Assembly: GCA_019326865.1 (NCBI GenBank) | Contig: GCA_019326865.1_4101.1 | DNA: 64,000 bases | Direction: 5' to 3' (one strand) | From: a phage | Part shown: positions 1 through 64,000 of the stretch, piece by piece | Position numbering within the stretch: the stretch's first letter is position 1 | Layout of the letters: the number at the start of each line of letters is the position of its first letter | Notes under the pieces: generated by a model | What the model was told of the DNA's origin: nothing | Database searches by the model: none | The model's input: the letters and a program-made list of their open reading frames with translations, nothing else | Program-made: the position numbers and the translations under genes

Positions 1-34
1 TTAAAGTATTTTTGCAAAAAGTAATAAAAAGTAC

Positions 35-62
35 TTGCACGATTAAGAGATTAGAGTATAAT
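35..62 (+). promoter_or_regulatory. sigma70-like promoter
   Basis: TTGCAC-16nt-TATAAT upstream of ATG 108. Confidence 0.5.
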
Positions 63-107
63 TAATTACATCAAGACAAGACACCTTAACTAACTGAGGA
101 TATAAAG

Positions 108-260
108 ATGAATACTTATGAACTGGATTGTTTTACTTTACAAGTAATGTCAGTATGCAGTAAAAAAGATTGGTCATCAAAGGAATTTAAAGCAGTTATT
201 GCGTGTGCAAAACACGGCAAGACTATCAATGAAACGGCATCAATCATTGATAAACTTTAA
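108..260 (+). CDS. hypothetical small protein (50 aa)
   Basis: hand-translated MNTYELDCF...IIDKL; SD GAGGA 6 nt upstream; below ORF-track size cutoff. Confidence 0.4.
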   Translation: MNTYELDCFTLQVMSVCSKKDWSSKEFKAVIACAKHGKTINETASIIDKL

Positions 261-268
261 AAAATAGT

Positions 269-297
269 TTGACAATAGTTTTAAGTACTGCGATAAT
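269..297 (+). promoter_or_regulatory. sigma70-like promoter
   Basis: TTGACA-17nt-GATAAT; same cassette recurs at 6834. Confidence 0.55.
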
Positions 298-331
298 ACA
301 TACATCAACTACTGAATAGGAATAAAAAACA

Positions 332-559
332 ATGGCTATCGTAATCACTCGCGTAACTGGTACTACTGGCACTGCTTCAAATGTTGCTGTAATTACTAAT
401 AAGAAAGGTGCAGAATTACATTTTGCAATGGATAAATGGGCCGTTAATGAGTTTGGTCAGTGGGCAAGTGTAGCATACATTGAAACCTATCAAGTGCCAT
501 CGATTAGCTTAACTGATTTAGGTGTAGAACGTATCCTTTGCCTGGATGAATTAAATTAA
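332..559 (+). CDS. hypothetical protein (75 aa)
   Basis: ORF track; SD AGGAAT upstream; promoter 269-297. Confidence 0.6.
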   Translation: MAIVITRVTGTTGTASNVAVITNKKGAELHFAMDKWAVNEFGQWASVAYIETYQVPSISLTDLGVERILCLDELN

Positions 560-567
560 AAAAGTAC

Positions 568-595
568 TTGCAAAGTAAATCGAATAAAGTATAAT
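568..595 (+). promoter_or_regulatory. sigma70-like promoter with 5' leader hairpin
   Basis: TTGCAA-16nt-TATAAT, followed by GGGGAGAA..TTCTCCCC stem-loop 608-628 and SD AAGAGGAAA. Confidence 0.55.
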
Positions 596-645
596 ACATT
601 ACATCAAGGGGAGAAAATGGTTCTCCCCACTAAGAGGAAACTAAT

Positions 646-789
646 ATGAAAACTTGTCAATGTGGTAAAAAATCTATTACTGGTTTGAAACGGGGCGTTG
701 CACTTTGCCAGTACCATTATAATTTACAAGTATGGGGTAAAGAATGGGCCGATCAGGTGGAAGCAATAAAGAAAGCAAAAAGTAAGTAA
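646..789 (+). CDS. hypothetical Cys-rich small protein (47 aa)
   Basis: hand-translated MKTCQCGKK...CQYHY...; SD AAGAGGAAA; below ORF-track cutoff. Confidence 0.45.
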   Translation: MKTCQCGKKSITGLKRGVALCQYHYNLQVWGKEWADQVEAIKKAKSK

Positions 790-869
790 AAAATATTATC
801 ACAGTACTATTGACATAGATTGATAGTACTGGCATAATAGATTTTATTAAAACAACTGAGGAAATTAAA
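790..869. repeat. promoter cassette copy 1 (about 80 bp, near-identical copies at 1081 and 3744)
   Basis: AAAATATTATCACAGTACTATTGACATAGATTGATAGTACTGGCATAATAG...GAGGAAATTAAA; contains TTGACA(810)-17-CATAAT. Confidence 0.8.
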
Positions 870-1082
870 ATGGCTATCATTACTAAAATCAAAGTAAACA
901 AAACACTGGTTAAGCTGGAACAAGTGAAAGAAGGTTATAAAGTATCTTGGTGCGGTATGTATCGGACGTTCGCAGATGTAGACGATGCAATCAATTACTA
1001 CACTGACACGGTTAAAAACTTTGTTCGTGCTGATGTGGTTATGGCAGTGGCAACATATAAAGCATCAAAAGAAAGTAAGTAA
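870..1082 (+). CDS. hypothetical protein (70 aa)
   Basis: ORF track; cassette promoter and SD GAGGAAA. Confidence 0.6.
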   Translation: MAIITKIKVNKTLVKLEQVKEGYKVSWCGMYRTFADVDDAINYYTDTVKNFVRADVVMAVATYKASKESK

Positions 1083-1164
1083 AAATATTATCACAGTACT
1101 ATTGACATAGATTGATAGTACTGGCATAATAGATTTTATCAAGACAACTAAGAGGAAATTAAAA
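1081..1164. repeat. promoter cassette copy 2
   Basis: near-identical to 790-869; TTGACA(1101)-17-CATAAT. Confidence 0.8.
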
Positions 1165-1509
1165 ATGGCTAACATCAATACTATAGCAGCACAAAATATC
1201 AACCTGTCTTCTGTTGAAGTTGTACACATTGCCGCCCGGCGTTGGTTCCAGGCGTCTTATGGTAATACGTATTTCTCTTTAACGGTAGATGTTGAAATCA
1301 ATGGCGAATTTATTGAAGTAGTAAACGTGCCGTTCCAATATGGCTACGGGGATCATTTTGACACTGTAGCAATGGAAGAATTTAGCAAGGTTATTAATAT
1401 GGAAGGTAAAGAGTTTTTACGCGGTTCTTATCTTTCCCGTTTTTGCCGTGATAATAATATCACTGTTTATAGTTCTGTTAGTGATGTTAAACGCAAAAAA
1501 GATCTTTAA
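1165..1509 (+). CDS. hypothetical protein (114 aa), paralog of 7526..7849
   Basis: ORF track; shares GNTY, YGYG and C-terminal DVKRKKD with 7526..7849. Confidence 0.65.
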   Translation: MANINTIAAQNINLSSVEVVHIAARRWFQASYGNTYFSLTVDVEINGEFIEVVNVPFQYGYGDHFDTVAMEEFSKVINMEGKEFLRGSYLSRFCRDNNITVYSSVSDVKRKKDL

Positions 1510-1589
1510 TTAGCTTTACTTTATGCAGATACTTTGATATAGTGTCTGCATAGGGGAAAGAAATTAAATCAACTTAAGAGGATAGTAAA

Positions 1590-1859
1590 ATGAAAAATAT
1601 CAGTACTTTAATCGATGCAGGTACACATGTTCGTCGGTCTATGGTTGCAACCAGTTCTACAAAACAAGTAGCGAGCGGTTATCTTGTATTTGTGCACGAT
1701 GGAAAACTCCTGGAACGTTCAATCAATTTTGATGTTAAAAACAATTGCCGTTTTATTATCTTTCGCCGTGAACAATACAAGATCGACATTCCAGCAAAGC
1801 CCATTAGCGGGGCGTACAACGTGCAATCATTGTTTGAGCGTCAACCATACACCTATTAA
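1590..1859 (+). CDS. hypothetical protein (89 aa)
   Basis: ORF track; SD AAGAGGA upstream; overlapping 1684..1911 frame rejected. Confidence 0.6.
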   Translation: MKNISTLIDAGTHVRRSMVATSSTKQVASGYLVFVHDGKLLERSINFDVKNNCRFIIFRREQYKIDIPAKPISGAYNVQSLFERQPYTY

Positions 1860-1910
1860 TCAAAACATCGTTAGCGGTCGATTTAGGCCGCTTATACTGG
1901 GGATTATATA

Positions 1911-2183
1911 ATGAATACTAATCAAGTACTGAATGAGATTGAAAGCATCATTAAACCGATGAAGCGTACTGATGCAATGTTAACACCGGAAGAATGCCGC
2001 CTATATGAGCGTTATAGCGTCGAACAAGTCCAGGAAATGGCTATGGCTATCCCTGCCGTTCAACAGCCTGAGAATGCGTCACAGGACGTTACAGGGGATT
2101 ATAACATCAATCCAGTACTAGGGAAGATTACACCAATTACCGAAGAAGAAAAAGACTACTTAAGCCAGTACTTAAAAGGTTAA
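1911..2183 (+). CDS. hypothetical protein (90 aa)
   Basis: ORF track; tightly packed after previous gene. Confidence 0.55.
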   Translation: MNTNQVLNEIESIIKPMKRTDAMLTPEECRLYERYSVEQVQEMAMAIPAVQQPENASQDVTGDYNINPVLGKITPITEEEKDYLSQYLKG

Positions 2184-2188
2184 TTAAT

Positions 2189-2398
2189 ATGCTTACTGTA
2201 CAGGATAAGATCGACATCTTAAAGGTTAATATGTATGTGATTGATGCAGATCCTGAAAAAGTATTTGCATACGATGATTCTAATCGTAGTCCTTTTTATT
2301 GTAGTCATGTAGTTGGATATGTGCCGTTATCGTATGTTATCGAAAGAGTGGTTGATTCAGCATACAAACATTTTTTAGAAAATAGTACTTGCAATTAG
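2189..2398 (+). CDS. hypothetical protein (69 aa)
   Basis: ORF track. Confidence 0.5.
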   Translation: MLTVQDKIDILKVNMYVIDADPEKVFAYDDSNRSPFYCSHVVGYVPLSYVIERVVDSAYKHFLENSTCN

Positions 2399-2416
2399 TT
2401 TTTAGTACTGTATAAT
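2389..2416 (+). promoter_or_regulatory. sigma70-like promoter with 5' leader hairpin
   Basis: TTGCAA-16nt-TATAAT; GGGGGG..TTCTCCCC hairpin 2429-2448. Confidence 0.5.
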
Positions 2417-2466
2417 GTTTTACATGAAGGGGGGAAATGATTCTCCCCAATAACAGGAGAAACAAA

Positions 2467-2619
2467 ATGAAACAATACAACGCTCGGTTTGATGTTACTA
2501 TCGGCAACGGCAAAGGTCAATTCTCTTTCAGTGCTCGTAAGAGTTATACAGAAAACTTCTTGCGTAATTGTGCACTGACCGCCGCACAAATTAAACATTA
2601 TTTTCAGGCTAAAAAATGA
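2467..2619 (+). CDS. hypothetical small protein (50 aa)
   Basis: start moved from track ATG 2437 (inside hairpin loop) to ATG after SD AGGAGAAAC. Confidence 0.5.
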   Translation: MKQYNARFDVTIGNGKGQFSFSARKSYTENFLRNCALTAAQIKHYFQAKK

Positions 2620-2705
2620 AATCATTAGCTTATTATAGCTCGGCCCTGGTCGGTGCATTGATCGCGGCATTGTTAGTAGCTTATCTATTCTTTATGGTGA
2701 TTTAA
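2616..2705 (+). CDS. hypothetical hydrophobic peptide (29 aa)
   Basis: hand-translated MKSLAYYSSALVGALIAALLVAYLFFMVI; ATGA-coupled to upstream gene; single TM-like helix. Confidence 0.3.
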   Translation: MKSLAYYSSALVGALIAALLVAYLFFMVI

Positions 2706-2843
2706 ATGAATCCTAACGGTATAATTTACAGTACTCCTAAAACTAAAGCAGATAAAGCGGAAGCACGTAAAGCGAAAGTAAAGGAGTACATCAAGCAAGG
2801 TATGACACGAAAGGCGGCGATTCTAAAAGCTAAAAATAAATGA
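2706..2843 (+). CDS. hypothetical basic small protein (45 aa)
   Basis: hand-translated MNPNGIIYSTPKTKADKAEARKAK...; directly follows previous stop. Confidence 0.35.
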   Translation: MNPNGIIYSTPKTKADKAEARKAKVKEYIKQGMTRKAAILKAKNK

Positions 2844-2975
2844 AAAAAAGTGGTTGACTTCGGTCAGCCATTTTGCTATTATATATTCATTGAGAGATAG
2901 CTCACTAGCCCACAGGGTGCGGGAGTGTATCTATTATATAAGTATTGAGTACTGAAAACTATTTTAAAAGTACAT
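2844..2975. repeat. intergenic element R copy 1 (terminator-like hairpin + promoter + conserved core)
   Basis: hairpin TGGTTGAC-TTCG-GTCAGCCA with flanking A/T runs; TTGACT(2854)-17-TATTAT; core CTAGCCCACAGGGTGCGGGAGTGTATC. Confidence 0.75.
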
Positions 2976-2986
2976 GTATAAAGTAC

Positions 2987-3014
2987 TTGCAAACTATCTC
3001 AATTGGCGTATAAT
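2987..3014 (+). promoter_or_regulatory. sigma70-like promoter with 5' leader hairpin
   Basis: TTGCAA-16nt-TATAAT; AGGGGAAA..TTTCCCCT hairpin 3028-3046. Confidence 0.55.
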
Positions 3015-3065
3015 GTTTTACATCGAGAGGGGAAACGGTTTCCCCTAGTAATAAGGAATAAAATC

Positions 3066-3407
3066 ATGACTATTGCAATTGTACAATCTAACTTTGAAAA
3101 TGAAATCATCGCCCAAGCACTGCGTTTAAATGATGGTCGGGCCGAAATTAATTACGGTTTCAATTCAGGCGGTTGTGAAAAATATCAGTACTTTATAACT
3201 GCTGATGGCGGTGTCCTGGGTATTAATACAGTTATTGTAAACATTCAGAAAATTAATTTCAATGATCCAGACGATAGCCAGTTTTACATTGTAGGCGTAG
3301 ACGTGAACTATGAGGATGACTCACTAACTGATGATTACACTGGCGAGAAGTTAGAAAGTGCATACGGTGAAGATGATTATCAGTCAGTACCGGAAGATTT
3401 TGAATAA
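3066..3407 (+). CDS. hypothetical acidic protein (113 aa)
   Basis: start moved from track 3003 to ATG after SD AAGGAAT; acidic C-terminus. Confidence 0.6.
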   Translation: MTIAIVQSNFENEIIAQALRLNDGRAEINYGFNSGGCEKYQYFITADGGVLGINTVIVNIQKINFNDPDDSQFYIVGVDVNYEDDSLTDDYTGEKLESAYGEDDYQSVPEDFE

Positions 3408-3421
3408 TATTAAAAAATAGT

Positions 3422-3449
3422 TTGACAATAGATTATAGTACTGTATAAT
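3422..3449 (+). promoter_or_regulatory. sigma70-like promoter with double leader hairpin
   Basis: TTGACA-16nt-TATAAT; two stem-loops (GGGAAGTTTTAAAAACTTCCC and GGGAGAATAGTTCTCCCC) before SD. Confidence 0.55.
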
Positions 3450-3531
3450 AGTTTACATCAAGGGCGACGGGAAGTTTTAAAAACTTCCCTATAGGGAGAA
3501 TAGTTCTCCCCACTAACAGAGAGAAAACAAA

Positions 3532-3744
3532 ATGGCTAATATCTGCACTGTACTGAAAAATGCAAAACAAGTTTTATTTTCTGATCACGATCATTTAAAC
3601 AAGGATATTACTGGCGTTCGGAATATCAAAGATGTAAAACGTGTTATGGGTATCTATTGCAATATGAAACGTGTCGGCACGTTCGGTAATAAATTTCTAT
3701 ACCAGGCGGGGGATTACAATTTTACACTGACTATCATTAACTAA
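3532..3744 (+). CDS. hypothetical protein (70 aa)
   Basis: ORF track; SD AGAGAGAAA. Confidence 0.6.
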   Translation: MANICTVLKNAKQVLFSDHDHLNKDITGVRNIKDVKRVMGIYCNMKRVGTFGNKFLYQAGDYNFTLTIIN

Positions 3745-3823
3745 AAATATTATCACAGTACTATTGACATAGATTGATAGTACTGGCATAATAGATTTTA
3801 TTAAAACAACTGAGGAAATTAAA
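3744..3823. repeat. promoter cassette copy 3
   Basis: near-identical to 790-869; TTGACA(3764)-17-CATAAT. Confidence 0.8.
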
Positions 3824-4003
3824 ATGGCTATCATCGCAAAAACTGAAATCATCGGCCTGGATTCTATCATCATGACGTTTGAAGATCAAAAAGGTATGTA
3901 TGTAGTTTCCTATGGTGATTATGTTCGGGAGTATGAAACGGTAGACGAAGCCTTTGAAAGTTACATTCGCCAGGTGAATAAAGCATACGACGATTACCGC
4001 TAA
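3824..4003 (+). CDS. hypothetical protein (59 aa)
   Basis: hand-translated MAIIAKTEIIGLD...DDYR; same cassette and N-terminal MAII as 870..1082. Confidence 0.5.
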   Translation: MAIIAKTEIIGLDSIIMTFEDQKGMYVVSYGDYVREYETVDEAFESYIRQVNKAYDDYR

Positions 4004-4030
4004 AATATATTACCAGTACTATCAAAGCTA

Positions 4031-4058
4031 TTGACAACGTTTGATAGTACTGTATAAT
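4031..4058 (+). promoter_or_regulatory. sigma70-like promoter
   Basis: TTGACA-16nt-TATAAT. Confidence 0.55.
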
Positions 4059-4104
4059 AAGTTTTATCAACTGTAGTTAACTTAACAAAAGAGAGAGAAA
4101 CAAA

Positions 4105-4248
4105 ATGATCGCACTGGATTCATTCATCGATGCAGTTCTGGCAAAAACTGGCGAGGATCTGACCGCAGAACAATACGCGATGATCGAGCAATGCCAGCAA
4201 GACGGTAAATCGGTGAAAGATACTGTTAAGATTATCCGCAAGATGTAA
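4105..4248 (+). CDS. hypothetical small protein (47 aa)
   Basis: hand-translated MIALDSFIDAVLAKTGEDL...; SD AGAGAGAGAAA; followed by hairpin AGCCCA..TGGGCT. Confidence 0.45.
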   Translation: MIALDSFIDAVLAKTGEDLTAEQYAMIEQCQQDGKSVKDTVKIIRKM

Positions 4249-4354
4249 GATTATAAGCCCATTAGTTAACGCTGGTGGGCTTTAATCATTTACCCTATAC
4301 AATGCCAGTACTAAACCGTTTATCTCGTTAGAATGCATTACAGGACGTTTAACA

Positions 4355-4552
4355 ATGATTAGCATGAAATCAGTACAAAAACAAATAGAAACATTATCAA
4401 AAATTAAACGTAAACAGTACTCATTAGAATATAATATCAATGGTAACTATCATCTAATGAAAGAGAATAATTTTATCGTCATTGATGAATCATTGCAAAT
4501 TATTAGTATAGTACTGAAAGCATTAATTAATGATAGAAAAAGGTTAAAATAA
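4355..4552 (+). CDS. hypothetical protein (65 aa)
   Basis: ORF track; no strong promoter seen. Confidence 0.4.
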   Translation: MISMKSVQKQIETLSKIKRKQYSLEYNINGNYHLMKENNFIVIDESLQIISIVLKALINDRKRLK

Positions 4553-4809
4553 TGGCAGTAGGATTCGCGAAAGATGGAGCCGAGCAAGATGAGATTAACG
4601 CAGTTATTCAAGCCGCCGTTAACCACGCTAGAAAGCAAATTAACGCACAAATAGAATCACTGATACATTGCCTCGACTGCGGCGATAAAATCCCTGAGAA
4701 TCGCCGACAGGCTGTTAAGGGATGTAAGTACTGCATAACCTGCCAGGAAGATCATGATAGTACTTTTAAACGAGATCCGCGTAATTGTTGGCATAGATCT
4801 ATGAGATAA
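4552..4809 (+). CDS. TraR/DksA-type C4 zinc-finger protein
   Basis: CLDCGDKIPENRRQAVKGCKYCITCQ = C-x2-C-x17-C-x2-C typical of TraR/DksA fingers. Confidence 0.55.
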   Translation: MAVGFAKDGAEQDEINAVIQAAVNHARKQINAQIESLIHCLDCGDKIPENRRQAVKGCKYCITCQEDHDSTFKRDPRNCWHRSMR

Positions 4810-4816
4810 AAAGTAA

Positions 4817-4844
4817 TTGACAGTACTGAAAGATAGTGTATAAT
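4817..4844 (+). promoter_or_regulatory. sigma70-like promoter
   Basis: TTGACA-16nt-TATAAT. Confidence 0.55.
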
Positions 4845-4873
4845 GTTTTATATCTTAACTGAGGATAGAAATC

Positions 4874-5230
4874 ATGGGAATACAACATATCACGCTGACC
4901 ACTGACAATGGCGAGATCACTGGTTATCAAGTACAGGGCAAAGTAGCACAATTGCAGTACTGGTTTGTTAAACGTGGAATCATTGCACCGGATCTTGATT
5001 ATGACCGTGTAGCGTTTATTGATTCTCTTTATGTTGATCCTGAAAGTCGGGGCAATGGTGAAGGTAACGAATTAATGAATGCCTTTATTGATGCCGCCGA
5101 TGATTCAGATTGTATCATTTTAGAATGCGATACGGGAGAAGATAACGCCTTCAATCTTAAAGAATGGTATGAAGGTTTCGGATTCGAAGTACTGATCGAT
5201 AGTGAATATCCTATCATGATTTTATCATAG
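4874..5230 (+). CDS. small GNAT-family acetyltransferase-like protein
   Basis: VDPESRGNGEGNELM resembles GNAT motif A (R-G-x-G-x-G); NAFNLKEWYEGFGF resembles motif B. Confidence 0.5.
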   Translation: MGIQHITLTTDNGEITGYQVQGKVAQLQYWFVKRGIIAPDLDYDRVAFIDSLYVDPESRGNGEGNELMNAFIDAADDSDCIILECDTGEDNAFNLKEWYEGFGFEVLIDSEYPIMILS

Positions 5231-5244
5231 TACTAAAAAAGTAA

Positions 5245-5272
5245 TTGACAGTACTATCAGATAGTATATAAT
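5245..5272 (+). promoter_or_regulatory. sigma70-like promoter with 5' leader hairpin
   Basis: TTGACA-16nt-TATAAT; AGGGGAA..TTCCCCT hairpin 5283-5302. Confidence 0.55.
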
Positions 5273-5319
5273 GTTTTACATAGAGGGGAAACATCTTCCC
5301 CTACTAAGAGGAAAGAAAA

Positions 5320-5508
5320 ATGGAAAACTTATCAAGTATTTTAGTACAAGATGATTTTGGTAATCCTGGAAGTGCTATCATTGTTCGGGGTAATAAAGCA
5401 ACGTTTGTTATTGCTGGTGGACCTGTACAGCGTAGCATTAAAAACAATGCTGTTACTATTAATAATGTACGCTATCGCTTAGATAAAGAATTGATTCATA
5501 AACTGTAA
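5320..5508 (+). CDS. hypothetical protein (62 aa)
   Basis: ORF track; SD AAGAGGAAAG. Confidence 0.55.
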   Translation: MENLSSILVQDDFGNPGSAIIVRGNKATFVIAGGPVQRSIKNNAVTINNVRYRLDKELIHKL

Positions 5509-5535
5509 TATTAATTTAATAGAGGATAACAATAA

Positions 5536-5859
5536 ATGTACATTCATACTACTATCACAAAGGAAGTCCGTTGCCAGTTCGAAAGTATTCCGGGCGTATG
5601 TTTCATCACTGGTACGTTTTCCCCTGGTGATCGTGATAATCCAGTACTGTTACAGTTACGCCATCCATTATGGGATAAAGCATTTGATCTACCGTTGAAT
5701 GAATTCGCAACTACTGCTGAAAAGTACATTAAAAATATTCGCGAGAATGATCGACTATTCATTAATGCTTTTAGTGATTCCGCGTTAAGCGAGATCCACG
5801 GCGTATTGGTTGCAATCATGGAATCAATGGAGAAAACTAAATTCAAACAAGGTGAATAA
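5536..5859 (+). CDS. hypothetical protein (107 aa)
   Basis: ORF track; SD AGAGGATAA. Confidence 0.6.
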   Translation: MYIHTTITKEVRCQFESIPGVCFITGTFSPGDRDNPVLLQLRHPLWDKAFDLPLNEFATTAEKYIKNIRENDRLFINAFSDSALSEIHGVLVAIMESMEKTKFKQGE

Positions 5860-5865
5860 AAACTA

Positions 5866-5893
5866 TTGACAATGTAATCTAGTACTGTATAAT
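5866..5893 (+). promoter_or_regulatory. sigma70-like promoter with 5' leader hairpin
   Basis: TTGACA-16nt-TATAAT; GGGGAGAAATGATTCTCCC hairpin. Confidence 0.55.
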
Positions 5894-5943
5894 AAGTTAC
5901 ATGAAGGGGAGAAATGATTCTCCCTACTAAGAGGAAAGAAAAA

Positions 5944-6156
5944 ATGCAAGGTCAACTAATCGTTCGTAAATGGTCTGATACTAATGAAAAACCGTGGGAT
6001 GTACAATACATCGGACCGGATGGGGTATCACGTTATCAGCCTGGCGTAACGCATAGTACTGAGCAATATGCCGCCGCTCATCGTGAACGCCTGTTAGAAT
6101 CTATGCAACAGGGTTTAGGTGAAAAATTCATTCAAGATCATTGGCTGAAAGATTAA
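5944..6156 (+). CDS. hypothetical protein (70 aa)
   Basis: start moved from track 5914 (ATG in hairpin loop) to ATG after SD AAGAGGAAAG. Confidence 0.55.
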   Translation: MQGQLIVRKWSDTNEKPWDVQYIGPDGVSRYQPGVTHSTEQYAAAHRERLLESMQQGLGEKFIQDHWLKD

Positions 6157-6164
6157 AAAGTACT

Positions 6165-6191
6165 TGTGTAGTATAGAAAATAAAGTATAAT
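6165..6191 (+). promoter_or_regulatory. sigma70-like promoter with 5' leader hairpin
   Basis: TTGTGT-15nt-TATAAT; GGAAGGGGAATAGTTCCCCTCC hairpin. Confidence 0.45.
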
Positions 6192-6242
6192 GTTTAATAC
6201 AGGAAGGGGAATAGTTCCCCTCCTAACAAAAAGGAAAGTAAC

Positions 6243-6416
6243 ATGATTCATGTAGAATTGTCAGTACTGAGAGATTTGTTTTATCGGATGGGTACTACTG
6301 GCGAATATCCGAAGGGTGATACTGCAAAACTTTTTGTATCTCTCGACTTATGGCAACGCGAACAATTAGTAATGTCGTGGCGTAAAGGTAAAGCAGATCG
6401 CGAGGTGAAAGCATGA
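6243..6416 (+). CDS. hypothetical protein (57 aa)
   Basis: hand-translated MIHVELSVLRDLFYRMG...; SD AAAGGAAAG. Confidence 0.4.
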   Translation: MIHVELSVLRDLFYRMGTTGEYPKGDTAKLFVSLDLWQREQLVMSWRKGKADREVKA

Positions 6417-6562
6417 AAGAATTTTTATTCGAAGTAGTTTTTATTGGTGTAAGTAGTCACCAATTGATTCGCTCAAGTGGTTACAATGTTTGCCAGGCAT
6501 GGAATAACATTAAACAAATGTACCCGAACGCTATCACATATCGCAACCCAAAACAAGTTTAA
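6413..6562 (+). CDS. hypothetical protein (49 aa)
   Basis: hand-translated MKEFLFEVVFIGVSSHQ...; ATGA-coupled to upstream ORF. Confidence 0.35.
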   Translation: MKEFLFEVVFIGVSSHQLIRSSGYNVCQAWNNIKQMYPNAITYRNPKQV

Positions 6563-6570
6563 AAATAATT

Positions 6571-6705
6571 AAAAAAAGGATTGACTTCGGTCAGTCCTTT
6601 TTGCTATTATATATTCATTGAGAGATAGCTCACTAGCCCACAGGGTGCGGGAGTGTATCTATTATATGTTGGTGGGTGTATTATCTAGTACTGAAAACTA
6701 TTTGA
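6571..6705. repeat. intergenic element R copy 2
   Basis: hairpin GGATTGAC-TTCG-GTCAGTCC; TTGACT(6581)-18-TATTAT; conserved core as in copy 1. Confidence 0.75.
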
Positions 6706-6715
6706 TAAAAAGTAC

Positions 6716-6743
6716 TTGCATTGTACTTAGAATCAAGTATAAT
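6716..6743 (+). promoter_or_regulatory. sigma70-like promoter driving an ORF-less structured leader
   Basis: TTGCAT-16nt-TATAAT; followed by about 80 nt with nested inverted repeats and no ORF before the next promoter. Confidence 0.45.
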
Positions 6744-6833
6744 GTTTTACATCAGGACAGGGAACGAAATAAGTAACTTCCCGTTAAGTAGCCCAGGAGT
6801 AAGGCATACGAAAAACTCCCCTGATAAAATAGT

Positions 6834-6862
6834 TTGACAATAGTTTTAAGTACTGATAAAAT
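6834..6862 (+). promoter_or_regulatory. sigma70-like promoter
   Basis: TTGACA-17nt-TAAAAT; cassette homologous to 269-330. Confidence 0.5.
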
Positions 6863-6894
6863 AATCACATCAACTACTGATAAGGAAACATAAA

Positions 6895-7170
6895 ATGCGG
6901 GTTCTTCTGACAGCTAACGAAATCGAGCAAGTACTTACTACTAACCTGGAACAATGGAAACGTGAAGCAGATATCCAGGCGGTTCAATTGTTAAATGAGA
7001 AGTTAACGCCGGATGATTTAAGTAAGATTGTAGATCCTCAATTCTACGAAGATATTCACGACACCGCGTTAAGCGTCGAGGATGTACTAGATAAACACTA
7101 CATTGATACTAATTTACAGGGTTACGGTCGTAAAAATTTTATTACTATTCACGACATTTACAATAATTAA
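6895..7170 (+). CDS. hypothetical protein (91 aa)
   Basis: ORF track; SD AAGGAAAC. Confidence 0.6.
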   Translation: MRVLLTANEIEQVLTTNLEQWKREADIQAVQLLNEKLTPDDLSKIVDPQFYEDIHDTALSVEDVLDKHYIDTNLQGYGRKNFITIHDIYNN

Positions 7171-7173
7171 GTA

Positions 7174-7201
7174 TTGACAAAGTATCTTAGTACTGTATAA
7201 T
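7174..7201 (+). promoter_or_regulatory. sigma70-like promoter with 5' leader hairpin
   Basis: TTGACA-16nt-TATAAT; GAGGGGAATGGTTCCCCTC hairpin; cassette repeated at 7443. Confidence 0.6.
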
Positions 7202-7256
7202 AGTTTACATCAAGTGAGGGGAATGGTTCCCCTCCTAACAAAGAGAGAAATAAAAA

Positions 7257-7439
7257 ATGGCTAAGTGCACTATCTGTAAGAAAGAAATAGTATTAGTTCC
7301 AAGTGCCCGTGAGCGTGCAGCTCGGTTCGGTGGCAAAGCGTCAGACTATACAAAAATGTTTACTACTCATGCAAATTGCCAGGTAGCAAAACGTTCACAA
7401 GAAAGCGTAGAATTAATGCGTAAACTTTCCAAAAAATAA
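7257..7439 (+). CDS. hypothetical Cys-containing protein (60 aa)
   Basis: ORF track; CTIC...H..C possible zinc ligands. Confidence 0.55.
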   Translation: MAKCTICKKEIVLVPSARERAARFGGKASDYTKMFTTHANCQVAKRSQESVELMRKLSKK

Positions 7440-7442
7440 GTA

Positions 7443-7470
7443 TTGACAAAGTATCTTAGTACTGTATAAT
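7443..7470 (+). promoter_or_regulatory. sigma70-like promoter with 5' leader hairpin
   Basis: TTGACA-16nt-TATAAT; near-identical to 7174 cassette. Confidence 0.6.
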
Positions 7471-7525
7471 AGATTACATCAAGTGAGGGGAAACGGTTCC
7501 CCTCCTAACAAAGAGAGAAATAAAA

Positions 7526-7849
7526 ATGACTATGATCCTTGCCCAGAAAGTAGAACTGAAAATTGTAACTTCCTTTGACATTAAAGTTAATCGCTGGACT
7601 GATCGGAACGGTAATACTTACCACTCTTGCTACGTGTCTGCATTGATTGGTGATCGTTGGGAAGACTTGGGACACGAAACCTTTACATACGGTTACGGTA
7701 CGCAAGGCGAATACACTGGTTTGGAGATCATTAAAGAAACCGTTATAGGTTTCAACCCGAAAGAAAAAGTTATTCACCGCATCGAAAAAGAGATTAATAA
7801 AGAAATAACAGTTCGCTACTACGATGTAAAACGTAAGAAAGACATGTAA
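7526..7849 (+). CDS. hypothetical protein (107 aa), paralog of 1165..1509
   Basis: ORF track; shared YGYG and C-terminal DVKRKKD. Confidence 0.65.
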   Translation: MTMILAQKVELKIVTSFDIKVNRWTDRNGNTYHSCYVSALIGDRWEDLGHETFTYGYGTQGEYTGLEIIKETVIGFNPKEKVIHRIEKEINKEITVRYYDVKRKKDM

Positions 7850-7871
7850 TAGAATCCATTTAAAGTACTAT

Positions 7872-7900
7872 TTGACATTACACAGATAGTACTTTATAAT
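7872..7900 (+). promoter_or_regulatory. sigma70-like promoter
   Basis: TTGACA-17nt-TATAAT. Confidence 0.55.
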
Positions 7901-7935
7901 AGACTCTAACTTGTAGTATTAACTTAACTAATAGG

Positions 7936-8340
7936 ATGTATACCATGATTACTAAATTCTACGCTACCCGTGAAGCTGCCCGTATTGTTGCACGCGAGGA
8001 AGGAGCGGCATTTAAAGACATGGGCAAAGATGCACCGAAAGGCCAACGCTGGAGCGTACAGTTCAAAGAAATCTCTGATATTGTGAATTCACCTGAACCA
8101 GTACTGACAGCAGCAGAACAGAAGAAAGCTGATGAACTGGCGGCAATTCTTAACGCTCAAGATGAATTCGTCGAGGGTGCTGATATCCAGGTTGTAGTAA
8201 ATTCGAATGCATGGACTCACGCGGATCATCTGGCTAACCTGAAGCGTCCAAGCGTATTGATTCGCAACCATAAAGAGATCCGACACGACCGCAAGGGCAA
8301 CCGTGTTACTGTATACAGTAAACGCCGCCAGGTTATCTAA
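7936..8340 (+). CDS. hypothetical protein (134 aa)
   Basis: ORF track; alternative start ATG 7945; followed by terminator. Confidence 0.6.
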   Translation: MYTMITKFYATREAARIVAREEGAAFKDMGKDAPKGQRWSVQFKEISDIVNSPEPVLTAAEQKKADELAAILNAQDEFVEGADIQVVVNSNAWTHADHLANLKRPSVLIRNHKEIRHDRKGNRVTVYSKRRQVI

Positions 8341-8362
8341 TACCTAGCAGTACTAACAACAC

Positions 8363-8388
8363 GGCGGGATCTGTTCCCGCCTTTTTTA
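8363..8388 (+). terminator. rho-independent terminator
   Basis: GGCGGGA-TCTGT-TCCCGCC followed by TTTTTT. Confidence 0.7.
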
Positions 8389-8402
8389 CAGGATAAACTA
8401 AA

Positions 8403-8657
8403 ATGATTAAGGTAAAACTATCTAAAGATAATATCTTGCGGGTACACTATAAAGCCCCTCAGAGAATCATCACAAAGGCCGTACAGCTTGCGAATGAGTT
8501 TATTAATGGTAATCTATTACCTAGGAAGTTAAGCAACGGAAAACTGCGTGTAATCGATGTAGACACTAACAACAGAATAGTAATAGAGAATACCGGAAAG
8601 ATAAACCTATATGAACACCAACAATATAATAAGAAAATAAAACTAATTAGTCGTTGA
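8403..8657 (+). CDS. hypothetical protein (84 aa)
   Basis: ORF track. Confidence 0.55.
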   Translation: MIKVKLSKDNILRVHYKAPQRIITKAVQLANEFINGNLLPRKLSNGKLRVIDVDTNNRIVIENTGKINLYEHQQYNKKIKLISR

Positions 8658-8711
8658 CAGTACTCAAATGTTTTAGTACTATATATCTATACCAACACGG
8701 AGAGAAACAAA

Positions 8712-8930
8712 ATGAAATTATCTAAAATCGAAAAGAAAACTATTGACGTAGCTATCCAACATGGTTACACCTTTCGTAATGATTTACATTTTACCAATTT
8801 TCAACAAGGGTATCGTACTATTAAAAAACTAATTGACAAAGGTTTATTAGTTAAAGTAGACAACGGCAACGGCGTTGAATATCAACCAACACAGGACGCA
8901 TTTAATTTTAAGAAATATAATATTATCTAA
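8712..8930 (+). CDS. hypothetical protein (72 aa), possible winged-helix DNA binder
   Basis: ORF track; promoter TTGACA 8654; IKKLIDKGLLVKVDNGNG wing-like segment (weak). Confidence 0.5.
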   Translation: MKLSKIEKKTIDVAIQHGYTFRNDLHFTNFQQGYRTIKKLIDKGLLVKVDNGNGVEYQPTQDAFNFKKYNII

Positions 8931-8987
8931 TTGACAGTACTCAAATGTTTTAGTACTATATCTATACCAACACAGGAAAAAAACAAA

Positions 8988-9572
8988 ATGCGTAATTATA
9001 CTAAATTCATCCGTACACTGTCAGAAATGGAAACCAACAAAGAGATCTTGACAGCTTGTCGGTTAGCTGGTCTGGAGATCATCGGTGCGGGGTCTTCCCG
9101 TATTGTATTCGCTTTAAATGATCGGTTAGTGATTAAGGTCGCGAATTGTGATGCGGGTGTAGAACAAAATGAAACAGAATGTAAAGTATGGAATTTTTTA
9201 GATTATGACCGACCTCAGTTGAAACAGTTCTTTGCTAAAGTACATATGCATTTAAGCGATCCTGATAATATGTTTATTGTTATGGATCGGTTGAGTACTG
9301 CAAGTAAAGGCAGTGTAAAGCACGTTAACGCGTGCAACGAATTAAAGTACAATATTAAACGTAATGCAATCGAACGCCAGCACCGCTTTGCTGATGCACT
9401 ACAACACGTCGATGATACATTATCAACACTAACGATCAGAGATATCAGAAAACAGAATATCGGACAGGATCGAAATGGACTGATTAAAGTACTTGATTAT
9501 GGTTTAACCCGCAATATCTGGAATCAGTACTATAAAAAGCGTGATGTAAAAGCCGTAACTATAACACGATAA
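8988..9572 (+). CDS. compact protein-kinase-like protein (194 aa)
   Basis: start moved from track TTG 8931; Gly-loop IGAGSSRIVF, VIKV lysine, catalytic-loop-like RDIRKQN, DFG-like LDYG. Confidence 0.5.
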   Translation: MRNYTKFIRTLSEMETNKEILTACRLAGLEIIGAGSSRIVFALNDRLVIKVANCDAGVEQNETECKVWNFLDYDRPQLKQFFAKVHMHLSDPDNMFIVMDRLSTASKGSVKHVNACNELKYNIKRNAIERQHRFADALQHVDDTLSTLTIRDIRKQNIGQDRNGLIKVLDYGLTRNIWNQYYKKRDVKAVTITR

Positions 9573-9580
9573 AAAAGATT

Positions 9581-9705
9581 AAAAAAGGGATTGACTCCGG
9601 TCAGTCCCTTTGCTATTATATATTCATTGAGAGATAGCTCACTAGCCCACAGGGTGCGGGAGTGTATCTATTATATAAGTATTGAGTACTGAAAACTATT
9701 TTTAA
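9581..9705. repeat. intergenic element R copy 3
   Basis: hairpin GGGATTGAC-TCCG-GTCAGTCCC; TTGACT(9591)-17-TATTAT; conserved core. Confidence 0.75.
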
Positions 9706-9713
9706 AAAGTACT

Positions 9714-9740
9714 TGCATTGTACTTAGATTCAAGTATAAT
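9714..9740 (+). promoter_or_regulatory. sigma70-like promoter with 5' leader hairpin
   Basis: TTGCAT-15nt-TATAAT; imperfect GGGGGAACGTCCC hairpin; SD AAGGAAT. Confidence 0.55.
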
Positions 9741-9787
9741 GTTTTATATCGAGAGGGGGAACGTCCCTGATAATAAGGAATAAAATC

Positions 9788-10009
9788 ATGACTACAATGA
9801 CTTGCATTTACGCTTCCAATCTTCTGAATGATGCTGTTTTTAATGTTGATTCAGAATATCAATGTTATCGGGATGAAAATAAAAAAGTTTTTGTAGTTGA
9901 TAATAATGGTTTCCATATTGAATTACAATCCGGCTTCACTGGTGTTGATGGTAAATCAGTATGGGGCGTACAGGATGATAAAGGCACATATCATTTTAAA
10001 CGTAATTAA
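9788..10009 (+). CDS. hypothetical protein (73 aa)
   Basis: ORF track; SD AAGGAAT. Confidence 0.6.
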   Translation: MTTMTCIYASNLLNDAVFNVDSEYQCYRDENKKVFVVDNNGFHIELQSGFTGVDGKSVWGVQDDKGTYHFKRN

Positions 10010-10012
10010 GTA

Positions 10013-10040
10013 TTGACAAAGTATCTTAGTACTGTATAAT
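10013..10040 (+). promoter_or_regulatory. sigma70-like promoter with double leader hairpin
   Basis: TTGACA-16nt-TATAAT; same double hairpin as at 3460-3510. Confidence 0.6.
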
Positions 10041-10124
10041 AGTTTACATCAAGGGCAACGGGAAGTTTTAAAAACTTCCCTATAGGGAGAACAGTTCTCC
10101 CCGATACTAAAAGGAAACAAAAAT

Positions 10125-10397
10125 ATGTCTAGCTACTCCGCTACTATGATCATTAAAGATATGAACGGTAATCCTACTGCTGCTGGTGGATCATTTGGAA
10201 ACATTAACTTAGATGGTCGGTTAACCATGCAATCAGCCATCAATGCAGCGAAAGAAGTTTTTAAGAATGAATGCACTGTAAGTAAGCTGGATTATATGGG
10301 ATTCGCTATCGAGAAAACTAATCGTTTTGTGAACTACAAAAATCCACTGATGATTGATACTAACCTGAAAGCTAACGAAGTGGAATACTTATTATGA
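10125..10397 (+). CDS. hypothetical protein (90 aa)
   Basis: ORF track; SD AAAGGAAAC. Confidence 0.6.
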   Translation: MSSYSATMIIKDMNGNPTAAGGSFGNINLDGRLTMQSAINAAKEVFKNECTVSKLDYMGFAIEKTNRFVNYKNPLMIDTNLKANEVEYLL

Positions 10398-10585
10398 CAG
10401 TTGAAGAAGTTAAAAAAGTACTGGCAGTTCTACGCTATCATAACCATTGCAAGGTGAAGAATGATTCTGATTATCTTGATTCATCCCTTGAGGAAGACAC
10501 ATTAAACGCAATAAGCTATATGCAAACATTATTAAAACGTATGACCGAAAAGAATAGACCGGACTATATCGGAAATAAAATTTAA
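10394..10585 (+). CDS. hypothetical protein (63 aa)
   Basis: ORF track; ATGA-coupled. Confidence 0.5.
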   Translation: MTVEEVKKVLAVLRYHNHCKVKNDSDYLDSSLEEDTLNAISYMQTLLKRMTEKNRPDYIGNKI

Positions 10586-10593
10586 AAAGTACT

Positions 10594-10620
10594 TGCATTG
10601 TAGTTAGATTAACGTATAAT
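10594..10620 (+). promoter_or_regulatory. sigma70-like promoter with 5' leader hairpin
   Basis: TTGCAT-15nt-TATAAT; GAGGGGAAATGGTTTCCCCTC hairpin. Confidence 0.55.
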
Positions 10621-10671
10621 GTTTTATATCGAGAGGGGAAATGGTTTCCCCTCAAGTCCAGGAGATACACA

Positions 10672-10935
10672 ATGAACACTATCGAAATCACTATCAATGC
10701 TCACGTATACGACAACGTAGTACTGCAAACTACTATGACCGCTAATGATACCAGTACTTTGCGGAATACTGTTATTAGTGCTGTATGTGCCGCTATCGGT
10801 GATGTCGCCCTGGAAAATGCAAAACACGTAAACGATGGTTTCACTATGTGCAAGCGTGATAACGCAAAACATATCATCGTAGAAGGTTACGGCGGTGTAG
10901 AATATAATGTTTATATGAAAAAAGTACTTGCATAA
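10672..10935 (+). CDS. hypothetical protein (87 aa)
   Basis: ORF track; SD CAGGAGA; 3' end overlaps next promoter. Confidence 0.6.
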   Translation: MNTIEITINAHVYDNVVLQTTMTANDTSTLRNTVISAVCAAIGDVALENAKHVNDGFTMCKRDNAKHIIVEGYGGVEYNVYMKKVLA

Positions 10936-10955
10936 TAACTAAAACAAAGTATAAT
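10928..10955 (+). promoter_or_regulatory. sigma70-like promoter with 5' leader hairpin
   Basis: TTGCAT-16nt-TATAAT; GGGGGAGATATCCTCCCCC hairpin. Confidence 0.55.
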
Positions 10956-11002
10956 GTTTTGCATAGGGGGAGATATCCTCCCCCACTAAAAGGAGTAATA
11001 AA

Positions 11003-11227
11003 ATGGCTAACTTTGATGAACTGATGCGGGAAGTAGCTAACCTGGCAGAAGAGAAGAAATCATTCGATTCTATCTATAACACCTCTTACCGTGATTCAGT
11101 ACTGGCATGTAACCAGGATCAAAAAGATGAACTAATCGCCACCTATTATGAAGCATGGAAGTACTACCGACAATGGGAGAAAGAAGAAAGTGAGTCTACC
11201 ATTGACGGCCTCAATAATCTAATCTAA
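11003..11227 (+). CDS. hypothetical protein (74 aa)
   Basis: ORF track; SD AAAGGAG. Confidence 0.6.
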   Translation: MANFDELMREVANLAEEKKSFDSIYNTSYRDSVLACNQDQKDELIATYYEAWKYYRQWEKEESESTIDGLNNLI

Positions 11228-11245
11228 AGTTTTATTTCAGTACTA

Positions 11246-11274
11246 TTGACATAGATTGATAGTACTGATATGAT
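11246..11274 (+). promoter_or_regulatory. sigma70-like promoter
   Basis: TTGACA-17nt-TATGAT; partial copy of the 790 cassette. Confidence 0.45.
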
Positions 11275-11302
11275 AACTTTACTATCTACAAGGGGAAACA
11301 TC

Positions 11303-11560
11303 ATGGAACAATTCACACAATATCGGGTAAATCCTCAAGCTATGGCATACGTAGAAGACCATAAAACGTTACCAGTACAAACACCAATTAAAGGCCATAT
11401 CTATCGTGCAATGTCATGGAATCCGGCCCAGTATGGCTATAACACCGTAGCCGTGGGCATGTACTGCGGCAATGGTGAATGGTTTGATCCTAACAATCCG
11501 ATTGCACTTGATAGTACTGAAAAAATGAAATGGGCCGACTACATCGAAGATATTTCATAA
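11303..11560 (+). CDS. hypothetical protein (85 aa)
   Basis: start moved from track 11270 (ATG inside -10 region) to ATG after SD AAGGGGAAA. Confidence 0.55.
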   Translation: MEQFTQYRVNPQAMAYVEDHKTLPVQTPIKGHIYRAMSWNPAQYGYNTVAVGMYCGNGEWFDPNNPIALDSTEKMKWADYIEDIS

Positions 11561-11567
11561 AAATTAT

Positions 11568-11595
11568 TTGACAGTACTAACCAGTAATGTATAAT
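11568..11595 (+). promoter_or_regulatory. sigma70-like promoter with 5' leader hairpin
   Basis: TTGACA-16nt-TATAAT; GCGGGGGAATAGTTCTCCCGC hairpin. Confidence 0.55.
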
Positions 11596-11650
11596 GTTTT
11601 ACATAGAGCGGGGGAATAGTTCTCCCGCCAATAGTTTGGAGTAAAACATT

Positions 11651-11851
11651 ATGTCTATCGCTATCGCCCTGGTCGAAGTACTGAAAGAAGCTAAAGCCAA
11701 CCTTATCGATGTACAGATTAAGGAATTGCAAAATGGCTTAATCGGCTGTACTTGTACCGCTGGTGGCCCGTCAGACTATCGGGAATTCGAATCACTTGAA
11801 TCGATGGTCCGTTATCTTACAATCATCGTAGAAGATTGGAGAATCATCTAA
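11651..11851 (+). CDS. hypothetical protein (66 aa)
   Basis: ORF track; SD TTTGGAG. Confidence 0.55.
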   Translation: MSIAIALVEVLKEAKANLIDVQIKELQNGLIGCTCTAGGPSDYREFESLESMVRYLTIIVEDWRII

Positions 11852-11865
11852 CAAAAAAAAAGAAT

Positions 11866-12005
11866 AAAAAGGGATTGACTCCGGTCAGTCCCTTTGCTAT
11901 TATATACGCATAGACAAAAACTAGCCCACAGGGTGCATAGGTGTATCTTAAATATATAGTTAATAACGGTGAGTAACTATCTGCTGGTGGGGTGAAAACT
12001 ATTAA
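11866..12005. repeat. intergenic element R copy 4 (diverged)
   Basis: same hairpin and TTGACT(11875)-17-TATTAT; central part diverged, keeps CTAGCCCACAGGGTGC. Confidence 0.7.
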
Positions 12006-12014
12006 TAAAAAGTA

Positions 12015-12043
12015 TTGACAAAGTATATCAGTACTGCAATAAT
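12015..12043 (+). promoter_or_regulatory. sigma70-like promoter
   Basis: TTGACA-17nt-AATAAT. Confidence 0.45.
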
Positions 12044-12097
12044 GTATCTCGTAGGGCGGCAATGGTGCGACGGTCCACAAAGTTAGGAGATTCACAA

Positions 12098-12430
12098 ATG
12101 AGTACTTCAATCGCTATCGTTAAAGCTTTCATCCGTACCAACGTTTCATCTGTATTCATTGACGGACTGGATCGGGAAGTAGAATACTCAATCATTATCG
12201 CACAAACTGCAAACGGTGCTCGGTACATCCTTAATAATAGTGAAGCAAATCACTACTACTTCACTAAAGCCACTGGCTTTAAACGCATCGATGCTGATGT
12301 AGTATACGCTAAGATGAATAAGCTGGTAGACAAGATTAACGCGAAAGGTACTATCGATTTACAGTACTGGACCGAAACCGATCCAGAATATGGATCTCAC
12401 CGCTACCTGAATCCAGGTATTAAAATGTAA
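12098..12430 (+). CDS. hypothetical protein (110 aa)
   Basis: start moved from track 12062 to ATG after SD AGGAGA. Confidence 0.6.
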   Translation: MSTSIAIVKAFIRTNVSSVFIDGLDREVEYSIIIAQTANGARYILNNSEANHYYFTKATGFKRIDADVVYAKMNKLVDKINAKGTIDLQYWTETDPEYGSHRYLNPGIKM

Positions 12431-12437
12431 AAAGTAC

Positions 12438-12465
12438 TTGCATAGTACTTAGATTTAAGTATAAT
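12438..12465 (+). promoter_or_regulatory. sigma70-like promoter with 5' leader hairpin
   Basis: TTGCAT-16nt-TATAAT; GAGGGGGAAATGGTTCTCCCTCC hairpin. Confidence 0.55.
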
Positions 12466-12519
12466 GTTTTTCATAGAGAGGGGGAAATGGTTCTCCCTCC
12501 TAAATTAAGGAGTTTTATC

Positions 12520-12921
12520 ATGACCTTCTCAATCACTTCCTTCGCTGACGTTTTAGTACTGGCTCGGACTTTCGGCAAAGCTGGCCTTGAGCACGCTGTA
12601 AGTAATGGTTATATGCACCCGGAATATTGCCGCATTATCGGTAGCTGTAAACGTTGGGCCGTGTCCCGTAATATTGAGATTGAAAACTTCAATGATGGTA
12701 ACAACGAATATACAGTTGATGCAGTATTCGAATCCGTTGATCTCGGCGGTATCTATAACACTAACCTGAATGATGTGCGTATTGTTCGCACGGGGTTCGG
12801 TGCTTATGATGTATCTATCCGTGAAGCGATGGACAAGGGATACATTAGCAAGGATCAGTTAGCTTACATTATGCAGCAGACTAAAGAGCGTAATGAAGCA
12901 CGCACTATCTTAGGTCTGTAA
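12520..12921 (+). CDS. hypothetical protein (133 aa)
   Basis: start moved from track 12487 (ATG in hairpin loop) to ATG after SD AAGGAG. Confidence 0.6.
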   Translation: MTFSITSFADVLVLARTFGKAGLEHAVSNGYMHPEYCRIIGSCKRWAVSRNIEIENFNDGNNEYTVDAVFESVDLGGIYNTNLNDVRIVRTGFGAYDVSIREAMDKGYISKDQLAYIMQQTKERNEARTILGL

Positions 12922-12989
12922 GCATTACACATCACTAAACATCATAGGCCGCTCTCTAGCGGCCTTAACTATATCAGGAGTACATACAC

Positions 12990-13199
12990 ATGATCTATAC
13001 AGTATACAGTGTTCTAGGCACTATTGCAGGTGTACACGATAATGTCGATGATACTATGATTACAGTACTGCAACAGGTTCCACTAAAGCCTAAGACAGTT
13101 AAGAAGATGACCGCACGACTAACCAGGGCGACGGCTGGCGTGGAAGTATGGCAGGACTACGGGGATACACAGGTAATCGTAAGCGTAACGAGGGATTAA
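12990..13199 (+). CDS. hypothetical protein (69 aa)
   Basis: ORF track; SD CAGGAG; preceded by hairpin AGGCCGCT-CTCT-AGCGGCCT. Confidence 0.55.
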   Translation: MIYTVYSVLGTIAGVHDNVDDTMITVLQQVPLKPKTVKKMTARLTRATAGVEVWQDYGDTQVIVSVTRD

Positions 13200-13418
13200 T
13201 ACGTAAAATGATTTAGTACTGATTCAGAAAAAAGTCAAGGCGTTTTTAAAATTATGCGTTAAAAAAATGCATAGGTAATCCCTTGACTTTTTTGAAATAA
13301 AAGGGATTGGACTATGGCAAAATGCGTAGGGGGGCTAAAGTGCGGGTAACTTAGCGGCTTCGATAAAGGGGTATTACGAATAAAATGTTATTGACTTTTT
13401 ATATAAATCGTATAAAAT

Positions 13419-13646
13419 ATGATTGATAATAATTTTAAGGGAGTCCCTGTGCGTATTTTAACTCAAGCAGAACACCACGAAAGACTTATCAATAACATGG
13501 CTATGATAATGTATAAGTCCCATGACCGTGGTATTGCCTATAAGCGTGAATTAGTACTGGAACTATTCATTGGAACTAACTTTCAGGAAAGGTATGTCAA
13601 CGATTGGATTTGGTATTTAATTGAAGATATAACGAGTAAACTATGA
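13419..13646 (+). CDS. family A paralog (LGTNYQ motif), hypothetical
   Basis: famA motif IGTNFQERYV; start may be GTG 13446 after SD AGGGAG. Confidence 0.6.
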   Translation: MIDNNFKGVPVRILTQAEHHERLINNMAMIMYKSHDRGIAYKRELVLELFIGTNFQERYVNDWIWYLIEDITSKL

Positions 13647-13837
13647 TCATTTTAAATAAAGAAGAATATCAAGAACTGTTACGTAAAAACTTTGTAAAGA
13701 TTTATAATACAGACACACACGTAGAACGAATGGAGTTATACCTTTTGATTACATTGGGAACTAACTATCAGGAAAGATGGGTGATTCAATATATGGATAC
13801 ATTGAAAAATAAAATATTGTCCACGAGGAAACAATGA
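13643..13837 (+). CDS. family A paralog, hypothetical
   Basis: famA LGTNYQERWV; ATGA-coupled. Confidence 0.6.
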   Translation: MIILNKEEYQELLRKNFVKIYNTDTHVERMELYLLITLGTNYQERWVIQYMDTLKNKILSTRKQ

Positions 13838-14043
13838 AAACTATAACACGAACCCAATCATTCGGACTTATCTTGAAATACATGGACTTAATGGTGGATA
13901 TCAGCAAAGACCTGCCTAAAACTGCAATTGAAGTTGCAAGAGCAGAGATCCGCATGTTGGCTGTACTGAACACAAACCATCAGGAAGAGTATGTTGACGA
14001 TTGGATTCGATTTTTAATAGAAGATATTAAGAGTAAACTATGA
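13834..14043 (+). CDS. family A paralog, hypothetical
   Basis: famA LNTNHQEEYV; ATGA-coupled. Confidence 0.6.
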   Translation: MKTITRTQSFGLILKYMDLMVDISKDLPKTAIEVARAEIRMLAVLNTNHQEEYVDDWIRFLIEDIKSKL

Positions 14044-14252
14044 TTATATTAACACCTGAAGAATATAAGAAACGTTTTAATTCTGTCCAGACTGAAATAT
14101 TACTTATATACCTTTCAAATGCAGATCTTAACTTATCAAGGGTAATGGAGAAGGATTTACTTATGGGTGCATTTTTGGATACAGACTTTCAGGAGTATTA
14201 TGTAGGGGAATACTTTATTGCACTTCAGAACCACATTAAGAGTAAACTATGA
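14040..14252 (+). CDS. family A paralog, hypothetical
   Basis: famA LDTDFQEYYV; ATGA-coupled. Confidence 0.6.
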   Translation: MIILTPEEYKKRFNSVQTEILLIYLSNADLNLSRVMEKDLLMGAFLDTDFQEYYVGEYFIALQNHIKSKL

Positions 14253-14464
14253 TTATTCTAGAAAAATCATATCAATATACTGAACGCATCGCTGCCAGAC
14301 AACTTGAAATCCTCATAATATACGAAGAGACTTCTGATTTAAACTTAGCCGAGGTATTGGAAAATGAAATACTTTTGGGTGCATTCTTGGGAACAGACTA
14401 TCAGGAGTATTATGAGGAAAAGTATTTGTCATCTCTTGAGAAATACGTCAGGAGCAAACTATGA
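14249..14464 (+). CDS. family A paralog, hypothetical
   Basis: famA LGTDYQEYYE; ATGA-coupled. Confidence 0.6.
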   Translation: MIILEKSYQYTERIAARQLEILIIYEETSDLNLAEVLENEILLGAFLGTDYQEYYEEKYLSSLEKYVRSKL

Positions 14465-14688
14465 AACATTTAAGTAATATAGAGAAGAATAAAATTATCA
14501 TTGCTGTAATAAACAAATATTTTACACTTCCACAAAAAGAATGTTTATCTATAAGGGAACACAGGATAAACACCACCGAGATTCGCATGTTGGCTGTACT
14601 GGGGACTAACTTCCAAGAAGGCTATGTTCATGAGCACATCGTTGCACTCACTAATTACATAATGGACAAATGCAATGAACATCATTAA
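14461..14688 (+). CDS. family A paralog, hypothetical
   Basis: famA LGTNFQEGYV. Confidence 0.6.
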   Translation: MKHLSNIEKNKIIIAVINKYFTLPQKECLSIREHRINTTEIRMLAVLGTNFQEGYVHEHIVALTNYIMDKCNEHH

Positions 14689-14899
14689 TAACTTTGAATA
14701 CGAGGCCCGTGTTAAGAGTGCCAGAAAAAAAGAGAACACCATTTACTTCACTATGATGTACTTACAATGGACTGAAATTGAAGAAAAGGTTGCTGAAGTA
14801 TGGATGTTGGAATTCATGGGGACGCAGTATCAGAATAGGTTTGCGGGTGAGTATATCAATGTTCTTATGAAACAAATAGAAAGGAAGGAAAAGAACTAA
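14675..14899 (+). CDS. family A paralog, hypothetical
   Basis: famA MGTQYQNRFA. Confidence 0.55.
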   Translation: MNIINNFEYEARVKSARKKENTIYFTMMYLQWTEIEEKVAEVWMLEFMGTQYQNRFAGEYINVLMKQIERKEKN

Positions 14900-14988
14900 T
14901 GGAGGGATGCTGTACTTTATTGGAACTTTTATATATTCATGAACACATAGTTGCCCTCACAAATCTAATAAAGGATAAATGTAAATGA
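14899..14988 (+). pseudogene. truncated family A remnant (29 codons)
   Basis: encodes MEGCCTLLELLYIHEHIVALTNLIKDKCK, matching only the C-terminal end of 14461..14688. Confidence 0.45.
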
Positions 14989-15242
14989 AACACTTGACTG
15001 ATGATGAACATGAAACTATAATTCGTAAACTAACCCCCATCACAAGGATAGTCTACGGTGATCCCAGCCTCACATGGAACCAAATGCGAGCTAAAGTTAA
15101 TGAGCTATGGTTGCTGTACTTTATGGGGACTCAATATCAAGATAAGTTTTGCACAGAATATATCGAACAATTAACGAATGTTATACAGGATAAACTAAAT
15201 GAACGAATTGTGGAAAAATATGAAAACTTTATCAAGCATTGA
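14985..15242 (+). CDS. family A paralog, hypothetical
   Basis: famA MGTQYQDKFC; N-terminus MKHLTDDEH shared with 17780. Confidence 0.6.
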   Translation: MKHLTDDEHETIIRKLTPITRIVYGDPSLTWNQMRAKVNELWLLYFMGTQYQDKFCTEYIEQLTNVIQDKLNERIVEKYENFIKH

Positions 15243-15471
15243 GTATCAGACTGCCCTCTTCTCTCTTCTAAACACCCTCCGCACGAACAATAAACTTTAT
15301 AATTCACGTGAAGCTGATATTGTCAACGCTGATGTATATCTTAATAAATTTATAGGGACTAACTATCAAGAACTGTTTGTTTTACGATATATCTCTGCAC
15401 TAAGAAACGAAATATCAGATAAAACCCGCCAAGCCAGAAGAGAATGGAAGAGACAATGCAACAAAGACTAA
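15199..15471 (+). CDS. family A paralog, hypothetical
   Basis: famA IGTNYQELFV; start may be ATG 15220. Confidence 0.55.
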   Translation: MNELWKNMKTLSSIEYQTALFSLLNTLRTNNKLYNSREADIVNADVYLNKFIGTNYQELFVLRYISALRNEISDKTRQARREWKRQCNKD

Positions 15472-15707
15472 ATCACAAAATGTATTGTAAACTATTACAG
15501 AATCTAGGACAAAAACACTATGATACAGTATCTGAAATATTACCCTATGATATCATGCGTTTAATTCATAGTGAGGCAGAGATGCTTGTACTGATGACCG
15601 GTACTGATAAAACAGCAATCACCAGATCGATAGAGCAATATATTGATGCACACTGTCAATGTATTAGAACTGAGATATGGAGGCGAGTAAATGAAAGTAC
15701 TGAATGA
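15444..15707 (+). CDS. family A-like divergent paralog, hypothetical
   Basis: position in array; degenerate motif MTGTDKTAI. Confidence 0.5.
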   Translation: MEETMQQRLNHKMYCKLLQNLGQKHYDTVSEILPYDIMRLIHSEAEMLVLMTGTDKTAITRSIEQYIDAHCQCIRTEIWRRVNESTE

Positions 15708-15906
15708 GTATCAGTATCATTGGAGGTTACAAACTATAAGAGGGAAAGTTGTTAGTATTTCTTTAGACAAGTCTATTGCACAAGAGGACAAATGTGTTAT
15801 AATAGCTGAAATGAAGTTGGGTGTATTTGTAGGAACAAACTATCAAAACATCTACACTGACGTATTATTAAGTGCCTTACGCAACAAGGTGTTATCCAGA
15901 GAATGA
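15691..15906 (+). CDS. family A paralog, hypothetical
   Basis: famA VGTNYQNIYT. Confidence 0.6.
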   Translation: MKVLNEYQYHWRLQTIRGKVVSISLDKSIAQEDKCVIIAEMKLGVFVGTNYQNIYTDVLLSALRNKVLSRE

Positions 15907-16121
15907 GAAAATTAATAGGTTACGAATATGTTAAGCTTCTGAAAACCTGTAGTATTAGCAGGGTAAAGATTCAATCTGATAAGAGTATTCCTGTTGAACT
16001 AAAGTACGCAATGATGGCTGAACTTTATGTAGGTGCACTATTGGGGACAAACTATCAACAAATGTATGTAGACCTATGGGTTGACGCTCTACTGAAAGAG
16101 GTCCAAAGTAAATGCAAATGA
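15903..16121 (+). CDS. family A paralog, hypothetical
   Basis: famA LGTNYQQMYV; ATGA-coupled. Confidence 0.6.
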   Translation: MRKLIGYEYVKLLKTCSISRVKIQSDKSIPVELKYAMMAELYVGALLGTNYQQMYVDLWVDALLKEVQSKCK

Positions 16122-16333
16122 TTCATTTATCTTACTATGAATATCAAAAACGTTTAAATGCATCAAGGGATATAAGGATTAAAATCTACAATAACAAAAG
16201 ATTGAAATCTGAAGCCAAAAAAATCAAAATGATAGAAGCTGAATTATGCAACTTCCTTGGGACGAACTATCAGGATGATAAGGTAACAAACTATCTTAGA
16301 GAACTAATGATTAGTATCAAGAGTAAATGTTAG
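16112..16333 (+). CDS. family A paralog, hypothetical
   Basis: famA LGTNYQDDKV. Confidence 0.6.
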   Translation: MQMIHLSYYEYQKRLNASRDIRIKIYNNKRLKSEAKKIKMIEAELCNFLGTNYQDDKVTNYLRELMISIKSKC

Positions 16334-16337
16334 GCAG

Positions 16338-16595
16338 ATGTACATGAAAATGATTAAATTATCTCAAGCAAAATATAAAGAACGCCTGGAAAAAATTACA
16401 CCTAGACTTAATGAAATCCATCACGGAGAAGTCATTAAACACGGAAATAAGATGATTATGAAACTTGAGTTAAAGGTGGGTGCATTCATAGGAACAAACT
16501 ATCAGGAGTATTATGTAGATGAATACATAATCGCACTTAAGAGATACATTGGAAGAAAACTATATCTACAAACTAAAGAATTGTATTGCAAATAA
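16338..16595 (+). CDS. family A paralog, hypothetical
   Basis: famA IGTNYQEYYV. Confidence 0.6.
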   Translation: MYMKMIKLSQAKYKERLEKITPRLNEIHHGEVIKHGNKMIMKLELKVGAFIGTNYQEYYVDEYIIALKRYIGRKLYLQTKELYCK

Positions 16596-16876
16596 ATGCA
16601 AGGATAATGAATATGAAAATGATCAATTTAAGTAAAGATGAATATACCGAGCGTATGACAAAAATTACGCACAAACGTAATACAATCTATCACAACCCAG
16701 AAATTCAACACAGTAAGAAAATGATTATGATGCGTGAGTTAAAGATGGGTGTATTCTTGGGAACAAACTATCAAGATACAGAAGTAAATCGCTTAATCGC
16801 GGAGTTACTACTGGAAATCAGAGGTAAGCTGTACTTTCATCAAATGACCCAACCACTGAGGTGTACTAAGAAATGA
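16586..16876 (+). CDS. family A paralog, hypothetical
   Basis: famA LGTNYQDTEV. Confidence 0.6.
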   Translation: MQINARIMNMKMINLSKDEYTERMTKITHKRNTIYHNPEIQHSKKMIMMRELKMGVFLGTNYQDTEVNRLIAELLLEIRGKLYFHQMTQPLRCTKK

Positions 16877-17088
16877 TCAACATCACATTGCAAGAAAGAT
16901 TCATCCGAATCAACTATGCAATTACCAAATTAGATGCTACTATAGGATTCCAAAGTCTACCGTTCCAAACAAGAATGATATTAGAGTGCGAAGCTAAATT
17001 GGGTGTACTGTTAGGAACGCAACACCAACAACGATATGTGGAAATCTGGATTGATCTTTTAACCCAAAATGTACATGAGAAAATGTAA
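16873..17088 (+). CDS. family A paralog, hypothetical
   Basis: famA LGTQHQQRYV; ATGA-coupled. Confidence 0.6.
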   Translation: MINITLQERFIRINYAITKLDATIGFQSLPFQTRMILECEAKLGVLLGTQHQQRYVEIWIDLLTQNVHEKM

Positions 17089-17325
17089 ATGAAAAATGAA
17101 ATGATATACTTAACGAATGAAGAGTTTCAAGAGAAGATGTTAAAAATCTATGATAATACTCTTGAGTACGTTCCAAATCAATCAATATATGAAGTGTCTG
17201 CGAATGTATTATTTCAGAAGCTACCATACGTTCTTGGAACGGATAAACAAGAATTTATGGTCAAAAATATGATTGAACATCTTATGATGAGTATTAAGGA
17301 AAAAGTGAATGCAAAAGAAAAATGA
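17089..17325 (+). CDS. family A paralog, hypothetical
   Basis: famA LGTDKQEFMV. Confidence 0.6.
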   Translation: MKNEMIYLTNEEFQEKMLKIYDNTLEYVPNQSIYEVSANVLFQKLPYVLGTDKQEFMVKNMIEHLMMSIKEKVNAKEK

Positions 17326-17572
17326 AATGATATACTTAACACCTGCTGAGTTAACAGAAAGACTAGTTAAATCCAGAAGATATACAAATCAACTTCCTCA
17401 CAACCCAAATCAAACCCCAGCGGAAAGGAGTGCAGAAGTTTTATTCCAATCACTACCATACCTTCTTGGAACTAATAGACAAGAGTATCATATCGAACGT
17501 ATAATTAAATATCTTAAAATTACTATTAAGGAAAAAGTAAATGCTCAAGAATTTAAAAATCCTAACAGTTAA
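17309..17572 (+). CDS. family A paralog, hypothetical
   Basis: famA LGTNRQEYHI; N-terminus near-identical to 17089. Confidence 0.6.
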   Translation: MQKKNEMIYLTPAELTERLVKSRRYTNQLPHNPNQTPAERSAEVLFQSLPYLLGTNRQEYHIERIIKYLKITIKEKVNAQEFKNPNS

Positions 17573-17783
17573 TGAATATCATAAGATTGTAATGAAAACT
17601 AATAGTGCAATTTCTAAAAAATCAAACCCAAAGTACATACTGGAACACACATTTGAAGAACGTCAATTAGCTTTAGTTGAAGCAAAACTTCTTGCACTCT
17701 TAGGAACAAACTATCAGGAAGAATACATCAGAAAACTAATATACCTTTTAACTAAACACATCAGGAAAAGAAAAAAAGCATGA
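17541..17783 (+). CDS. family A paralog, hypothetical
   Basis: famA LGTNYQEEYI. Confidence 0.6.
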   Translation: MLKNLKILTVNEYHKIVMKTNSAISKKSNPKYILEHTFEERQLALVEAKLLALLGTNYQEEYIRKLIYLLTKHIRKRKKA

Positions 17784-18010
17784 AGCACTTGACAGATGAT
17801 GAACATGGGCTTATAGTAATGGATGTAATCAACATCGAATACAAAAAGTTGATACGCTATCGTTGTTATGAAGATAAGCAACTAGTTCTAGCAGAACAGA
17901 AGTTGTTTCGACTCTTAAACACAAACTTCCAAGCACAATACGAAGAATCGTATATGTACCTTTTGGCGAGGAAAGCAAAAAGAGATTATGAAAATTTTAA
18001 GCAAAGGTGA
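17780..18010 (+). CDS. family A paralog, hypothetical
   Basis: famA LNTNFQAQYE; ATGA-coupled. Confidence 0.6.
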   Translation: MKHLTDDEHGLIVMDVINIEYKKLIRYRCYEDKQLVLAEQKLFRLLNTNFQAQYEESYMYLLARKAKRDYENFKQR

Positions 18011-18209
18011 TTCAGTAATATTACTTATAGAGAGTTCAAATAAATTCTTAAACATAACACTGTCTGATATAGATGAAGATGATAAAGAAGTACTGAGAGC
18101 AGATTTAAGAGTACTGTTACATCTCGGAACAAACCTACAAGAAGAATATGTAGAGTACTACATTGATGAACTTAAAGAATCAGTACTGAGAAGATGCAAA
18201 TGCGAATGA
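17988..18209 (+). CDS. family A paralog, hypothetical
   Basis: famA LGTNLQEEYV. Confidence 0.6.
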   Translation: MKILSKGDSVILLIESSNKFLNITLSDIDEDDKEVLRADLRVLLHLGTNLQEEYVEYYIDELKESVLRRCKCE

Positions 18210-18421
18210 TTACCGACGAAGAATACCTAACAATTATAAATGGATTGTTTTTGAAGTTGTTTGTTATTAACACATCAGATATACCAGATATGGATAAAAT
18301 TATTAAGAGAAATGAAATCTATGTTCTAGCTACCCTGGGAACTAACTATCAAGAATGCAATATTAATGATTATATTAATACACTTAAAGGAGCGATTGAA
18401 CTAAAATGCCAAAACCACTAG
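18194..18421 (+). CDS. family A paralog, hypothetical
   Basis: famA LGTNYQECNI. Confidence 0.6.
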   Translation: MQMRMITDEEYLTIINGLFLKLFVINTSDIPDMDKIIKRNEIYVLATLGTNYQECNINDYINTLKGAIELKCQNH

Positions 18422-18621
18422 GAACAGCAGAATACATTGAACTCATGGGATTACACTTCTCATCCTTTCAGAAACTTATGCGAGAATCAAAGAATGATTT
18501 AGAATATACCATCAGAGGTTCAGATTTAAGAATGCTTCTCACCCTAGACACAGATTCCCAAGAGAGATTTGTCAATGAGCATATTAGAGCACTTTTAATG
18601 GAAATTAAAAGTAAACTATGA
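18406..18621 (+). CDS. family A paralog, hypothetical
   Basis: famA LDTDSQERFV. Confidence 0.6.
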   Translation: MPKPLGTAEYIELMGLHFSSFQKLMRESKNDLEYTIRGSDLRMLLTLDTDSQERFVNEHIRALLMEIKSKL

Positions 18622-18833
18622 AGGTAATATCAAACCAAGAGTACTTGGCACTATTCAGGAAGAATAATCACAAATATATGGCACTTGATTCAAGAACTGA
18701 TATAGGGGAACTTGAAAAAAATCTTTTGCGTTCAGAGATGATAGTACTGACACTCTTAGGAACACAACATCAAGAGAGAACTGTTGATTCATATATTGAG
18801 ATTCTTAAGAAGCTTATACAGGAAAAACTATGA
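18618..18833 (+). CDS. family A paralog, hypothetical
   Basis: famA LGTQHQERTV; ATGA-coupled. Confidence 0.6.
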   Translation: MKVISNQEYLALFRKNNHKYMALDSRTDIGELEKNLLRSEMIVLTLLGTQHQERTVDSYIEILKKLIQEKL

Positions 18834-19060
18834 GAATCATAACACAAACAGACATATTTAAGTTAGCAAGGGAACATACATCTGAAATTGATGCTATAGT
18901 ATCAAAAAGTTACAATGACCCTTATACACAAGATGTGCACTACAATGAATTATGGGTGTATATACTTTTAGGTACAAATTATCAAGAGCAAGCAGTACAG
19001 AAGTATTTGGCAGCTTTAAGTACTGCTACTGCTAATAGTATAGGTATTAAAAAATGCTAG
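18830..19060 (+). CDS. family A paralog, hypothetical
   Basis: famA LGTNYQEQAV; ATGA-coupled. Confidence 0.6.
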   Translation: MRIITQTDIFKLAREHTSEIDAIVSKSYNDPYTQDVHYNELWVYILLGTNYQEQAVQKYLAALSTATANSIGIKKC

Positions 19061-19290
19061 TACTGACAGAACTAGAAATGTATCATAGATTTAATAAGTA
19101 CTATCATTTACTTAAGCCTATACAGAGGATTAAATGTCCATTTGAAGAGAAACAGGTATTAATTTATGAGCATAAGTTATTTGTATCATTAGGTACGAAT
19201 GAACAAGAGTATTATTTGAAGTTGTACTTAATTACTTTAATTGAATTGATTAATCACAAAACACAGAAAGCTAAGAAATCTAAAAAATGA
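19054..19290 (+). CDS. family A paralog, hypothetical
   Basis: famA LGTNEQEYYL. Confidence 0.6.
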   Translation: MLVLTELEMYHRFNKYYHLLKPIQRIKCPFEEKQVLIYEHKLFVSLGTNEQEYYLKLYLITLIELINHKTQKAKKSKK

Positions 19291-19625
19291 AAACTAATAT
19301 TCAACTCAAGGTATACATATCTTATGAATCTATATACATCAAATGCAGTCTATGTAAAGATGTAATGGATTATAAAGGTAAGCCATTCACAATTACTTAC
19401 AGTCTAACAGGAGGCTTTTATATATCTTTTGTTGATTACGAAAATAAAATATACAAGCACATTGATATTAAAGATTTAAGTACCTTGTCAGATGAGGAAT
19501 ACTTTCAAGAATCATTAGTATGGGATTTAGAGTTTCCTATGACATTAGTACACAAAATGATAGTACTAATGAAAGAAACTAAACCTGAGCCGAGTGGTTA
19601 TGAAGAATTCATTATTGAGTATTAA
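19287..19625 (+). CDS. family B paralog (acidic-FQxS motif), hypothetical
   Basis: famB SDEEYFQESLVWD; sits inside family A array. Confidence 0.6.
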   Translation: MKTNIQLKVYISYESIYIKCSLCKDVMDYKGKPFTITYSLTGGFYISFVDYENKIYKHIDIKDLSTLSDEEYFQESLVWDLEFPMTLVHKMIVLMKETKPEPSGYEEFIIEY

Positions 19626-19637
19626 GAGTACTGATAT

Positions 19638-19853
19638 ATGAAAAGATTATCATACAAAGATTACAGTAAACTTATCAGTACTTTACAACCAGAAATTAGA
19701 AGAATTAATTATCTTCCTATATCTAACGAAGAACGTGTAGTACTGAAAAATGAGTTAATATTAAAACGCACAGTAGGTACTAACTATCAAGATAATAGTG
19801 TTTGCGATTTAATTAGAGGGTTAATGATCACAATAAAGGCCAAGTGCTATTGA
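19638..19853 (+). CDS. family A paralog, hypothetical
   Basis: famA VGTNYQDNSV. Confidence 0.6.
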   Translation: MKRLSYKDYSKLISTLQPEIRRINYLPISNEERVVLKNELILKRTVGTNYQDNSVCDLIRGLMITIKAKCY

Positions 19854-19859
19854 CAGTAC

Positions 19860-19888
19860 TTGACGGAGCTTTTCATTACTGATATAGT
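19860..19888 (+). promoter_or_regulatory. sigma70-like promoter
   Basis: TTGACG-17nt-TATAGT upstream of 19918. Confidence 0.45.
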
Positions 19889-19917
19889 ATACTAACGTTA
19901 ATCATAGGGTAGAAATT

Positions 19918-20163
19918 ATGTTAAAATTTTTAAATTTCCTTATCGTCTTGTGTATTGTTCTTGGGATTGCACCGTTTGTACTGGTGTATATGGATTCAGA
20001 TGAAATGCAAAAGATGAATTGCACAAAGACGGGACAGAGTAGAGAAGAGACGATTCTTATGCCTGTTACTGTTATTGTTAATAATATGCCCATTACAAAC
20101 ATGGTCCCTACCCTAACGACAACGTACCAGTACTCTTGTACAGACGGGGAGAGGTGGAGATGA
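19918..20163 (+). CDS. hypothetical membrane protein (81 aa)
   Basis: ORF track; N-terminal hydrophobic helix FLNFLIVLCIVLGIAPFVLVY. Confidence 0.55.
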   Translation: MLKFLNFLIVLCIVLGIAPFVLVYMDSDEMQKMNCTKTGQSREETILMPVTVIVNNMPITNMVPTLTTTYQYSCTDGERWR

Positions 20164-20480
20164 AATTTAATATAGCAAAAACATCGAATGTATGTATATT
20201 TGGTTATGCAGAAGAGTTAGGTGATATTGACATTCTTTTGTACAAAAAGGATGGTGTTATGCATTTCAAGTACCAGGATGAAGAGGCAGACAATTATCTT
20301 TTGCCTAATTTAGTACAAATGCAGGAAGAGGAATTATTCCAGTACAGCTTAGTATATGACATTGATATTTGCACGATGCCAGTACTAATTAATATTCAAA
20401 AAGTGATGCTCGATGTGTTTGATAGGCTAATACAAGGCACACAAGGAAGAACCATATATGTCAATGTACAAGACAATTAA
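20136..20480 (+). CDS. family B paralog, hypothetical
   Basis: famB QEEELFQYSLVYD. Confidence 0.6.
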   Translation: MYRRGEVEMKFNIAKTSNVCIFGYAEELGDIDILLYKKDGVMHFKYQDEEADNYLLPNLVQMQEEELFQYSLVYDIDICTMPVLINIQKVMLDVFDRLIQGTQGRTIYVNVQDN

Positions 20481-20673
20481 TCAAGAATGGAAGAATCAAA
20501 AGTACAGAGAATTCAATAGGAATTTTACAAAAGACGAATTGAATATAAAAACAACAGAATTTGATATGTTTATTTTTCTCGGAACACGTTCTCAGGAGCA
20601 ATTTGTTCATTATTATATAAATTCGTTGCGAGCGGAGATAGTATGCAAAACAAAGGGTATTATAAAAAGGTAA
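20458..20673 (+). CDS. family A paralog, hypothetical
   Basis: famA LGTRSQEQFV. Confidence 0.55.
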   Translation: MSMYKTINQEWKNQKYREFNRNFTKDELNIKTTEFDMFIFLGTRSQEQFVHYYINSLRAEIVCKTKGIIKR

Positions 20674-20909
20674 ACCAACATTTGTACGCTACAAAGTACA
20701 GGGATTTTTGTTTAAAGGGTGGTGATGAAGATTTTTCTTTGCGATTATCAGAATTTAATCTGTTATTTTATCTTGGTACATCGGAACAAGAAGAAATGGC
20801 ACAGAAATTTCTCAATCACCTTGTACAAAAAATTAATATGCAAATTTTGATGCTTAAGTTACAGGATGAGATAAATGAATATGAACCCAACAATAGTACA
20901 GGATCTTAA
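20643..20909 (+). CDS. family A paralog, hypothetical
   Basis: famA LGTSEQEEMA. Confidence 0.55.
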   Translation: MQNKGYYKKVNQHLYATKYRDFCLKGGDEDFSLRLSEFNLLFYLGTSEQEEMAQKFLNHLVQKINMQILMLKLQDEINEYEPNNSTGS

Positions 20910-21270
20910 ACAAGTAATATTCCTTTTGAATACAAGAAGTGAATTGTATACAGAGTTTAAAGAGATTAATGCATTTTATCAGAATTTTGTAATTCAAGAG
21001 TTCAGTGATTTAATTACAGATGCATTATTTGAATTATCGGAAAAATACAAAGGAACAGAGTTCAGTGTTAAAAATGTATTACGTTCTTTATCAACGCGTA
21101 TAATAAAATTAGATCATTTCAAATTTGAAAATAAAGATTTATTCAGTCACAATCCAAGTACAGCTTTATATTTTATTCCTGATTCAGACAAAAATCATCC
21201 TATTCATTACGGATGGATTTTGTCGTACATAGTACAAGGAAAGGAGTATCCTATTAAATGGAACGATTAG
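20875..21270 (+). CDS. hypothetical protein (131 aa)
   Basis: ORF track; no family motif. Confidence 0.5.
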   Translation: MNMNPTIVQDLKQVIFLLNTRSELYTEFKEINAFYQNFVIQEFSDLITDALFELSEKYKGTEFSVKNVLRSLSTRIIKLDHFKFENKDLFSHNPSTALYFIPDSDKNHPIHYGWILSYIVQGKEYPIKWND

Positions 21271-21418
21271 GGCGATTAGATTATTACACAATTAATACAA
21301 ATTATTTGTTGCGTAATATAAAATCCGATTACAAAATATGGATAAAGAACAGAGATAGCATGTGTTATGAATTTTATTTAGATTATGCTATCAAACGATT
21401 TTTAAGAGAAGAACATTA

Positions 21419-21622
21419 GTGCAAAATAGTAATACGATAACATTAAATGCATTACAGGATTCATTATTAGATAGTATTAAGATGTATTACAATATACATT
21501 TGAGGGGTGGCATTGATGATTATAATTATTATTTGAGTTTAATTGTAATTGAGCACCTTTCAGTACAGGACAGGATTTTACATCCTACAAATCCTAGGTA
21601 TCCATCGATAGGTAAATTATGA
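21419..21622 (+). CDS. hypothetical protein (67 aa)
   Basis: ORF track; start is GTG per track. Confidence 0.4.
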   Translation: MQNSNTITLNALQDSLLDSIKMYYNIHLRGGIDDYNYYLSLIVIEHLSVQDRILHPTNPRYPSIGKL

Positions 21623-22176
21623 ATGAGATAGAGTTATTAGCACACAAGATAAGTACAATAATGCTTATCCTCAATAACAACCATCCTATATCGCAGATAG
21701 ATGGAATCCTGAGTCAGAGGACAGGTGGTAGTTTATATTTGTCCCTAAACGCAAATATCGCAAGGAAATACATTGACATTGGTGATGTTGATGCTGAAAT
21801 CGAATGTGATACAACTGGAATTGTTGATGTAGGTGCATTAATCAGTTCAAATCCTGTATCAGTATCCCCGTTGACCAAAGGTGTTAGTACAGGATTCGAA
21901 GGATATTTGTGGTATAATGCTAATGATAATTATTTTATATATCAGCATTCTAATACAAATTATGATGAAGATAAATTTGAGTTCATTGACCCTTATGATG
22001 AAGCTGGAGTATTTCAACAATCATTAATCACAAAACCACATCAAATGATGTATCTAATGTTATTCAGTACAATGAATTTGAATCCATTAATTAATGGTTT
22101 AAAGTTTTATATTCAATTGAATTTGGTTCATGTAGTTTATGATTTATTAATGCAAGGATATAGTTATGAAGTATAA
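21619..22176 (+). CDS. family B paralog, hypothetical
   Basis: famB DEAGVFQQSLITKP; ATGA-coupled. Confidence 0.6.
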   Translation: MNEIELLAHKISTIMLILNNNHPISQIDGILSQRTGGSLYLSLNANIARKYIDIGDVDAEIECDTTGIVDVGALISSNPVSVSPLTKGVSTGFEGYLWYNANDNYFIYQHSNTNYDEDKFEFIDPYDEAGVFQQSLITKPHQMMYLMLFSTMNLNPLINGLKFYIQLNLVHVVYDLLMQGYSYEV

Positions 22177-22468
22177 AATGATGTATACTCCAGATATGAT
22201 TTATGTTGAATTAGAAGACGATGACGACGGCTGGAATTTGATTTATTCAATTAGTTCAGGTTGGTACATGGCACATTTAAATGATAACAAAGTTACAGAT
22301 TATTTTGTAGATTTCAACACCTTATCCGATGAAGAATTGTTTCAACAACAATTAGTGATTGATACAGGTGGTTATGATGTGTTATTATTAAAAAAGATAC
22401 AGAAAGCTGTTATTGATTTTAAGCCCAATATGTTGCAAAGGAAATATTATGACATCGAAGTACAATAA
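22166..22468 (+). CDS. family B paralog, hypothetical
   Basis: famB SDEELFQQQLVID. Confidence 0.6.
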   Translation: MKYKMMYTPDMIYVELEDDDDGWNLIYSISSGWYMAHLNDNKVTDYFVDFNTLSDEELFQQQLVIDTGGYDVLLLKKIQKAVIDFKPNMLQRKYYDIEVQ

Positions 22469-22802
22469 TGTATTTGATATTAAGAAATTAAAAGAATGGG
22501 TTTATAGTATTGAAATTGAAGCAATTCCTTATCATAGATACAAACAATATGATTTATGTAATATAGATATTCGTGAGTTGTACGCATATTATCAGAGTGC
22601 ATTAGAGATGCATAAGATATTTTTGAGTTCAAATTACATGACACGTTGTAATGATGCTTTTAAAGAATTTAATAATTATAATTTAGTACAAAAATATGTA
22701 GTATCAAAGTACATGTACAATCAAGGAATTAAAGGTTGTATTGAATTCAATTCGGTCTTTGCTTTAGTTGAGATAATTTTATGCAGTACATGTCTGATTT
22801 AG
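22449..22802 (+). CDS. hypothetical protein (117 aa)
   Basis: track ORF 22413..22802; start moved to ATG 22449 (MTSKYNNV) to reduce overlap. Confidence 0.5.
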   Translation: MTSKYNNVFDIKKLKEWVYSIEIEAIPYHRYKQYDLCNIDIRELYAYYQSALEMHKIFLSSNYMTRCNDAFKEFNNYNLVQKYVVSKYMYNQGIKGCIEFNSVFALVEIILCSTCLI

Positions 22803-23278
22803 AGTTTAGTTTAGATGCTGCTTTTAAATTTGTACACAAGATAGAAACAATATATCGTACATTATGTGCAATACGATTAGTAACATCTGAACTTGATGTT
22901 GGTAAAAGGTATCAGGTATGGAATAACACATTTCTAGACAAAGAGCGTTGTTCAACTGGGTTTAATATTTTATCATTTAATCCAAGTAATTGTTACCCAG
23001 AGAAGCATGAGCGTTATCCGAATGATGACATGTGGTTTGAGTACAAAGAAGATGGTGATATGTCGTTCATTGAAGTTCCTGATGATTTTAATGCACAAGA
23101 TTTAACAGAAGAATGGTGGTTCCAGCAGAATTTAGTCCACGATGATATTGATTTATTTTTTTATGTAGTATTTAAAATGCTTTATCACAACAAGATAGTA
23201 CAAGATAGTGTATTTTTTTCATGTCTATATATTGATGATTTGTACAATGAAATTCAAATCAACATGCCTGTATCGTAA
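22781..23278 (+). CDS. family B paralog, hypothetical
   Basis: famB TEEWWFQQNLVHDD. Confidence 0.6.
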   Translation: MQYMSDLEFSLDAAFKFVHKIETIYRTLCAIRLVTSELDVGKRYQVWNNTFLDKERCSTGFNILSFNPSNCYPEKHERYPNDDMWFEYKEDGDMSFIEVPDDFNAQDLTEEWWFQQNLVHDDIDLFFYVVFKMLYHNKIVQDSVFFSCLYIDDLYNEIQINMPVS

Positions 23279-23303
23279 GATATGGGCTTTTTTTGTTTTG
23301 GTA

Positions 23304-23332
23304 TTGACATAGAAGTACAAAACTGTTATCAT
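23304..23332 (+). promoter_or_regulatory. sigma70-like promoter
   Basis: TTGACA-17nt-TATCAT; SD AAAGGAGG before ATG 23359. Confidence 0.5.
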
Positions 23333-23358
23333 GGGTAATCATTTTAAAGGAGGAATTT

Positions 23359-23880
23359 ATGGCGAGTTTTATGGTTCCAAGTACATACGAAGATGCATCA
23401 AGTGCAGTGCATAAGGTTCATCATATTTTTAATTTAATTATTAATGCATCAAAAAATAAAATGTATGCACCTCTAGTGAAATTTAATAAAAATGAGGAAA
23501 TTTTTGTTAGTACAGAACAAACGATTTTTCCATATTTCAATAAAGATAGATTATGGTTCATGCATTCAGTTGCATTACAAAGATATAATATAACAAGATC
23601 CAACGAAAATCATAATCCAGGATATTTGCATATATCGTTATACCATCCCGATATTGGAGAGGATGTATATTTTCAGTACAGCACAGTACACTGCCATGAA
23701 GATATCTTTGCTGCTATGCTTATTGCTAAACTGAACACCGTTGATTTGGAGTACCACAAATACAATAATAAATCATTTAAGATCATAATCCCTGCATTCA
23801 TAGCTCTTTATGATTATGTGGTGCATAACAAAAAAGATGATACATATGCTTTCAATGAAGAGTATTTGGATTTTTTTTAA
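23359..23880 (+). CDS. family B paralog, hypothetical
   Basis: famB GEDVYFQYSTVHCHED. Confidence 0.6.
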   Translation: MASFMVPSTYEDASSAVHKVHHIFNLIINASKNKMYAPLVKFNKNEEIFVSTEQTIFPYFNKDRLWFMHSVALQRYNITRSNENHNPGYLHISLYHPDIGEDVYFQYSTVHCHEDIFAAMLIAKLNTVDLEYHKYNNKSFKIIIPAFIALYDYVVHNKKDDTYAFNEEYLDFF

Positions 23881-23889
23881 GGAGAACAT

Positions 23890-24435
23890 ATGAGCAGTAC
23901 AACAGTACAGAAAGCAATGACATTCAATGAAATTGGTGCATTTAAAGATAAGATTATTGATAGTATTGAATATTTGATTTGTTGTAACATCAATAAGATA
24001 GATGTATATAACAAGGTAAATGGTTCATGTCACACAATGTACATGACAAACAACAATGGAACTATTCCATTTATTTCGGATAGTACAATATGGTACGCAT
24101 GTGATACAACAAAATACACAGCAGGTTCGTATGTGTTAGGGACACATAAGGAATTAATTATTCCTGAGCATTGTATACAAGAAGAAGAATATTTTCAAAT
24201 GCAGTTAGTACACGCACCATTAGAGATGGTTGCTTTATATATGATACCTTATATCTCTAAATGTGTTCATGAGAATAAAGCTCCATGGAATCATGAATTT
24301 GGTTCGTTGAAGTTATTGTATAATGTTTTAGCACAATATTATGATTACAGACACGAGGGTACAATCAGCGATGTATGGGATTTTGAATCACTAAGGGTGA
24401 AAACATACACAGGTGAATTATATGTCCAGAATTAA
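23890..24435 (+). CDS. family B paralog, hypothetical
   Basis: famB QEEEYFQMQLVHAP; SD AAGGAGAA. Confidence 0.6.
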   Translation: MSSTTVQKAMTFNEIGAFKDKIIDSIEYLICCNINKIDVYNKVNGSCHTMYMTNNNGTIPFISDSTIWYACDTTKYTAGSYVLGTHKELIIPEHCIQEEEYFQMQLVHAPLEMVALYMIPYISKCVHENKAPWNHEFGSLKLLYNVLAQYYDYRHEGTISDVWDFESLRVKTYTGELYVQN

Positions 24436-25036
24436 AATGTGTGATTTGATGCAGTACAGTAAAATTGCAATTCCAGTACTTAATAAAGTTCTTGATGCAT
24501 TCATTGCAAAATACCCTGAGAATTCAGAATTACGTATTCCGTTTCGTGTACCAGACATAGATGATACATTCTATGTAAATGTCAGTACACGTGGTATTAC
24601 ATTGCAGCAGAAATACAGGGATACAGAATACTATGGAATAAAGTTGGATTCGGGGCAGGGTTCTAAATCATCCTATGATTTTTTTGTTCCTAATAATATA
24701 GAGTCATGGGAAACAAACATTTCAAAGAAAGATGAAAATGATGTTCCTATTAGTGGTGAATTAAGCAATAAAGTTTTTTATTATTACGAAACTGATAAAT
24801 TCCCTGAAGAGTTATATTACAATTCAGAAATGAGTGAAGATGTAGATGCATTCATGTTTCAATTATCTTTAGTACAGGATATAATTAATGTTCAAGAGTT
24901 AAGAGCAGAAATCAATTTAGCTAAAGAGTTGTCGGACATGTTGCCACCGTTTAGTATGATTTTTTGTGAAGGAGGTTATTTTACAAAAGAAGTGTTTGAA
25001 CATTTCGTAGATGTTGTAAAAGGGTTGGATATATAG
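24413..25036 (+). CDS. family B paralog, hypothetical
   Basis: famB DVDAFMFQLSLVQD. Confidence 0.6.
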   Translation: MNYMSRIKMCDLMQYSKIAIPVLNKVLDAFIAKYPENSELRIPFRVPDIDDTFYVNVSTRGITLQQKYRDTEYYGIKLDSGQGSKSSYDFFVPNNIESWETNISKKDENDVPISGELSNKVFYYYETDKFPEELYYNSEMSEDVDAFMFQLSLVQDIINVQELRAEINLAKELSDMLPPFSMIFCEGGYFTKEVFEHFVDVVKGLDI

Positions 25037-25037
25037 T

Positions 25038-25268
25038 ATGCTTACTGATGATATTAAACAAAAATACCGTAAGTTTGATTGGTTCACCGACAGTTTCCAG
25101 CTTGAATTACTGCATTTGAATATAAGTGAGACATTATGTGCAGAAACACAAGATGAATTTGATGACAGAGTTCTTAACATAGTAATGCTTTCTTGCTTTA
25201 AACACTTTGGTTATTTTTCGAACAGGATTAAGGTACAAAATGCATCAACACAAGCATCATTCATATGA
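25038..25268 (+). CDS. hypothetical protein (76 aa)
   Basis: ORF track; no family motif. Confidence 0.45.
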   Translation: MLTDDIKQKYRKFDWFTDSFQLELLHLNISETLCAETQDEFDDRVLNIVMLSCFKHFGYFSNRIKVQNASTQASFI

Positions 25269-25755
25269 TTTTGCAATTAACATTATGAAGTTCATTCGAG
25301 CGTTGGAGGATGGGAAGCTTAGTCATAAGTACAGGAAAGAGGGTAACAATTGGTTCAGAAATGATTCCGAGTTCAGGAGTCATAACATCGTGTATAGCAA
25401 TCAGTACAGTGCTAATTACCTACAAGATGTAGTGATGTGTTTTGAATATGTATTGCAGTTCAGGGGTACAATCCAGAATGAATTAATGGATCACATGTAC
25501 ATCCGATACCTTCCAATGCATAAAGATGAAAATGCATTATTAGGTTCAATATACCAACGAGTAAGGGAAATTGAGTGCAGGGATATATTAGATACAGAAG
25601 AATCGTATTTCCAGCAATCTCTTATTACTGCACCTGATTCATTACAGGCACATAATTTGTTTAATACATTACGTCAGAACATCAGTACAGACATATTTTT
25701 GTCATTATTGGATTATGATACATTTGTCAAAGATTTAGAGGAAATAGGTTTATGA
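25240..25755 (+). CDS. family B paralog, hypothetical
   Basis: famB TEESYFQQSLITAPD; start moved from track 25207 to ATG 25240. Confidence 0.55.
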   Translation: MHQHKHHSYDFAINIMKFIRALEDGKLSHKYRKEGNNWFRNDSEFRSHNIVYSNQYSANYLQDVVMCFEYVLQFRGTIQNELMDHMYIRYLPMHKDENALLGSIYQRVREIECRDILDTEESYFQQSLITAPDSLQAHNLFNTLRQNISTDIFLSLLDYDTFVKDLEEIGL

Positions 25756-26108
25756 GTATATTTTCGGTTTATATAGTAAACGTCCACAACGATGGTAGTT
25801 TAATTGAATTTGATCTAGTTGATAACGATGATAATGCATATGGTATTAAAGTGCAGGGAGATGAAGTGCAGTTCACTACAAGAACAAATTTTGAAAATCC
25901 AGTCCAAGTTCCTAATTTCATAGAAGATGAAGCTGCACGATTCCAATACGAAACGATATACGAGAATGTACATATGCATACTGTTATGCAACAAAGTTTA
26001 GTTCAATTAGTTCCTTTGTTTAAACAAAATATATATGTACATGAATTGTCGATTAATGACGTTCGCAGTTCCGTTTTGTTCGGTTCCAGTGATACCGATG
26101 ATATGTAA
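25752..26108 (+). CDS. family B paralog, hypothetical
   Basis: famB DEAARFQYETIYEN; ATGA-coupled. Confidence 0.55.
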   Translation: MSIFSVYIVNVHNDGSLIEFDLVDNDDNAYGIKVQGDEVQFTTRTNFENPVQVPNFIEDEAARFQYETIYENVHMHTVMQQSLVQLVPLFKQNIYVHELSINDVRSSVLFGSSDTDDM

Positions 26109-26117
26109 GGAAGTGTT

Positions 26118-26666
26118 ATGAGTTTATTAGATACATTAGAAAAAGACCGAAGTGCAATTAAACGATTAAAAAAGCAAATTCAAAAGATTGTATACAACGT
26201 TGATAAGTTTGAGGTTCCTGGGAGAGTAGGTGATATTTCCCATACTGAGATCAAATCCCTTAAGTCAGATTTGTTGTTAAAAAATAAAAATGAGTTGATT
26301 TTAGTTTTGAGTTCAGATATGATGGGGGTAAGATATGGTTTTAATTCAGTATCAGTGCATCCTAAGAGTGAAGGGATATATCTATCACAGGGTTTCAATA
26401 GCAACGAGCAGAAGTGTTTTTACGATGCTGTACATGAACCTTTGAAGTTTACGAGAAGTGAAGCTCAAGCGTTATTAGAGCTATCAGACGAGAGTTTGTT
26501 TCAGTACAGTACAATGTACGACAATGACAAGCTTCGTTGTATGTACGCAGTGAAGCATTATGCACATGAGTTCTCTGGATTTGAATACCTTTTAGTTAGA
26601 ACCAATACAATGTATCTTGATATGTTAGAAGAATACATCGATAAAGTTGTTAATGAGTATCACTAA
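26118..26666 (+). CDS. family B paralog, hypothetical
   Basis: famB SDESLFQYSTMYDND. Confidence 0.6.
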   Translation: MSLLDTLEKDRSAIKRLKKQIQKIVYNVDKFEVPGRVGDISHTEIKSLKSDLLLKNKNELILVLSSDMMGVRYGFNSVSVHPKSEGIYLSQGFNSNEQKCFYDAVHEPLKFTRSEAQALLELSDESLFQYSTMYDNDKLRCMYAVKHYAHEFSGFEYLLVRTNTMYLDMLEEYIDKVVNEYH

Positions 26667-26819
26667 TGAAAGAGTTATTTGAAGATCAGTTCAATACCTA
26701 TGTGGATAATATTCTTTATTCCAATCGTGCCAGTCAACGAGGAAATCGTGCTTACAATATTGATTACCTATTAGTGGTACTGAGTTCACAGTACACACAC
26801 GCTGTACAGAGGATGTATT

Positions 26820-27023
26820 ATGAATAGTTATCACGATATTGCAAAGGAGAAGTTGGAGTGTAGTTTAGATTACGGTTTAAATAATTTTCTTACATGCACA
26901 ATGTACAGGGATGAAGATTATGAACAATCCGTAATTTCGTTGCATAGATATTTCGAAATAATTTACGCAAGATATCTTAGAAGGTTAGACGGGATAGGGG
27001 ATTGGAATTATGATTACGTTTGA
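26820..27023 (+). CDS. hypothetical protein (67 aa)
   Basis: ORF track. Confidence 0.45.
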   Translation: MNSYHDIAKEKLECSLDYGLNNFLTCTMYRDEDYEQSVISLHRYFEIIYARYLRRLDGIGDWNYDYV

Positions 27024-27264
27024 AGAACCTGAAACAATGAGTCCATATACGATGAAAGGTTTTGAATTCATGATGGATTCGATTTTGAAGAGTTCGTGTT
27101 TAGTACACAATCCTGGATGTGCTACAGTGAGGGAATATCAGGACAATGCATTGCATCGTGTAATGAATATGTACAGGAATACGAGCCGTAAGCTTTGTGC
27201 GATTAAAAGGATTAAAGAAATCAAGGCTTCTAAGATGAATAAAATCAATCCGTGTGATTTTTGA
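27010..27264 (+). CDS. hypothetical protein (84 aa)
   Basis: ORF track. Confidence 0.45.
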   Translation: MITFEEPETMSPYTMKGFEFMMDSILKSSCLVHNPGCATVREYQDNALHRVMNMYRNTSRKLCAIKRIKEIKASKMNKINPCDF

Positions 27265-27300
27265 AATCTTCGTATTCATATATCATAAGGTTTAATAAAA

Positions 27301-28029
27301 ATGAAATATAAAGAATTTTGTATAAAAACATGGATGTACACTGGTGAATTGCTTACGTGCTGTAATTTGTACAAGCGTGATGTAAACTTCACAAAGGACA
27401 AAGTTATCAAGTATGAAAATTCTCAATTTTATTTGATGGATTTTAGTACTGGGTTTCATGGTAAATCAACCGAGATGCTGGATTATACATTAATGGATGA
27501 GGCGGCACTATTTCAAGAATCATTAGTATTTGATAAGAAGTACATCTGTACATTAGAAGAGATGATTGAAATTCAGAATAAAATTAAATGTGTTCACAGG
27601 GAATGTATTGATAAATGGTGTAAAACTGGTGAAACTGATTTTAGTAATCATTTTAATTTAGGAGAAAGAGTGATGGAATTTGATTTTTTAATATCAGTGC
27701 ATACATTCAAGAATACACATCAGTACTTTTGTAATTTAAACAAAGGTGATTTAATGCACAGTGCGAATGAGTATATTCATTTTATGGATGGTAAATTCAC
27801 ATTCATTGATTACAGTTCATTACAATATCCACATCAAGATATGCCGGACTATACAATAATGAATGAGGCTGAACTATTTCAAGCTTCATTAGTATTTGAC
27901 AAGAAGTACATCTGTACATTTGAAGAAGTAATTACTATACAAAATGAAATGAAGGAGTATGCATCTTTGAATAAACCCAATGAAGGTATTAATCAAGAAT
28001 ACAAATTCAATATAGAGATTCCAAAATGA
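27301..28029 (+). CDS. family B paralog with internal tandem duplication
   Basis: two motif copies: DEAALFQESLVFDKKYICTLEEM and NEAELFQASLVFDKKYICTFEEV. Confidence 0.6.
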   Translation: MKYKEFCIKTWMYTGELLTCCNLYKRDVNFTKDKVIKYENSQFYLMDFSTGFHGKSTEMLDYTLMDEAALFQESLVFDKKYICTLEEMIEIQNKIKCVHRECIDKWCKTGETDFSNHFNLGERVMEFDFLISVHTFKNTHQYFCNLNKGDLMHSANEYIHFMDGKFTFIDYSSLQYPHQDMPDYTIMNEAELFQASLVFDKKYICTFEEVITIQNEMKEYASLNKPNEGINQEYKFNIEIPK

Positions 28030-28385
28030 CATATGATTATTCTATGTACTATTATAAGTTACCTAAAGGATGGGACTTGTGCTGTAATCTTATTAAGGGA
28101 GACTCGGAACATGAGTTGAATTTATATATGCACTACAAAGATTCTTGTTTTAAATTTATTCATGTATCACATGATGACTATGACTATGAATCTGAGAGTC
28201 TTATAGATTATACAGTACTGGACGATGGCGAACTATTTCAGGAAGCATTAGTGTTTGATAAGAATAAGTACTCCTGTACATTTGAAGAAATGGTTTCTTT
28301 GCAAACTGAAATGAAGAGATTTGAAAAAGAAAACGTATTTAATCCATCCCCATCAAGAACGAATAATTATTATTTCAATATATGA
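28026..28385 (+). CDS. family B paralog, hypothetical
   Basis: famB DDGELFQEALVFDKNKYSCTFEEM; ATGA-coupled; third copy of the unit in 27301..28029. Confidence 0.6.
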   Translation: MTYDYSMYYYKLPKGWDLCCNLIKGDSEHELNLYMHYKDSCFKFIHVSHDDYDYESESLIDYTVLDDGELFQEALVFDKNKYSCTFEEMVSLQTEMKRFEKENVFNPSPSRTNNYYFNI

Positions 28386-28394
28386 GATTATAAA

Positions 28395-28877
28395 ATGACA
28401 TTACAGAGTTCATTGGAAAAAGCAAAGAAGATTCATGAGTACATGAATATGGCAAAAGAAGGTTCAGTTTACGGTGTTTTCAAAGACACAAGTACTCAAT
28501 ATTATGTGCCGGATAACCTCCTTTATAATGACTACTCAGATACAGAAACGTGCGTACTGGATACCGACCCTAAAGATTATGAATGTTTCATTGATATGCA
28601 TTATGAGTACATGGTCTATATTAATGATGCAGATATTACCATATACAGTACTGACTGCGATTCTGATGACATTATAATTCCTAGTGAAGTTCTGAATGGC
28701 CCGTGGGATAGTGAAGAGTATTACTTCCAACAAAGTACTGTATACAATGAAGAAGTACTTGATGTTATTATAATTATGTGGTACTTTAAAAATATTGGTT
28801 CTGATAACTTCTATTTCGATTACAGATACGTAAAGAAAGCTATAGATAACGATATTAATAAACCACACGGGGGTTGA
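28395..28877 (+). CDS. family B paralog (WYFK subgroup)
   Basis: famB DSEEYYFQQSTVYNEE...WYFKN; N-terminus MTLQSSLEKAKK. Confidence 0.65.
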   Translation: MTLQSSLEKAKKIHEYMNMAKEGSVYGVFKDTSTQYYVPDNLLYNDYSDTETCVLDTDPKDYECFIDMHYEYMVYINDADITIYSTDCDSDDIIIPSEVLNGPWDSEEYYFQQSTVYNEEVLDVIIIMWYFKNIGSDNFYFDYRYVKKAIDNDINKPHGG

Positions 28878-28878
28878 A

Positions 28879-29349
28879 ATGAGTTTAGAAAGAGCATTAG
28901 AGATTGCGAAGTTAATTGATTTATGCAGCAAAGAAATTGTATCAAATTGTCTCAATGGATATCTATTCAAGGAAGGTAAATCATATTGTCGAATGAGATA
29001 CGATGACAGTAGTGAGTATATTCACATGTATGAAGAAGACCTTGATGATTCCGAAATAACACTGAATGGGTGTGATGTTAATCTGGAAGATAATTACATT
29101 TACTTCAGTCGTGGTGCTGATATTTTAATACAAGAAACATCAATTCAACATGTGAATCCAGATGTATATCTTCCATATTCAGTACTGGATAATGACTGGG
29201 GAAGTGAAGAGGTTTACTTTCAGCATAATACTATCTACGATGAAGATGTGCTTGACAAGCTTGTCATTCTGTGGTACTTTAAGAACACTGATACTCCCAA
29301 CTTCTATATGGATTTGGATCTACTACGAGTTATAAAAGAGGATATATGA
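28879..29349 (+). CDS. family B paralog (WYFK subgroup)
   Basis: famB GSEEVYFQHNTIYDED...WYFKN. Confidence 0.65.
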   Translation: MSLERALEIAKLIDLCSKEIVSNCLNGYLFKEGKSYCRMRYDDSSEYIHMYEEDLDDSEITLNGCDVNLEDNYIYFSRGADILIQETSIQHVNPDVYLPYSVLDNDWGSEEVYFQHNTIYDEDVLDKLVILWYFKNTDTPNFYMDLDLLRVIKEDI

Positions 29350-29789
29350 GTTTAGCAAGTGCACTTAAACTGGCACACAAAATACATCACTTCCACGATA
29401 ACATAAAAAGTGGGTTCAATGGTGATAAAGTAAGTGCATTGGGTAATGAGTATTATCTATCAGGTATAAAGACATACTCTGATGATATTTTACTTATGGG
29501 ACATGATAAAGACAATACTATACAGTACTCTTCATGTAGTCAATATACTAGTTTTATGGTATATATTCCAGGTACTAAGATTACGTTTGACACATCAAAT
29601 TCACCTGTTGACTTCGGGGTACTTGATGGCCCGTGGGGTACTGAAGAGTATTACTTCCAACAGAGTCTTATTTTCAACCAAGAAATTCTTGATTCCTTGG
29701 TTGTTTTGTGGTACTTTAAGGAATTGAATTTTGAACCATTCTTTCTTGACTGGGGAGCATGTGAGTATTTAAGTACAGGGGATTTGTAA
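29346..29789 (+). CDS. family B paralog (WYFK subgroup)
   Basis: famB GTEEYYFQQSLIFNQE...WYFKE; ATGA-coupled. Confidence 0.65.
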   Translation: MSLASALKLAHKIHHFHDNIKSGFNGDKVSALGNEYYLSGIKTYSDDILLMGHDKDNTIQYSSCSQYTSFMVYIPGTKITFDTSNSPVDFGVLDGPWGTEEYYFQQSLIFNQEILDSLVVLWYFKELNFEPFFLDWGACEYLSTGDL

Positions 29790-30277
29790 TGTCGTTACAA
29801 AGTGCATTAAAAGAAGCAAAGAAAATCCATGAGTACATGATTATGGTACAAGAAGGTTCAGTCCCAGGTGTGTATAAAACATCTGATACTGAATTTTTTG
29901 TAAAAGACCGTGACGATTATGATGAGTCAGAGATATGTGCAGAAACGTTAGTACTGCACACTGATACTGGTGATAGTGATAACTGTGAATATCATATGTA
30001 CAATCAATACATTAGTTATTGCCGTAATGAAGATATTACCATCTACAACACAGATATTGATGCTGATGACACTATCATTCCGTATTCAGTACTGGAAGGT
30101 CCGTGGGATAGTGAAGAGTATTACTTTCAGAATAGTACTATCTACAATGAAGAAGAACTGGATGTTATTGTGATTATGTGGTACTTTAAAAGTATTGACT
30201 CCAGTAGTTTCTATTTTGATTATGAATATGTAGAGAATACAGTAGGAGAAGGTAATGTCATTACAAAGTGCTCTTGA
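29789..30277 (+). CDS. family B paralog (WYFK subgroup)
   Basis: famB DSEEYYFQNSTIYNEE...WYFKS. Confidence 0.65.
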   Translation: MSLQSALKEAKKIHEYMIMVQEGSVPGVYKTSDTEFFVKDRDDYDESEICAETLVLHTDTGDSDNCEYHMYNQYISYCRNEDITIYNTDIDADDTIIPYSVLEGPWDSEEYYFQNSTIYNEEELDVIVIMWYFKSIDSSSFYFDYEYVENTVGEGNVITKCS

Positions 30278-30701
30278 AAAAGCAAAAGAACTACATGGAT
30301 ACTTTGAAGATATAAAGGCAGGAAAGTTCAAAGAAGTATACAAAGCCGAGAACGGTAACTACTACAAAGATGAAATATATAATAATTCCGTTGGTGTAAG
30401 GGTTATTCTTGGGTTGAATTCCAATAGTCCTGTGTCGTTTTCTGAATACAATAGAGATGCAGAATTCATTAGTTATGTTGAAAATGGTAGCATTCGTTTT
30501 ATTAATAGACAAAAACCATTAATTTTGAATTATGAAGTTCTGGATGGTCAATGGGATAATGAAGAGTATTACTTCCAAAACAGTACTGTATACGACGATG
30601 AAGTACTTGAAGCATTAGTTATTATGTGGTACTTCAAGAGTATTAACTGTCCTCGATTTTATTTGGATTTCGAAGAACTTGGTAAAGATCCAGAGGTATA
30701 G
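30255..30701 (+). CDS. family B paralog (WYFK subgroup)
   Basis: famB DNEEYYFQNSTVYDDE...WYFKS; SD AGGAGAAGG. Confidence 0.65.
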   Translation: MSLQSALEKAKELHGYFEDIKAGKFKEVYKAENGNYYKDEIYNNSVGVRVILGLNSNSPVSFSEYNRDAEFISYVENGSIRFINRQKPLILNYEVLDGQWDNEEYYFQNSTVYDDEVLEALVIMWYFKSINCPRFYLDFEELGKDPEV

Positions 30702-31017
30702 AATGAAAAACTTATTCAGTGTTCAGTACGTTCCAGGTGAAATTAGTTTATTGTATCTCTTTGACCATGATAATTCATTATTACTAGTAGTAAAGAAATG
30801 TCAAGCTAGTTCGTTTGTTGAATACATTCACGATAATGAATATATACCTGATTTTTTAGAGTGCGATTATTACGATGATCATGAATCATTTATTTTTCAG
30901 GAATCGCTAGTATGGGACAAATCGATTAACTTCTTTACGTTAATTGAATTACAAAAGCAAGTGAAGTATCATTGGGATTATTTAATTACACAGGATTACA
31001 TTGAGATAGAAATATAA
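30679..31017 (+). CDS. family B paralog, hypothetical
   Basis: famB DHESFIFQESLVWDKS. Confidence 0.55.
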   Translation: MVKIQRYRMKNLFSVQYVPGEISLLYLFDHDNSLLLVVKKCQASSFVEYIHDNEYIPDFLECDYYDDHESFIFQESLVWDKSINFFTLIELQKQVKYHWDYLITQDYIEIEI

Positions 31018-31325
31018 TGACTAAAAATGAATTTGATTCACTTTGTACTGTTTATAATTCATTAACAGAAATACCTAACTTTATTAGTTATATTTCAGCT
31101 TTAAATCACATTATGCATAGTTTTGAACAATCGTTTGAGGAGAAATATGCTGGAAGAAAAGTTCTATGTCATATGCCAATGTACTTAGGAGATGGTGAGC
31201 CTTACACTACAAGTACTACATGTGAAATAAAAAAATATAATATATTATTGGGTACTATAGAATTCACAGTATCCAATGGCGGTAGTTATATGTACTTTAG
31301 AGATGGAGTGGTTGAATTATTATGA
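31017..31325 (+). CDS. hypothetical protein (102 aa)
   Basis: ORF track; no family motif. Confidence 0.5.
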   Translation: MTKNEFDSLCTVYNSLTEIPNFISYISALNHIMHSFEQSFEEKYAGRKVLCHMPMYLGDGEPYTTSTTCEIKKYNILLGTIEFTVSNGGSYMYFRDGVVELL

Positions 31326-31771
31326 GTTACGAAAGTGCAATCAAGAAAGCAAATGATATTCTACGCGTCGTTCAATTCTTCAAAGAAAATCCTGAATACG
31401 TAGATGATAAAAACCAAGAGCACGATGAGAGATTGAGACGAAAAATTATCTCTTTATTTGACACTAATAAAGATAATTGGAGTCTAATTGAGTTAGCATA
31501 CGATTATATTTCATTGAACCGAAATGATGATGTAGTTAAGATAGAAAGGCATGAATCAGAAGAATCTTTTAAAATTTCAGATATTTTATCCCTGAGTACT
31601 GAAGAAGGGTACTTCCAGGGTAGCACTCTTTATAATGAAGAAACACTTGACAATCTATGCACATTCAGTGTAATATATCAGAAATCTGTACTAGATATAT
31701 TTTATCTTGACACTGCTGAACTGCATACCCTAACCAATTTTGTTACTACCGAAGAGGCTACATTCGAGTGA
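31322..31771 (+). CDS. family B paralog, hypothetical
   Basis: famB STEEGYFQGSTLYNEE; ATGA-coupled. Confidence 0.6.
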   Translation: MSYESAIKKANDILRVVQFFKENPEYVDDKNQEHDERLRRKIISLFDTNKDNWSLIELAYDYISLNRNDDVVKIERHESEESFKISDILSLSTEEGYFQGSTLYNEETLDNLCTFSVIYQKSVLDIFYLDTAELHTLTNFVTTEEATFE

Positions 31772-32304
31772 TGAAAGTTAACATTAATGACTTTGATGCA
31801 TTACAAGATTTATCAAAAAAGATTCGCACCATCGTACCAGTACTTAAAAAATGCAGTACTGGTTTAATCGATCCTAGTTCTGTTGTCAATGAGAAGTACA
31901 ATTTTCATCGTGTATTACAGGGGACAGGTGCATTTCAGAAGTGTGAGGTACGTGAGAAACATGTAATTGATACATCGTTGTTTTCTATTGGTGCACCTGT
32001 GTCAAACAATACTATTTTCCTGGATGCATCTGGAAATATTCAACAATTAACATTTAAGAAAAGGAAAAAGAATAATAACATTGGTGTGTACGCGATGAAG
32101 TGGGGACAGCCAGCGTTGATGCGTGACATTCACATTCCTAAGTACAATTTCAATGCATTTGAAGAACAGTGTTTTCAACTTTCTTGTACTGACCCTGACT
32201 ATGCTATCATTCAATTCTATATGGAATTGCAGATTGCATTTAATAGTAATTTGTATATTAACTTATTGGCAATGAACATAGATGAAGTATTCAAAAACAT
32301 TTAA
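31768..32304 (+). CDS. family B paralog, hypothetical
   Basis: famB AFEEQCFQLSCTDPD; ATGA-coupled. Confidence 0.55.
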   Translation: MMKVNINDFDALQDLSKKIRTIVPVLKKCSTGLIDPSSVVNEKYNFHRVLQGTGAFQKCEVREKHVIDTSLFSIGAPVSNNTIFLDASGNIQQLTFKKRKKNNNIGVYAMKWGQPALMRDIHIPKYNFNAFEEQCFQLSCTDPDYAIIQFYMELQIAFNSNLYINLLAMNIDEVFKNI

Positions 32305-32500
32305 TCGAATTGAATACATGAGAACTGTGAGAGCGGTGTGGAATATATGGTACACTACTAAACCAAAAATGGATTACCATGATTTTAAGCTCTTGTTCTT
32401 TGTTGGCTCTAACAAACAGGATGTTGCAATGAAGGGTTATATTCAGCACTTACAGGAACTAATCCAGAAGAGAATATATGAAAATAATAGACCAAAATGA
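32282..32500 (+). CDS. family A paralog, hypothetical
   Basis: famA-like VGSNKQDVAM; stray copy inside family B array. Confidence 0.5.
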   Translation: MKYSKTFNRIEYMRTVRAVWNIWYTTKPKMDYHDFKLLFFVGSNKQDVAMKGYIQHLQELIQKRIYENNRPK

Positions 32501-32669
32501 CATTGCTAAACTATTCAATATATATTCTACTAGAATGATGCAAACAGATTCATATAGTACTAAATTCAAAGAGTTGAAAGTACTGATGTACTTGGGAACA
32601 CAATATCAGGAACAAGTTATTTTAGAATATATTAATTCATTAAAGAAGGATATCCGTGATGTACGATGA
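32478..32669 (+). CDS. family A paralog, hypothetical
   Basis: famA LGTQYQEQVI. Confidence 0.55.
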   Translation: MKIIDQNDIAKLFNIYSTRMMQTDSYSTKFKELKVLMYLGTQYQEQVILEYINSLKKDIRDVR

Positions 32670-33219
32670 TTTAGATCTTGCGTTTGAACGCATGAAAATT
32701 TTAATGCAATGCAATGAAATGCATGAGACAATCCGTCGCACCAAAGGGATTGAATATACAAGTAAACTATTCTCATACGAAAGTCGTCGAGGGATGGATC
32801 ATTTTTACTGCACTGATTGTTCAAAGTTTTCAGTACTGAAATATTATCATCCTACTGTTTCCAATAATAGTTTAATATCCACATATGACGGTGATCTGTT
32901 TAGTGTAATGTATGACACATTACATCCATCAATTTCAATATATAAAGATTGCGATAGTAGTCTATCGTATATAATTGAAGATTACTTATCTCCTAATACT
33001 GAAGAGAATATATTTCAAAACAGTGTATTGCATGATGAATTAAGTATAAAATGCATCTATATGTTCAATAAGTTAAAAGAATACGTTGATAATAATTACT
33101 TAATTGATGAGTTAGCTGTGTTTTCGGTTTCAGTTTTCAATACAAATGATGTTGATATGAAATACTATAATGAAATTTGTAAAGTACATAACATGTATAA
33201 GGAACTCTTATGCTACTAA
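32656..33219 (+). CDS. family B paralog, hypothetical
   Basis: famB TEENIFQNSVLHDE. Confidence 0.55.
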   Translation: MMYDDLDLAFERMKILMQCNEMHETIRRTKGIEYTSKLFSYESRRGMDHFYCTDCSKFSVLKYYHPTVSNNSLISTYDGDLFSVMYDTLHPSISIYKDCDSSLSYIIEDYLSPNTEENIFQNSVLHDELSIKCIYMFNKLKEYVDNNYLIDELAVFSVSVFNTNDVDMKYYNEICKVHNMYKELLCY

Positions 33220-33812
33220 ATGCCAATAAATGTTGTAGTGCAGATGTGCATTTGTTTTTTAAGAAATTGGCAAATGATATTATATATATGCAGGAAATGA
33301 TTTACCACAAACGAACAGATTTAGAAAAAGCATTAGTACAGTTCTCCTTTATGCTTGATGGTGATATATTTCTACATGGTGATACATTGCGAACAGTACT
33401 GGACGGAAATTCAAATAGAAGTTTCATTTGTACAAATAATAAATTTTCTTCCACGATGTGCCGTACTTTTTATAATCCTGATTCGGACTTATATCAAGTG
33501 TCGTATTCTAAAGGTGCAGTTGAATCATCATATTGTGATAGTTCAGCTTTAGGTAAAAGTCGTCCATATATGCAATCATTTGAAATTGAACTCATCAGTA
33601 CTGATGAAGATGCAATGTTCACAAATGATATAACGATGGATCGTGAATCTGCAATGATATATATTACAAATTCTATGCATACATTCTTTCAACGATTAGA
33701 ATTTGATAATGTATATATATCAAATGTAAATATTTTCAATGATCTGTGTCAGTACTTGAAAAGTGTTTGTGATTTTGATGAAAGCTATTGTAAGCTTTAT
33801 ACTGAGGTATAA
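33210..33812 (+). CDS. hypothetical protein (200 aa), possible degenerate family B
   Basis: ORF track; weak motif TDEDAMFTNDITMD. Confidence 0.5.
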   Translation: MLLNANKCCSADVHLFFKKLANDIIYMQEMIYHKRTDLEKALVQFSFMLDGDIFLHGDTLRTVLDGNSNRSFICTNNKFSSTMCRTFYNPDSDLYQVSYSKGAVESSYCDSSALGKSRPYMQSFEIELISTDEDAMFTNDITMDRESAMIYITNSMHTFFQRLEFDNVYISNVNIFNDLCQYLKSVCDFDESYCKLYTEV

Positions 33813-33817
33813 AACAA

Positions 33818-34180
33818 ATGAACACATTAAGTATTACATACTATACAACTAAAAAATTAGTTACTTGTTTAATATCATTGAAGTCAAAAAATGATGATAT
33901 GTTTGATATGGCTGCATATGAATTAGAATTATCAGAAGATGGTTTCAAGATCTATGAAGTATATAGCTATGTTCGTGAAGATGTAATTGACACTACACTA
34001 ATGCAAGAGGATGAGTTATTCCAAGAAAGTTTAGTATGGGATAATAAGTACGATTGTAACTTTGATTTCTTATGTTTAATCCAAAAAGAAATGAAAAGAA
34101 TCTTTGATAATTATCCAATCAAACGTTTCAGTACTGCACCTGAGCAATATAAAAGGATTATATTCACCTATGAAGATTGA
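33818..34180 (+). CDS. family B paralog, hypothetical
   Basis: famB QEDELFQESLVWDNKYDCNFD. Confidence 0.6.
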   Translation: MNTLSITYYTTKKLVTCLISLKSKNDDMFDMAAYELELSEDGFKIYEVYSYVREDVIDTTLMQEDELFQESLVWDNKYDCNFDFLCLIQKEMKRIFDNYPIKRFSTAPEQYKRIIFTYED

Positions 34181-34547
34181 ATTTGAAGTTATTACATATA
34201 GTATAGGTGATGGTATCCGTTGCTACGTACAAGCAAGGCATATTGTTCCTGATGATAAACTGTCACCCAAAAGTTTCCTTATTACACAAGAACTCTTAGA
34301 TATTAACAGAGAGAACAAGTATACATATTATCTCACTAAGGGTTATTGTGGTTCGCGTGGTTTTAATATTGTAGCTGTTTCTAGAGATGAAATTGATGAT
34401 TTAACTGAGTACGGTGAAGAAGAGATGTTCCAGTACAGTACTGTTTTTAATGATCTGGATGTGTTTCTGTTACGAAAAATACAACACATTATGCAAGAAT
34501 GTTTGCATCATAAGAGAGGTATTGTATGCGACGTGAAATTGAATTAG
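34170..34547 (+). CDS. family B paralog, hypothetical
   Basis: famB GEEEMFQYSTVFND; start moved from track 34104 to ATG 34170. Confidence 0.55.
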   Translation: MKIEFEVITYSIGDGIRCYVQARHIVPDDKLSPKSFLITQELLDINRENKYTYYLTKGYCGSRGFNIVAVSRDEIDDLTEYGEEEMFQYSTVFNDLDVFLLRKIQHIMQECLHHKRGIVCDVKLN

Positions 34548-34867
34548 TTAAAGTAATGTACGCTACTCATATTAAACTACTACTTGTGAAATTTGATTAT
34601 AATAAAAAACATAATGATTTCTATACGTTGATTCGTGATGAAAATTCATTCTCCTTGCGATGCAACAATATACAGTGGACGATAAATGATTTTTCTTCAC
34701 TTGACGAAGGTGAATTATTTCAAGAATCATTAGTTCTTAATAGTAATATAAAAATTGATATAGAAGCTATTAAAAAATACCAGATTTTATTAAACAAAAT
34801 TATGAATTGTTATCCATGTGAAATAGGCGGTAATATGCAGTTCAAATCAAAAATGTATGAATTATGA
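34526..34867 (+). CDS. family B paralog, hypothetical
   Basis: famB LDEGELFQESLVLNS. Confidence 0.55.
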   Translation: MRREIELVKVMYATHIKLLLVKFDYNKKHNDFYTLIRDENSFSLRCNNIQWTINDFSSLDEGELFQESLVLNSNIKIDIEAIKKYQILLNKIMNCYPCEIGGNMQFKSKMYEL

Positions 34868-35411
34868 GGTTTATATGTTAGATGAAAAAATGAACGCTGG
34901 AACTCAATATAATCATCTTAAGTTGGATACATTTGAATCAGCTATCAGTACTGCACAAGATATTATCGATATTATTAAGTACATTAAAGAAAATAAGTTA
35001 AAATGTGTGAAAACACCCGAACGTACAATGTATAAAGATGACTGTATTCACGTATCTGTTGTTAATCCAAAAGATAAGGATGGTAATAGAGATTTCTATA
35101 ATAACAGTGAGCAGTTCGAATGTGAATATGATCCAGAATTCAGAGGCGGTTTCATGTGTTACAGTATGAAGGATACCTCACACATTGAGATACGTTCATC
35201 TAAAGGTGGCATACGTACATTAGAGTTCATTGATATAGTTTTAAATCAGGAATACTACTTTCAACTATCATTATTGTTTCCTGCATACGATTTAGGAGTT
35301 CTATTCATGTATAAGTACTTTTATGAGCACTTGAATGAAGACTTCTATCTGGACTTAGAAGATTACCAATTAGTTTGGGAAGAAATGGTAGAACTTCGCA
35401 ACCACCCTTGA
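34857..35411 (+). CDS. family B paralog, hypothetical
   Basis: famB NQEYYFQLSLLFPA. Confidence 0.55.
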   Translation: MNYEVYMLDEKMNAGTQYNHLKLDTFESAISTAQDIIDIIKYIKENKLKCVKTPERTMYKDDCIHVSVVNPKDKDGNRDFYNNSEQFECEYDPEFRGGFMCYSMKDTSHIEIRSSKGGIRTLEFIDIVLNQEYYFQLSLLFPAYDLGVLFMYKYFYEHLNEDFYLDLEDYQLVWEEMVELRNHP

Positions 35412-35470
35412 CACCCACCGATTCTTTGTGATATAATCCCTTTATATTAATTTTAAAGGGTTATAACACA

Positions 35471-35947
35471 ATGTCAAACGAACTCACATTCACCAATGCA
35501 CAAAAGATAGCAAAAGACATTATCAGGGTTTATAAATTCCTTGCGAATGTTACTGAAGATTTTTTAATTGATAAAAATAAAGTTATTAAGCGAAATGGAT
35601 ACCTTTCCTTTATGGATGGGTTGCTCTATAGTTCAGATGAGTCAGCTTGTAGTATTAGAGTACTTGATACTGTACCAAGTGGTGATTTTATTTCATACCA
35701 TTTTCCAAGTTCAGATAAGTTCAAATACTACAATAGTATTCTCATAGCAGAAGACTTTGATACGATTGTAATTAACACTGAAGAAGAGTTCTTCCAGTAC
35801 AGTACTGTGTACCCAGAGAGGATTGTTTTCAGTTCAGTGATTTACACTACCCTTAAAAATGAACTAAATTCCGATAGTGATCATTTCTACTTGGACCTGA
35901 ATAATATCGATTGTATTATTGAGTACATGGAGAAAAATGGTTTATGA
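35471..35947 (+). CDS. family B paralog, hypothetical
   Basis: famB TEEEFFQYSTVYPE. Confidence 0.6.
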   Translation: MSNELTFTNAQKIAKDIIRVYKFLANVTEDFLIDKNKVIKRNGYLSFMDGLLYSSDESACSIRVLDTVPSGDFISYHFPSSDKFKYYNSILIAEDFDTIVINTEEEFFQYSTVYPERIVFSSVIYTTLKNELNSDSDHFYLDLNNIDCIIEYMEKNGL

Positions 35948-36447
35948 TTACTACAGAATATGATTACAATAGTGTCCTTGAATTTGCAGAAAATATATAT
36001 CGTATTGCAAAGGAGTTCAGAAGTCCTGAGCCGTTTGGTGGTATGTTCGAATACGATGAGTTTAGTTCATCAAAAGGAAGACTTGCATTTACTAATGGTA
36101 GAGGTAATCAAATCTACACAGAGTACTTTGATGACAATGACTTTCATCACAAAGCCGAATACATTTCATATTGCCCTGGGTCTGATTTGAAGATTCATAT
36201 TGAAAGAGATATAGAAAATGTATTTGTTCCATATACTGATTTAGTCTTCATGTCAGAGGAAATGTACTTTCAGGAATCATTGATTCATGATACAAAAGTA
36301 CTTAATACTATATTATTATATGGTACACTACTTAATCATTACAAATACAATCAAAGATTCTTTTTAGATTTAGTAGTATACCATCAATGTGTGGATTATT
36401 TGAATGCAAAATCAGACAACAATTCAGTACATGACCGATGGTTCTGA
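35944..36447 (+). CDS. family B paralog, hypothetical
   Basis: famB SEEMYFQESLIHDT; ATGA-coupled. Confidence 0.6.
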   Translation: MITTEYDYNSVLEFAENIYRIAKEFRSPEPFGGMFEYDEFSSSKGRLAFTNGRGNQIYTEYFDDNDFHHKAEYISYCPGSDLKIHIERDIENVFVPYTDLVFMSEEMYFQESLIHDTKVLNTILLYGTLLNHYKYNQRFFLDLVVYHQCVDYLNAKSDNNSVHDRWF

Positions 36448-36766
36448 ATACTTTGTTTCAAGATATGTAATAAATCACAACCATTATGTAACCTATATTC
36501 CAGAGTACAATCAATTTTATATCCAGATTTATCAACATAATGGAAAGAGAAATGATATATATTCAGAAATAAAAATCCCTGATTATAGTTCTTTATCAGA
36601 AGAGGAATTGTTTCAGGAGAGCACTATCAGTACTGAAGATGTGTACGAAATAATGGAGTACCAGAAGGTACTTAAACATTTTCATGAAACAAATGATATA
36701 CAAATAGATATTGTTAAACCGTGGTGTTACAATACATATGAGGTAAATTATGTTAGAAATGATTAA
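36431..36766 (+). CDS. family B paralog, hypothetical
   Basis: famB SEEELFQESTISTED; start moved from track 36404 to ATG 36431. Confidence 0.55.
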   Translation: MTDGSEYFVSRYVINHNHYVTYIPEYNQFYIQIYQHNGKRNDIYSEIKIPDYSSLSEEELFQESTISTEDVYEIMEYQKVLKHFHETNDIQIDIVKPWCYNTYEVNYVRND

Positions 36767-37163
36767 AATTATGCAACGCTGTCTTATTGACAAATACGGG
36801 ATATATGGATATCGTTTAAGTGCTCCTATTGACAAAAATAAAACAACCTATGTAAGTTATAATGCTGTACAAGGGTTTGATATATTCATTAGTACTAATT
36901 ATCAAATCAAACAAGCTAAAGATGTGTCTATAATGACCCCTGATGAGTTATTTCAGTACAGCTTAGTTCTTCCTACATGTATCGATTTACAACGTCTAGG
37001 AGCGATACAGAAGGTTTTACGCGAACATAAAGTACAACCCAATAAAGTCACGCACATTCCAGAAACAATCTTCAAAACTATAGAAGTAGAAACCCCTGAT
37101 TATATGTTAAGTGATGATGAATTCTACGAGAAGCACTTCCCTGGTAAAGTTTGGAGAGACTAA
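36750..37163 (+). CDS. family B paralog, hypothetical
   Basis: famB TPDELFQYSLVLPT. Confidence 0.55.
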   Translation: MLEMIKIMQRCLIDKYGIYGYRLSAPIDKNKTTYVSYNAVQGFDIFISTNYQIKQAKDVSIMTPDELFQYSLVLPTCIDLQRLGAIQKVLREHKVQPNKVTHIPETIFKTIEVETPDYMLSDDEFYEKHFPGKVWRD

Positions 37164-37645
37164 TGAACCGAAAGTACAGAGAAACTATGAAGTTCGCTAA
37201 GGAGTGTTTAGAGACATTTGATTTCATTTTCGATAACAAAGACTCACTTGGTCATTACTTCGTAATTACAAAAAAAGAAGATGAGAGATACAAGTGTCAA
37301 AGATTAGGATACAGTATTGAGTTATCCTTAATGAGTGATGGTATGATAAACTCCATATATGAATCTGGTAAGACAGATTACATTTCATTTAGATCATGGA
37401 GTGATAATATAATGTTCTTGAGTCCTAATGGAAGTAAATATCCATTCATTAATGATTTATCAGAAGAAAGTTACTTTCAAAACAGTTTAATTTATACAGA
37501 AAAAGAACTCAAAATGTTATTCATAATGTCGTACTTTAAAAAGTACTGTAAATTTAAATCATTATCTTTTGAGATTTCTGCGATGAAAGTATTCATTAAA
37601 AATGTAAAAGAATTAAAGAGGGCTTTTAATGTACATAGAAAATGA
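37151..37645 (+). CDS. family B paralog, hypothetical
   Basis: famB SEESYFQNSLIYTEKE...SYFKK. Confidence 0.6.
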   Translation: MERLMNRKYRETMKFAKECLETFDFIFDNKDSLGHYFVITKKEDERYKCQRLGYSIELSLMSDGMINSIYESGKTDYISFRSWSDNIMFLSPNGSKYPFINDLSEESYFQNSLIYTEKELKMLFIMSYFKKYCKFKSLSFEISAMKVFIKNVKELKRAFNVHRK

Positions 37646-38171
37646 GAATGTAAAATGCATCACTGACATTTGTATAAAATTAATGAAAATTTTCATTAAC
37701 CCAAAATACAAGACTCGTTCTTTACGTCATAATATTGATGAGCATTGTACCATTAATATCCTAGGTAGTATTCTTGATGTAAAATATGATGGTAAACTGT
37801 TATTCGGTATAAGAGAAGAGAAAATGGATGATGCATTCTTTTCTTGTAAAGATAAATTTGAACCTTCTGATTATAAAGTAATTATTCGTGATGATAGCAT
37901 CTATATTAGTAGTGATTATTCAAATTACTTCGATAAAATATACACTGAAAACGTTGATTACCATTATGAAATGCTAGATTTACCAGTAACAGACATTGAT
38001 ATGGAGAGAATCAAATTTTCATTATCAGATAATGAGTACTTAGGTATACAAACATATTATTCACTACAAGGAAAGATTCCACCTGCTATGTATATAAGGA
38101 TTGAGATTGGTAATGTATTCAATGATAAGGTTATATCAATTGCTGATAAAATATTGAGGGTTGAATTATGA
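37629..38171 (+). CDS. hypothetical protein (180 aa)
   Basis: ORF track; no clear family motif. Confidence 0.5.
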   Translation: MYIENENVKCITDICIKLMKIFINPKYKTRSLRHNIDEHCTINILGSILDVKYDGKLLFGIREEKMDDAFFSCKDKFEPSDYKVIIRDDSIYISSDYSNYFDKIYTENVDYHYEMLDLPVTDIDMERIKFSLSDNEYLGIQTYYSLQGKIPPAMYIRIEIGNVFNDKVISIADKILRVEL

Positions 38172-38731
38172 ATGGCCATGATTACCAATTCCATAGACTA
38201 GAATTTAGACACTGTGTTGCATATGCAAAAACATTAATGTGCATCATTGACACTCTTTCATCCGAACAATTTCGTAAGGATAATGATTTATTGCTGAAAA
38301 AAGGTCGTATAACATCATCCGATATCGGTATTGAACTATTTGTTGAAATCAGTGTTGATACCGGAGACAGTACAAGGGCTGGTTGTATAGGTCATATTGG
38401 CACACATTGTTTCACATGGAATCCAAATACAAGTCAAGTTAGAATTGATTATAGAAATTCACGTTGGGTTGATCTTAGTACTGAATCAGATTTAGAATCA
38501 GTTATGTTCCAGCTAAGTTTAATTCACGATCCTAATGAACTTCTTTATATTATTACTTTCAGTTATCTGTTACAAAACTACGATAGTCCATCAGGGTTTT
38601 TCATAGAATCAGATATAGATGAAATTATGGAAGAGATTCCTAGTTTAAAGAATATTCTGGAAGAAAAAGATTTCTATAAGGACTTCAGAGATTTATACGA
38701 CATGCACTTGGAGTTATTTAAGAATGGATAA
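38168..38731 (+). CDS. family B paralog, hypothetical
   Basis: famB LESVMFQLSLIHDPNE; ATGA-coupled. Confidence 0.55.
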   Translation: MNGHDYQFHRLEFRHCVAYAKTLMCIIDTLSSEQFRKDNDLLLKKGRITSSDIGIELFVEISVDTGDSTRAGCIGHIGTHCFTWNPNTSQVRIDYRNSRWVDLSTESDLESVMFQLSLIHDPNELLYIITFSYLLQNYDSPSGFFIESDIDEIMEEIPSLKNILEEKDFYKDFRDLYDMHLELFKNG

Positions 38732-39242
38732 AGATGATATTCTAATTAGACTAGTTCAGAGTTTGATAAAGTTCGCAAATAATGATATCAATACATACAA
38801 AGTAGGTGATATTGAATTCAAATCATTTGGTATGTACGGTGATGACGAAACATATTATGCTTCAATGAAATTTCAAGAATTTCACGAGATGTTAATATCG
38901 TTATCATACGAAGATGTTGACCCAAGATGGAGTTCCAGTATTTCACTATCGAGAATGGTAATTCGTAGTAAGCATCGTTACATTTCGTCAAAGAATACTC
39001 CTAACTTGATTAATATTGTGTTGAATGAAAATACAAACCCCCTATCTAAATATGATATCGTACCTTTAACCGATGAAGCAATTTTTCAATTGAGTACCAT
39101 TTGTGATGAAGATGTGATATCATGTATGAAAATTTATGAGAAAGTTGGGGGTGATATTCCCATGAACTATTACCTAACTATAGATGAAACGTATCTCCAA
39201 GATGATGTTCTGGCGTACATTGACAGTGTTTTACCAAAATAA
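38724..39242 (+). CDS. family B paralog, hypothetical
   Basis: famB TDEAIFQLSTICDED; followed by terminator. Confidence 0.55.
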   Translation: MDKDDILIRLVQSLIKFANNDINTYKVGDIEFKSFGMYGDDETYYASMKFQEFHEMLISLSYEDVDPRWSSSISLSRMVIRSKHRYISSKNTPNLINIVLNENTNPLSKYDIVPLTDEAIFQLSTICDEDVISCMKIYEKVGGDIPMNYYLTIDETYLQDDVLAYIDSVLPK

Positions 39243-39266
39243 AGACCCGTTATGGGTCTTTTTGTG
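39243..39266 (+). terminator. rho-independent terminator
   Basis: GACCC-GTTAT-GGGTC followed by TTTTTG. Confidence 0.6.
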
Positions 39267-39274
39267 TTTATGGC

Positions 39275-39303
39275 TTTACAAGAGCATTCAGGTGTGTTAT
39301 ACT
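39275..39303 (+). promoter_or_regulatory. sigma70-like promoter
   Basis: TTTACA-17nt-TATACT; SD GGAGGAAT before ATG 39319. Confidence 0.5.
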
Positions 39304-39318
39304 TGATTTCAAATAGAG

Positions 39319-39894
39319 TTGGAGGAATCTATGAGTACTGAATTAATTAAAGAAGTTACCTTACTTCTGAAGCATTGTTTTAAGTTCATTCCTGATACTG
39401 GTTCACGCCAGTACATTAAAGTTAATGAGAAATATAACATCAATATCCTTGTATCTGAAACTGCGAGCAGCTATGCTAACATTGAGTTGGATTCTGAAGA
39501 AAAATATACAGTATTACAAATCATAGCAGATGTACAACGTAAACAAGATTATCGTTCTTCATTTGACAACGATTATCTGTGTGTTTGCTCAAACTTCAGT
39601 GAGAATAAAATTGTGTATAAGAATTTATACACACATGAAGTGATTGATACATATAATTATAAAATTTCATCTGATGAATACAATGTGCTAATGTTCAACG
39701 CAAACCTTTTGTATGATGCCAGTACTGTACGCTGTTTAGAGTTAGCATATAAAATTCCAAAGATCATGGAAAGAAAAGATTTGATTCACTTTAAAACTAT
39801 TTTAAAATACAGTACAAAAGAATTAGAAGATTTAGTACAGGCTCTTAAGAATTTCATTAATGAACATGTACCTGTTAAATTAGAGGACTTATAA
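39319..39894 (+). CDS. hypothetical protein (191 aa), possible degenerate family B
   Basis: ORF track; degenerate SDEYNVLMFNANLLYD. Confidence 0.5.
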   Translation: MEESMSTELIKEVTLLLKHCFKFIPDTGSRQYIKVNEKYNINILVSETASSYANIELDSEEKYTVLQIIADVQRKQDYRSSFDNDYLCVCSNFSENKIVYKNLYTHEVIDTYNYKISSDEYNVLMFNANLLYDASTVRCLELAYKIPKIMERKDLIHFKTILKYSTKELEDLVQALKNFINEHVPVKLEDL

Positions 39895-40478
39895 TGCAAG
39901 TTGAACACATTCAAATTATGAAATTGATGCATGACATTGCGGAACTATCTGATAAGTACGATATTACTGTTCATGAGCCTATTGGAAATTATCGACTTAA
40001 AATTGAAAACAAATCACCACATCGTTTTGGTTCTGTAACTCTTGAATATTATAAAGTTTACGGTTATGAAACGGCAAAAAAAGGTTTCTGGGATACTATG
40101 GCAATGTATATCCGTACATCAAGACGTAGAGAACAAATCGGTTCAATCACGCCACATATGATATTTGTCAATGCTGTACACAGTGATATTAATCGAATTG
40201 TTGAATCTAATTTTGGTGACGTTGAGAACGATACATATTTAGAAATTCCACCAGAACTAGATCAATGTGAAGACATTCGTGAAGCATACATTTTCCAGAG
40301 ATCATTACTTGACAACTTCAATGAGTTTGAGTACTTGATGCTTTGCTATGAAACTGCAAAAGCTATTAAGACTGGTGAATTGGTAATGTATAATAATTTC
40401 ATTAACTGCAAATCCGATACACTTAAAGAGTTACACACTGCCATAAAAAACATCAAGGATACATATGAACGCTTATAG
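39894..40478 (+). CDS. family B paralog, hypothetical
   Basis: famB IREAYIFQRSLLDN. Confidence 0.55.
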   Translation: MQVEHIQIMKLMHDIAELSDKYDITVHEPIGNYRLKIENKSPHRFGSVTLEYYKVYGYETAKKGFWDTMAMYIRTSRRREQIGSITPHMIFVNAVHSDINRIVESNFGDVENDTYLEIPPELDQCEDIREAYIFQRSLLDNFNEFEYLMLCYETAKAIKTGELVMYNNFINCKSDTLKELHTAIKNIKDTYERL

Positions 40479-41043
40479 TTACATGACAGAACGTCATCAG
40501 ATATTATATGATATCAGTACTAAAATGTTATCAATTGTTAGTAGTGCGAAAGAAATTGAAAAACAATACCTCATCCGTGATGTAGCAATTTCATCTAAAT
40601 GTTGGTCCAATGAATATTACGATCATGGTATTCTTACTATTTCTGGGGCTAGAAATATTTGTATTGTAAAAAATAAGAAAAAATGCAATGAAGAGTGTGA
40701 GATTAGAACCGATATACAAATTAAGGATGATGGAAGTTTTTCACACCACCCATTCCATATTAGTACTGTTGGTGTTTTATATAATATTAAAGTACTATTC
40801 GGTGATGAAGAGTATGTGTTAAAAGCTATCAATCCAGAATCAAGTACAGTTGAAGAAGAACTGTTCCAGATGAGCACGGTTATACCTGAAGAGGTTCTTA
40901 GTACTGTTATTTTTTGTAGTTTAATTTATCATGAATACAAAAAGAACCAGTTCGATTTCCACATGTTAGGAACGTACATCTTCAATAATTTGAGCGTAGA
41001 TCGTTTAAAAGCATTAAATTCAGCGATGGATAAGGTTCTATAA
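40465..41043 (+). CDS. family B paralog, hypothetical
   Basis: famB VEEELFQMSTVIPEE. Confidence 0.6.
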   Translation: MNAYSYMTERHQILYDISTKMLSIVSSAKEIEKQYLIRDVAISSKCWSNEYYDHGILTISGARNICIVKNKKKCNEECEIRTDIQIKDDGSFSHHPFHISTVGVLYNIKVLFGDEEYVLKAINPESSTVEEELFQMSTVIPEEVLSTVIFCSLIYHEYKKNQFDFHMLGTYIFNNLSVDRLKALNSAMDKVL

Positions 41044-41471
41044 TGACAAGAGATGATTGTTTGTACATATGGGATGTAGTTGAAAATACACTTTCAAATC
41101 CAGAAAATTATAAAACACAAAAAAGACAGCGACACAAAACATGGATAGATTTGTTCGTTGAGGACATACATGCAGTGACTATTTGGGATTCACCGAGGGC
41201 ATCAGCATCTACTCTATTGGACAATGAATGCATTGATTGCATTAATTCCACTTTTCATCTACACGGTTCTACAATTTTTGGTACATTTCTGGATATTGAA
41301 AATAAAGATGATATTGATTCACTTGCGTTACAATATCAAGTACTGTATAATACTAAATTAATTTACGATTTAGTACTAGCTTCTTATGTGTATAAATTAA
41401 TGATGAAATATAATCACATTTCAGTATCAGTTTATACCAAGGATATTCTTTCATTAAGAGACAAAACATGA
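41043..41471 (+). CDS. hypothetical protein (142 aa)
   Basis: ORF track; motif degenerate. Confidence 0.5.
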   Translation: MTRDDCLYIWDVVENTLSNPENYKTQKRQRHKTWIDLFVEDIHAVTIWDSPRASASTLLDNECIDCINSTFHLHGSTIFGTFLDIENKDDIDSLALQYQVLYNTKLIYDLVLASYVYKLMMKYNHISVSVYTKDILSLRDKT

Positions 41472-41977
41472 GTTTATTAAATGCACGAGAATTAGTTGAG
41501 ATGTATGAGATCTTATCTTCATATAAAAATTCCCCAAAAGATGTAATTCTCAACAAAAAGTTCCATGTCAATGTTGATCATATGAAAAATATAGATATGA
41601 TTTCTTTAGTGGAAAGTAGTAAATCGGGTCTTGAGCGTGATATCATGCGTTTGATTTATATTACCAAACCATCATATACTAATGATAGTTCAATTAGTAA
41701 TGAGACATTTTTGTACACTCCTTATACTGATTGTACTTTAGTTTCAGTGTCTAATCAGAAACAAGATACTATCCAATTCATCAATACCAGTACTGATAAC
41801 ATTGAAGAAAATGAATTCCAAAACAATACATTAAGTTCATGTAGTAGTGTTATAACCTTTATGTCATATCTGTGGTCAATAAAATCAAATGCAATTGTAT
41901 ATAGTTCTAATTACACACAAGATAGTATTGTTGAATCATATAAAGCTCTGAAGGAATACTATGAAAATAACAAATGA
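41468..41977 (+). CDS. family B paralog, hypothetical
   Basis: famB IEENEFQNNTLSS; ATGA-coupled. Confidence 0.5.
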   Translation: MSLLNARELVEMYEILSSYKNSPKDVILNKKFHVNVDHMKNIDMISLVESSKSGLERDIMRLIYITKPSYTNDSSISNETFLYTPYTDCTLVSVSNQKQDTIQFINTSTDNIEENEFQNNTLSSCSSVITFMSYLWSIKSNAIVYSSNYTQDSIVESYKALKEYYENNK

Positions 41978-42542
41978 TTTTTTTAAATGTTTAGTACACC
42001 CTATGCTGAGTGTTATGAAAAAATTACAGAATCTACCGGAAGACAACGATTACAAGTTTAATCGTTTTGATTCAGATGTATTTTGTATTGAAATTGAAAT
42101 GAATAATAATCGTAATTTGCATTTAAAATTCAAAGAATCGTCAAGTCCGTATTACAACTTTGATATGAATTTTAAAATAGATACTGACATTGAAGAAAAC
42201 GTAATATCAAATCATACTAGCAAAAATGGTTTTAAGCATAGAACTACTATGTACAATAATAAAAATAGTATTATATCTAAATGGTTTCACCAATTCACCA
42301 AAATTGGTGAAATTGAATATAGTGATTTTGGTGAAGAGCAATACTTTCAGTTGAGTACAATTCATGAACTTCCACCATATGATTATGTTAAAACATGGTT
42401 TGATATTCATAATATAATTGATGATGCAATCAAACTTCCATTTGGGGTATCAATATCATATACTGCTCCTAAAACATTTGTTTTTACGGAAGATATGATT
42501 ATGAAAAAGATATGGGCAATTATCCCACTTATGATGGATTAA
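41961..42542 (+). CDS. family B paralog, hypothetical
   Basis: famB GEEQYFQLSTIHE. Confidence 0.6.
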   Translation: MKITNDFFKCLVHPMLSVMKKLQNLPEDNDYKFNRFDSDVFCIEIEMNNNRNLHLKFKESSSPYYNFDMNFKIDTDIEENVISNHTSKNGFKHRTTMYNNKNSIISKWFHQFTKIGEIEYSDFGEEQYFQLSTIHELPPYDYVKTWFDIHNIIDDAIKLPFGVSISYTAPKTFVFTEDMIMKKIWAIIPLMMD

Positions 42543-42546
42543 ATTT

Positions 42547-42575
42547 ATACCAGGGGTTGACTCTGGTATTTTTGT
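42547..42575 (+). terminator. rho-independent terminator (weak)
   Basis: ATACCAG-loop-CTGGTAT followed by TTTTT. Confidence 0.45.
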
Positions 42576-42603
42576 ATGATACATTATCCTAAAGGAGAAT
42601 TTT

Positions 42604-43155
42604 ATGAACTACAATCATGATCTTTTTACATTATGTGCATCAAAATGTGTTGATGGTTGGGCAGATAAAATCAATACCATAATTCATCGATATCTCGTCT
42701 TTAGTTCCCGTGCACGAAGTGAGGGGGCTATGGATTTCAAATATACACTATCTATTGATGGTGTAACTATCCATGCAGACGAAGAACGTCTGAGCATTAA
42801 TTTGTATGATTCCTGTGTATTTGCTATTCACCAAAAGATGGGGAAAGGATGGGGTTGTAATAACATTAACTCCAAAGCTATCTTTTGGGTTGGTCACCAT
42901 CAGACAGTACTTGATCCTTCAATTAAATCTAATCTTTTATCCGATAATATGGTTTATGATTTATTGTACTCCGAAGAACAACATTTTCAATTAAGTACAT
43001 TGCATGATCTGGCACAGTACGAGGATTGTTACAAAACATTAGAACTATGCCATTCCCTTGAACTCAAAGATAAATTGATACAAGTTTACCCTTCATTCTT
43101 TCATGAAGAAGTACAATGCACACTAGAACATATTTTATATGGGTACGACAAATGA
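42604..43155 (+). CDS. family B paralog, hypothetical
   Basis: famB SEEQHFQLSTLHD; SD AAGGAGAA. Confidence 0.6.
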   Translation: MNYNHDLFTLCASKCVDGWADKINTIIHRYLVFSSRARSEGAMDFKYTLSIDGVTIHADEERLSINLYDSCVFAIHQKMGKGWGCNNINSKAIFWVGHHQTVLDPSIKSNLLSDNMVYDLLYSEEQHFQLSTLHDLAQYEDCYKTLELCHSLELKDKLIQVYPSFFHEEVQCTLEHILYGYDK

Positions 43156-43754
43156 GAAAAAGTTATCAAAAAACTATTGACCTAATTAGAGAAGTTATTA
43201 AAGTGGCTCCTGGTGCGATAGCATTCAAGAAGTCCCTATATAAAAAGTATGGCTCCATGTCAAATATGTGTTGTCAAAAGAAACGTAGTAAATTCACTAC
43301 GCAGTACTGGCATGATTCTATTATTCTTAGTAATGAACATCATCGTATTTTAACAATCGAATCAGTAGATAATCAATATGGTGAAGGAATGATTTGTGTA
43401 CCTGATTATGATGAAATTAACTTCAACTGCGGTGATTTTGAAACAACATTATTACTTCACGAGGGTTATCCAGAAGGTGATGTATTAGCTGAGTACAATC
43501 CAAAAACTAAAATTCTCAAAAGAGGAATCCAGTTCACTATTAATAACAAAGATGATGTTGAAGCAGCACTAATGCAACTGAGTACAAGTGAACCTATTAC
43601 TATTAGTGTAGAAGAGTTATGGGGAATTATTTCAGTACTTAATGAGTGCTACAAAGTAAAATCATTACGTAATCACACCCTTATATTGCATACTAATATA
43701 GCACATATAAAATGTAAGCACATTCAAGAAATGGCGGTTCCAGATGGACTTTAA
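43152..43754 (+). CDS. family B-like paralog, hypothetical
   Basis: variant motif VEAALMQLSTSEP; start moved from track 43116 to ATGA-coupled ATG 43152. Confidence 0.5.
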   Translation: MRKSYQKTIDLIREVIKVAPGAIAFKKSLYKKYGSMSNMCCQKKRSKFTTQYWHDSIILSNEHHRILTIESVDNQYGEGMICVPDYDEINFNCGDFETTLLLHEGYPEGDVLAEYNPKTKILKRGIQFTINNKDDVEAALMQLSTSEPITISVEELWGIISVLNECYKVKSLRNHTLILHTNIAHIKCKHIQEMAVPDGL

Positions 43755-44337
43755 AGAAATTGAAAGTAAATTAAAGTACTTCAAAGATATCAAACTTCTT
43801 TGGGAAAAGTATAAAATTGATTACAAATTCAGTGATGATGAGACAATAAAATCCATTGATATTAATATCAAAATCAAGTTCAAGAATAATAATTATGGTG
43901 AAGTAAGCTTAAATCATACTGGTGTATCACTCAGGGACTATGATGGTTCAACACTCGCATATTTCGACTTCATTCCAGAACCAGGTGAAACACTACTTAG
44001 TGAGATAAATTCCTATGATATGGAAATATTCGGCGGGAATCCGTTACTGTTCCGACTGTCCGAAGAGTGGAGTGAAGAATACTACACTTACAAAGATGGT
44101 GTAGTACTTGACATTCATGGAGAAGTTGTGAATGACTTGGAAGAACGTTTGTTCCAAGAATTGTGTGTTTCAAATACTTCATATGCATACAATCATATCC
44201 TTGACATGTTTGATTTATATAGTAAAATAGATGCTGAAATGAATGCACATGGTATTCATTACCTTACAATTAACGACTATGCACAACTCGAAACCGCTGT
44301 GACAGCATTGTCTAAAGTACTGAAAATAGGAACGTAA
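43744..44337 (+). CDS. family B paralog, hypothetical
   Basis: famB LEERLFQELCVSN. Confidence 0.55.
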   Translation: MDFKEIESKLKYFKDIKLLWEKYKIDYKFSDDETIKSIDINIKIKFKNNNYGEVSLNHTGVSLRDYDGSTLAYFDFIPEPGETLLSEINSYDMEIFGGNPLLFRLSEEWSEEYYTYKDGVVLDIHGEVVNDLEERLFQELCVSNTSYAYNHILDMFDLYSKIDAEMNAHGIHYLTINDYAQLETAVTALSKVLKIGT

Positions 44338-44338
44338 T

Positions 44339-44752
44339 ATGAAACTGTACCATGCGAGTACTGTAAAAATTGATAACTTTTATATCCCGTATGGTGGTCT
44401 ACATATGGGAGGCAAACACAGTGCTTTGGAAGCTGCATTACGCAAGCTGAGAAGCCCACTGAACGTCGTAGACGCATGTACAGTATACTTGCATACCTTA
44501 GAAGTTGATGTTGATAACGTGCTTCTGTGTGAAGATTTAGGCAGTGATGATGAGTGGCGTTCACTTATTGAGAATTGCACTGTTCAAGGATATGATGCTG
44601 TTCAGTACAAAAATGATTACGAGCCAGACAATGTTCCTAGTTATATGATTTGGGATGCATCTAAAGTTCGTATAGTTGAAGTTGATGCTATGCATATGGA
44701 TGATGCTGAAATGATTATCGAAGATTTTCTTGATGAATATGAAGGTGTATAA
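44339..44752 (+). CDS. hypothetical protein (137 aa), unrelated to families A/B
   Basis: ORF track; no family motif; looks slightly GC-richer than neighbours by eye. Confidence 0.55.
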   Translation: MKLYHASTVKIDNFYIPYGGLHMGGKHSALEAALRKLRSPLNVVDACTVYLHTLEVDVDNVLLCEDLGSDDEWRSLIENCTVQGYDAVQYKNDYEPDNVPSYMIWDASKVRIVEVDAMHMDDAEMIIEDFLDEYEGV

Positions 44753-45288
44753 TGTCTGACCCGATGGTAGCACTGGCACGTACTAAATTACTATTAAAGA
44801 TTGGTGAGATATTCACAGATCTTCTGTGCAATAAAATTGATATTACCGATCTAGATATTAAGCAACCGTGGGAAGTGACTATGTTCTCGGCGTTCCACCG
44901 ATTGTCATATAAAGGTGAAAGTGTTCTTGATTTTAACCCCAAAGCAAAATTCATAGATTATGCCGCGTTGTACCGAGCGTTGCACAAAAATAGTTATTCA
45001 GGTTGTATAACCAATAACTTTGAACGAATTCAAGTTCAAACAGCATCACATGAGTTCAATGATTTACTCTATCCAGAATTTAATCTAACTGAAGAATTAC
45101 TATTTCAGTACTCGTTAATTCTTACAAATCTCGAAACGCTAGAGTACTACAAAGAGTTAGTAGATATTTTTATGAATACACGACTTTCAAAAGATATTGT
45201 GATATTCTGGTATACAGAGCATATTACAGAGGAATTGCTTAATGAATTTCTTCTAAATATGACAGCTATAAAGGAGAAGTTATGTTAG
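44752..45288 (+). CDS. family B paralog, hypothetical
   Basis: famB TEELLFQYSLILTN. Confidence 0.6.
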   Translation: MSDPMVALARTKLLLKIGEIFTDLLCNKIDITDLDIKQPWEVTMFSAFHRLSYKGESVLDFNPKAKFIDYAALYRALHKNSYSGCITNNFERIQVQTASHEFNDLLYPEFNLTEELLFQYSLILTNLETLEYYKELVDIFMNTRLSKDIVIFWYTEHITEELLNEFLLNMTAIKEKLC

Positions 45289-45755
45289 ATATTTTAGGAA
45301 ACATCGATACTGCAAATTATTTTATCCAAGACGCACTATTTAATACACTACAAAAAGGTTTAGAAGTTCGTTACAACGTATATCAAGGTGATGGATATTT
45401 TGTTGATATTCTAGAAACACGTAAAAATACATTTAATGTTAACATTACGACGTTTGGAAGACAGAACATTGCACGAATTTTAGTAAGTAAAGATGAAATA
45501 GTACTGAGATACAGTGCTAAGTTTATGTTGACGTACAAGAAAAAAACAGACATGTTCAGTACTAATTTATTTGATGAACCATTTGACCTTGTAGATATTG
45601 AAGCTACTTTCTTTACTCAAAGTACTATGGTAAAATACACTGATGTTCAATTTTCATCAGACGTTATGTCTGAAACATTACAAATGATCAAGGTATTATT
45701 TTATGCATTTGAGCAATTCAGAGAAGAAAGAAACAAGGTTAACAACCACAGATGA
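45282..45755 (+). CDS. hypothetical protein (157 aa), possible degenerate family B
   Basis: ORF track; degenerate IEATFFTQSTMVKY. Confidence 0.5.
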   Translation: MLDILGNIDTANYFIQDALFNTLQKGLEVRYNVYQGDGYFVDILETRKNTFNVNITTFGRQNIARILVSKDEIVLRYSAKFMLTYKKKTDMFSTNLFDEPFDLVDIEATFFTQSTMVKYTDVQFSSDVMSETLQMIKVLFYAFEQFREERNKVNNHR

Positions 45756-46116
45756 ACTAATAGAGGCGATCACTAAGGAGTCAAAATACCACAAAGGGAT
45801 TCGTCTATATTTTATAGATCTTGGTTCAATGGACGGCATATACATTTATGGTTCACAATCTTTATCTTATGATGTAATGCCAAAAAAATATGTAAAAATC
45901 TTTTTAGGGTCAAATAAGAAAACTTTCTTGACAATTAATGATAAAAACGTTATTATGAATTCTTTGGGTCATGATAAAGTGAAAATTGATCTAAACACGC
46001 TGGATGATATTGATTTTTTTCAATACGAATGTTTAGGTGTTGACTTACATGGAATCAGTAGTGATATGATAAAATCATTAATCAAATATTTCGAAGGCGT
46101 TCATAAATGTATCTAA
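45703..46116 (+). CDS. family B paralog, hypothetical
   Basis: famB DDIDFFQYECLGVD; 53-nt overlap with upstream ORF, start uncertain. Confidence 0.45.
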   Translation: MHLSNSEKKETRLTTTDELIEAITKESKYHKGIRLYFIDLGSMDGIYIYGSQSLSYDVMPKKYVKIFLGSNKKTFLTINDKNVIMNSLGHDKVKIDLNTLDDIDFFQYECLGVDLHGISSDMIKSLIKYFEGVHKCI

Positions 46117-46613
46117 CTAAATCGATGAAAAATTCATTTGATAAAATCAAGAGTTGTCTTGATGGAGAGAATATTACAAGTGTTACACAATCTGCTGACC
46201 AAATTCAATGCAGTTCAAGTGATTGTACTGTTATTTTGGGTTTACATAGTCTGCGTTTGTCAATAGTAAATAATATTGACAACACTGCTATTGTAATCAC
46301 ACCGTGCAATATTCAAAATGAGAATGGTGTATATCTTCATCACATGGGAACCGCATTTTATATTTTCAATACAAACAATACACTCGAAACAATCGTTAAG
46401 GAATATAATACACTTAACATTGATCCTGGTGAGTTATTTCAGATGAGTACGTTGTATTCATGTGATTTTACTGATACCTCACGTATTTTACCATTTTTCT
46501 TGGAAATTTTAAAGAAAATGGATAATTTAAATCGTCAATACAATAAAAAAATGGTTCCAGAAGCTATATTAAATATTACTGATGCTATGGAAAAATATAA
46601 AGCAGTGCCTTAA
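46107..46613 (+). CDS. family B paralog, hypothetical
   Basis: famB PGELFQMSTLYSCD. Confidence 0.55.
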   Translation: MYLTKSMKNSFDKIKSCLDGENITSVTQSADQIQCSSSDCTVILGLHSLRLSIVNNIDNTAIVITPCNIQNENGVYLHHMGTAFYIFNTNNTLETIVKEYNTLNIDPGELFQMSTLYSCDFTDTSRILPFFLEILKKMDNLNRQYNKKMVPEAILNITDAMEKYKAVP

Positions 46614-46656
46614 TAAAAAACGCACATGGAGTGCATATGAAGATCAAGGATAGATC

Positions 46657-47130
46657 ATGGAGATTAAAACTGTTGAAAATGGGAAAATTGATGACATTTT
46701 AGACTTGGACGCATTCAAAGTTCATGATATAATGTTTAATGTGAAGGACATTATTCAATGTCTGTTTTTATGCAGCAAGACTATGCATGATTTTTTTCAC
46801 AACCCGAATACTAATGTTTTTATACTTACAATCAGTACTGAAAACTCGTTTATCATGGGTATGCCCATGAGTACAAATGAACAGTATATTGATTGTGTTA
46901 TTCGCAATAATGATTGTATTACCCCACAATCTGAAGTTCGCAAAAAGAAAAACACTTACACAATCAAAGATGATAAAATCATGATGTGTTGCAGTAAAGG
47001 ATTTATATTGGACAATTTCATCGTCAAAGATAGTTATCATGACTTTAAAATTTCCGAAAATCAATCCAATGTAGTTCTTTATGCTAGTGATATCGAAAGT
47101 TTAACAGTCAAAGATCCTAGTTTGGAGTAA
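46657..47130 (+). CDS. hypothetical protein (157 aa)
   Basis: ORF track; no family motif. Confidence 0.5.
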   Translation: MEIKTVENGKIDDILDLDAFKVHDIMFNVKDIIQCLFLCSKTMHDFFHNPNTNVFILTISTENSFIMGMPMSTNEQYIDCVIRNNDCITPQSEVRKKKNTYTIKDDKIMMCCSKGFILDNFIVKDSYHDFKISENQSNVVLYASDIESLTVKDPSLE

Positions 47131-47132
47131 GT

Positions 47133-47264
47133 ATGGCTAAGAAAGTAAACAATTTCGTACAGAAACACATGAATGAGTTTAACAAGCCTCAGACACATGT
47201 GGATCGTAAAAAAGAAATGAAAAATGGTAAAGTAAAACACAAGTCGAGATTTATTCTCGACTAA
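47133..47264 (+). CDS. hypothetical basic small protein (43 aa)
   Basis: hand-translated MAKKVNNFVQKHMNEF...KHKSRFILD; 3' end lies in terminator stem. Confidence 0.35.
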   Translation: MAKKVNNFVQKHMNEFNKPQTHVDRKKEMKNGKVKHKSRFILD

Positions 47265-47270
47265 TTTTTT
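47243..47270 (+). terminator. rho-independent terminator
   Basis: GTCGAGA-TTTAT-TCTCGAC followed by TAATTTTTT. Confidence 0.6.
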
Positions 47271-47287
47271 GTCTAAATTTTTGAGGA

Positions 47288-48142
47288 TTGTATATGTTGG
47301 ACATTTCAGATTTTCTTAATTTTAAAAAGTATTCAGTACTTGAACATATCAACGAATTTCTGAATTCCCCAACACCATTTGGTATCAGTACATCAGATTC
47401 ATACGATGGATATAGAATCTTCCCATGCAATGACTTTCAAATTTCTGTCAAAAAAGGTTTTACAAAAGAAGTTGCAATTCGTGATGTAGTAATGTATAGC
47501 GATTCTTCTATTTCTTACTGTCATGATGTGAACAATTTTGAATCTCTTTCAACACCTAATTGTTCATACTACAAATCCCATGACACGATGATGTATAAAG
47601 AACAACATATCAATGGTGTTTCGTTCTACAAAACTAGCAGTGATAAATCATATACATCTAGAGATGATTTTGGAAAATACACATGTACTATGCACACGGA
47701 TAATGAAAAAACAAATTACACTCATTCATTCGAGTCCAAATTCCAAGAGAGTGAAGTTTCAAATATCACTATACAAGAACAGGTTTCAGAAGGCATTGTA
47801 TATCGTAGTACTGCATTCTTTCGCATGAAAGATGTTGCCACAGGCAGACCAATGATGTACAATATTGACATATACATGAAAGGTGATATATCAGAAGTAG
47901 TGATTAGTACTGGTTATCGTGAAAAATATACAGTTACAATGGAATCACCAGATGCATCGTTAGTTCACCTCTTTAACAATTTATATACATTCCAATTCGA
48001 ACTTAGTTTAGACTACAATGAATATCAAATATTCGATATATTAAAAAGTAATATTATTAATAAGTTAGAATATTACTACAAGTTAGGTGGTAAGATGTGC
48101 ATAGTTAATACTATGTTACATAACATAAAAGAAACATTATAA
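47288..48142 (+). CDS. hypothetical protein (284 aa), possible family B relative
   Basis: ORF track; C-terminal LYTFQFELSLDYNE. Confidence 0.55.
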   Translation: MYMLDISDFLNFKKYSVLEHINEFLNSPTPFGISTSDSYDGYRIFPCNDFQISVKKGFTKEVAIRDVVMYSDSSISYCHDVNNFESLSTPNCSYYKSHDTMMYKEQHINGVSFYKTSSDKSYTSRDDFGKYTCTMHTDNEKTNYTHSFESKFQESEVSNITIQEQVSEGIVYRSTAFFRMKDVATGRPMMYNIDIYMKGDISEVVISTGYREKYTVTMESPDASLVHLFNNLYTFQFELSLDYNEYQIFDILKSNIINKLEYYYKLGGKMCIVNTMLHNIKETL

Positions 48143-48158
48143 ATCTGGAGGATTTGGT

Positions 48159-48452
48159 ATGGATACTAAATTCAAAATTATTTTTAAAACTAAGCCGTAT
48201 ATTCCACATACAGCAGAACGTTTTATACCACATGATGCAGAGGAAATTATTCATCAAGATGGTACAAAGTTATATCTAGTGCCATGTTCATATGAACGTG
48301 CAGTAGAAATGTTACTCATGAATTCTAAATTATGTACAAACAAGTACATTAGTTACTTATATAATGAACATATTTTAGATTTTAATGATGAAAATATGTT
48401 TATTCTGGCAATTGAAGATTTTAATAATTGGTACAACATTATTAAAATCTGA
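48159..48452 (+). CDS. hypothetical protein (97 aa)
   Basis: ORF track; SD GGAGGA. Confidence 0.55.
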   Translation: MDTKFKIIFKTKPYIPHTAERFIPHDAEEIIHQDGTKLYLVPCSYERAVEMLLMNSKLCTNKYISYLYNEHILDFNDENMFILAIEDFNNWYNIIKI

Positions 48453-48522
48453 TAAAATATTGTGAACATATTAAATCTTTATGATATAATGTTCACATAT
48501 TTTTTTGATAATGGAGATATAG

Positions 48523-48909
48523 ATGAATACAAGTTCAATCCTAAAAGCAATTGGTGGTGTTTTACTTATTGAAGTGAAAGGTGAACCAAAACTGTGCTGT
48601 TTGGAAGATATGAAGAATACAAAACACTTCAGTACTGGTCAGATTTTTAATGCCATTCGTGTTCTAAATGATAAATCAATCGCTGATTATGGTAAAGTTT
48701 GGCCTGTATATCAAAACGCAGATGGTGATATCAGTTCTGACTGGAAAACCATTGAAGCAGTCCGACAAAGTTGTGATAGCGACTGGGACTTCATTGTAGA
48801 AGTATGTGACCAACTTCAAGAAGATGTACCAGAAATTGTGGAACGAAAGGAAGTTCTGGCAAATCTAGAAAAGTTCCGTCATGGAACACTACCATATGAT
48901 ACAATCTAA
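48523..48909 (+). CDS. hypothetical protein (128 aa)
   Basis: ORF track; SD TGGAGA; palindrome TGTGAACAT..ATGTTCACA upstream. Confidence 0.55.
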   Translation: MNTSSILKAIGGVLLIEVKGEPKLCCLEDMKNTKHFSTGQIFNAIRVLNDKSIADYGKVWPVYQNADGDISSDWKTIEAVRQSCDSDWDFIVEVCDQLQEDVPEIVERKEVLANLEKFRHGTLPYDTI

Positions 48910-48959
48910 TCTACTTATTAAAAAATAGCTAGTTAACATTATATAAAAAGGAATTTAAA

Positions 48960-49265
48960 ATGGAAGATAATGGAATGAAATTTGATATGTTTGAGGGTGT
49001 ACCTGAGTTTGATTTTAACAAACTAGAAAATGGTGAAGAGTCAGAACTCGTTAGTGTTACACTTAAAGCAGATTCTAAGAAGAAATATTCATCAGCAGTA
49101 CGTTCACGTTCACAAGAAGAATACGAAACATTTATTGAAAGTATTCATTATGAAACATTCCATCATGCAGATGGAACTCCATATGAAGTACGTGTAACAG
49201 TACTGAAGCCTGAAGTAAATCCAATGGAAAATCTACGTCCTGTTTACTGCTGGGCAAGTCACTAA
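48960..49265 (+). CDS. hypothetical protein (101 aa)
   Basis: ORF track; SD AAAGGAAT; followed by terminator. Confidence 0.55.
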   Translation: MEDNGMKFDMFEGVPEFDFNKLENGEESELVSVTLKADSKKKYSSAVRSRSQEEYETFIESIHYETFHHADGTPYEVRVTVLKPEVNPMENLRPVYCWASH

Positions 49266-49273
49266 TAAACCAA

Positions 49274-49306
49274 AGGACGGGATTTGTTATTTCGTCCTTT
49301 TTTTTG
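49274..49306 (+). terminator. rho-independent terminator
   Basis: AGGACG-14nt loop-CGTCCT followed by TTTTTTTT. Confidence 0.6.
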
Positions 49307-49317
49307 TCTGGAGATGT

Positions 49318-50172
49318 ATGAAACTTTATCTAATCGTTGACTACAATAAGGATTATGCTGGTAACTTCACCGAAGATTCGGATGGATATTGCACATCGAC
49401 TAATGTCAATGTACGTAGCAGTAGTGCTCATGAACATGAATCTTGTAAAAATCTAAAAGATTTTATCACATACCGAGCATTTGAAAAGAACTTCTGCCGC
49501 AGTAGATATTCTAAGTTTGAGTACCCATTAATTGATGTTCCTGATGAATTGATGTTCCAGCTAATGTTAACTGGAGTTCAAGATTATGATTATATTGCTT
49601 ATAATCACATAACAAAGAAGATTTACATTGGAACATCAGTACACGATACTTCCATGTATGCATCATGCCCAGATGATCGAATGAAGCATAGAAATTCATA
49701 CTATAGTGGATCAGTTGGTTCAAATAATTCATCAAATAAAAATTCATTCTTTGAGTACGTGTATGATTACCATCACGAGAAAAAAGAACGTGAAGATTAC
49801 TGTATAGAGATTGATAGTACTAATGGATATGAAGACGTAAAAGAAGCTCTTATGCCATACATTATAGAAAAATACTACAAAGATTTTCAGTACTGTAGTA
49901 ATTTTCTAATCAGAAATTCTATTCAAATCGGTCGTCAATCCACTGCATACGCTATGTACTACAGTGATTCTCCAGTTGTAGCAGGAAATGAAAGGGGTGA
50001 TATCCTACCAATTCCACGTGAAGATATGACATTCATTTTTACATCTTTTATTGAGGATGATGAATTGTACGTTAAAAATAAGCATCGTTTCATGCCAAGT
50101 AAAATTGAGATTATTAGAAGCATCAGTGTTGATATATTAACCAATTTTACTGAAAAAACTGAATATAACTGA
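49318..50172 (+). CDS. hypothetical protein (284 aa), possible family B relative
   Basis: ORF track; N-proximal VPDELMFQLMLTGVQD. Confidence 0.55.
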   Translation: MKLYLIVDYNKDYAGNFTEDSDGYCTSTNVNVRSSSAHEHESCKNLKDFITYRAFEKNFCRSRYSKFEYPLIDVPDELMFQLMLTGVQDYDYIAYNHITKKIYIGTSVHDTSMYASCPDDRMKHRNSYYSGSVGSNNSSNKNSFFEYVYDYHHEKKEREDYCIEIDSTNGYEDVKEALMPYIIEKYYKDFQYCSNFLIRNSIQIGRQSTAYAMYYSDSPVVAGNERGDILPIPREDMTFIFTSFIEDDELYVKNKHRFMPSKIEIIRSISVDILTNFTEKTEYN

Positions 50173-50202
50173 GACAAAATAGAAGTTAATGATATAATGT
50201 GA

Positions 50203-50231
50203 GGTGACAGTATATACTGTCACCTTTTTTT
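50203..50231 (+). terminator. rho-independent terminator
   Basis: GGTGACAGTATATACTGTCACC palindrome followed by TTTTTTT. Confidence 0.75.
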
Positions 50232-50849
50232 AATCCTGAAAGGTTCCTATAAGGAAATGATTAAAAGCCTAATCCACTCGAAAATGTAGAGGGTAGATGA
50301 GTAGTCCTTTCAGTACGAACAGCAGATGAAACCCGTTAGATGATGGCATAGTTTGAACCACTCACGGCAATGCGGCTGTATAAAGAACTCCAATAGGATA
50401 AAGAGAGTTCCTAGATAGACATATAAGGATCGCACCTTACCAATTATCTAAGGGAGATTTCATAAGAAATATGCGGTCGGAATTATACAATATAGTTGCG
50501 TCCAAATTTTGTGAAATCAAATACAAGTACTGGTCATATGGTATTTGTATTATGTGTCGGGATGTTTAAGACCGACGACCGTTGCTACAAGAACCGCGAT
50601 AGAGAGAAACAGAGCAACCCGCTTTCGTCTCGTAAGAGAATTCGTGATATGAACTATGTGAAGGCCACCAGCGTCAAACTTTTTTGTTCTTTCCCCTGCG
50701 GGGGGATGAAATATGCTCAAGCAAACCTCGTCAATATTAATTAAAAGACTTTATAATACTTGTAGAATTGTACATGCACCGCATGGAGAATTCTACTGAT
50801 GTTGATGTAATCAACATCACGTATATTCATTGATGTTTCCATAGGAATA

Positions 50850-51395
50850 ATGATGGCATTTATTAAAAAAGAAAAAACTATTACTTATAAAACTTTGAAT
50901 TTTGATGATTGTATTAATCAATCACAGGACGAAAATATTTTTACTGGATATGTGGTTATTAAAGAAAAAGGATGCATTTCTTATATAAAGGAATTGCAAA
51001 ATGGCATTGAAGTCACTTCAGTTAAATTACTTCCTACACAAAAACCAACAATATCAAAAGCCCAGTACGGTAATTATTTCGAGGAAAGATACAGTAATAA
51101 TTTAATAAGTGTTAAAGCTCATATTGTAAAAGGAGAACTAGAAGGAGAATATAGAAAATTCAACCCACAAGGAAAATGTGTTTGGGTTAAATACTACAAT
51201 TCAGGTGTTGATATAACATCTGAAATTATAGAGTTCTTAGGGTTGTCATGTACACCTGAAACTCTTCATGACTACAAATTTAATACTGAAGAAGAGTTTA
51301 ATCTGATGATGCGTTATGGATCACATTTTAAATTTTTATATGAATATAACGTTGACAGTAGTATTTTTGATAAAATAGTACATAACTGTCTATAA
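50850..51395 (+). CDS. hypothetical protein (181 aa), possible MORN/YwqK-like repeats
   Basis: ORF track; repeat-like GEYRKFNPQGKCVWVKYYNSG (weak). Confidence 0.5.
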   Translation: MMAFIKKEKTITYKTLNFDDCINQSQDENIFTGYVVIKEKGCISYIKELQNGIEVTSVKLLPTQKPTISKAQYGNYFEERYSNNLISVKAHIVKGELEGEYRKFNPQGKCVWVKYYNSGVDITSEIIEFLGLSCTPETLHDYKFNTEEEFNLMMRYGSHFKFLYEYNVDSSIFDKIVHNCL

Positions 51396-51411
51396 CAAAA
51401 GGATTTATATA

Positions 51412-51933
51412 ATGTCGAAGAAGGATACTTCGAATAAGCACTCAGTTCATTTCAGTACTGGAAAAGATAACTGGACAACCCCAAAAGATTTTTTTGAAGA
51501 TTTAGATGAGTTATGGGGATTTACACTTGATGCTGCTTGTGTAGATGAGACTGCATTGTGTGATAATTTTTTCACTCCAGAAGATGATTCACTGTCACAG
51601 GATTGGGGAAATAATATAGTTTGGTTGAATCCACCATATAGTGACTTAAAAACATGGTTATCTAAAGCTGTAGATGCATATAATAACGGAGCAACTGTAG
51701 TTATTCTTGTACCCTCAAGAACCGATACAATTGCTTTTCAGGATTATGCTGCTAAAATATGTGATTGTATTTGTTTTATTAAGGGAAGATTGCGATTTGG
51801 TATACCAGAAGAACCCGATAAGAAAACTGATTCAGCACCATTTCCTTCGTGTCTGATAGTTCTGGATAAGTACTTAACCACTGCTAAAATCAATTGTCTT
51901 AAATCTCTCGGATTGGTGATGAAGAATTTATGA
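51412..51933 (+). CDS. phage Dam-type DNA N6-adenine methyltransferase
   Basis: catalytic NPPY in WLNPPYSD; size and N-terminal DNWTTPKDFFEDL layout as in small phage Dam MTases (recalled, not searched). Confidence 0.65.
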   Translation: MSKKDTSNKHSVHFSTGKDNWTTPKDFFEDLDELWGFTLDAACVDETALCDNFFTPEDDSLSQDWGNNIVWLNPPYSDLKTWLSKAVDAYNNGATVVILVPSRTDTIAFQDYAAKICDCICFIKGRLRFGIPEEPDKKTDSAPFPSCLIVLDKYLTTAKINCLKSLGLVMKNL

Positions 51934-52463
51934 AAGAAACATGTATATTATCATTTATGAGATGTAACCCAGTCCACAATGGACATGGTTTAGTTTTTGA
52001 AAAGGCCAAAACATTACAAGAACAGTACAATGCTGATTTAAAAATTTATCTAAGCACTAGTACTGACAATATAAAAAACCCACTACCACCTGAACTAAAA
52101 ATGTATTATACAGAGGGATTCTATCCTTCAGTGCAAGAGAACATCTACACAGAGGACAATCTATTTGATATAATGAGAGAACTGGATGGAAAGTACTTAG
52201 ATGTTCTCTTCATATGTGGTTCTGACCGTATTGATTCTTTTCAGAAAACCCTTGACACTTACAATGGGAAGTTGTATAATTTTTGTAATATAAAAGTAAT
52301 TCAAGCAGGTATTGACCGCCAATCAAGTCGATATAGCTCAACACAAATGCGTAAGTTTGCCAAAAATGAAGATTTTGATAGTTTTCGTGAGTTTTTGCCT
52401 GGAAATGACGAGAACTTAAAAATTCAATTATTTGAAGATGTTATAAAATACATGAGGAAATAA
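51930..52463 (+). CDS. HxGH nucleotidyltransferase, NMN adenylyltransferase-like
   Basis: N-terminal RCNPVHNGH (H-x-G-H) and SSTQMRKF (S-x-T-x-x-R) as in short NMNAT/cytidylyltransferases; ATGA-coupled to methyltransferase. Confidence 0.55.
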   Translation: MKETCILSFMRCNPVHNGHGLVFEKAKTLQEQYNADLKIYLSTSTDNIKNPLPPELKMYYTEGFYPSVQENIYTEDNLFDIMRELDGKYLDVLFICGSDRIDSFQKTLDTYNGKLYNFCNIKVIQAGIDRQSSRYSSTQMRKFAKNEDFDSFREFLPGNDENLKIQLFEDVIKYMRK

Positions 52464-52465
52464 TT

Positions 52466-52759
52466 ATGTCAGTACTGTTCAAAACTAATCCAGTACTTTG
52501 GGAACAAAATGAACAATCAGGATTTCGTTCCATCCATGTTGAATACAAAGGTAATACAGTAGTTGCAATTATTGCTAACAAAACTCTAGGAAAATGGACC
52601 GCACAGGTTGTTCCTATGGGCTATTCTTATACATCTGATGAGGTTCAATTTTTAGCTGAACTTTATCGTCAAGTTCCTTTTATTATTAATGTGTTAGAAG
52701 GCAATGATACATTATCACATGAAGATGTGATTGATTTTCTTGGAAACTTACATGTGTGA
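52466..52759 (+). CDS. hypothetical protein (97 aa)
   Basis: ORF track. Confidence 0.5.
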   Translation: MSVLFKTNPVLWEQNEQSGFRSIHVEYKGNTVVAIIANKTLGKWTAQVVPMGYSYTSDEVQFLAELYRQVPFIINVLEGNDTLSHEDVIDFLGNLHV

Positions 52760-53039
52760 TGAAATAAATCTTACAGGATATTTTTTACAAGAATCTATGA
52801 TCAAATTTAGTGAACATTTCCCAGTACTGGATGGTATCGAAATGTGGCATGTCAAACCACTGTTTCACACTTTCAGTAAAGAGCACAAAATGTTATTGAC
52901 TGAAGCGAGTAAATCAAATAACATATGTGAAATCAAAATTGGTGTAAATGTCTATAAAGGGATGGTTATCTTTTTTGACAATAACAGCAACTACTTTTAT
53001 ATTGTTAAGGAGCAATACGTTGACAAATACAAATACTAA
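52752..53039 (+). CDS. hypothetical protein (95 aa)
   Basis: track ORF 52731..53039; start moved to ATG 52752 overlapping upstream stop. Confidence 0.45.
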   Translation: MCDEINLTGYFLQESMIKFSEHFPVLDGIEMWHVKPLFHTFSKEHKMLLTEASKSNNICEIKIGVNVYKGMVIFFDNNSNYFYIVKEQYVDKYKY

Positions 53040-53628
53040 TACATACTTCCGTTATCTTCGTTTAGGTCTTTCCCTTCGACCAATCCGTGGAAAGTGTGAT
53101 TCACTCGCAGACCTTGACTATGCATATGCATTACATCATGAGGGTGTACAGTATGTATTGGGTGATTATGGTGAATTTGAAGAAACAAATGACAGTACTG
53201 GAATTAATGCTGGTGTAGAAAATCTCAACAACATTGCAAACAGTTCGCGTCATGATATTGTGTTACAGATTCAAAACTTTATTGAGCAACACACTGGTAA
53301 ACGTGTTTGGTGTTATGTCGGAACTGATGCACAAATGTCTATTTCATTCGGTAATGATGACGGATATGTCGCACAGCTAATTATGGATTTTGAATCTGAA
53401 GAGAAGTTTTTAGAATTTAAAGATAAAATCATCAAATCACTCGTTGATATGGGTATCCCAGAAGATAAAATGCCAGAAGTTCAAAACATTGATGAATTTG
53501 TTTTGATTCCATCTGATGAGAAATACGATGCTATGTTTTCTGCTCTTAATATTCCAGGAGTCATTGTGGAGTACTTTGATGATGGTGATGATAGCATCTA
53601 TATCGATTTAGATGACGATGATGAATAA
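52948..53628 (+). CDS. hypothetical acidic protein, start unresolved
   Basis: track ORF with no in-frame ATG for about 130 codons; C-terminus DDGDDSIYIDLDDDDE; possible frameshift with 52752..53039. Confidence 0.4.
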   Translation: MSIKGWLSFLTITATTFILLRSNTLTNTNTNTYFRYLRLGLSLRPIRGKCDSLADLDYAYALHHEGVQYVLGDYGEFEETNDSTGINAGVENLNNIANSSRHDIVLQIQNFIEQHTGKRVWCYVGTDAQMSISFGNDDGYVAQLIMDFESEEKFLEFKDKIIKSLVDMGIPEDKMPEVQNIDEFVLIPSDEKYDAMFSALNIPGVIVEYFDDGDDSIYIDLDDDDE

Positions 53629-53633
53629 TATAT

Positions 53634-53661
53634 AGCCCGACATAAGTTCGGGCTATTTTTG
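53634..53661 (+). terminator. rho-independent terminator
   Basis: AGCCCGA-CATAAGT-TCGGGCT followed by ATTTTTG. Confidence 0.7.
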
Positions 53662-53672
53662 TAAGGGGAAAT

Positions 53673-53948
53673 ATGAATTATAAATTTCTACAATATACAT
53701 ACACAATATTATTTGATTTACATCACAATGGACGATATATCAACACAATACGAGAAAACACATTTACTCATATGTTATGGATTGATTACTTAGAAACGAT
53801 TCGTGCATATTTTGTTAATACTGAGATAATCATTCGTGGTAAAAAACAGAAGATTCAACATGTTAATAGTTATGGTGGTAAATTAACTCTAACATTTACC
53901 GATAATAATACTAATGAAATGTGTTGTATCGAGTTGGTGAACATATGA
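53673..53948 (+). CDS. family C paralog (about 90 aa), hypothetical
   Basis: N-terminus MNYKFLQYTYTILFDL; first of 5 tandem copies. Confidence 0.6.
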   Translation: MNYKFLQYTYTILFDLHHNGRYINTIRENTFTHMLWIDYLETIRAYFVNTEIIIRGKKQKIQHVNSYGGKLTLTFTDNNTNEMCCIELVNI

Positions 53949-54211
53949 ATTATAAAGATTTCCAATTAACATATAAGATTATTCGCAATCTAGCACACAG
54001 CAATAATAGCCCTAGTCTAGAAGACACATGCACAGAAATGATCCATACGATTCGTGCAAAGATTGAAGAAAATTTCAGTACTGTTATTATTAATGATGAC
54101 CATGCAGAATTTTCTGATATAATCATTAGACGTGATGGTAAAGTTGAGGTTCAGTACTACACTGATTTTGGATTTACAAGTGTACCGTTGGAGATATTCC
54201 CTTGGGATTAA
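53945..54211 (+). CDS. family C paralog, hypothetical
   Basis: MNYKDFQLTYKIIRNL; start moved from track 53921 to ATGA-coupled ATG. Confidence 0.55.
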   Translation: MNYKDFQLTYKIIRNLAHSNNSPSLEDTCTEMIHTIRAKIEENFSTVIINDDHAEFSDIIIRRDGKVEVQYYTDFGFTSVPLEIFPWD

Positions 54212-54513
54212 ATTTAAATGATATACAATTCACTTATAAGGTACTATATGATTTGTATGATGCATACCTTGTTAGTAACAAAATAGGTTCACATAACCCA
54301 ACCAAAGAACAATCATTTATTGATTTATATATTGAGTACTTAGATTCTATTGAAAACTATCTCAAAAAGAATTACAGTACTTTTATCGATGGAAATGATA
54401 CATTCGATTTCTATGGTGTGCAATCATATGATGGTATAATCCATGTTCAATTTCAGGAAAGAACCGATAGGGAATTTATCGAAATTAAAGTTGTGAAGTT
54501 GGTGAATTTATAA
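54202..54513 (+). CDS. family C paralog, hypothetical
   Basis: LNDIQFTYKVLYDL; track start is TTG, no in-frame ATG nearby. Confidence 0.5.
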   Translation: MGLNLNDIQFTYKVLYDLYDAYLVSNKIGSHNPTKEQSFIDLYIEYLDSIENYLKKNYSTFIDGNDTFDFYGVQSYDGIIHVQFQERTDREFIEIKVVKLVNL

Positions 54514-54523
54514 GAGGTTACAT

Positions 54524-54835
54524 ATGTTATTAAATGATATACAATTTACATACAAATTTTTGTATATCCAATTCGCAACGGTTGATGCTGGTGAATATAT
54601 CTACAGTGAAGTTTATCGTTCGATATGGATAAAGTTTTTAGATGAATTACATGAATATTACCATGATTTGCGTATAGTTCGTAATAATAAAATATACAAA
54701 TTCCGCGATATTGTTAGTCATAGCGGTAAGCTACGATTGGAATTAAGTACTGATAGTGATGTTGATTGGATTGGTGTAAATTTACTGGAGTTGGAGAATG
54801 AAAAGCAACTTAAAGGAAATACAAGTATTTTATAA
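54524..54835 (+). CDS. family C paralog, hypothetical
   Basis: MLLNDIQFTYKFLYIQF. Confidence 0.6.
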   Translation: MLLNDIQFTYKFLYIQFATVDAGEYIYSEVYRSIWIKFLDELHEYYHDLRIVRNNKIYKFRDIVSHSGKLRLELSTDSDVDWIGVNLLELENEKQLKGNTSIL

Positions 54836-55082
54836 ATTCTTATACTTGTCATATGTTAAAGATGAGTACTATGAAAGTGTGTATTATTTTTTATGGCAAC
54901 ATTACCGTACTATAGTAAGAGATTTATATCTAGGAAAATCTATCATATACAATGGTGAAAAATGTACATGTACGGATGTAGTTAGTTTTAATGGTTCTTT
55001 AACACTGTGTTTCAGATGCGATAATAATAGTGGGTCATTTTCATTAAACGTATATCAGTTAGAAGGAATAAATTTTGAATAA
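54798..55082 (+). CDS. family C paralog, hypothetical
   Basis: LKEIQVFYKFLYLSY. Confidence 0.55.
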   Translation: MKSNLKEIQVFYKFLYLSYVKDEYYESVYYFLWQHYRTIVRDLYLGKSIIYNGEKCTCTDVVSFNGSLTLCFRCDNNSGSFSLNVYQLEGINFE

Positions 55083-55275
55083 GTGTCCATATTGTAACAG
55101 TACTCAATTAGCTCGTTTCCGTTTAGATTCAGACTGGGCAACTGGTGCTGGGGATTTCTTCCCTATTAATGATGATGCGGAATACACCGAAGAACAACAC
55201 AAAGATTTTGATAAATCATGGCGACCGGACATTGAGTGCATTTATTGCCTTAATTGTGAGCGTGTCCATGACTAA
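55075..55275 (+). CDS. zinc-ribbon protein (66 aa)
   Basis: CPYC near N-terminus and CIYCLNC near C-terminus (paired CxxC). Confidence 0.55.
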   Translation: MNKCPYCNSTQLARFRLDSDWATGAGDFFPINDDAEYTEEQHKDFDKSWRPDIECIYCLNCERVHD

Positions 55276-55531
55276 AGCTGAACTAATAGTTCATACATAT
55301 AAAATGATATCAAGTACTGAGTTATCATATAGTGAAGATAATCCGGTACTGGATTATTTTGTGGAATTATTGAAAGACCATTATATTGGTAAATCACTGA
55401 ATCTTAATAATATTAATTTCACTGTAAAGGATGTAGCACCAGGTAAAAACGTACTAATAGTATGTGTTACTTCATCTGATAACCCAGTATACCCAATATC
55501 AATAACTTTTGAGATATTAGGGGATGTATGA
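55268..55531 (+). CDS. hypothetical protein (87 aa)
   Basis: track ORF 55145..55531; start moved to ATG 55268 (MTKAEL) just before upstream stop. Confidence 0.5.
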   Translation: MTKAELIVHTYKMISSTELSYSEDNPVLDYFVELLKDHYIGKSLNLNNINFTVKDVAPGKNVLIVCVTSSDNPVYPISITFEILGDV

Positions 55532-55818
55532 ATATCATTTTAATACAAAAAACATATACTCTACTAATGAAAGAATATGCTAATACTTATGATGAAAGGT
55601 GTAGTGCAATTCATAATATGTATGAATTTATTACTCAAGAGTACAGGGATTATATATATGCTGCGTTAGTGGGTAGATATTTCAGTACTAGAAAATACCC
55701 AAAACTTCAAATAGTTGATGTTTCTTTTTATTTCAATGGTCATATTACTATTCATAGTTTAGACCAAGATTCAACAACGTACTTAAACTTTTCATTTGAT
55801 GAGGTAACATTTTTATGA
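55528..55818 (+). CDS. hypothetical protein (96 aa), family C-like
   Basis: MNIILIQKTYTLLMKEY resembles family C N-termini; ATGA-coupled. Confidence 0.5.
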   Translation: MNIILIQKTYTLLMKEYANTYDERCSAIHNMYEFITQEYRDYIYAALVGRYFSTRKYPKLQIVDVSFYFNGHITIHSLDQDSTTYLNFSFDEVTFL

Positions 55819-55997
55819 GAACAGTATTTTTTATCTGGAGTCTTTTTTCATTGGCAGTACTGACAGTTTCAGGTGCTTATTCATTTTTAACAATGAACAC
55901 ATGGTATGTTAATTTACTATTCCCAATTGTTGGTGTTGGTTTAGGATTTAGTTTACATAGTGTATGTAAGGATTACAATGACAAATACAACAAATGA
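55815..55997 (+). CDS. small membrane protein (60 aa)
   Basis: two hydrophobic helices FFIWSLFSLAVLTVSGA and LLFPIVGVGLGFSL. Confidence 0.5.
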   Translation: MRTVFFIWSLFSLAVLTVSGAYSFLTMNTWYVNLLFPIVGVGLGFSLHSVCKDYNDKYNK

Positions 55998-56262
55998 AGT
56001 TCTTATTGCTGAAACAATGAAGATGATTTACTTTATTACTACGGCACAGGATTTGTCTTATCCAGTGAAATCGTTACTTAGGTCAATGTATCTTGATATT
56101 GTAAAAGAATATTATAAATCTAAACACAGAAGCATTATTAGTGTTTATCGTGATTATGAAAGGATTCGTATTTTATTCTGGAACAAGAATCGAGTACGTT
56201 CTGAATGTGATCTAGTAGATTTTAAATTAGAGAATCTTTATTCTTACAAAGCGGGACAATAG
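55978..56262 (+). CDS. hypothetical protein (94 aa)
   Basis: track ORF 55960..56262; start moved to ATG 55978. Confidence 0.45.
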   Translation: MTNTTNEVLIAETMKMIYFITTAQDLSYPVKSLLRSMYLDIVKEYYKSKHRSIISVYRDYERIRILFWNKNRVRSECDLVDFKLENLYSYKAGQ

Positions 56263-56320
56263 TTTAAATCATGATATAATAATGGATAAGGAACAATAAC
56301 TAACACAAGGAGTGTGTAAA

Positions 56321-57049
56321 GTGCTTGACCGTATCCGTTTCGCTACAGAGATGGCGAATGAATTAAACATGGCAAATTTCCAAATGTTAACATCAGTAAT
56401 GGCTGAACATGCATGTGCTTATTCTGTAAGCGGGGTGCAGTGTGGTCAGGAAAATATGTTAGCAGATGTTTATAGTGAAGTTCAAAGTAAACAATATAGT
56501 GTAAAGACTTACAAGGACAAGTTTGTCAGTCTTTACATGAATGAAGATATTAAAGAAGATCGTAAATTCACTGATTTTATTATTGAACGTCGAGTATCGG
56601 GTGTATCTAATCCTAATGCATCAAGTGATGAAGTATTTGTGGAAGTACTTCAAGATATATATGAAAATGAATTGAAAAGTAAGAATCATTACAATGTACG
56701 TGAAACTAGCACAGTGCTCTTGGGATATGATGAAGACGAACAATATTATTATTTCCGTATGACTGAAGTTCCATTTGAATATAAATCACCAAACACCACA
56801 TCAGTTAAAGAATTTACTGAAAAAAGTAAAAATTACATGAAACATGAAGGTAATCGCTGTAGTGTGAATGGTTATGATGAAAATGGTGTTCATGTTTACG
56901 AGTGGATTCATCCTAACTGTCAGACATACACCCGTTGCTTGAAAAAACGTTATAATTTAGAAGAGCATGACTCATTCTATTTTAAGGTAAAGAAACAAGA
57001 TTACCGTCGCCCTGATGATTCTGAATTAATGGGGATGGTCTATTTCTAA
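56321..57049 (+). CDS. hypothetical protein (about 242 aa)
   Basis: track ORF starts GTG 56312 only 1 nt after SD AAGGAG; GTG 56321 has better spacing. Confidence 0.5.
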   Translation: MLDRIRFATEMANELNMANFQMLTSVMAEHACAYSVSGVQCGQENMLADVYSEVQSKQYSVKTYKDKFVSLYMNEDIKEDRKFTDFIIERRVSGVSNPNASSDEVFVEVLQDIYENELKSKNHYNVRETSTVLLGYDEDEQYYYFRMTEVPFEYKSPNTTSVKEFTEKSKNYMKHEGNRCSVNGYDENGVHVYEWIHPNCQTYTRCLKKRYNLEEHDSFYFKVKKQDYRRPDDSELMGMVYF

Positions 57050-57059
57050 AGGAATCGTC

Positions 57060-57344
57060 ATGGATTTATACTCACATGCTTGGACATTCGAACAGTATAT
57101 TTCATTATATAATGAAATTTACAATACTGATATGTCATACTGCAATTATTTTCGCAATATGATCGATGAATATTCAAAGGAATTTAATAGTTTATACCTT
57201 TATGTTAATAAAGAAGTTACACATAAGACTATGAATAAAACAGGTACAATTGATGAAATTTCATTTGATTCCTATGGTGTGTATTTCTATATTACATTTT
57301 CTGATGATACTTTAGGTATACACACTTATAGTGAGTTAAAATAA
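57060..57344 (+). CDS. hypothetical protein (94 aa)
   Basis: ORF track; followed by terminator. Confidence 0.55.
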   Translation: MDLYSHAWTFEQYISLYNEIYNTDMSYCNYFRNMIDEYSKEFNSLYLYVNKEVTHKTMNKTGTIDEISFDSYGVYFYITFSDDTLGIHTYSELK

Positions 57345-57351
57345 AAATATA

Positions 57352-57376
57352 GGCCAGCGTTTGCTGGTCTTTTTTC
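57352..57376 (+). terminator. rho-independent terminator
   Basis: GGCCAGC-GTTT-GCTGGTC followed by TTTTTT. Confidence 0.65.
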
Positions 57377-57388
57377 GCAGGTACAAAG

Positions 57389-57691
57389 ATGATCAGTATA
57401 GATTTAATTGATAGTACTATAAAAATGTTGGCTGATTTAGTGAGACAATCCAATGAAACTTTATACCAATCAATGTATAAAATGTTTGACCGATACATCA
57501 AGGATTGTAACATATCATTATATGGACTTGCTGTTGATATAGACGATTACTATGGTATTAATACTTCATATGAAACAGGAATTTTAATTGGTATTAATAT
57601 AAAGATGGGATATTATCCTTATTACTGTATAGGATTACCAGATAATACGTTGGTAGAATATCCAGCCAGTACTATTAAATTAAGAGGATAA
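57389..57691 (+). CDS. hypothetical protein (100 aa)
   Basis: ORF track. Confidence 0.5.
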   Translation: MISIDLIDSTIKMLADLVRQSNETLYQSMYKMFDRYIKDCNISLYGLAVDIDDYYGINTSYETGILIGINIKMGYYPYYCIGLPDNTLVEYPASTIKLRG

Positions 57692-57698
57692 AACTAAA

Positions 57699-58277
57699 AT
57701 GAATGTATTAGAATTAAGTACGAAGCTGATTAGTATGCGTAACGAGTGGTACGATTGGTTTTATAATGGTACTGATATGGATTTTTCAAAATATCCATTT
57801 ATGGAATCAGGATGTGATTCAAGATACCGCTGGTTGAGCAAAAGTGGTTCTGGTTTATTCATTCGTGTTGATGATAGTGGTCGAGGAATTATAAAAGATT
57901 TCATTCAAGTTGAAGAACTCGTCTATGATAATTGGGGTGATAACGATCCATACCTTGGAAATATGATTTATGTAAGTGAAAATGATTGCATATTCGTTAT
58001 CCAGCGTCATGGTGATTCTATGTTTTATGTAGCGGACAACAATACACCTGACGGTGCAGCAGCCGATGGACTTATGCCTAAGATTGATATATTGGAATTT
58101 GGATTACCTGAGCATTTTCAGATTAGTACTTTATACGATATCCCACCACTTGAGTTCTTTGAAGAATTTAAATTATACTACAATGAACTTCAAAAATTGA
58201 GTACTGAACATCGAATTGAAATAACAGTCAAGTACATAGATGGGACAAAATTAACCGATACGGGGATAGAATTTTGA
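57699..58277 (+). CDS. family B paralog (distal stray), hypothetical
   Basis: famB GLPEHFQISTLYDIPP. Confidence 0.55.
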   Translation: MNVLELSTKLISMRNEWYDWFYNGTDMDFSKYPFMESGCDSRYRWLSKSGSGLFIRVDDSGRGIIKDFIQVEELVYDNWGDNDPYLGNMIYVSENDCIFVIQRHGDSMFYVADNNTPDGAAADGLMPKIDILEFGLPEHFQISTLYDIPPLEFFEEFKLYYNELQKLSTEHRIEITVKYIDGTKLTDTGIEF

Positions 58278-58963
58278 TTAAAGATTTAGATAGAATTTTA
58301 TATGTACTAAGGGGTGTAATTACATTACATCCACACATCAATCGAATTGAAAGTACATTTCAGTTGGAGTCAAGAGAAACTCAATATTCACATATATCAA
58401 ATGTAGTTGGCTCACTTAGTACTGAAGACTCGCCTTACGATATTTGTGTATGTGAAGTACAACCAAGTTCGGATCTTGGATTTGCTATTTTTGATAAAAA
58501 TCAAAATCTCATTAGTATGTTTCAGTGCAATAATCCTTTTTGGAAAACATGCCTGTATCCAGAGTGGGCTATGCTTGATCCAACCAAGAGCACCATTAAA
58601 GTTTATGACTCTAAAAATGATGAAGTCGTTATTGATTTGGATGAGTCAATGTCCGAGGAAGAACACTTTCAGCTAATGATGATGCGTGCTATGCCTGAAT
58701 ACAATGCAATGATTAACACTGTGCAATACATTAAGGATACCATGCCATCATTGCGTACACATGAGTTTTGTCATCCGGTATTGTATGAACATTTAGATTT
58801 AGATTTCAGTACTATTAAATTTAAAGATAGTGTCATTGAGTATATCCAAGAGGTTACTAAATTCGATTTCATTAGTACAATGAATAATAACCCTGAAACA
58901 AATTTCAGACGACAATACAATGAATCTTTGTCTAATGGACGTGATACAAGTTGGTGGAAATAA
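58274..58963 (+). CDS. family B paralog (distal stray), hypothetical
   Basis: famB SEEEHFQLMMMRAMPE; ATGA-coupled. Confidence 0.55.
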   Translation: MIKDLDRILYVLRGVITLHPHINRIESTFQLESRETQYSHISNVVGSLSTEDSPYDICVCEVQPSSDLGFAIFDKNQNLISMFQCNNPFWKTCLYPEWAMLDPTKSTIKVYDSKNDEVVIDLDESMSEEEHFQLMMMRAMPEYNAMINTVQYIKDTMPSLRTHEFCHPVLYEHLDLDFSTIKFKDSVIEYIQEVTKFDFISTMNNNPETNFRRQYNESLSNGRDTSWWK

Positions 58964-58964
58964 T

Positions 58965-59228
58965 ATGAATATTCAAGATAGATTACAATTACTATACACT
59001 ATTGAACAGGCTGCTTTTGAACTTGTTAATAAAATCTCCGAAGAACTTCCCAAAGGAACTATAGTTCGTGTACGTGAGAGGGATTATGAATCTGGAGAAA
59101 TTGAAGAACTAGTACTGACCGTGAATAAAGTAACATACTATGAATCTGAGTTGGCTATCCAATGTAGATCGGAAGATGGTAAAATATACTATTATGACAC
59201 TGGTGTAGATATAGAGGTAATAAAATGA
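58965..59228 (+). CDS. hypothetical protein (87 aa)
   Basis: track ORF 58920..59228; start moved to ATG 58965 after upstream stop. Confidence 0.5.
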   Translation: MNIQDRLQLLYTIEQAAFELVNKISEELPKGTIVRVRERDYESGEIEELVLTVNKVTYYESELAIQCRSEDGKIYYYDTGVDIEVIK

Positions 59229-60367
59229 CCCTTTTGCAAATATATGAAGATTTAATGCACTTGTGCAATACAAACGATGCGTTCTTTTATGTGGATCATA
59301 AAAGTCCTGCTGGTGGAACGTATCGTGTATTCAGTTATCGTCTAGCATCATATACTGATTTCATGCAACCCAATGCATTAGAAACCCGTGGATCTATGTG
59401 GGAAATTGATGAAGAAGGTAATATGATTCGTTGTGCTGCTCGTACTATGAAAAAGTTCTTTAATGCTTACGAGAATCCTGCTACAATGTTCCCTGCTAAC
59501 ACCACATGCGATGACATTGCAGTAGTGATGCCTAAATTGGATGGTTCAGTGATCAGTACTTACCGTGACAATGATGGTGAGATTCGTTGTAAATCACATA
59601 CTGCATTGTATTCTGACCATGCGATTAACAGTACTCGACTTATTAACGAGAACCAGAATCTATATCAGTACATCGATGAAGCTGAACGTTTAGGTTACAC
59701 AGTTAATATGGAGTATACAAGCCCAGAGTACCGAATTGTATTACCGTATCAGGTAGAACAATTGTTTGTGCTGAACGTTCGTCATCGTGTAAGTGGTGAG
59801 TTGCTATGTGGTAAAGCATTACGTGATAAGTTTCCATGTCTTTCACAGTACAGCACTAATATGACAGGAAAAGATATTCATCACACTTTTCCTGTGCGAA
59901 ATTCATTCCGTGAAAGCGTTGATGAAGTTCATAAAATGCTTGACATTGAGGGTTTTGTTTGCATTTTAAAAGATGGGACAATGTGTAAAATAAAGACTGA
60001 CTGGTACAGTTCATTACATCTTACAAAAGATAGTATTATTATTGATTCTCATTTATATGAAGCTGTATTAAATGGTTCAAGTGATGATTTAAAACAATTG
60101 TTCAGTTCTGACGAATATGCTATGCAAAAGATATTAAGAATGGAACAGTTGGTTTTTTCGTGCTATAATGCATTACAAGATGAAGTAGAAAGCTTCGTCA
60201 ATGAACACAAGCACTTAGAGCGAAAGGAATTCGCATTGAAGGTTCAGACGTGCTTATCTAGTGAACTGAATCGTCAGGGCTTGGCATTTGCAATGTATAA
60301 TAATAAGAAAGTTGATTACAAAGATACACTTATCAAATACATGAAAATTATACTAAAAGATTTTTAG
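59225..60367 (+). CDS. rnlA: RNA ligase 1 (T4 RnlA-like)
   Basis: FFYVDHKSPAGGTYRVFSYRLASYTDFMQPNALETRGSMWEID aligns with the T4 Rnl1 N-terminus as recalled; nucleotidyl-lysine motif KLDGS; CILKDGTMCKIKTDWY as in T4. Confidence 0.85.
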   Translation: MTLLQIYEDLMHLCNTNDAFFYVDHKSPAGGTYRVFSYRLASYTDFMQPNALETRGSMWEIDEEGNMIRCAARTMKKFFNAYENPATMFPANTTCDDIAVVMPKLDGSVISTYRDNDGEIRCKSHTALYSDHAINSTRLINENQNLYQYIDEAERLGYTVNMEYTSPEYRIVLPYQVEQLFVLNVRHRVSGELLCGKALRDKFPCLSQYSTNMTGKDIHHTFPVRNSFRESVDEVHKMLDIEGFVCILKDGTMCKIKTDWYSSLHLTKDSIIIDSHLYEAVLNGSSDDLKQLFSSDEYAMQKILRMEQLVFSCYNALQDEVESFVNEHKHLERKEFALKVQTCLSSELNRQGLAFAMYNNKKVDYKDTLIKYMKIILKDF

Positions 60368-60397
60368 TACTAACTAGCCTAAGCACAAGGAGAAGTG

Positions 60398-60652
60398 ATG
60401 GCTAAACCTAAGTATAAAAATGACGGTTCCCTTTCTCCAACTGAGTTCAGGAAAATACAACAAGAAATCGATGAATTACAGCACAAACGCTCAATGAAAG
60501 GTGTGAAGATAAGTAAGAAGAGAATCGAGAATACTTTCGGATGTAGTAGTACTGAATATAAGAAGAAAAGGAAACCGAAGGGTGTTAAGCCGAGAATACA
60601 TGATGTAACTCGCTATACATCAAAACGTGAAAATAAATTTGATCCACTATAA
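60398..60652 (+). CDS. hypothetical basic protein (84 aa)
   Basis: track starts GTG 60395; ATG 60398 follows SD AAGGAGAA. Confidence 0.5.
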   Translation: MAKPKYKNDGSLSPTEFRKIQQEIDELQHKRSMKGVKISKKRIENTFGCSSTEYKKKRKPKGVKPRIHDVTRYTSKRENKFDPL

Positions 60653-60661
60653 GGAGTTCAT

Positions 60662-60892
60662 ATGAAAGTTGAAGTTCAGCATAGTATTGTTCAAGATATG
60701 TCTGTAGTTAAATTTCTTTCATTAAAAGATTACTTTAGATGTATCAAGTTCCTAGAAGAATCTCATTTAAAATGGACTCCATTAAAGTACAGTTCATCCA
60801 AAGACACTGCTAGTATTCGTTGTGATGAAGCTGTACTCGTAAAAATCTCTAAAAGATTTGGGATAGGTAAAGTGAATGAGCACAGTAAATGA
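60662..60892 (+). CDS. hypothetical protein (76 aa)
   Basis: ORF track; SD AAGGAG. Confidence 0.55.
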   Translation: MKVEVQHSIVQDMSVVKFLSLKDYFRCIKFLEESHLKWTPLKYSSSKDTASIRCDEAVLVKISKRFGIGKVNEHSK

Positions 60893-61130
60893 ACTAAAAT
60901 ACTACAACAAAATTGCGGATACGTTTATTACTCATTTATATGAAGAATTCAGTAGTATCCGCAAGGAATATACAGGTAAATGTATTTTATATAGTTCTTA
61001 TCTTAGTGGAAGAATTGAACGTGCTTACATTACTAAAGTGAAGTTTTCTGATGATTATCAATTACTATTTGAATTGGATGATTGTTTAGTCATTGAAGCT
61101 GATTTAATAGTAGATGTGCTGAACAATTGA
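60876..61130 (+). CDS. hypothetical protein (84 aa)
   Basis: ORF track. Confidence 0.5.
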   Translation: MSTVNELKYYNKIADTFITHLYEEFSSIRKEYTGKCILYSSYLSGRIERAYITKVKFSDDYQLLFELDDCLVIEADLIVDVLNN

Positions 61131-61136
61131 GGACAT

Positions 61137-61451
61137 ATGAATAAAGAACTTGCATATAAGGGTATCGAAAAGCTAAAGTTCGTTGAAAAGGAACTAATAG
61201 AATCAGTTGAAACAATGGTTGAAGATTACGTTTTTGATTTTAAGAAAACATTAATTGGATGTAAAGTCAAATGCTGGGATCATACCATTAGAGAATGGTT
61301 CAGTGCTATAATTCTTGATGTTAAAGTATCTCGAACTGGTATTGGTAACTTAGTAAATGGTGAATGCTTTGTATACACTGAATACAATAACGGTACAAGA
61401 CACCTTTCAAAAGGATGGCACAATCTCGAAGATGTAGAATTCATTGAGTAA
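61137..61451 (+). CDS. hypothetical protein (104 aa)
   Basis: ORF track; SD TGAGGA. Confidence 0.55.
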   Translation: MNKELAYKGIEKLKFVEKELIESVETMVEDYVFDFKKTLIGCKVKCWDHTIREWFSAIILDVKVSRTGIGNLVNGECFVYTEYNNGTRHLSKGWHNLEDVEFIE

Positions 61452-61463
61452 CAAGGAGTAATA

Positions 61464-62396
61464 ATGCCAACTATCACCTTAACAATTGGGTTGCCTGGGT
61501 GTGGTAAAACTACATGGGCAGTGCAAGAGATTAAAAACGCCAAATCTAAGACTATCAACATCAACCGTGATGATATTCGTGAATCTATGGCGGGGTCACA
61601 TGATGCTTACAAATTCAACGATGCTAATGAGCAGTACGTAACTACTTTACAGTTCAGTGCAGCAAATTTAGCAGCAGAGAATGGTTGGAACATCATCATA
61701 TCCGATACGAACCTTAAACAACATTTCCGTGATCTCTGGAAAGTATGGGCTAAAGATAATGATTATGATTACAAAGAAAAGAACTTCTATGATGATTTTG
61801 TACCTAATGAAGACCGTGGTGCAGATGTTCATGAATTCTTTAAGATTAAAGAGTTCGTAAAACTTTGTAAGAAATATAACCGCCAGCGTGAGCGTTCAGT
61901 ACAAGATAATATCATTGACACTATGGCAGATACTTACTATTATAGTAAAGCAATGCACATTGGTTACTATGGTAATTCAAGAGAAGCCGCTGTTATCGTT
62001 GATATTGACGGAACTCTTGCTCATAAATGGGGTCGTAATCCTTACGATGAAAGTACTGTACTACAAGATACACCAGATGAAGAAGTTATTTTGTCTATTA
62101 TCGCTGAAGCAGTTTTCCATAAACGTAAGATTATTGTAATGAGTGGGCGTACTGAAGGGTGTCGTGCAGACACAGAACAGTGGCTTAAGAATTGGGGTGT
62201 TCCTTACGATGCATTGTTTATGCGAGGCATCGATGATAAACGACCCGATGATGTGGTAAAATATGAGTTGTATATGAATAACGTCGTGCATCATTACGAT
62301 GTTAAAAAAGTATACGATGACAGATCACAAGTCGTATTCATGTGGCGTAAACTACTTGGATTAAAAGTGATGCAAGTTGCAGAAGGAAATTTCTGA
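61464..62396 (+). CDS. pnk: polynucleotide 5'-kinase/3'-phosphatase (T4 Pnk-like)
   Basis: P-loop GLPGCGKTT; NINRDDIRES; HAD phosphatase motif IVDIDGTLA; C-terminus WRKLLGLKVMQVAEGNF aligns with T4 Pnk as recalled. Confidence 0.85.
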   Translation: MPTITLTIGLPGCGKTTWAVQEIKNAKSKTININRDDIRESMAGSHDAYKFNDANEQYVTTLQFSAANLAAENGWNIIISDTNLKQHFRDLWKVWAKDNDYDYKEKNFYDDFVPNEDRGADVHEFFKIKEFVKLCKKYNRQRERSVQDNIIDTMADTYYYSKAMHIGYYGNSREAAVIVDIDGTLAHKWGRNPYDESTVLQDTPDEEVILSIIAEAVFHKRKIIVMSGRTEGCRADTEQWLKNWGVPYDALFMRGIDDKRPDDVVKYELYMNNVVHHYDVKKVYDDRSQVVFMWRKLLGLKVMQVAEGNF

Positions 62397-62403
62397 CACA
62401 AAA

Positions 62404-62430
62404 GGGATCAATGTATGATCCCTTTTTCTT
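62404..62430 (+). terminator. rho-independent terminator
   Basis: GGGATCA-ATGTA-TGATCCC followed by TTTTTC. Confidence 0.7.
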
Positions 62431-62621
62431 TTAAGGTATATTATAATGAATGTAAAAACACAGATGTTATTACAAAAAGAATACTTAGAAAATATAGAAA
62501 TGTTCTATAGATTGTCTTTATACGAAAATAAACATAAAAAATATAACTTTTCTAAACAACTAACCACAAGTACTAATGATTATCTATTTTCATCAATGTT
62601 TTATGTGAGAGGTTTATTATA

Positions 62622-62879
62622 ATGGATAAATTTCACACAGATATAACACAGATAGGTAATCTTATCAATAGTCTAATTACTGATTTAGAAGAAAAGTACT
62701 TAGGTCGAAATGTATACGTTGAAATGTATGAAACATATGGTGTTATTGATATGATTTATTACAGTGCATTGAAGTGTGAAATACGTTTAACAGTATGTTT
62801 GTTTGAAAAAGATACATTCAACAGAAGTACTGCAATTCGTCAGGTTGGTGTAGATGACATTGAATTATATGAGGAATAA
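62622..62879 (+). CDS. hypothetical protein (85 aa)
   Basis: ORF track. Confidence 0.5.
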   Translation: MDKFHTDITQIGNLINSLITDLEEKYLGRNVYVEMYETYGVIDMIYYSALKCEIRLTVCLFEKDTFNRSTAIRQVGVDDIELYEE

Positions 62880-63133
62880 TGATGTTTGAACAGGACGTAG
62901 AGCTATTCAAAAGACATATTGAATATTTGACTGTTTTAGAGAATGATTTAACCACAAAATACAAAGGAATTAGAGTCCAGTGTTGGTATGATGACTGGGA
63001 TTATAAAAGGGAACTTACTATTGACCGAATTTATTTCAGTGATGGTGTACTGAATGTACATGGTGTAAATGATTTTGGTCATTCATATACATATTCTAAT
63101 AATGCTAAATTTAAAAGGATCTGCAATGAATGA
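62879..63133 (+). CDS. hypothetical protein (84 aa)
   Basis: ORF track; stop/start overlap with upstream. Confidence 0.5.
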   Translation: MMFEQDVELFKRHIEYLTVLENDLTTKYKGIRVQCWYDDWDYKRELTIDRIYFSDGVLNVHGVNDFGHSYTYSNNAKFKRICNE

Positions 63134-63428
63134 ATATTATCATAATTTATTCGATTACATAAAACTAATAGATGATCTTTCTTTTGAATTTCTCAGTACT
63201 GAAAAAGTTGATGAACCTCTCTATTATGATTGTATTAGTTCACTGTGTTTAGATGAAAAAGAGATATTAGCAAATAACTTACCATCCACGGTCTGTGTAA
63301 TCAATGGTTCCAAGGCTGTGGTGTCTGAGGTTAATTTTCATAAATCACTTAATACAATTGTTTACAAGTTCGATAACACTTGGTTTAATCACGTAACTAG
63401 TAATATTAAATCTGTGAGATTTTTATGA
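63126..63428 (+). CDS. hypothetical protein (100 aa)
   Basis: track ORF 63069..63428; start moved to ATG 63126 (MNEYYHNL) overlapping upstream stop. Confidence 0.5.
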   Translation: MNEYYHNLFDYIKLIDDLSFEFLSTEKVDEPLYYDCISSLCLDEKEILANNLPSTVCVINGSKAVVSEVNFHKSLNTIVYKFDNTWFNHVTSNIKSVRFL

Positions 63429-63721
63429 ATATAAAAAAATTATTTGAACAAGTAAATTTATTGTACTGGTGTTCAGACGGCTCAGATAAGGAATATAGTG
63501 AAGTTTATTTAGAACTATTTAGAACTGAAATACATCTAATTCGAAGATACCTAATTGATAACAAAACTGAAGTAAAAGTTAGATACCATAATGGTACTTT
63601 AAAGAATGGTATAATTATTGGATTGATAGTTACACGAATGTCCAGTAATATTAAAGTTGCAGTAAGATTAATGACTGATGATGGTGTCTACACAATAGAA
63701 GCTAATGAGATTATATATTAA
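63425..63721 (+). CDS. hypothetical protein (98 aa)
   Basis: ORF track; ATGA-coupled. Confidence 0.5.
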   Translation: MNIKKLFEQVNLLYWCSDGSDKEYSEVYLELFRTEIHLIRRYLIDNKTEVKVRYHNGTLKNGIIIGLIVTRMSSNIKVAVRLMTDDGVYTIEANEIIY

Positions 63722-64000
63722 ATGGATATACAAACATTCAATAAACTAAAGTACTATGATAATGGTTTTGTATTAATAATTAACGAACTTGATAGTATAC
63801 CATACGAATATCATAATCAAGTAATGAATATAGTAAAAAATATATGTGAAGAACTAAAAAGTATATTTAAAAATGAATATGTTTATGATTTAGGTAATAA
63901 TAGAACAAAACTATACATAAAGAAATTCTGGGGAACACATTGTGGTTTGATGGTCGATTTGGGTTTAAGTTTAGACAATAATTTCGAATCATGTTCATTA
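63722..64000 (+). CDS. hypothetical protein, 3'-truncated by window edge
   Basis: ATG 63722 right after upstream stop; open frame MDIQTFNKLKYYDNGF... runs to window end. Confidence 0.4.
   Translation, partial: MDIQTFNKLKYYDNGFVLIINELDSIPYEYHNQVMNIVKNICEELKSIFKNEYVYDLGNNRTKLYIKKFWGTHCGLMVDLGLSLDNNFESCSL

Follow-up and report, generated by a model that had tools for sequence, protein, structure and literature searches.

Five diverged tandem paralogs and the large F-Q motif family of an Asteriusvirus-type jumbo phage

Known repeated-gene systems and the five-gene locus

The MGF360/505 genes of ASFV and the ankyrin/PRANC genes of poxviruses form tandem arrays near a genome end, evolve by birth and death, differ in copies between isolates and join a conserved module to a diversified binding surface. 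Variation of another kind is found in Neisseria pilE/pilS, Borrelia vlsE and diversity-generating retroelements (DGRs), which change rapidly within populations and need near-identical DNA handles, silent donors, or a template repeat together with a reverse transcriptase. A third point of reference is provided by T7 Ocr and ArdA, which are small, very acidic, non-virion and presumably early proteins. The locus described here shares some properties with each of these systems.

The window, i.e. the whole stretch of 64,000 nucleotides that was analysed (contig GCA_019326865.1_4101.1), is DNA of an Asteriusvirus-type E. coli jumbo phage (PBECO4/121Q/UE-S1 group). Its nearest DNA is that of Asteriusvirus phages (87–94% identity), and no tRNA genes were found within the window. 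Positions 28395–30701 hold five complete, adjacent and tightly coupled ORFs, all on the + strand:

28395..28877, + strand: g1, ORF of 160 residues, pI 4.1, net charge −20, WYFK subgroup
28879..29349, + strand: g2, ORF of 156 residues, pI 4.1, net charge −21, start 1 nt past the g1 stop
29346..29789, + strand: g3, ORF of 147 residues, ATG overlapping the g2 stop (ATGA), the most divergent of the five
29789..30277, + strand: g4, ORF of 162 residues, pI 4.05, net charge −26, closest paralog g1 (56% amino acid identity)
30255..30701, + strand: g5, ORF of 148 residues, 23-nt overlap with the g4 end, start as annotated in UE-S1

The junctions between the genes (+1, −4, −1 and −23 nt) amount to operon-like packing, and the UE-S1 annotation gives ribosome binding sites for all five. 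Judged from sequence, the products appear to be small, acidic, soluble proteins (pI 4.05–4.54, net charge −11 to −26, no hydrophobic segment). Acidity is common among phage proteins, and the non-family ORFs in the window have a median pI of 5.3.

A preliminary description of this DNA recognised five adjacent homologous genes, and this was confirmed. Pairwise BLASTP among them gives E values of 1e-19 to 1e-57, a homology far beyond chance, and all five match phrog_9317 (PHROG 9317), an uncharacterised phage protein family, over their full length (E 3.5e-52 to 2.7e-66, 8e-64 for g1; profile positions 1 to ~155 of 160). Searches of Pfam, NCBIfam, PADLOC and PDB sequence profiles found no domain or defence-related family for g1–g5; the best known-domain results, DUF669 (E 0.12) and SMC5 (E 0.032), are at chance level and were rejected. 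We assign a probability of about 0.6 to the reading that the five genes stem from an old local tandem-duplication burst in a large lineage-restricted family, with recombination mosaics laid over it and a putative early host-interaction or anti-defence role.

The genes are far from the near-isogenic copies they had been taken for. Pairwise identity is 27–56% for protein and 48–69% for DNA, and the sequences listed as common to all five are exact in fewer: the start MxLxSALxxAKKIHEY matches g4 only, and both EEYYFQ[QN]ST[VI]Y[ND]EE and LDV[IV][IV][IL][ML]WYFK match g1 and g4 only. In relaxed form (EE.YFQ and WYFK) the latter two occur in 5/5, and WYFK is not the end of the protein, as another 15–28 residues come after it. 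The 26-mer quoted as an example of long near-identical DNA stretches is present only at 28701 (g1) and 30101 (g4). In the other pairs the longest exact matches are 10–21 nt, and the common blocks are 61–79% identical.

Conserved frames and a variable middle

A repeat search found two conserved blocks in each of the five genes, with copies 437–493 nt apart:

29786..29836, + strand: conserved 51-nt gene-start block (N-terminal helix MSLQSAL..AKKIH), reference copy in g4
30083..30226, + strand: conserved 144-nt C-core block (W..EE.YFQ.S...WYFK), reference copy in g4

The other copies of the gene-start block are at 28392, 28876, 29343 and 30252 (61–78% identity), and those of the C-core block at 28683–28826, 29176–29319, 29613–29756 and 30531–30674 (63–79% identity). 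The C-core block corresponds to helices 109–115 and 121–135 of the g4 AlphaFold model. Mean pairwise column identity across g1–g5 falls from 0.57 in the C-core to 0.18 in the middle and 0.07 in the C-terminal tail. None of 10,000 column shuffles matched the observed window variance, so divergence is significantly non-uniform and conservation significantly clustered. The idea of a fixed scaffold with a variable middle stands, and the uniform divergence that had been named as its counter-evidence was not seen in sliding-window identity. Variation is, however, concentrated in the middle only in part: the middle is variable, but so is the tail.

Between paralogs the middles are 10–23% identical, except for the g1–g4 pair (49%). 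This pair is the closest in the N-helix, middle and core alike, and the paralogs rank in the same order whichever segment is compared, a result consistent with vertical divergence at rates that differ by region. Paralogs differ strongly at synonymous sites (core pS 0.44–0.67 vs middle pS 0.58–0.82). As pS is large even in the conserved core, there was no recent DNA homogenisation, which rules out recent gene conversion between paralogs, and the conserved frame is kept by protein-level selection, not by DNA exchange.

Cassette-like variation, as originally suggested, would mean that the conserved frames are recombination handles and that the middles are shuffled between copies (by gene conversion, in a DGR-like manner or by an invertase). 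The 51-nt and 144-nt blocks do flank the variable middle in all copies, and the clustering of conservation agrees with such a scheme; as repeated units in which conserved frames enclose a variable segment, the five genes bear a superficial likeness to pilE/pilS, vlsE and DGRs. The SP27 g5 C-core, which is 74% identical to g4 vs 77% to the g5 of the window, could hint at an old conversion. However, none of the features tested for in those systems was found here. The frame DNA is not near-identical (61–79%, longest exact run 26 nt); there is no single expressed gene with silent or truncated donor copies, as all five are full, coupled ORFs with their own start codons and are under purifying selection; and in place of rapid turnover and discordant segment genealogies, the middles are conserved among orthologs (80–88%) and the segments agree on how the paralogs are related. 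A near-identical template/variable repeat pair of the DGR type was not found in 27–32 kb, where the best direct repeats are the paralog blocks (60–86% identical), and no reverse transcriptase was found among ten large window ORFs scanned against Pfam. Furthermore, the middle is modelled as the same seven-strand β-sheet in g3 and g4 (see below) and is not a swappable insert. Shuffling of middles is scarcely credible on this evidence. There is no programmed cassette mechanism, and the cassette reading is already largely refuted. The five-gene block is a plain tandem cluster of paralogs, not a machine for variation, and is not worth pursuing as a cassette system.

Variation and selection among related phages

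Direct orthologs of g1–g5 are 121Q gp370–374, PBECO4 AGC34872–34868, phAPEC6 gp442c–438c and UE-S1 UES1_323–328, all of them ‘hypothetical proteins’. The Asteriusvirus orthologs have the same order and orientation, 87–94% DNA identity and full-length HMM matches. The window differs from these relatives by its own allele mosaic, in which g2 is 100% identical to UE-S1 and g3 only 81%. Two recombinant tracts contribute to this mosaic:

28643..28869, + strand: recombinant tract within g1; 32 positions differ from UE-S1 (23 substitutions and a 9-nt indel; ~14%)
29417..29980, + strand: recombinant tract between approximately codon 24 of g3 and codon 64 of g4; 17% divergent from UE-S1

The DNA around the first tract is otherwise 99–100% identical to UE-S1, and the second tract is 94–97% identical to JP4, PBECO4 and SP27. 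Looking for recombination breakpoints, as had been proposed, thus uncovered tracts that lie between phage genomes and do not bracket the middle segment, which is a further point against the cassette reading. Whole genes differ as well. Orthologs of g1 occur in 9 of the 11 phages examined, and vB_Ec-M-J and ph0011 have another gene in its place; in phage A4, g5 and the genes after it are replaced; and SP27-type phages carry one extra family member and a g5 allele that is only 72% identical. Taken together, the sequences point to homologous-recombination mosaics with occasional whole-gene replacement as the source of between-phage variation.

Among 9–11 related phages the ortholog middles of each paralog are 80–88% identical. 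The overall ortholog pN/pS is 0.19–0.40 for g1–g5, with g1 at the upper end (0.40); by region it is 0.23 in the N-helix, 0.35 in the middle, 0.19 in the core and 0.49 in the tail. With pN/pS below 1 in every region, there is no clear arms-race signature of the kind frequent in anti-defence genes. Values of about 1 are reached only in short windows (g2 codons 76–105, g5 codons 76–90). Positive selection in the middle was considered and rejected, as the pooled pN/pS is below 1, these two short windows are the only candidates, and 10–12 genomes are too few for site models.

The same data bear on whether the genes are functionless duplicated filler, i.e. decaying copies tolerated in a large genome. 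Copy content does differ between phages, and selection is weaker than on typical core genes (pN/pS 0.2–0.4). Yet pN/pS stays well under 1 in each region, nearly all of 36 records have the five ORFs intact, the start/stop coupling is preserved, and the fold is confidently predicted and conserved, all of which leaves next to no room for decay. The divergence of the sheet between paralogs combined with its conservation among orthologs argues that each copy has its own stable, selected specificity.

The F-Q array, its predicted fold and its possible role

The five genes form part of an array of family members, here called the F-Q superfamily, in which promoter-like sites were located:

19287..46613, + strand: whole F-Q superfamily array, from an iterated HMM search that converged at 34 members
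23304..23332, + strand: predicted sigma-70-like promoter (TTGACA-17-TATCAT with TG), from a consensus match
35408..35437, + strand: predicted promoter with perfect sigma-70 consensus, in the 35411–35471 intergenic gap inside the array

Members were defined by [ED][ED]x[aromatic/aliphatic]-F-Q-x-[SN]-[TL] some two thirds of the way into a protein of 100–200 residues, plus an iterated HMM match; g1–g5 show both. All 34 HMM-detectable members are on the + strand, and ~9 more ORFs carry the motif only. F-Q is invariant among the 34 members and S is near-invariant (at least 90%). At E ≤ 1e-3, only 129 family clusters were found among 1.84 billion representative proteins. Of ten sampled clusters, five have organism names, and these are Asteriusvirus or Klebsiella RaK2/K64-1/KP13-7 phages with one exception, a 513-nt partial contig labelled Actinomadura. 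By sequence, the family appears to occur in RaK2-like jumbo phages only. One orphan fold, in at least 34 diverged copies, takes up ~27 kb, or ~8% of a 350-kb phage genome. In its mostly unknown function and its share of several percent of the genome, the array is like a published large family confined to a phage lineage; unlike that family, it is neither a zinc ribbon nor another known domain. A literature search found no paper describing a family with this motif, fold, size (at least 34) and terminal-repeat position, nor expression, interaction or phenotype data for any member, nor an Asteriusvirus transcriptome.

AlphaFold models of g4 (pLDDT 87.9, pTM 0.83) and g3 (pLDDT 89.2, pTM 0.86) have the same topology and the same order of secondary structure elements, including the seven-strand β-sheet formed by the middle. 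Based on these two modelled members, the family fold is predicted to be of the α+β type, with an N-terminal helix, the seven-strand sheet and a C-terminal helical module bearing the invariant F-Q. No fold match was found in the PDB. Those BFVD fold matches for which an organism is given are all from RaK2-like jumbo phages, and many others are unnamed.

Among the strong promoter-like sites in intergenic gaps upstream of g1–g5, that at 23304..23332 is the closest to them; it lies just past a terminator-like hairpin (23266–23287). The rare intergenic gaps of the array hold consensus promoter matches, but over the array as a whole promoter-like sites are not enriched (109 found vs 130 expected from shuffles). 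There are 15 perfect TTGACA-N16-18-TAWAAT sites in the window vs 0.45 expected, and 11 of the 15 are at 3.4–11.6 kb, a stretch that corresponds to sequence annotated as direct terminal repeat in vB_Ec-M-J and fEgEco12. Further downstream there are T4-type Rnl1 and PNKP.

The virion proteome of the related phage phAPEC6 comprises 62 proteins, with none encoded between gp347 and gp549 (Table 1 in PMC7247149); low-abundance virion proteins may escape mass spectrometry. The g1–g5 orthologs gp438c–442c are absent from this list, which comes from one relative, and g1–g5 are classed here as non-virion proteins. This bears on a structural or assembly role, in which the proteins would be, for example, low-copy parts or chaperones of the hair-like capsid or tail fibres, their diversity reflecting that of receptors or fibres. 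Asteriusvirus virions do bear unusual fibres that are still unassigned (PMC7247149), and many of the proteins in virions are hypothetical. Besides the missing orthologs, however, the genes lie beside the terminal repeat with sigma-70-type promoters around them, a long way from structural modules, and the products are small, globular and acidic with no fibre-like repeats, so that a structural role is very unlikely.

Mimicry of DNA in the manner of Ocr or ArdA, where a dense negative surface charge imitates DNA and blocks host nucleases (anti-restriction or anti-nuclease), has somewhat more in its favour: the net charge is strongly negative (pI 4.05–4.54, down to −26 on 162 residues), the proteins are non-virion and encoded in an early-type region, and tRNA-repair counter-defence genes are nearby. 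Against it, there is no sequence match in Pfam, NCBIfam or PADLOC, and no sequence or structural similarity to Ocr or ArdA was detected. The wider family is not uniformly acidic, with one member at pI 9.1, and it is hard to see why a single ligand should need different mimics numbering from five to more than 34. Mimicry is therefore an unlikely function for g1–g5.

The preferred explanation remains old local tandem duplication in a family of Asteriusvirus/RaK2-like jumbo phages. The helical parts are kept by purifying selection on the protein; the sheet and loops have become near-random between paralogs yet stayed conserved within each orthologous lineage. Diversity from phage to phage comes from homologous recombination of co-circulating genomes and from gain, loss and replacement of whole members. 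The genes are probably co-transcribed in a long, tightly packed + strand unit that starts a few kb inside the left direct terminal repeat boundary, and host sigma-70-type promoters may drive it. Expression would then be early or delayed-early, as its position and analogy with T4 and T5 suggest. The proteins are likely early host-interaction or anti-defence binders: they would bind or inhibit different host targets to take over the cell or counter its defences, with target specificity given by the variable sheet surface and the fold or a shared contact by the conserved helical module. If so, the array would be a rich, unexplored source of E. coli protein inhibitors and a clear case of multigene-family birth-and-death evolution in a bacteriophage.

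A more specific version, speculative and with a small chance of being correct, takes the F-Q helical module and the N-terminal helix as a common dock for one host or phage machine (protease, RNA polymerase or ribosome), with the sheet of each paralog picking its own host protein. The array would in that case supply the phage with a library of adaptors or inhibitors whose fold has no solved analogue. Among bacterial viruses it would be what the ANK/PRANC and MGF arsenals are in poxviruses and ASFV, and it would sit beside the genome end that enters first. The array is like those families in its tandem position near a genome end, its birth-and-death evolution and the joining of a conserved module to a diversified surface. 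It differs in having no sequence or fold relationship to them, and the host-range or immune-evasion role established there is conjectured here.

Two minor readings of the motif were rejected. The resemblance of E-x-x-Y-F-Q to a protease site (TEV-like) is a curiosity only, as the residue following Q is highly variable. A nucleotide-level signal within the motif is not supported either, since its synonymous codons vary freely across the 34 members. The codons GAA GAG TAT TAC are common to four of the five genes, and in g2 the third codon is GTT.

Five tandem paralogs and their conserved frame

The five WYFK-subgroup genes, named g1–g5 in window order, lie exactly where the preliminary description placed them, all on the same strand:

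28395–28877, + strand, ORF g1
28879–29349, + strand, ORF g2
29346–29789, + strand, ORF g3
29789–30277, + strand, ORF g4
30255–30701, + strand, ORF g5

Junctions of +1, -4, -1 and -23 nt separate them, a spacing that points to translational coupling. All five proteins are mutually homologous (BLASTP E-values of 1e-19 to 1e-57), match phrog_9317 over their full length and are acidic (pI 4.05–4.54, net charge -11 to -26). The copies were initially called near-isogenic, but their pairwise identity is 27–56% for protein and 48–69% for DNA. The start motif quoted for the five genes fits g4 alone, the two longer motifs are found in g1 and g4 only, and WYFK is not the protein ending because 15–28 further residues come after it. 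The near-identity of DNA stretches was likewise overstated: the 26-mer quoted as an example occurs only in g1 (28701) and g4 (30101), and the blocks common to all five copies are 61–79% identical (61–78% in a 51-nt start block and 63–79% in a 144-nt core block).

The observation is partly confirmed, in that the five genes are tandem paralogs whose frame is conserved and whose middle varies. The C-core (W..EE.YFQ.S...WYFK) has a mean column identity of 0.57, against 0.18 for the middle and 0.07 for the tail. Divergence is non-uniform, and none of 10,000 column shuffles reaches the observed clustering of conservation.

Origin of the variable middle

AlphaFold models were compared for g4 (pLDDT 87.9, pTM 0.83) and for the copy that diverges most, g3 (pLDDT 89.2, pTM 0.86). 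Their elements follow an identical order: a helix (3–22), seven strands, a pair of short helices (EEYYFQx being the second), a long helix with WYFK, and a strand followed by the final helix. Given this shared order, the variable middle is predicted to be the same β-sheet, with diverged residues and differing loop lengths, and not an exchangeable insert. The genealogy agrees across regions. Genes g1 and g4 are the closest pair throughout (68% identity in the N-helix, 49% in the middle and 77% in the core; other pairs, 10–23% in the middle and 47–64% in the core), as vertical divergence with region-specific rates predicts. Paralog pS is 0.44–0.67 in the core and 0.58–0.82 in the middle, so that synonymous differences are many even in the conserved frame, which is maintained at the protein level. 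Over the wider F-Q family, motif codons vary freely.

Orthologs were aligned for each gene (10–12 sequences, i.e. the window and 9–11 related phages, from loci L001–L012). Among them, the middle of each paralog is 80–88% identical, and pooled pN/pS is 0.23 in the N-helix, 0.35 in the middle, 0.19 in the core and 0.49 in the tail, approaching 1 in only two short windows (g2 codons 76–105 and g5 codons 76–90). Selection thus maintains a distinct sequence in each copy; between paralogs the middle is divergent, yet in the population it is not hypervariable. In the middle of g1 (about 28553), a 21–24 nt insertion duplicates the peptide DTETCVL in phAPEC6, PBECO4, SP27, 121Q and others (L003–L008), so small tandem indels are a further source of change in the variable region.

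For the 2.3-kb region, matches were found in 34 phage records, every one from an Asteriusvirus jumbo phage of Escherichia or Salmonella (among them PBECO4, 121Q, phAPEC6 and UE-S1), at 87–94% nucleotide identity. In a sliding comparison with the closest, UE-S1 (94.2%), the region is 99–100% identical outside two tracts:

28643–28869, tract 1, 32 positions differing from UE-S1 (23 substitutions and a 9-nt indel)
29417–29980, tract 2, 97 mismatches to UE-S1, 94–97% identical to JP4, PBECO4 and SP27

Tract 2 begins within g3 and ends midway through g4, so its breakpoints do not coincide with the edges of the variable segment; variation between phages shows classic mosaicism. Of the proposed cassette-like variation on a fixed scaffold, only the scaffold survives: structure, genealogy, synonymous sites and orthologs all speak against cassettes, and g1–g5 fail the tested defining features of both cassette systems and diversity-generating retroelements. 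We put the probability of this evolutionary description as a whole at about 0.9.

The surrounding array and its distribution

An iterated HMM built from g1–g5 converged on 34 ORFs at 19287–46613, all on the + strand. About nine more, missed by the HMM, have an [ED]..x-F-Q-x-[S/E/N]-type motif at the relative position where it is expected (starts at 24413, 25752, 31768, 39894, 41468, 42604, 43744, 45703 and 49318), and on this motif evidence the superfamily may exceed 40 members here. F-Q are the only residues invariant family-wide; they are preceded by acidic residues, and a Ser two positions later is nearly invariant. The motif E-E-x-Y/L-F-Q resembles a TEV-protease site, and in the member at 31322–31771 it reads EEGYFQGS, fitting the consensus E-x-x-Y-x-Q-(G/S); this likeness is probably a coincidence, because the residue after Gln varies widely.

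Members outside two young clusters are highly diverged (BLASTP E mostly >1e-8). One cluster is g1–g5; the other, a triplet at 27301–28385, is a duplication younger than the five-gene block. It comprises a 242-aa ORF with two short-type family domains (27301–28029) and the next gene (28026–28385), and a 59-nt block occurs three times across the two, at 83–86% identity. The two domains are separate genes in most relatives (e.g. 121Q gp367/gp368) and fused in the window and UE-S1.

Gene content varies as well. In vB_Ec-M-J and ph0011, a short-type member and a small ORF take the place of g1. The matches of at least six further records begin only in the last 26 nt of g1. In phage A4, replacement affects g5, its downstream neighbours and the rest of the stretch. 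A 102-aa gene unrelated to the family (31017–31325) occupies a position filled in SP27-type phages by an extra F-Q member; the member found there is 147–157 aa long in SP27, EC.P1, vB_Ec-M-J and ph0011.

The family is very narrow in distribution. When 1.84 billion representative proteins were searched with a profile, only 129 clusters came out at E≤1e-3. Ten were sampled, and the five with organism names belong to Asteriusvirus, Klebsiella phages RaK2/K64-1/KP13-7 or ~350-kb contigs in E. coli assemblies, except for one 513-nt partial contig labelled Actinomadura. BFVD fold matches with an organism given, many others having none, fall in the same phage group (121Q, RaK2, GAP32, Serratia phage BF and SP27). 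Only 36 Escherichia/Salmonella phage records contain the WYFK subgroup, with ~5 copies each. The five genes are orthologs of proteins deposited earlier, annotated 'hypothetical protein' in all matched records, and fall in an existing PHROG; the five-gene finding itself is ordinary. The array, with its orphan fold in at least 34 members, has moderate interest as a lead for phage–host interaction work; a literature search found no description of this family. The RaK2 genome has been noted generally as paralog-rich (~10% of gene products; PMC3622015), as has that of CBB, and a zinc-ribbon family has expanded to ~35 copies in Bacillus phage G (PMC7824862). In layout and mode of evolution, though not in sequence, the array is like the terminal multigene families of large eukaryotic DNA viruses.

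Genome context and possible role

Family members are soluble proteins with a median pI of 4.7 and no hydrophobic segment; acidity is the only feature that g1–g5 share with DNA mimics. The phAPEC6 orthologs, gp442c–438c, are absent among 62 virion proteins identified by mass spectrometry (PMC7247149). Perfect TTGACA-N16-18-TAWAAT sites number 15 in the window, against 0.45 expected. Eleven of these σ70 consensus promoters lie at 3422–11595 on the + strand before tiny ORFs, most sharing the extended -10 TAGTACTGTATAAT. Inside the array, two of the few intergenic gaps contain consensus promoters:

23304–23332, consensus promoter after a terminator-like hairpin
35408–35437, consensus promoter

The 3.4–11.6 kb stretch maps into the direct terminal repeat of fEgEco12 and vB_Ec-M-J, which is about 21 kb long and experimentally defined (PMC13070987). 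Judged by coordinate offset, the repeat boundary lies a few kb before the start of the array. Downstream of the array are a T4-type RNA ligase 1 (59225–60367) and a polynucleotide kinase/phosphatase (61464–62396), which together counter anticodon nucleases by tRNA repair and are a classic counter-defence pair. From solubility and acidity, virion absence, promoters, terminal repeat and repair pair together we infer that the array genes are co-transcribed early or delayed-early and that their proteins bind or inhibit a range of host targets, with the conserved helices perhaps serving as scaffold and the sheet as the source of specificity. This functional reading is tentative, at slightly less than even odds.

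The promoter-rich stretch is also highly mosaic between phages. Short segments at 3400–11600 (~8% of the query), including a GNAT acetyltransferase region, are ~89% identical to smaller unrelated E. coli/Shigella phages (muut, SF1-1), which suggests gene exchange across phage groups. A 213-aa ORF at 8931–9572 gives weak, sub-threshold matches to protein-kinase domains (E about 2e-3).

Follow-up and report, generated by a model that had tools for sequence, protein, structure and literature searches.

A predicted extended -10 promoter and its lineage-specific palindrome upstream of a 128-aa gene in Asteriusvirus DNA

A short intergenic space in the DNA of a jumbo phage carries a perfect inverted repeat around a TATAAT hexamer, which raises the question of whether it is an operator overlapping a promoter or whether the symmetry has another origin. 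The whole stretch of DNA that was analysed, referred to here as the window, comprises 64,000 nucleotides and is Asteriusvirus DNA, from a 121Q/PBECO4-like, 'Rak2-like' jumbo coliphage. A megablast search with positions 47000-52000 matched 56 phage records, the best of which was UE-S1, an Escherichia phage matched over the full length at 99.1% identity; phAPEC6, G17, 121Q, PBECO4 and further Asteriusviruses came next, at 85-94%. All the credible genes of the window lie on the + strand. The locus itself, 48453-48522, is the entire intergenic space between the stop codon of a 97-aa gene (48450-52) and the ATG at 48523, with which a 128-aa gene begins (48523..48909, + strand, phrog_15570). The next gene encodes 101 aa (48960-49265, + strand) and has a canonical terminator on its 3' side (49272-49300). 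The 128-aa protein is without a Pfam domain and has orthologs in 72 phage records. The sole Pfam match among the neighbouring proteins is a Dam methylase, to which PHROGs adds a cytidyltransferase and otherwise families of unknown function, and neither known RNA families nor tRNAs were found in the window. As a side observation, the hexamer AGTACT is in 9.5-fold excess genome-wide, and a literature search on it returned nothing relevant.

The perfect 9-bp inverted repeat that had been reported upstream of 48523 is borne out by direct reading and by a repeat search. Its arms, TGTGAACAT on the left (48461..48469, + strand) and ATGTTCACA on the right (48489..48497, + strand), are complementary at 9/9 positions and lie 19 nt apart, and they can be extended to 16 nt with 81% complementarity (48454-48469 / 48489-48504). 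The TATAAT hexamer that had been placed inside the loop is exact (48485-48490), but it lies there only in part, since the right arm begins with its final AT (48489-90). In the window, 34 inverted repeats with perfect arms of 9 bp or more and loops of 3-30 nt were counted, against 12.8 +/- 3.2 in dinucleotide-preserving shuffles; since about 13 are expected per window by chance, a single 9-bp inverted repeat is unremarkable by itself. The half-site 9-mer is not enriched in the window when up to one mismatch is allowed (27 found, 36 expected). When a 45-nt query was compared with 50,697 phage records, the palindrome was found at one site per Asteriusvirus genome, the '2 places' returned per record being the same palindromic site matched on both strands. 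The half-site centres, 48465 and 48493, are separated by 28 bp or about 2.7 helical turns, which is off a multiple of 10.5 bp. Between TGTGA (48461-65) and TCACA (48493-97) lie 27 nt, and this N27 spacing rules out a CRP site (TGTGA-N6-TCACA); a Cheo-box-like GAAC...GTTC is ruled out by its own spacing, N21.

The two arms coincide with the parts of a putative promoter. The left arm holds a -35-like hexamer, TGAACA (48463..48468, + strand), situated 16 bp upstream of the -10 and replaced in relatives by TGGACA; the former matches TTGACA at 4/6 positions and the latter, which is present in 6/10 of the relatives aligned, at 5/6. The extended -10, TGATATAAT (48482..48490, + strand; TG at 48482-83, TATAAT at 48485-90), is invariant in 11 Asteriusviruses, and every one of the 7 copies of this motif in the window is on the + strand. 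The right arm takes in the final 2 nt of the -10 and continues through the discriminator to the predicted start, which would be A48497, 7 nt past the -10. The 5' leader contains a run of 7 T (48500..48506, + strand) that begins 2 nt past the right arm; it measures 5-8 T in all Asteriusviruses and is absent from the orthologous sites in other genera. UTP-sensitive reiterative transcription at this run is unlikely, as it starts at about +4 from the predicted start and is preceded by A or C. A Shine-Dalgarno sequence, GGAGA (48513..48517, + strand), lies 5 nt before the ATG, is invariant and is annotated as the ribosome-binding site in UE-S1. The promoter thus described sits 32 nt upstream of the 128-aa gene. 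Generic matches to a sigma-70-like consensus are not enriched in the region 44000-54000 (62 found, 58 expected from shuffles). The first 12.5 kb of the window contain about 22 early promoters that are very strong and follow the pattern AAAAAGTA-CTTGCA/TTGACA-N17-TATAAT-GTTTTACAT; their downstream consensus, TATAAT-GTTTTACAT, is nearly repeated by the -10 together with the rest of the right arm, TATAAT-GTTCACAT.

Conservation within the genus was evaluated in an alignment of 11 Asteriusviruses including the window, with flanking genes 74-99.9% identical to those of the window. The left arm reads TGTG[A/G]ACAT in 10/11, the exception being A4 with TCTGGACAT. The 12 nt that follow it, which form the spacer part of the loop (48470..48481, + strand), are variable at most positions, TGATATAATGTTC is invariant in all 11, and the right arm reads GTTC[A/G]CAT, after which come the T-run, GATAA and GGAGATA. 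This succession of box, variable spacer and box is the pattern predicted by a promoter. The dyad is perfect in 5/11 (the window, UE-S1, ELP22, 121Q and PBECO4), and falls to 8/9 in slurp01, WPEC3 and CMSTMSU, to 7/9 in JNE01 and Turkey5 and to 6/9 in A4. The arms have undergone three substitutions, each of them one-sided and none mirrored in the opposite arm; two of the three are A-to-G changes that keep the pairing as G.U in + strand RNA. T48461 and G48462, which lie outside the -35 hexamer, are conserved in 10/11 without an obvious promoter role.

The comparison was extended to other Rak2-like genera by aligning the upstream regions of the orthologs of the 128-aa protein on the -10. A promoter of the same build precedes the orthologous gene in Mimasvirus, Eneladusvirus, the 7t3-like phages and Hallingskeid. 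The region reads GTGAAACAGAATAA...TATGGTATAAT-GTACGCACC in GAP32 and CBB, GATGAAACGG...GTGGTATAAT-GTACACACC in XbC2, ATG[A/G]AACA...TGGTATAAT-ATACGCACC in Eneladusvirus (pEa19, Yen9-04), TTGGGACAG...TGATATAAT-AAATCATC in 7t3 and Kae01, and TTGGGATGA...TGCTATAAT in Hallingskeid; XaC1 has TGAAACG...TATACT without the TG, and Alcyoneusvirus (RaK2, KP13-7) has no promoter in a spacer of just 22-23 nt. TGnTATAAT is present at the orthologous site in all groups examined save these last two. It is accompanied by a TG[A/G]AAC box in GAP32, CBB, XbC2, pEa19 and Yen9-04, and by GGGAC/GGGAT at the position of the box in 7t3, Kae01 and Hallingskeid. The start-region counterparts of the right arm in other genera are GTACGCAC / ATACGCAC. 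The palindrome is absent from all the orthologous upstream regions outside Asteriusvirus.

One of these orthologous promoters had already been catalogued. The promoters of CBB have been divided into three classes (Buttimer et al. 2017, PMC5259590). The first consists of 18 RpoD-like promoters of the early region, the second, present in GAP32 too, pairs a classic -10 with TGAAACG as its -35, and the third has a T4-late-like ATAAATA motif. Table S6 of that study gives 18 members of the second class, all of the form TG[A/G]AA[C/T]N-N11-RTGNTATAAT, and the first of them is Porf_66, TGAAACAGAATAATTTTTTATGGTATAAT, at CBB 29,539-29,567 (PMC5259590). This promoter lies 28 nt upstream of CBB_66 (29,595-29,993), which tblastn identifies as the ortholog of the 128-aa protein. 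The orthology with catalogued promoters is an observation, as are the sequence features and the pattern of conservation. The likeness between the 48463 site and the 'Promoter 1' or divergent RpoD-like class of Rak2-like phages (PMC5259590) consists in the orthologous position, the RTGNTATAAT part and a TG[A/G]A(A)C box about 17 bp upstream; both the members of the class and the 48463 site lie outside the early-gene cluster. The window's motif, ATGATATAAT, fits the class in its RTGN-TATAAT part and departs from it in the box, TGAACA being one base shorter, so that the motif measures 28 rather than 29 nt. The regular expression of the class finds 4 sites in the window, at 46706, 48463, 50170 and 60141, all on the + strand and with about 1 expected, and the dyad is absent from the other three. 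The class is itself a MEME prediction (PMC5259590), of which the palindrome forms no part. The 48463 site can be classed as an ordinary Asteriusvirus member of this catalogued class of predicted promoters.

We propose that 48453-48522 very probably holds a sigma-70-family extended -10 promoter. It would be composed of an A/T-rich upstream tract, TGAACA, a 16-bp spacer, TGATATAAT, a start near A48497, a U-rich leader and GGAGA, and would be the Asteriusvirus ortholog of the 'Promoter 1' class with its TG[A/G]AAC box and RTGNTATAAT. It would drive transcription of the 128-aa gene (48523) and probably also of the one after it, up to the terminator at 49272. A literature search on Asteriusvirus promoters and transcriptomes found nothing relevant beyond the CBB paper and no transcript mapping, so that we infer the promoter activity at 48463-48490; we likewise infer where transcription starts, to which timing class the promoter belongs and that no protein binds the dyad. 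The enzyme that reads it would be host RNA polymerase with either host sigma-70 or a phage sigma, given that Asteriusviruses, according to the literature, encode their own sigma-70-family factor.

The fuller statement, according to which the dyad of this promoter is a lineage-specific by-product, we consider probable, with moderate confidence. The left arm would then amount to the -35 box plus two bases, and the right arm would run from the last bases of the -10 through the discriminator to the presumed start, their complementarity having arisen within the Asteriusvirus lineage. This complementarity would not itself be the conserved feature, and a repressor would be unnecessary. The A/G polymorphisms of the arms would fall at positions that are variable in the class, as TGAAAC and TGGAAC alternate in CBB and the purine of the start region alternates across genera. 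Some points run contrary to this statement. In Asteriusvirus the hairpin formed by the arms is accompanied by the T-run, and other genera lack both, a co-occurrence that a pure by-product would not predict. Two A-to-G changes in the arms keep the pairing as G.U, and T48461 and G48462 are conserved without an evident promoter role. The -35 matches its consensus at only four of six positions, in a box one base shorter than that of the CBB class.

It can be hypothesised instead that the arms act in RNA. On transcripts reading through from 47288-48452, they would form a hairpin followed by a U-run. This would be a weak intrinsic terminator, an insulator, or an element for RNA processing or stability, after which the nested promoter would restart transcription; transcripts started at the promoter would include no more of the right arm than its last base and would be unaffected. 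We regard this, the main rival reading, as a possibility worth keeping in mind, albeit an unlikely one. The hairpin is computed at -10.1 kcal/mol, or -12.6 kcal/mol when extended by the A-tract and U-tract, close to the weakest of the canonical terminators of the window (-11.0 to -16.2 kcal/mol), and a 78-nt region around it folds at -14.8 kcal/mol (z = -2.25). Its shape differs from that of the phage's canonical terminators, which have loops of 4-7 nt: here the loop has 19 nt and the stem is A/U-rich with 3 G-C among 9 pairs. The U7 begins 2 nt past the stem. A terminator scan that reports 49272, 50201 and 53632 misses it. A stem of -9 to -11 kcal/mol is present in 10/11 Asteriusviruses and is followed by 5-8 U in 11/11, while other genera have neither the T-run nor the hairpin (-0.4 to -4.3 kcal/mol); A4 is the exception, with a C-C mismatch and a fold of just -4.5 kcal/mol. 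The compatibility of two of the three arm substitutions with G.U pairing, on the + strand alone, is consistent with an RNA role, but double compensatory changes are found at 0/9 pairs of the main hairpin, and the two A/G sites also tolerate purine exchange as promoter positions, both in the CBB class and in the cross-genus start region. The phage clade does use intergenic RNA hairpins, and a promoter adjoins a terminator at 50170-50233. The hairpin is moreover compatible with the promoter, which could possibly be nested in the loop of a weak terminator.

A stronger form of this idea would make the dyad a selected, Asteriusvirus-specific bifunctional junction. Here the hairpin of about -10 kcal/mol with its U5-8 would attenuate or insulate upstream RNA, and the TGAAAC-class promoter in the loop, possibly read by the phage's own sigma, would restart transcription with a different timing. 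We consider this version doubtful.

The operator, in which the original prediction had seen the meaning of the locus, fares worse. In that reading, a dimeric protein of the phage or the host would bind the 9-bp half-sites, occlude the -35 and the start and thereby repress the 128-aa gene. A perfect dyad does overlap the promoter, both arms are conserved within the genus, and dyads associated with promoters exist in this phage, as six of the window's early promoters have a -35 framed by the arms of another palindrome family, CAGTACTAT...ATAGTACTG. The symmetry as such, on the other hand, is not maintained, since changes in one arm go unmirrored, relatives retain only 8/9, 7/9 or 6/9 complementary positions and other genera lack the dyad. 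There is a single site per genome, with a half-site that is unenriched in the window, and the separation of the half-site centres by about 2.7 turns places them on different faces of the helix. No Pfam DNA-binding domain was found in any of the 10 neighbouring proteins (0/10), the other three promoters of the class are without the dyad, and both arms are already explained by promoter parts. We therefore consider an operator improbable. The promoter half of the original proposal is upheld by conservation within the genus and across genera and by the orthology with Porf_66, whereas the operator half finds no support: the symmetry is unconserved, the site does not recur and the half-site centres are 28 bp apart.

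That the palindrome is a chance product of an A/T-rich spacer without promoter function, the downstream gene being expressed by read-through only, is very improbable: although some 13 such repeats per window arise by chance and sigma-70 matches are as frequent as in shuffles, this reading leaves aside the conservation of box, spacer and box, the promoter of the same build in most of the other Rak2-like groups examined and the confinement of all copies of TGATATAAT to the coding strand. A promoter on the minus strand, with its -35 supplied by the right arm, was also considered; the match is weak (TTCACA-17-AATAAT) and there are no minus-strand genes.

A second palindrome with 10-bp arms had been described as similar to the first and placed upstream of 50850. 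It is exact, with the perfect arms TGATGTTGAT (50797-50806) and ATCAACATCA (50810-50819) around the loop gta, but it resembles the first in neither sequence nor geometry, its 3-nt loop holding no -10. A comparison of relatives shows it to be an RNA stem-loop unrelated to the first palindrome, because compensatory changes occur in its arms and hairpins of different sequence stand at the same place in other genera. This stem-loop, H2 (50797..50819, + strand), belongs to the leader of gene 50850 and shows both compensatory and wobble changes in relatives; H1 (50762..50796, + strand) lies directly 5' of it, and H3 (about 50837-50847, + strand) pairs the ribosome-binding site. Compared with the window, 121Q, PBECO4, slurp01 and ELP22 have one U.G pair (TGATGTTGAT / ATCAACGTCA), and WPEC3 has an A-T pair replaced by G-C, plus wobbles (TGGTGTTGAT / GTCAACGCCA). 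The loop is of 12 nt in A4 (GATGTTGATT-12 nt-AATCAATATC) and in JNE01 and Turkey5 (GATTTTTATT-12 nt-AATAAAAGTC), the latter two having two G-C pairs of the window changed to U-A. The counterparts of H2 in other genera are GGAACATC-gtag-GATGTTCC in Yen9-04, the same arms with the loop gtga in CBB, GGAGCTACC-gaa-GGTAGTTCC in Kaldavass and GAATCATT-12 nt-AATGATTC in 7t3. An FNR site (TTGAT-N4-ATCAA) at the second palindrome is ruled out by its spacing, N3.

Adjoining the second palindrome, and forming no part of the 48463 promoter, is an unannotated structured RNA of about 510 nt (50235..50745, + strand, boundaries approximate), which sits in a 677-nt 'intergenic' stretch (50173-50849). Directly upstream of it is one of the class promoters, TGAGAC-N17-TATAAT with a TG (50170..50198, + strand), whose extended -10 is conserved across genera. 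Between this promoter and the RNA lies a G+C-rich hairpin with a T-run, of canonical terminator shape (50201..50233, + strand, -16.2 kcal/mol). The element has a G+C content of about 40% against 30% in its flanks. It is 89-98% identical among Asteriusviruses, compared with 74-95% for genes of the same phages, and 66-76% identical in the 7t3-like phages, Eneladusvirus, Mimasvirus, Kaldavass and XaC1; RaK2 carries a divergent copy at the syntenic site. The window contains one copy, and a scan of IMG/VR with an invariant 15-mer, followed by nhmmer, found at least 2-3 full-length paralogs per genome, for example in 121Q (L121, L066, L048), CBB (L073, L038), GAP32 (L041, L072) and Yen9-04 (L037, L068). 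The two 121Q paralogs examined lie among unrelated genes, one of them between minus-strand genes.

The secondary structure of this RNA is corroborated by covariation. In an alignment of 23 orthologs and paralogs, the consensus has 65 pairs in 15 helices, with compensatory changes at 35 pairs. Paired cells amount to 96.9%, against 34-44% in controls with the partners displaced by 1-3 columns, and the covariation score is 0.457 against 0.07-0.12 in these controls; 0/500 shuffles reach the observed values. The G.U pairs point to the + strand. Rfam 15, searched at gathering and permissive thresholds, gave no match, either with the window copy as query or with five copies, paralogous or diverged, taken from other phages, and no tRNA was found in the element. 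The ncRNAs detected by RNA-seq in PA5oct were considered as possible homologs and show no similarity. The first 120 matches to the invariant 15-mer in bacterial genomes are chance hits, 0/120 carrying the element, and a literature search on structured RNAs of jumbo phages found no description of it. We propose that it represents a candidate new family of large structured phage RNAs, and it is a more interesting object than the 48461 palindrome. In its size, its multiple copies and its origin in phages, it is reminiscent of ROOL/GOLLD-type RNAs.

The stakes of the promoter itself are modest: one predicted promoter is added to a nearly unannotated jumbo-phage genome, and an operator is removed as a false lead. 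The recurrence of the TGAAAC-box and extended -10 class at orthologous positions in at least five Rak2-like groups speaks for the reality of the class, which is thereby well suited to the question of whether it is read by the phage-encoded sigma. Interest thus moves from the promoter to a structured RNA of about 510 nt located 1.7 kb downstream, which exists in multiple copies, covaries strongly and has no Rfam family; this RNA and the AGTACT excess are both directly testable.

The predicted promoter can finally be set beside several known systems. Extended -10 sigma-70 promoters of E. coli have a TG one base upstream of TATAAT and a weak -35. The 48463 site shares TGnTATAAT and the weak -35 with them, and differs in being a promoter of a phage that encodes its own sigma-70-family protein. 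Operators overlapping promoters are exemplified by lac O1, lambda OR and the LexA boxes, with which the locus has in common a dyad over the core promoter; unlike them, it has half-sites 19 bp apart (28 bp from centre to centre), a symmetry that is not conserved and a single site. With Rho-independent terminators and T4-like junctions of terminator and promoter it shares a stem followed by a U-run and, as at 50170-50233 of the window, a promoter adjoining a signal for transcript end, but unlike Rho-independent terminators, it has a 19-nt loop that holds the -10, an A/U-rich stem and a negative result in the terminator scan. T4 middle promoters combine a MotA box at -30 with a sigma-70 -10. The parallel with these lies in a host-type -10 joined to a phage-specific box in place of the -35, the sequence and the position of that box being different in the two cases.

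An unannotated structured RNA of ~510 nt lies at 50235-50745, with approximate boundaries, and is built of covarying helices. Its sequence is near-invariant across Asteriusviruses and it is kept in all Rak2-like groups examined, with at least two to three paralogous copies per genome. The proposed fold is supported by compensatory changes in 35 of the 65 consensus pairs, and by the proportion of alignment cells able to pair, which reaches 96.9% vs ~40% in slid controls. No match was obtained in Rfam 15, the RNA was absent from all 120 loci sampled in bacterial genomes, and no description of it was found in the literature searched. It is a candidate for a new large phage RNA family. The copy in UE-S1 contains a 55-nt tandem duplication (locus L001, 6227-6430), the counterpart of which is located at ~50322-50376 of the window and which spans the region of the helix at 50319-50379; the window lacks this duplication despite 99% identity elsewhere.

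At 50170-50233, a promoter of the TGAAAC-box/extended -10 class predicted in Rak2-like phages (here TGAGAC-N17-TATAAT with TG) is immediately followed by a G+C-rich hairpin (-16.2 kcal/mol) and a T7 run, a layout that is conserved across genera. Since the hairpin's left arm contains the inferred start of this promoter, transcripts arriving from upstream would be ended by the terminator, and those started locally would bear a truncated stem. Two further matches to the promoter class, at 60141-60169 (TGGAACAGTTGGTTTTTTCGTGCTATAAT) and 46706-46733 (TGGACGCATTCAAAGTTCATGATATAAT), are situated within open reading frames and may be internal promoters. At 50837-50852, a small hairpin conserved in Asteriusviruses, UUCC-aua-GGAA, pairs the Shine-Dalgarno sequence of the gene at 50850, which suggests that this gene is under translational control.

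At the scale of the whole window, the palindromic hexamer AGTACT occurs at 202 sites vs ~21 expected, a 9.5-fold excess, and CAGTACTG at 38 sites vs 0.7 expected. Within genes, the AGTACT sites occupy all three codon phases, and their density in non-coding DNA is 6.5 per kb. A 7-14-fold excess was also found in RaK2, 7t3, GAP32, CBB and IMG/VR jumbo-phage loci (loci counted: L011-L013, L033, L041, L065, L073, L080 and L094); PA5oct showed no such excess. The excess is a DNA-level signal, of which the literature searched gave no account.

At the extreme 3' end of the 97-aa gene, immediately 5' of the 9-bp dyad that embraces the extended -10 promoter (48461-48497), the 13-nt arms AGATTTTAATAAT and ATTATTAAAATCT form a perfect inverted repeat around a 9-nt loop (48416-48450); this repeat is retained in 121Q and PBECO4 with one G-C for A-T exchange and lost from the slurp01 and WPEC3 lineage. 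Window 1-12600 holds a dense array of ~22 near-consensus early promoters, AAAAAGTA-CTTGCA/TTGACA-N17-TATAAT-GTTTTACAT, one for each small gene. Downstream of most of these promoters, the 5'-UTR contains a conserved hairpin with the form GGGGAGAA-N5-TTCTCCCC; GGGAAGTTT-taa-AAACTTCCC is present at both 3469 and 10060. A recurring palindrome family, CAGTACTAT-TGACATAGATTG-ATAGTACTG, places a TTGACA -35 inside its loop, with the right arm abutting the -10. Whereas this promoter-embracing dyad is found in six copies in the window (802-831, 1094-1123, 3756-3785, 4014-4052, 7861-7896 and 11237-11268), the dyad at 48461-48497 does not recur.

Follow-up and report, generated by a model that had tools for sequence, protein, structure and literature searches.

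What occupies a stretch of some 0.6 kb of phage DNA that shows no convincing gene on either strand? The question arises at positions 50232-50849 of a 64,000-nucleotide stretch (hereafter the window; GCA_019326865.1, contig GCA_019326865.1_4101.1), where the original prediction, made from the sequence alone, described an ORF-poor, GC-richer island with several hairpins lying between a strong terminator and the next gene. It offered as candidates a structured non-coding RNA, an intron or gene remnant, or an origin or packaging region. The analysis described here supports the first of them: with high confidence, the gap is the gene for a large, intricately folded RNA of about 615 nt (roughly 50205-50820, + strand), of a family that matches no entry in Rfam 15, no GenBank or RefSeq annotation and no paper that could be searched, although the transcript itself is inferred from sequence.

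A probable transcription unit in an apparently empty gap

The observation itself holds. The longest ORF in the gap is an 82-codon TTG frame at 50496..50744, and the GC content of 50232-50849 is 0.388, against 0.331 for the whole window and about 0.28-0.31 in the immediate flanks. All the hairpins that had been described are in the sequence: GTTGCT/AGCAAC at 50581-86/50613-18, CCCC/GGGG at 50693-96/50701-04, the palindrome TGATGTTGAT/ATCAACATCA at 50797-806/50810-819, and GTCGG/CCGAC, which is real but sits at 50556-60/50572-76, a few bases to the right of the 50547-50570 originally given. Further hairpins had been missed, at 50762-77/50781-96 (16 nt), 50520-30/50541-51 and 50385-90/50405-10. 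This is more than chance, since the + strand folds with z = -3.6 against dinucleotide shuffles and, more tellingly, these stems are kept by compensatory substitutions in homologs. One correction is necessary: a conserved promoter lies upstream of the hairpin taken as the terminator, so that this hairpin is inside the feature rather than its left border. The elements of the unit are as follows.

50171-50198, + strand: promoter, with a -35-like GAGACA (50171-76), a 16-nt spacer, TG (50190-91) and a -10 TATAAT (50193-98), overlapping the stop codon (50170-72) of the upstream ORF.
50201-50231, + strand: 5' hairpin (GAGGTGACAGTAT/ATACTGTCACCTT, 11 pairs) plus U-run, the intrinsic terminator of the upstream 284-aa ORF and, because it lies after the promoter, probably also the 5' end of the RNA.
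50232-50261, + strand: leader, with a conserved AAUCCUG, a variable hairpin (UUCCU/AGGAA, 50244-48/50252-56) and an A-rich linker.
50262-50740, + strand: conserved core, with helices at 50269-79/50289-96, 50301-03/14-16, 50319-23/75-79, 50333-36/64-67, 50385-90/50405-10, 50424-28/35-39, 50456-59/50515-18, 50520-31/50540-51, 50556-60/72-76, 50595-99/50642-46, 50602-06/22-26, 50629-31/36-38 and 50693-96/50701-04; its invariant single-stranded blocks include GAUGAG, GAAACCCGU, CGGCAAUGCGGC, GAUAGACAUAU, AAGGGA, GACCGU, ACCCGCUU and two CnCGUCA repeats.
50520-50653, + strand: pseudoknot 1, in which the loop of hairpin 50520-51 (GUCAUAU, 50533-39) pairs with AUAUGAA (50647-53), stacking on helix 50595-99/50642-46.
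50581-50626, + strand: pseudoknot 2, in which GUUGC (50581-85) pairs with GCAAC (50614-18) in the loop of hairpin GAGAG/CUUUC (50602-06/50622-26); this is the GTTGCT/AGCAAC repeat noticed originally.
50762-50796, + strand: long 3' hairpin, GUAGAAUU..CAUGC ACC GCAUG..AAUUCUAC.
50797-50819, + strand: 3' terminal hairpin (the palindrome), just after which the RNA probably ends; no U-run follows.

The promoter scores 10/12 in a sigma-70 scan, with a TG extension. The same arrangement, TG(A/G)(A/G)AC, about 17 nt, and TGnTATA(A/C)T, precedes the other homologs, including copies in bacterial islands, and it matches the "TGAAACG -35" promoter class described for phage CBB (PMC5259590). The 5' hairpin, recovered both by a terminator scan and as an inverted repeat, covaries in the syntenic orthologs of Kaldavass, Yen9-04, 7t3 and CBB, whereas the other paralogs have only a short 5' hairpin at this place. 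It must be noted that in the lineage of this copy a terminator-like hairpin plus U-run lies between promoter and core, and that many paralogs carry another hairpin plus U6 insert inside the conserved region, which is odd for one continuous stable RNA. In the leader, AAYYCUG is conserved and a hairpin of unrelated sequence occupies the same place in homologs (alignment columns 124-170).

At the 3' side, most homologs have a long hairpin with outer stem GAAUU/AAUUC in the position of 50762-50796; in many of them its apical loop carries AACGnAGUGA, which the window copy lacks. RNAalifold on the 3' domain did not recover this hairpin on the seed alignment, probably through misalignment. It did recover the terminal hairpin: on 19 homologs, the window copy not being in that alignment, it predicts 9 pairs, all 9 with changes on both sides, and per-sequence folds agree. 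The palindrome of the window is position-equivalent to this hairpin.

Covariation, strand and the lack of coding capacity

Is the predicted fold maintained by selection? RNAalifold on the full gappy alignment recovered only part of the structure, so helices were found by a covariation scan instead, giving a 480-nt core with at least 16 helices and two pseudoknots. On 46 homologs under 95% identical, 95.4% of 3531 cells pair, against 76.1% in 500 shuffles (0/500 reach it) and 38-44% when partners are slid. Of 80 pairs, 58 change on both sides, there are 668 compensatory cells against 179 expected, and the covariation score is 0.535, against 0.185 shuffled and 0.06-0.11 slid. In pseudoknot 1, 7 of 7 pairs change on both sides and 99.7% of cells pair, each paralog of phage 121Q having its own sequence for this helix; for pseudoknot 2 (helices 12 and 14 of the count) 100% of cells pair, with 3 and 2 pairs changing on both sides. 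Every tested helix is present in the window sequence. These helices were picked from the same sequences on which they were counted, and related sequences inflate shuffle statistics; an unbiased scan of all column pairs, which controls the selection only partly, finds 7 helices with at least 3 compensatory pairs, against 0-1 in 12 column-order shuffles. The + strand is indicated by frequent G-U pairs alternating with G-C or A-U (for example UG:38/CG:8 and GU:28/AU:18), by fewer helices on the reverse strand (5 against 7) and by the orientation of the promoter.

The sequence is also under stronger purifying selection than its protein-coding neighbours. The core is 99.4% identical to 121Q and G17, while the flanking ORFs are 90.5% and 92.3% identical, and the gap alone is 97% identical to 121Q, against 94.5% for 50100-51000.

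A decayed protein gene, a set of unannotated small ORFs, or a group I or II intron or its remnant could be invoked, since the 82-codon ORF exists and several GenBank records annotate small "hypothetical proteins" over the region. Nevertheless, 0 of 45 homologs keep any open frame across that ORF, indel lengths modulo 3 are 118/545/161, mostly not multiples of three, and mismatches by codon position are 1125/1211/1263, without codon periodicity. Annotated ORFs differ in strand and position between records. Pfam and PHROG searches of all seven ORFs of 30 aa or more in the gap found no family above noise, the best being DUF5771 (E = 0.039) and phrog_37483 (E = 0.0019, over 19 residues of an antisense ORF). 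The upstream ORF ends with its own stop codon and terminator, the downstream ORF has its own start at 50850, the two are not halves of one gene, and paralogs lie in intergenic gaps. No intron model matches at E<=10. This reading is refuted as far as sequence analysis allows.

Among the 4227 models of Rfam 15, including GOLLD, ROOL, OLE, raiA, HEARO, RNase P, tmRNA, 6S, group I and II introns and riboswitches, none matches at gathering score in the whole window. At E<=10 the region 50100-50950 gives only weak, unrelated matches at the terminator, the leader or the 3' flank, with bits far below the cut-offs, and there is no match over the core in 8 other phage loci or 8 bacterial loci. ARAGORN finds no tRNA or tmRNA in the window. 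The original interpretation was right in part: a structured RNA is what the evidence shows, the intron or gene remnant is rejected, and an origin or packaging region is neither supported nor fully excluded, although a DNA-only role does not explain G-U-tolerant, strand-specific covariation and pseudoknots. What makes the region notable, a multi-copy family shared with bacterial islands and absent from Rfam, could not be seen from the sequence alone.

Copies in jumbo phages and in bacterial islands

The family can be given a working definition: promoter TGRRAC-N17-TGnTATAMT; blocks CCUGAUCC..GAUGAG..GAAACCCGU..CGGCAAUGCGGC..GAUAGACAUAU..AAGGGA..GACCGUUG..AGAAAC.G....ACCCGCUU..CnCGUCA..GGGGGGAU..CnCGUCA; two pseudoknots; and two 3' hairpins. 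The window sequence fits it, 50243-50774 matching the family profile at nhmmer E = 1e-129 to 1e-138, and nhmmer separated members from non-members by more than 60 orders of magnitude. BLAST found no second copy in the window, and nhmmer confirms a single one.

Every RaK2-like jumbo phage examined (genomes of about 350 kb) has 4-5 diverged, co-oriented paralogs, while RaK2-type Klebsiella phages show one BLAST match per record. In the phage collection the family is found only in 71 records, all in the 310-386 kb size class among those listed, mostly with 4-5 places per record. The plasmid collection has no match. With a 25-nt degenerate pattern, which replaced a looser one (GAAACNGNNNNACCCGCTT) giving mostly chance hits in IMG/VR, 38 IMG/VR stretches match, and 62 metagenome stretches match as well. 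A 2-kb ORF-free stretch of 121Q at 135-137 kb, suspected of holding further copies, is a different, repeat-rich region. The two 284-aa ORFs upstream are not detectably similar.

Does the RNA act on a neighbouring gene? It lies directly upstream of a co-oriented gene (50850-51395) and begins with a terminator-like hairpin, as a cis-acting leader, attenuator or riboswitch might. However, the four 121Q copies lie in four different gene contexts, each an unannotated gap with the same promoter, paralogs precede unrelated genes, one 121Q copy lies between two genes on the opposite strand, and in islands the next gene is convergent. No riboswitch family matches, and a 600-nt leader with two 3' hairpins would be unprecedented. 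We consider this possibility very unlikely.

Full-length homologs with the same promoter also lie, as single copies near integrase genes, in genomic islands of Serratia, Enterobacter, Buttiauxella, Silvania and E. coli, the host range of these phages. Eight species-representative bacterial genomes carry copies (nhmmer E 1e-85 to 1e-98), as do 2 of 5426 E. coli genomes. In several of these islands a CI-like S24 repressor and a Ner-like protein sit beside the RNA, and some island proteins hit candidate-defence profiles (PDC-S73, E = 5.5e-24; PDC-M01B, E = 3.4e-7). Island copies fall in at least two separate places among the phage paralog lineages, implying repeated transfer.

This distribution raises the possibility, a special case of a trans-acting RNA, of a conflict RNA that one side would use as sensor, antitoxin or assembly factor and the other would copy as mimic or decoy; alternatively, the islands would be satellites pirating a helper-phage RNA. 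The precedent for one RNA family occurring both in host defence loci and in phage genomes is the ToxI antitoxin RNA, mimicked by phage-encoded pseudo-ToxI; here too, homologous RNAs sit in islands with candidate defence genes and in virulent phages. ToxI, however, is an array of 36-nt repeats cut by its toxin, whereas here there is a single 600-nt fold, Tandem Repeats Finder finds nothing inside the RNA, and no toxin-like neighbour was seen in the phage or island contexts examined. No effector is consistently linked either, integrases are of two unrelated families and the cargo varies, so the RNA may be mere hitch-hiking cargo. Moreover, four to five conserved paralogs per phage, across the RaK2-like genera fetched here, suggest a core phage function rather than an escape device. 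On balance this reading remains doubtful, although it is not excluded.

The nature of the RNA and its closest counterparts

Our preferred explanation, which we hold to be likely, is a free-standing gene for a non-coding RNA. What the comparisons establish is its own conserved promoter, its conserved multi-helix architecture with at least two pseudoknots and two 3' hairpins, its purifying selection, and its existence as 4-5 anciently diverged, co-oriented paralogs in the RaK2-like jumbo phages fetched here and as single copies near integrase genes in enterobacterial islands. The remainder is inference: that an RNA polymerase recognising a -35-like TGAGAC/TGAAAC box and an extended -10 transcribes it, that the transcript, whose ends and stability are likewise deduced from sequence, survives as a stable folded particle capped by hairpins at both ends, and that it then acts in trans, alone or with proteins, as a scaffold, decoy or ribozyme. 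It would not act through any neighbouring gene, because the neighbours differ at every copy, and its many invariant unpaired blocks are presumably tertiary contacts or a binding or active site. That it is a real structured RNA gene of a new family seems very likely; that it acts in trans as a folded RNA or RNP is only somewhat more likely than not, no protein partner being conserved next to it and nothing identifying a target. No transcriptome of these genera was found in the literature searched.

The closest counterparts are GOLLD and ROOL, large ornate RNAs of phages and prophages of no known function. They too are large (about 0.6 kb here), highly structured with pseudoknots and long invariant unpaired stretches, carried by phages and by integrated elements of the hosts, and stand alone without a conserved protein partner; GOLLD, ROOL and OLE were recently shown to form RNA-only homo-oligomers (PMC12286853). 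There is, however, no match to the GOLLD and ROOL models even at E<=10. GOLLD and ROOL typically lie beside tRNA genes, whereas the window has none and the 121Q tRNA cluster, at 72-78 kb, is away from all four copies. The hosts are Enterobacterales jumbo myoviruses rather than Lactobacillales, rumen or lake sequences, and there are 4-5 diverged paralogs per genome. Jumbo phage PA5oct, a distant relative of the 121Q/RaK2 group, expresses ORF-free transcripts of 236-619 nt (ncRNA001-004), two of them at 1-5% of phage reads (PMC7318152), and could have supplied expression evidence, but the family profile detects no homology in the regions holding ncRNA001, 002 and 004 (best E = 3.5 and 8.1).

Dispersed, co-oriented, promoter-bearing copies would also suit replication origins. 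In this view each promoter-driven transcript would fold, form a persistent RNA-DNA hybrid and be processed into a leading-strand primer, as in ColE1 RNA II and the T4 oriF/oriG R-loops, and islands would carry a copy so that the replication machinery of the infecting jumbo phage amplifies them. The copies are dispersed around a genome of about 350 kb (121Q: 90, 193, 247 and 327 kb), all on one strand in every genome checked, each with a promoter of the class found in CBB mainly in front of DNA-synthesis genes (PMC5259590). These phages encode T4-like replication and recombination proteins and RNase H; the T4 origins are likewise several dispersed promoter-containing loci per genome, and the length of about 600 nt and a conserved G-run near the 3' part recall RNA II, a folded transcript of about 0.5-0.6 kb. 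Presence in small integrase-bearing islands would fit origin piracy. Nevertheless, two pseudoknots, 58 covarying pairs and long invariant unpaired blocks are far more structure than any known origin transcript needs, and the RNA is far more conserved and knotted than origin transcripts are known to be. Without a systematic search, no AT-rich unwinding element, iterons or antisense regulator of the RNA I type were seen; no homology to these transcripts was seen, the Rfam scans returning no match over the core; and the next gene starts about 30 nt after the 3' hairpin. An origin or primer role, for which the evidence is only circumstantial, is unlikely, although not excluded.

Literature searches on these phages, their non-coding RNAs, structured RNAs of jumbo phages and the transcriptomes of the four genera, as well as for exact sequence strings, found no description of this RNA, subscription-only papers lying outside their reach, and neither the CBB paper nor the "ten thousand candidate structured RNAs in phages" paper was found to describe it. 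Dozens of GenBank records leave the region blank or cover it with spurious "hypothetical proteins", which a covariance model would correct. Large, highly structured bacterial and phage RNAs are rare: apart from rRNA, RNase P, tmRNA and the introns there is only a handful of orphans, such as OLE, GOLLD, ROOL and raiA, each of which has opened a line of work in RNA structure or catalysis. This candidate comes with a comparative data set of more than 46 diverse sequences and occurs in cultured coliphages (121Q, PBECO4, phAPEC6, G17, UE-S1 and others) that infect laboratory E. coli, so that genetics, RNA-seq and cryo-EM are immediately feasible.

A bolder possibility, unlikely on present evidence, is that of a new class of large catalytic or self-assembling RNA, a core component of the RaK2-like jumbo-phage life cycle. 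It could be an RNA particle or an origin-priming ribozyme made from 4-5 paralogs, each with its own pseudoknot "address", which small integrative islands of the host would have repeatedly captured, with its phage-type promoter, to sense, pirate or block infection. It would then be the first large structured RNA shown to sit at the centre of a phage-satellite or phage-defence interaction. Short of that, the 4-5 paralogs per genome and the copies in host islands suggest a function under conflict or piracy, a biology not yet described for any large RNA.

A conserved and repeated gap

Megablast of 45000-56000 and blastn of 50100-51000 place the window in the Asteriusvirus group of jumbo coliphages, with identities of 97.2% to UE-S1 and about 93% to G17, Sharanji, phAPEC6 and 121Q. 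Nearly all of its ORFs lie on the + strand (156 against 7). The stretch 50173-50849 has no ORF longer than an 82-codon TTG frame at 50496..50744, and its GC content is 0.388, against 0.331 for the window and 0.25-0.31 in the adjoining 200-nt windows. A hairpin plus T-run at 50201-50231 is the only terminator-like site in 50050-50950. The inverted repeats that had been pointed out are present, namely GTTGCT/AGCAAC at 50581-86/50613-18, TGATGTTGAT/ATCAACATCA at 50797-806/50810-819 and CCCC/GGGG at 50693-96/50701-04, as well as GTCGG/CCGAC, although the latter lies at 50556-60/50572-76, slightly to the right of the place proposed. Several others had been missed: a 16-nt pair at 50762-77/50781-96, an 11-nt pair at 50520-30/50541-51 and GAACTC/GAGTTC at 50385-90/50405-10. 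Furthermore, the + strand folds better than its dinucleotide shuffles (z = -3.6, against -3.0 for the minus strand). The original prediction of a GC-richer, hairpin-bearing gap devoid of a convincing ORF is therefore confirmed as an observation.

The gap is the best-conserved DNA in the neighbourhood. A BLAST search with the gap alone found 71 phage records, with identities of 96-97% in most close Asteriusvirus relatives and of 86-95% in the more divergent ones, whereas the slightly larger segment that includes the gene ends was only 94.5% identical to 121Q. Measured piece by piece against 121Q and G17, the core 50262-50740 differs at 3 of 479 positions (99.4% identity), while the adjoining genes are 90.5% and 92.3% identical and other nearby genes 89-97%. 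About 480 nt (query 26-513) are still 66-76% identical in phages of Erwinia, Yersinia, Salmonella, Serratia, Pectobacterium (CBB), Cronobacter (GAP32), Klebsiella aerogenes and "Xanthomonas" (XaC1), where the region is usually unannotated or covered by small ORFs that differ in strand and place between records. In Kaldavass, Yen9-04, 7t3, CBB and RaK2 the element is syntenic, lying between a hypothetical gene of about 280 aa and the hypothetical gene, Dam methylase and cytidylyltransferase. In the window, two ORFs of exactly 284 aa (47288-48142 and 49318-50172) lie 1.2 kb apart on this side, but they are not detectably similar (BLASTP E = 2) and the equal length is coincidence. In UE-S1, the closest relative, the copy (positions 93-826 of L238, the UE-S1 stretch, aligned to window 50173-50852) is identical to that of the window apart from a few substitutions, a 1-nt shorter T-run and a 55-nt tandem duplication of about window 50323-50377, whose extra unit carries the variants typical of other paralogs (GATGTGGGC..AACCCC); this is either recombination between paralogs or an assembly artefact.

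Each record showed 4-5 separate matching places, except for the RaK2-type Klebsiella phages, which showed one. By tiling the 121Q genome and applying conserved-block patterns and an nhmmer profile, we located four copies, all on the + strand, at 90.3-90.8 kb (after a sigma-factor gene), 192.8-193.3 kb (the ortholog of the window copy), 247.5-248.1 kb and 326.7-327.2 kb, the last one between two minus-strand genes. Each fills a gap of 0.6-0.8 kb that is otherwise unannotated, apart from one 156-nt minus-strand ORF call in the third. A 2-kb ORF-free stretch of the same genome (135.2-137.2 kb of the 121Q record, or 35195-37160 of its retrieved stretch L004) is packed with CAGTACTGA / AGTACT repeats and GC-rich hairpins, but it is unrelated to the RNA family and may be a regulatory, origin or terminal-repeat-boundary region. 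The window itself holds one copy. Pattern scans of IMG/VR, and later of metagenomes, which give lower bounds on the distribution, returned 38 and 62 stretches, mostly from contigs of 350-380 kb, and in every genome with several recovered copies all copies are co-oriented. Clustering shows that paralog lineages are shared between genera, one cluster holding one copy each from GAP32, CBB, BF, Yen9-04 and two uncultured genomes, so that the duplications predate those genera. RaK2 has a diverged homolog at the syntenic locus (E = 2e-36 and 8e-17 for two segments). An origin or primer RNA, the main rival to the reading developed below, would explain these dispersed, co-oriented, promoter-bearing copies, as well as possible piracy by islands, but not the amount of structure, and we regard it as unlikely.

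Covariation, coding tests and anatomy of the unit

Forty-six copies less than 95% identical were aligned (alignment A4), and an unbiased scan of all column pairs found runs of stacked, mostly canonical pairs carrying compensatory changes. In the resulting 16 helices (80 pairs), 95.4% of cells form standard pairs, against 76.1% in shuffles (0 of 500 reach it) and 38-44% when the 3′ partners are slid by 1-3 columns; 58 pairs change on both sides, 668 compensatory cells are counted against 179 expected, and the covariation score is 0.535, against 0.185 shuffled and 0.06-0.11 slid. The shuffle statistics are inflated by relatedness, and helices in the variable regions and in the 5′ and 3′ domains are less well aligned. 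Since the helices were chosen on the same sequences, a selection control was run: the same scan on 12 column-order shuffles of the alignment finds 0-1 helices with at least 3 compensatory pairs, against 7 in the real alignment. Two helices cross others and are therefore pseudoknots. In the first, the loop GUCAUAU (50533-39) of hairpin 50520-51 pairs with AUAUGAA (50647-53), all 7 pairs covarying and 99.7% of cells pairing; in the second, GUUGC (50581-85) pairs with GCAAC (50614-18) inside the loop of hairpin 50602-06/50622-26, with 100% of cells paired. Each paralog has its own sequence for the first pseudoknot, those of 121Q being UUGCAU/AUGCAA, GUCAUAU/AUAUGAA, UCGAAU/AUUCGA and UUGUAU/AUACAA.

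Frequent G-U pairs alternating with G-C or A-U, the smaller number of helices found on the reverse strand and the orientation of the promoter all assign the RNA to the + strand. In turn, the coding tests are all negative: no homolog keeps any open frame across the segment aligned to the 82-codon ORF, indel lengths mod 3 are 118/545/161, mismatches are spread evenly over codon positions, and Pfam and PHROGs give nothing above noise. One PHROG of unknown function, phrog_37483, weakly matches 19 residues of an antisense 56-aa ORF (50553-50720, - strand), and several GenBank records place small hypothetical proteins on either strand here; these are probably families of spurious ORF calls laid over this RNA. 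Judging from the sequence, this is an RNA, and not a protein gene or a DNA-only site. The unit in the window, on the + strand, comprises the following parts.

50171-50198, promoter: GAGACA (50171-76), a 16-nt spacer, TG, then TATAAT (50193-98)
50201-50231, 5′ hairpin plus U-run
50232-50261, leader with a conserved AAUCCUG and a variable hairpin
50262-50740, core, with invariant unpaired blocks between the helices
50762-50796, long hairpin of the 3′ domain
50797-50819, terminal hairpin of the 3′ domain, the palindrome of the original prediction
50850, start codon of the next gene

A TG(A/G)(A/G)AC box, about 17 nt, then TGnTATA(A/C)T precedes the other copies, including the bacterial ones. This is the "TGAAACG -35" promoter class reported for CBB mainly upstream of DNA-synthesis genes (PMC5259590), and it differs from the perfect TTGACA-16-TATAAT promoters of the early-type region of the window (2500-7000). 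The latter has five of them (first hexamers at 3422, 4031, 4817, 5245 and 5866), together with two near-identical terminator hairpins (2847-2874 and 6573-6602) that contain a TTGACT -35 in the stem and are followed by GCTATTAT, so that terminator and promoter overlap. Other stretches of 280-480 nt (2671-3002, 4071-4354 and 6417-6894) lack an ORF of 55 codons or more, and one of them has a GC content of 0.405, but no Rfam family matches them.

In the lineage of this copy the 5′ hairpin covaries and, judging from the sequence, terminates the upstream gene; as the conserved extended -10 promoter lies immediately upstream of it, transcripts started there must read through it, which holds only in this paralog lineage. 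At the other end, folds of most homologs show two hairpins at the equivalent positions despite unrelated sequences. RNAalifold on 19 homologs, among which the window copy is not included, predicts the terminal hairpin with compensatory changes at all 9 pairs, whereas the long hairpin was not recovered. The whole gap is thus one RNA gene of about 615 nt, a length inferred from sequence alone. Moreover, peripheral modules come and go between paralogs. One is a GUACAAUAUAG-UCCGUCCAAAAUUU module that can sit at either of two alternative positions; another, carried by many paralogs inside the conserved 3′ part after CAGCGUCAAG (A4 columns 730-765; for example L013 and L011, the fourth and third 121Q copies), is an optional hairpin plus U6 insert, whose stem is in many of them built from the AGTACT palindrome.

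Copies in bacterial islands

An exact-pattern scan of one genome per bacterial species returned 8 loci, where by our estimate about 0.3 would be expected by chance for that pattern, and all 8 hold full-length copies (nhmmer E = 1e-85 to 1e-98). They come from Serratia fonticola (complete chromosome), Serratia sp., Silvania hatchlandensis, Enterobacter chinensis, Buttiauxella, two Enterobacteriaceae assemblies, and a 2.8-kb contig binned as Clostridium (L171, DPOH01000171.1, a "Clostridium sp." MAG) that clusters with the Buttiauxella, Enterobacter and other enterobacterial island copies and is thus probably mis-binned.

In five of these loci the order is host gene, then integrase, then the RNA on the same strand, the integrase being a large serine recombinase in three loci and a tyrosine integrase in two. 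In four of the five a convergent CI-like S24 repressor follows, then a Ner-like HTH protein and a 286-aa ORF; three loci continue with an LprI-like protein and two end with a resolvase. The Serratia fonticola locus differs, since a serine recombinase and two ParB/RepB proteins are followed by the RNA on the opposite strand. Two of 5426 complete E. coli genomes also carry a copy, which in strain LR-29-1 lies in an island of about 11 kb between ffs and ybaA, and PGAP annotates nothing there. These small integrative islands (bacterial loci L165-L173) share the RNA but swap the integrase family and use different insertion sites, next to rimO, tilS/rof, ppdD-hofB, dapE and ffs, and some of their proteins hit the candidate-defence profiles PDC-S73 and PDC-M01B.

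The E. coli island copy clusters with one phage paralog lineage and the other island copies cluster elsewhere, near the XaC1 copy, which implies at least two phage-island transfers. Searching the phage collection with an island copy returns 71 records with the same genus counts as the search with the gap, all listed records being jumbo-sized and none a temperate phage, while the plasmid collection returns nothing.

Relation to described RNAs and inferred mode of action

No Rfam 15 family matches at gathering score anywhere in the window, and at E<=10 nothing matches over the core in the window, in 8 other phage copies or in 8 bacterial copies; ARAGORN finds no tRNA or tmRNA. Literature searches, including exact sequence strings, found no description of this RNA, with the reservation that papers behind subscription lay outside their reach. 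The genome papers on CBB (PMC5259590) and PA5oct do not mention it, and the RNA-seq-defined lncRNAs ncRNA001, 002 and 004 of PA5oct are not detectably homologous. In kind, it most resembles the orphan large RNAs GOLLD and ROOL, which are phage- and prophage-borne, ornate, of unknown function and now known to self-assemble (PMC12286853). Nevertheless, it matches neither model and has no tRNA neighbourhood, and it also differs in host range and in being multi-copy.

Of the readings put forward in the original prediction (a structured non-coding RNA, an intron or gene remnant, or an origin or packaging region) only the first is upheld, so that its interpretation was supported in part; an intron and a gene remnant are essentially excluded, and so is cis-regulation. 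That this is a real RNA gene of a new family appears to us very likely. The analysis itself establishes a promoter-equipped, independently conserved unit whose RNA fold is under selection, which is independent of neighbouring genes, has ancient paralogs and has been exchanged between phages and islands. Beyond this, and in the absence of expression data, we infer a stable transcript capped by hairpins at both ends, a view that leaves unexplained the position of the promoter upstream of a terminator-like hairpin in this lineage, the internal hairpin plus U-run of many paralogs, the lack of a U-run after the 3′ hairpin and the sequence of the first pseudoknot proper to each paralog. A conflict, mimicry or satellite role, a special case of a trans-acting RNA suggested by the island copies, remains a tentative possibility. 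In the reading that we consider somewhat more likely than not, the transcript would act in trans as a folded RNA or RNP, with the invariant unpaired blocks as its functional surface.
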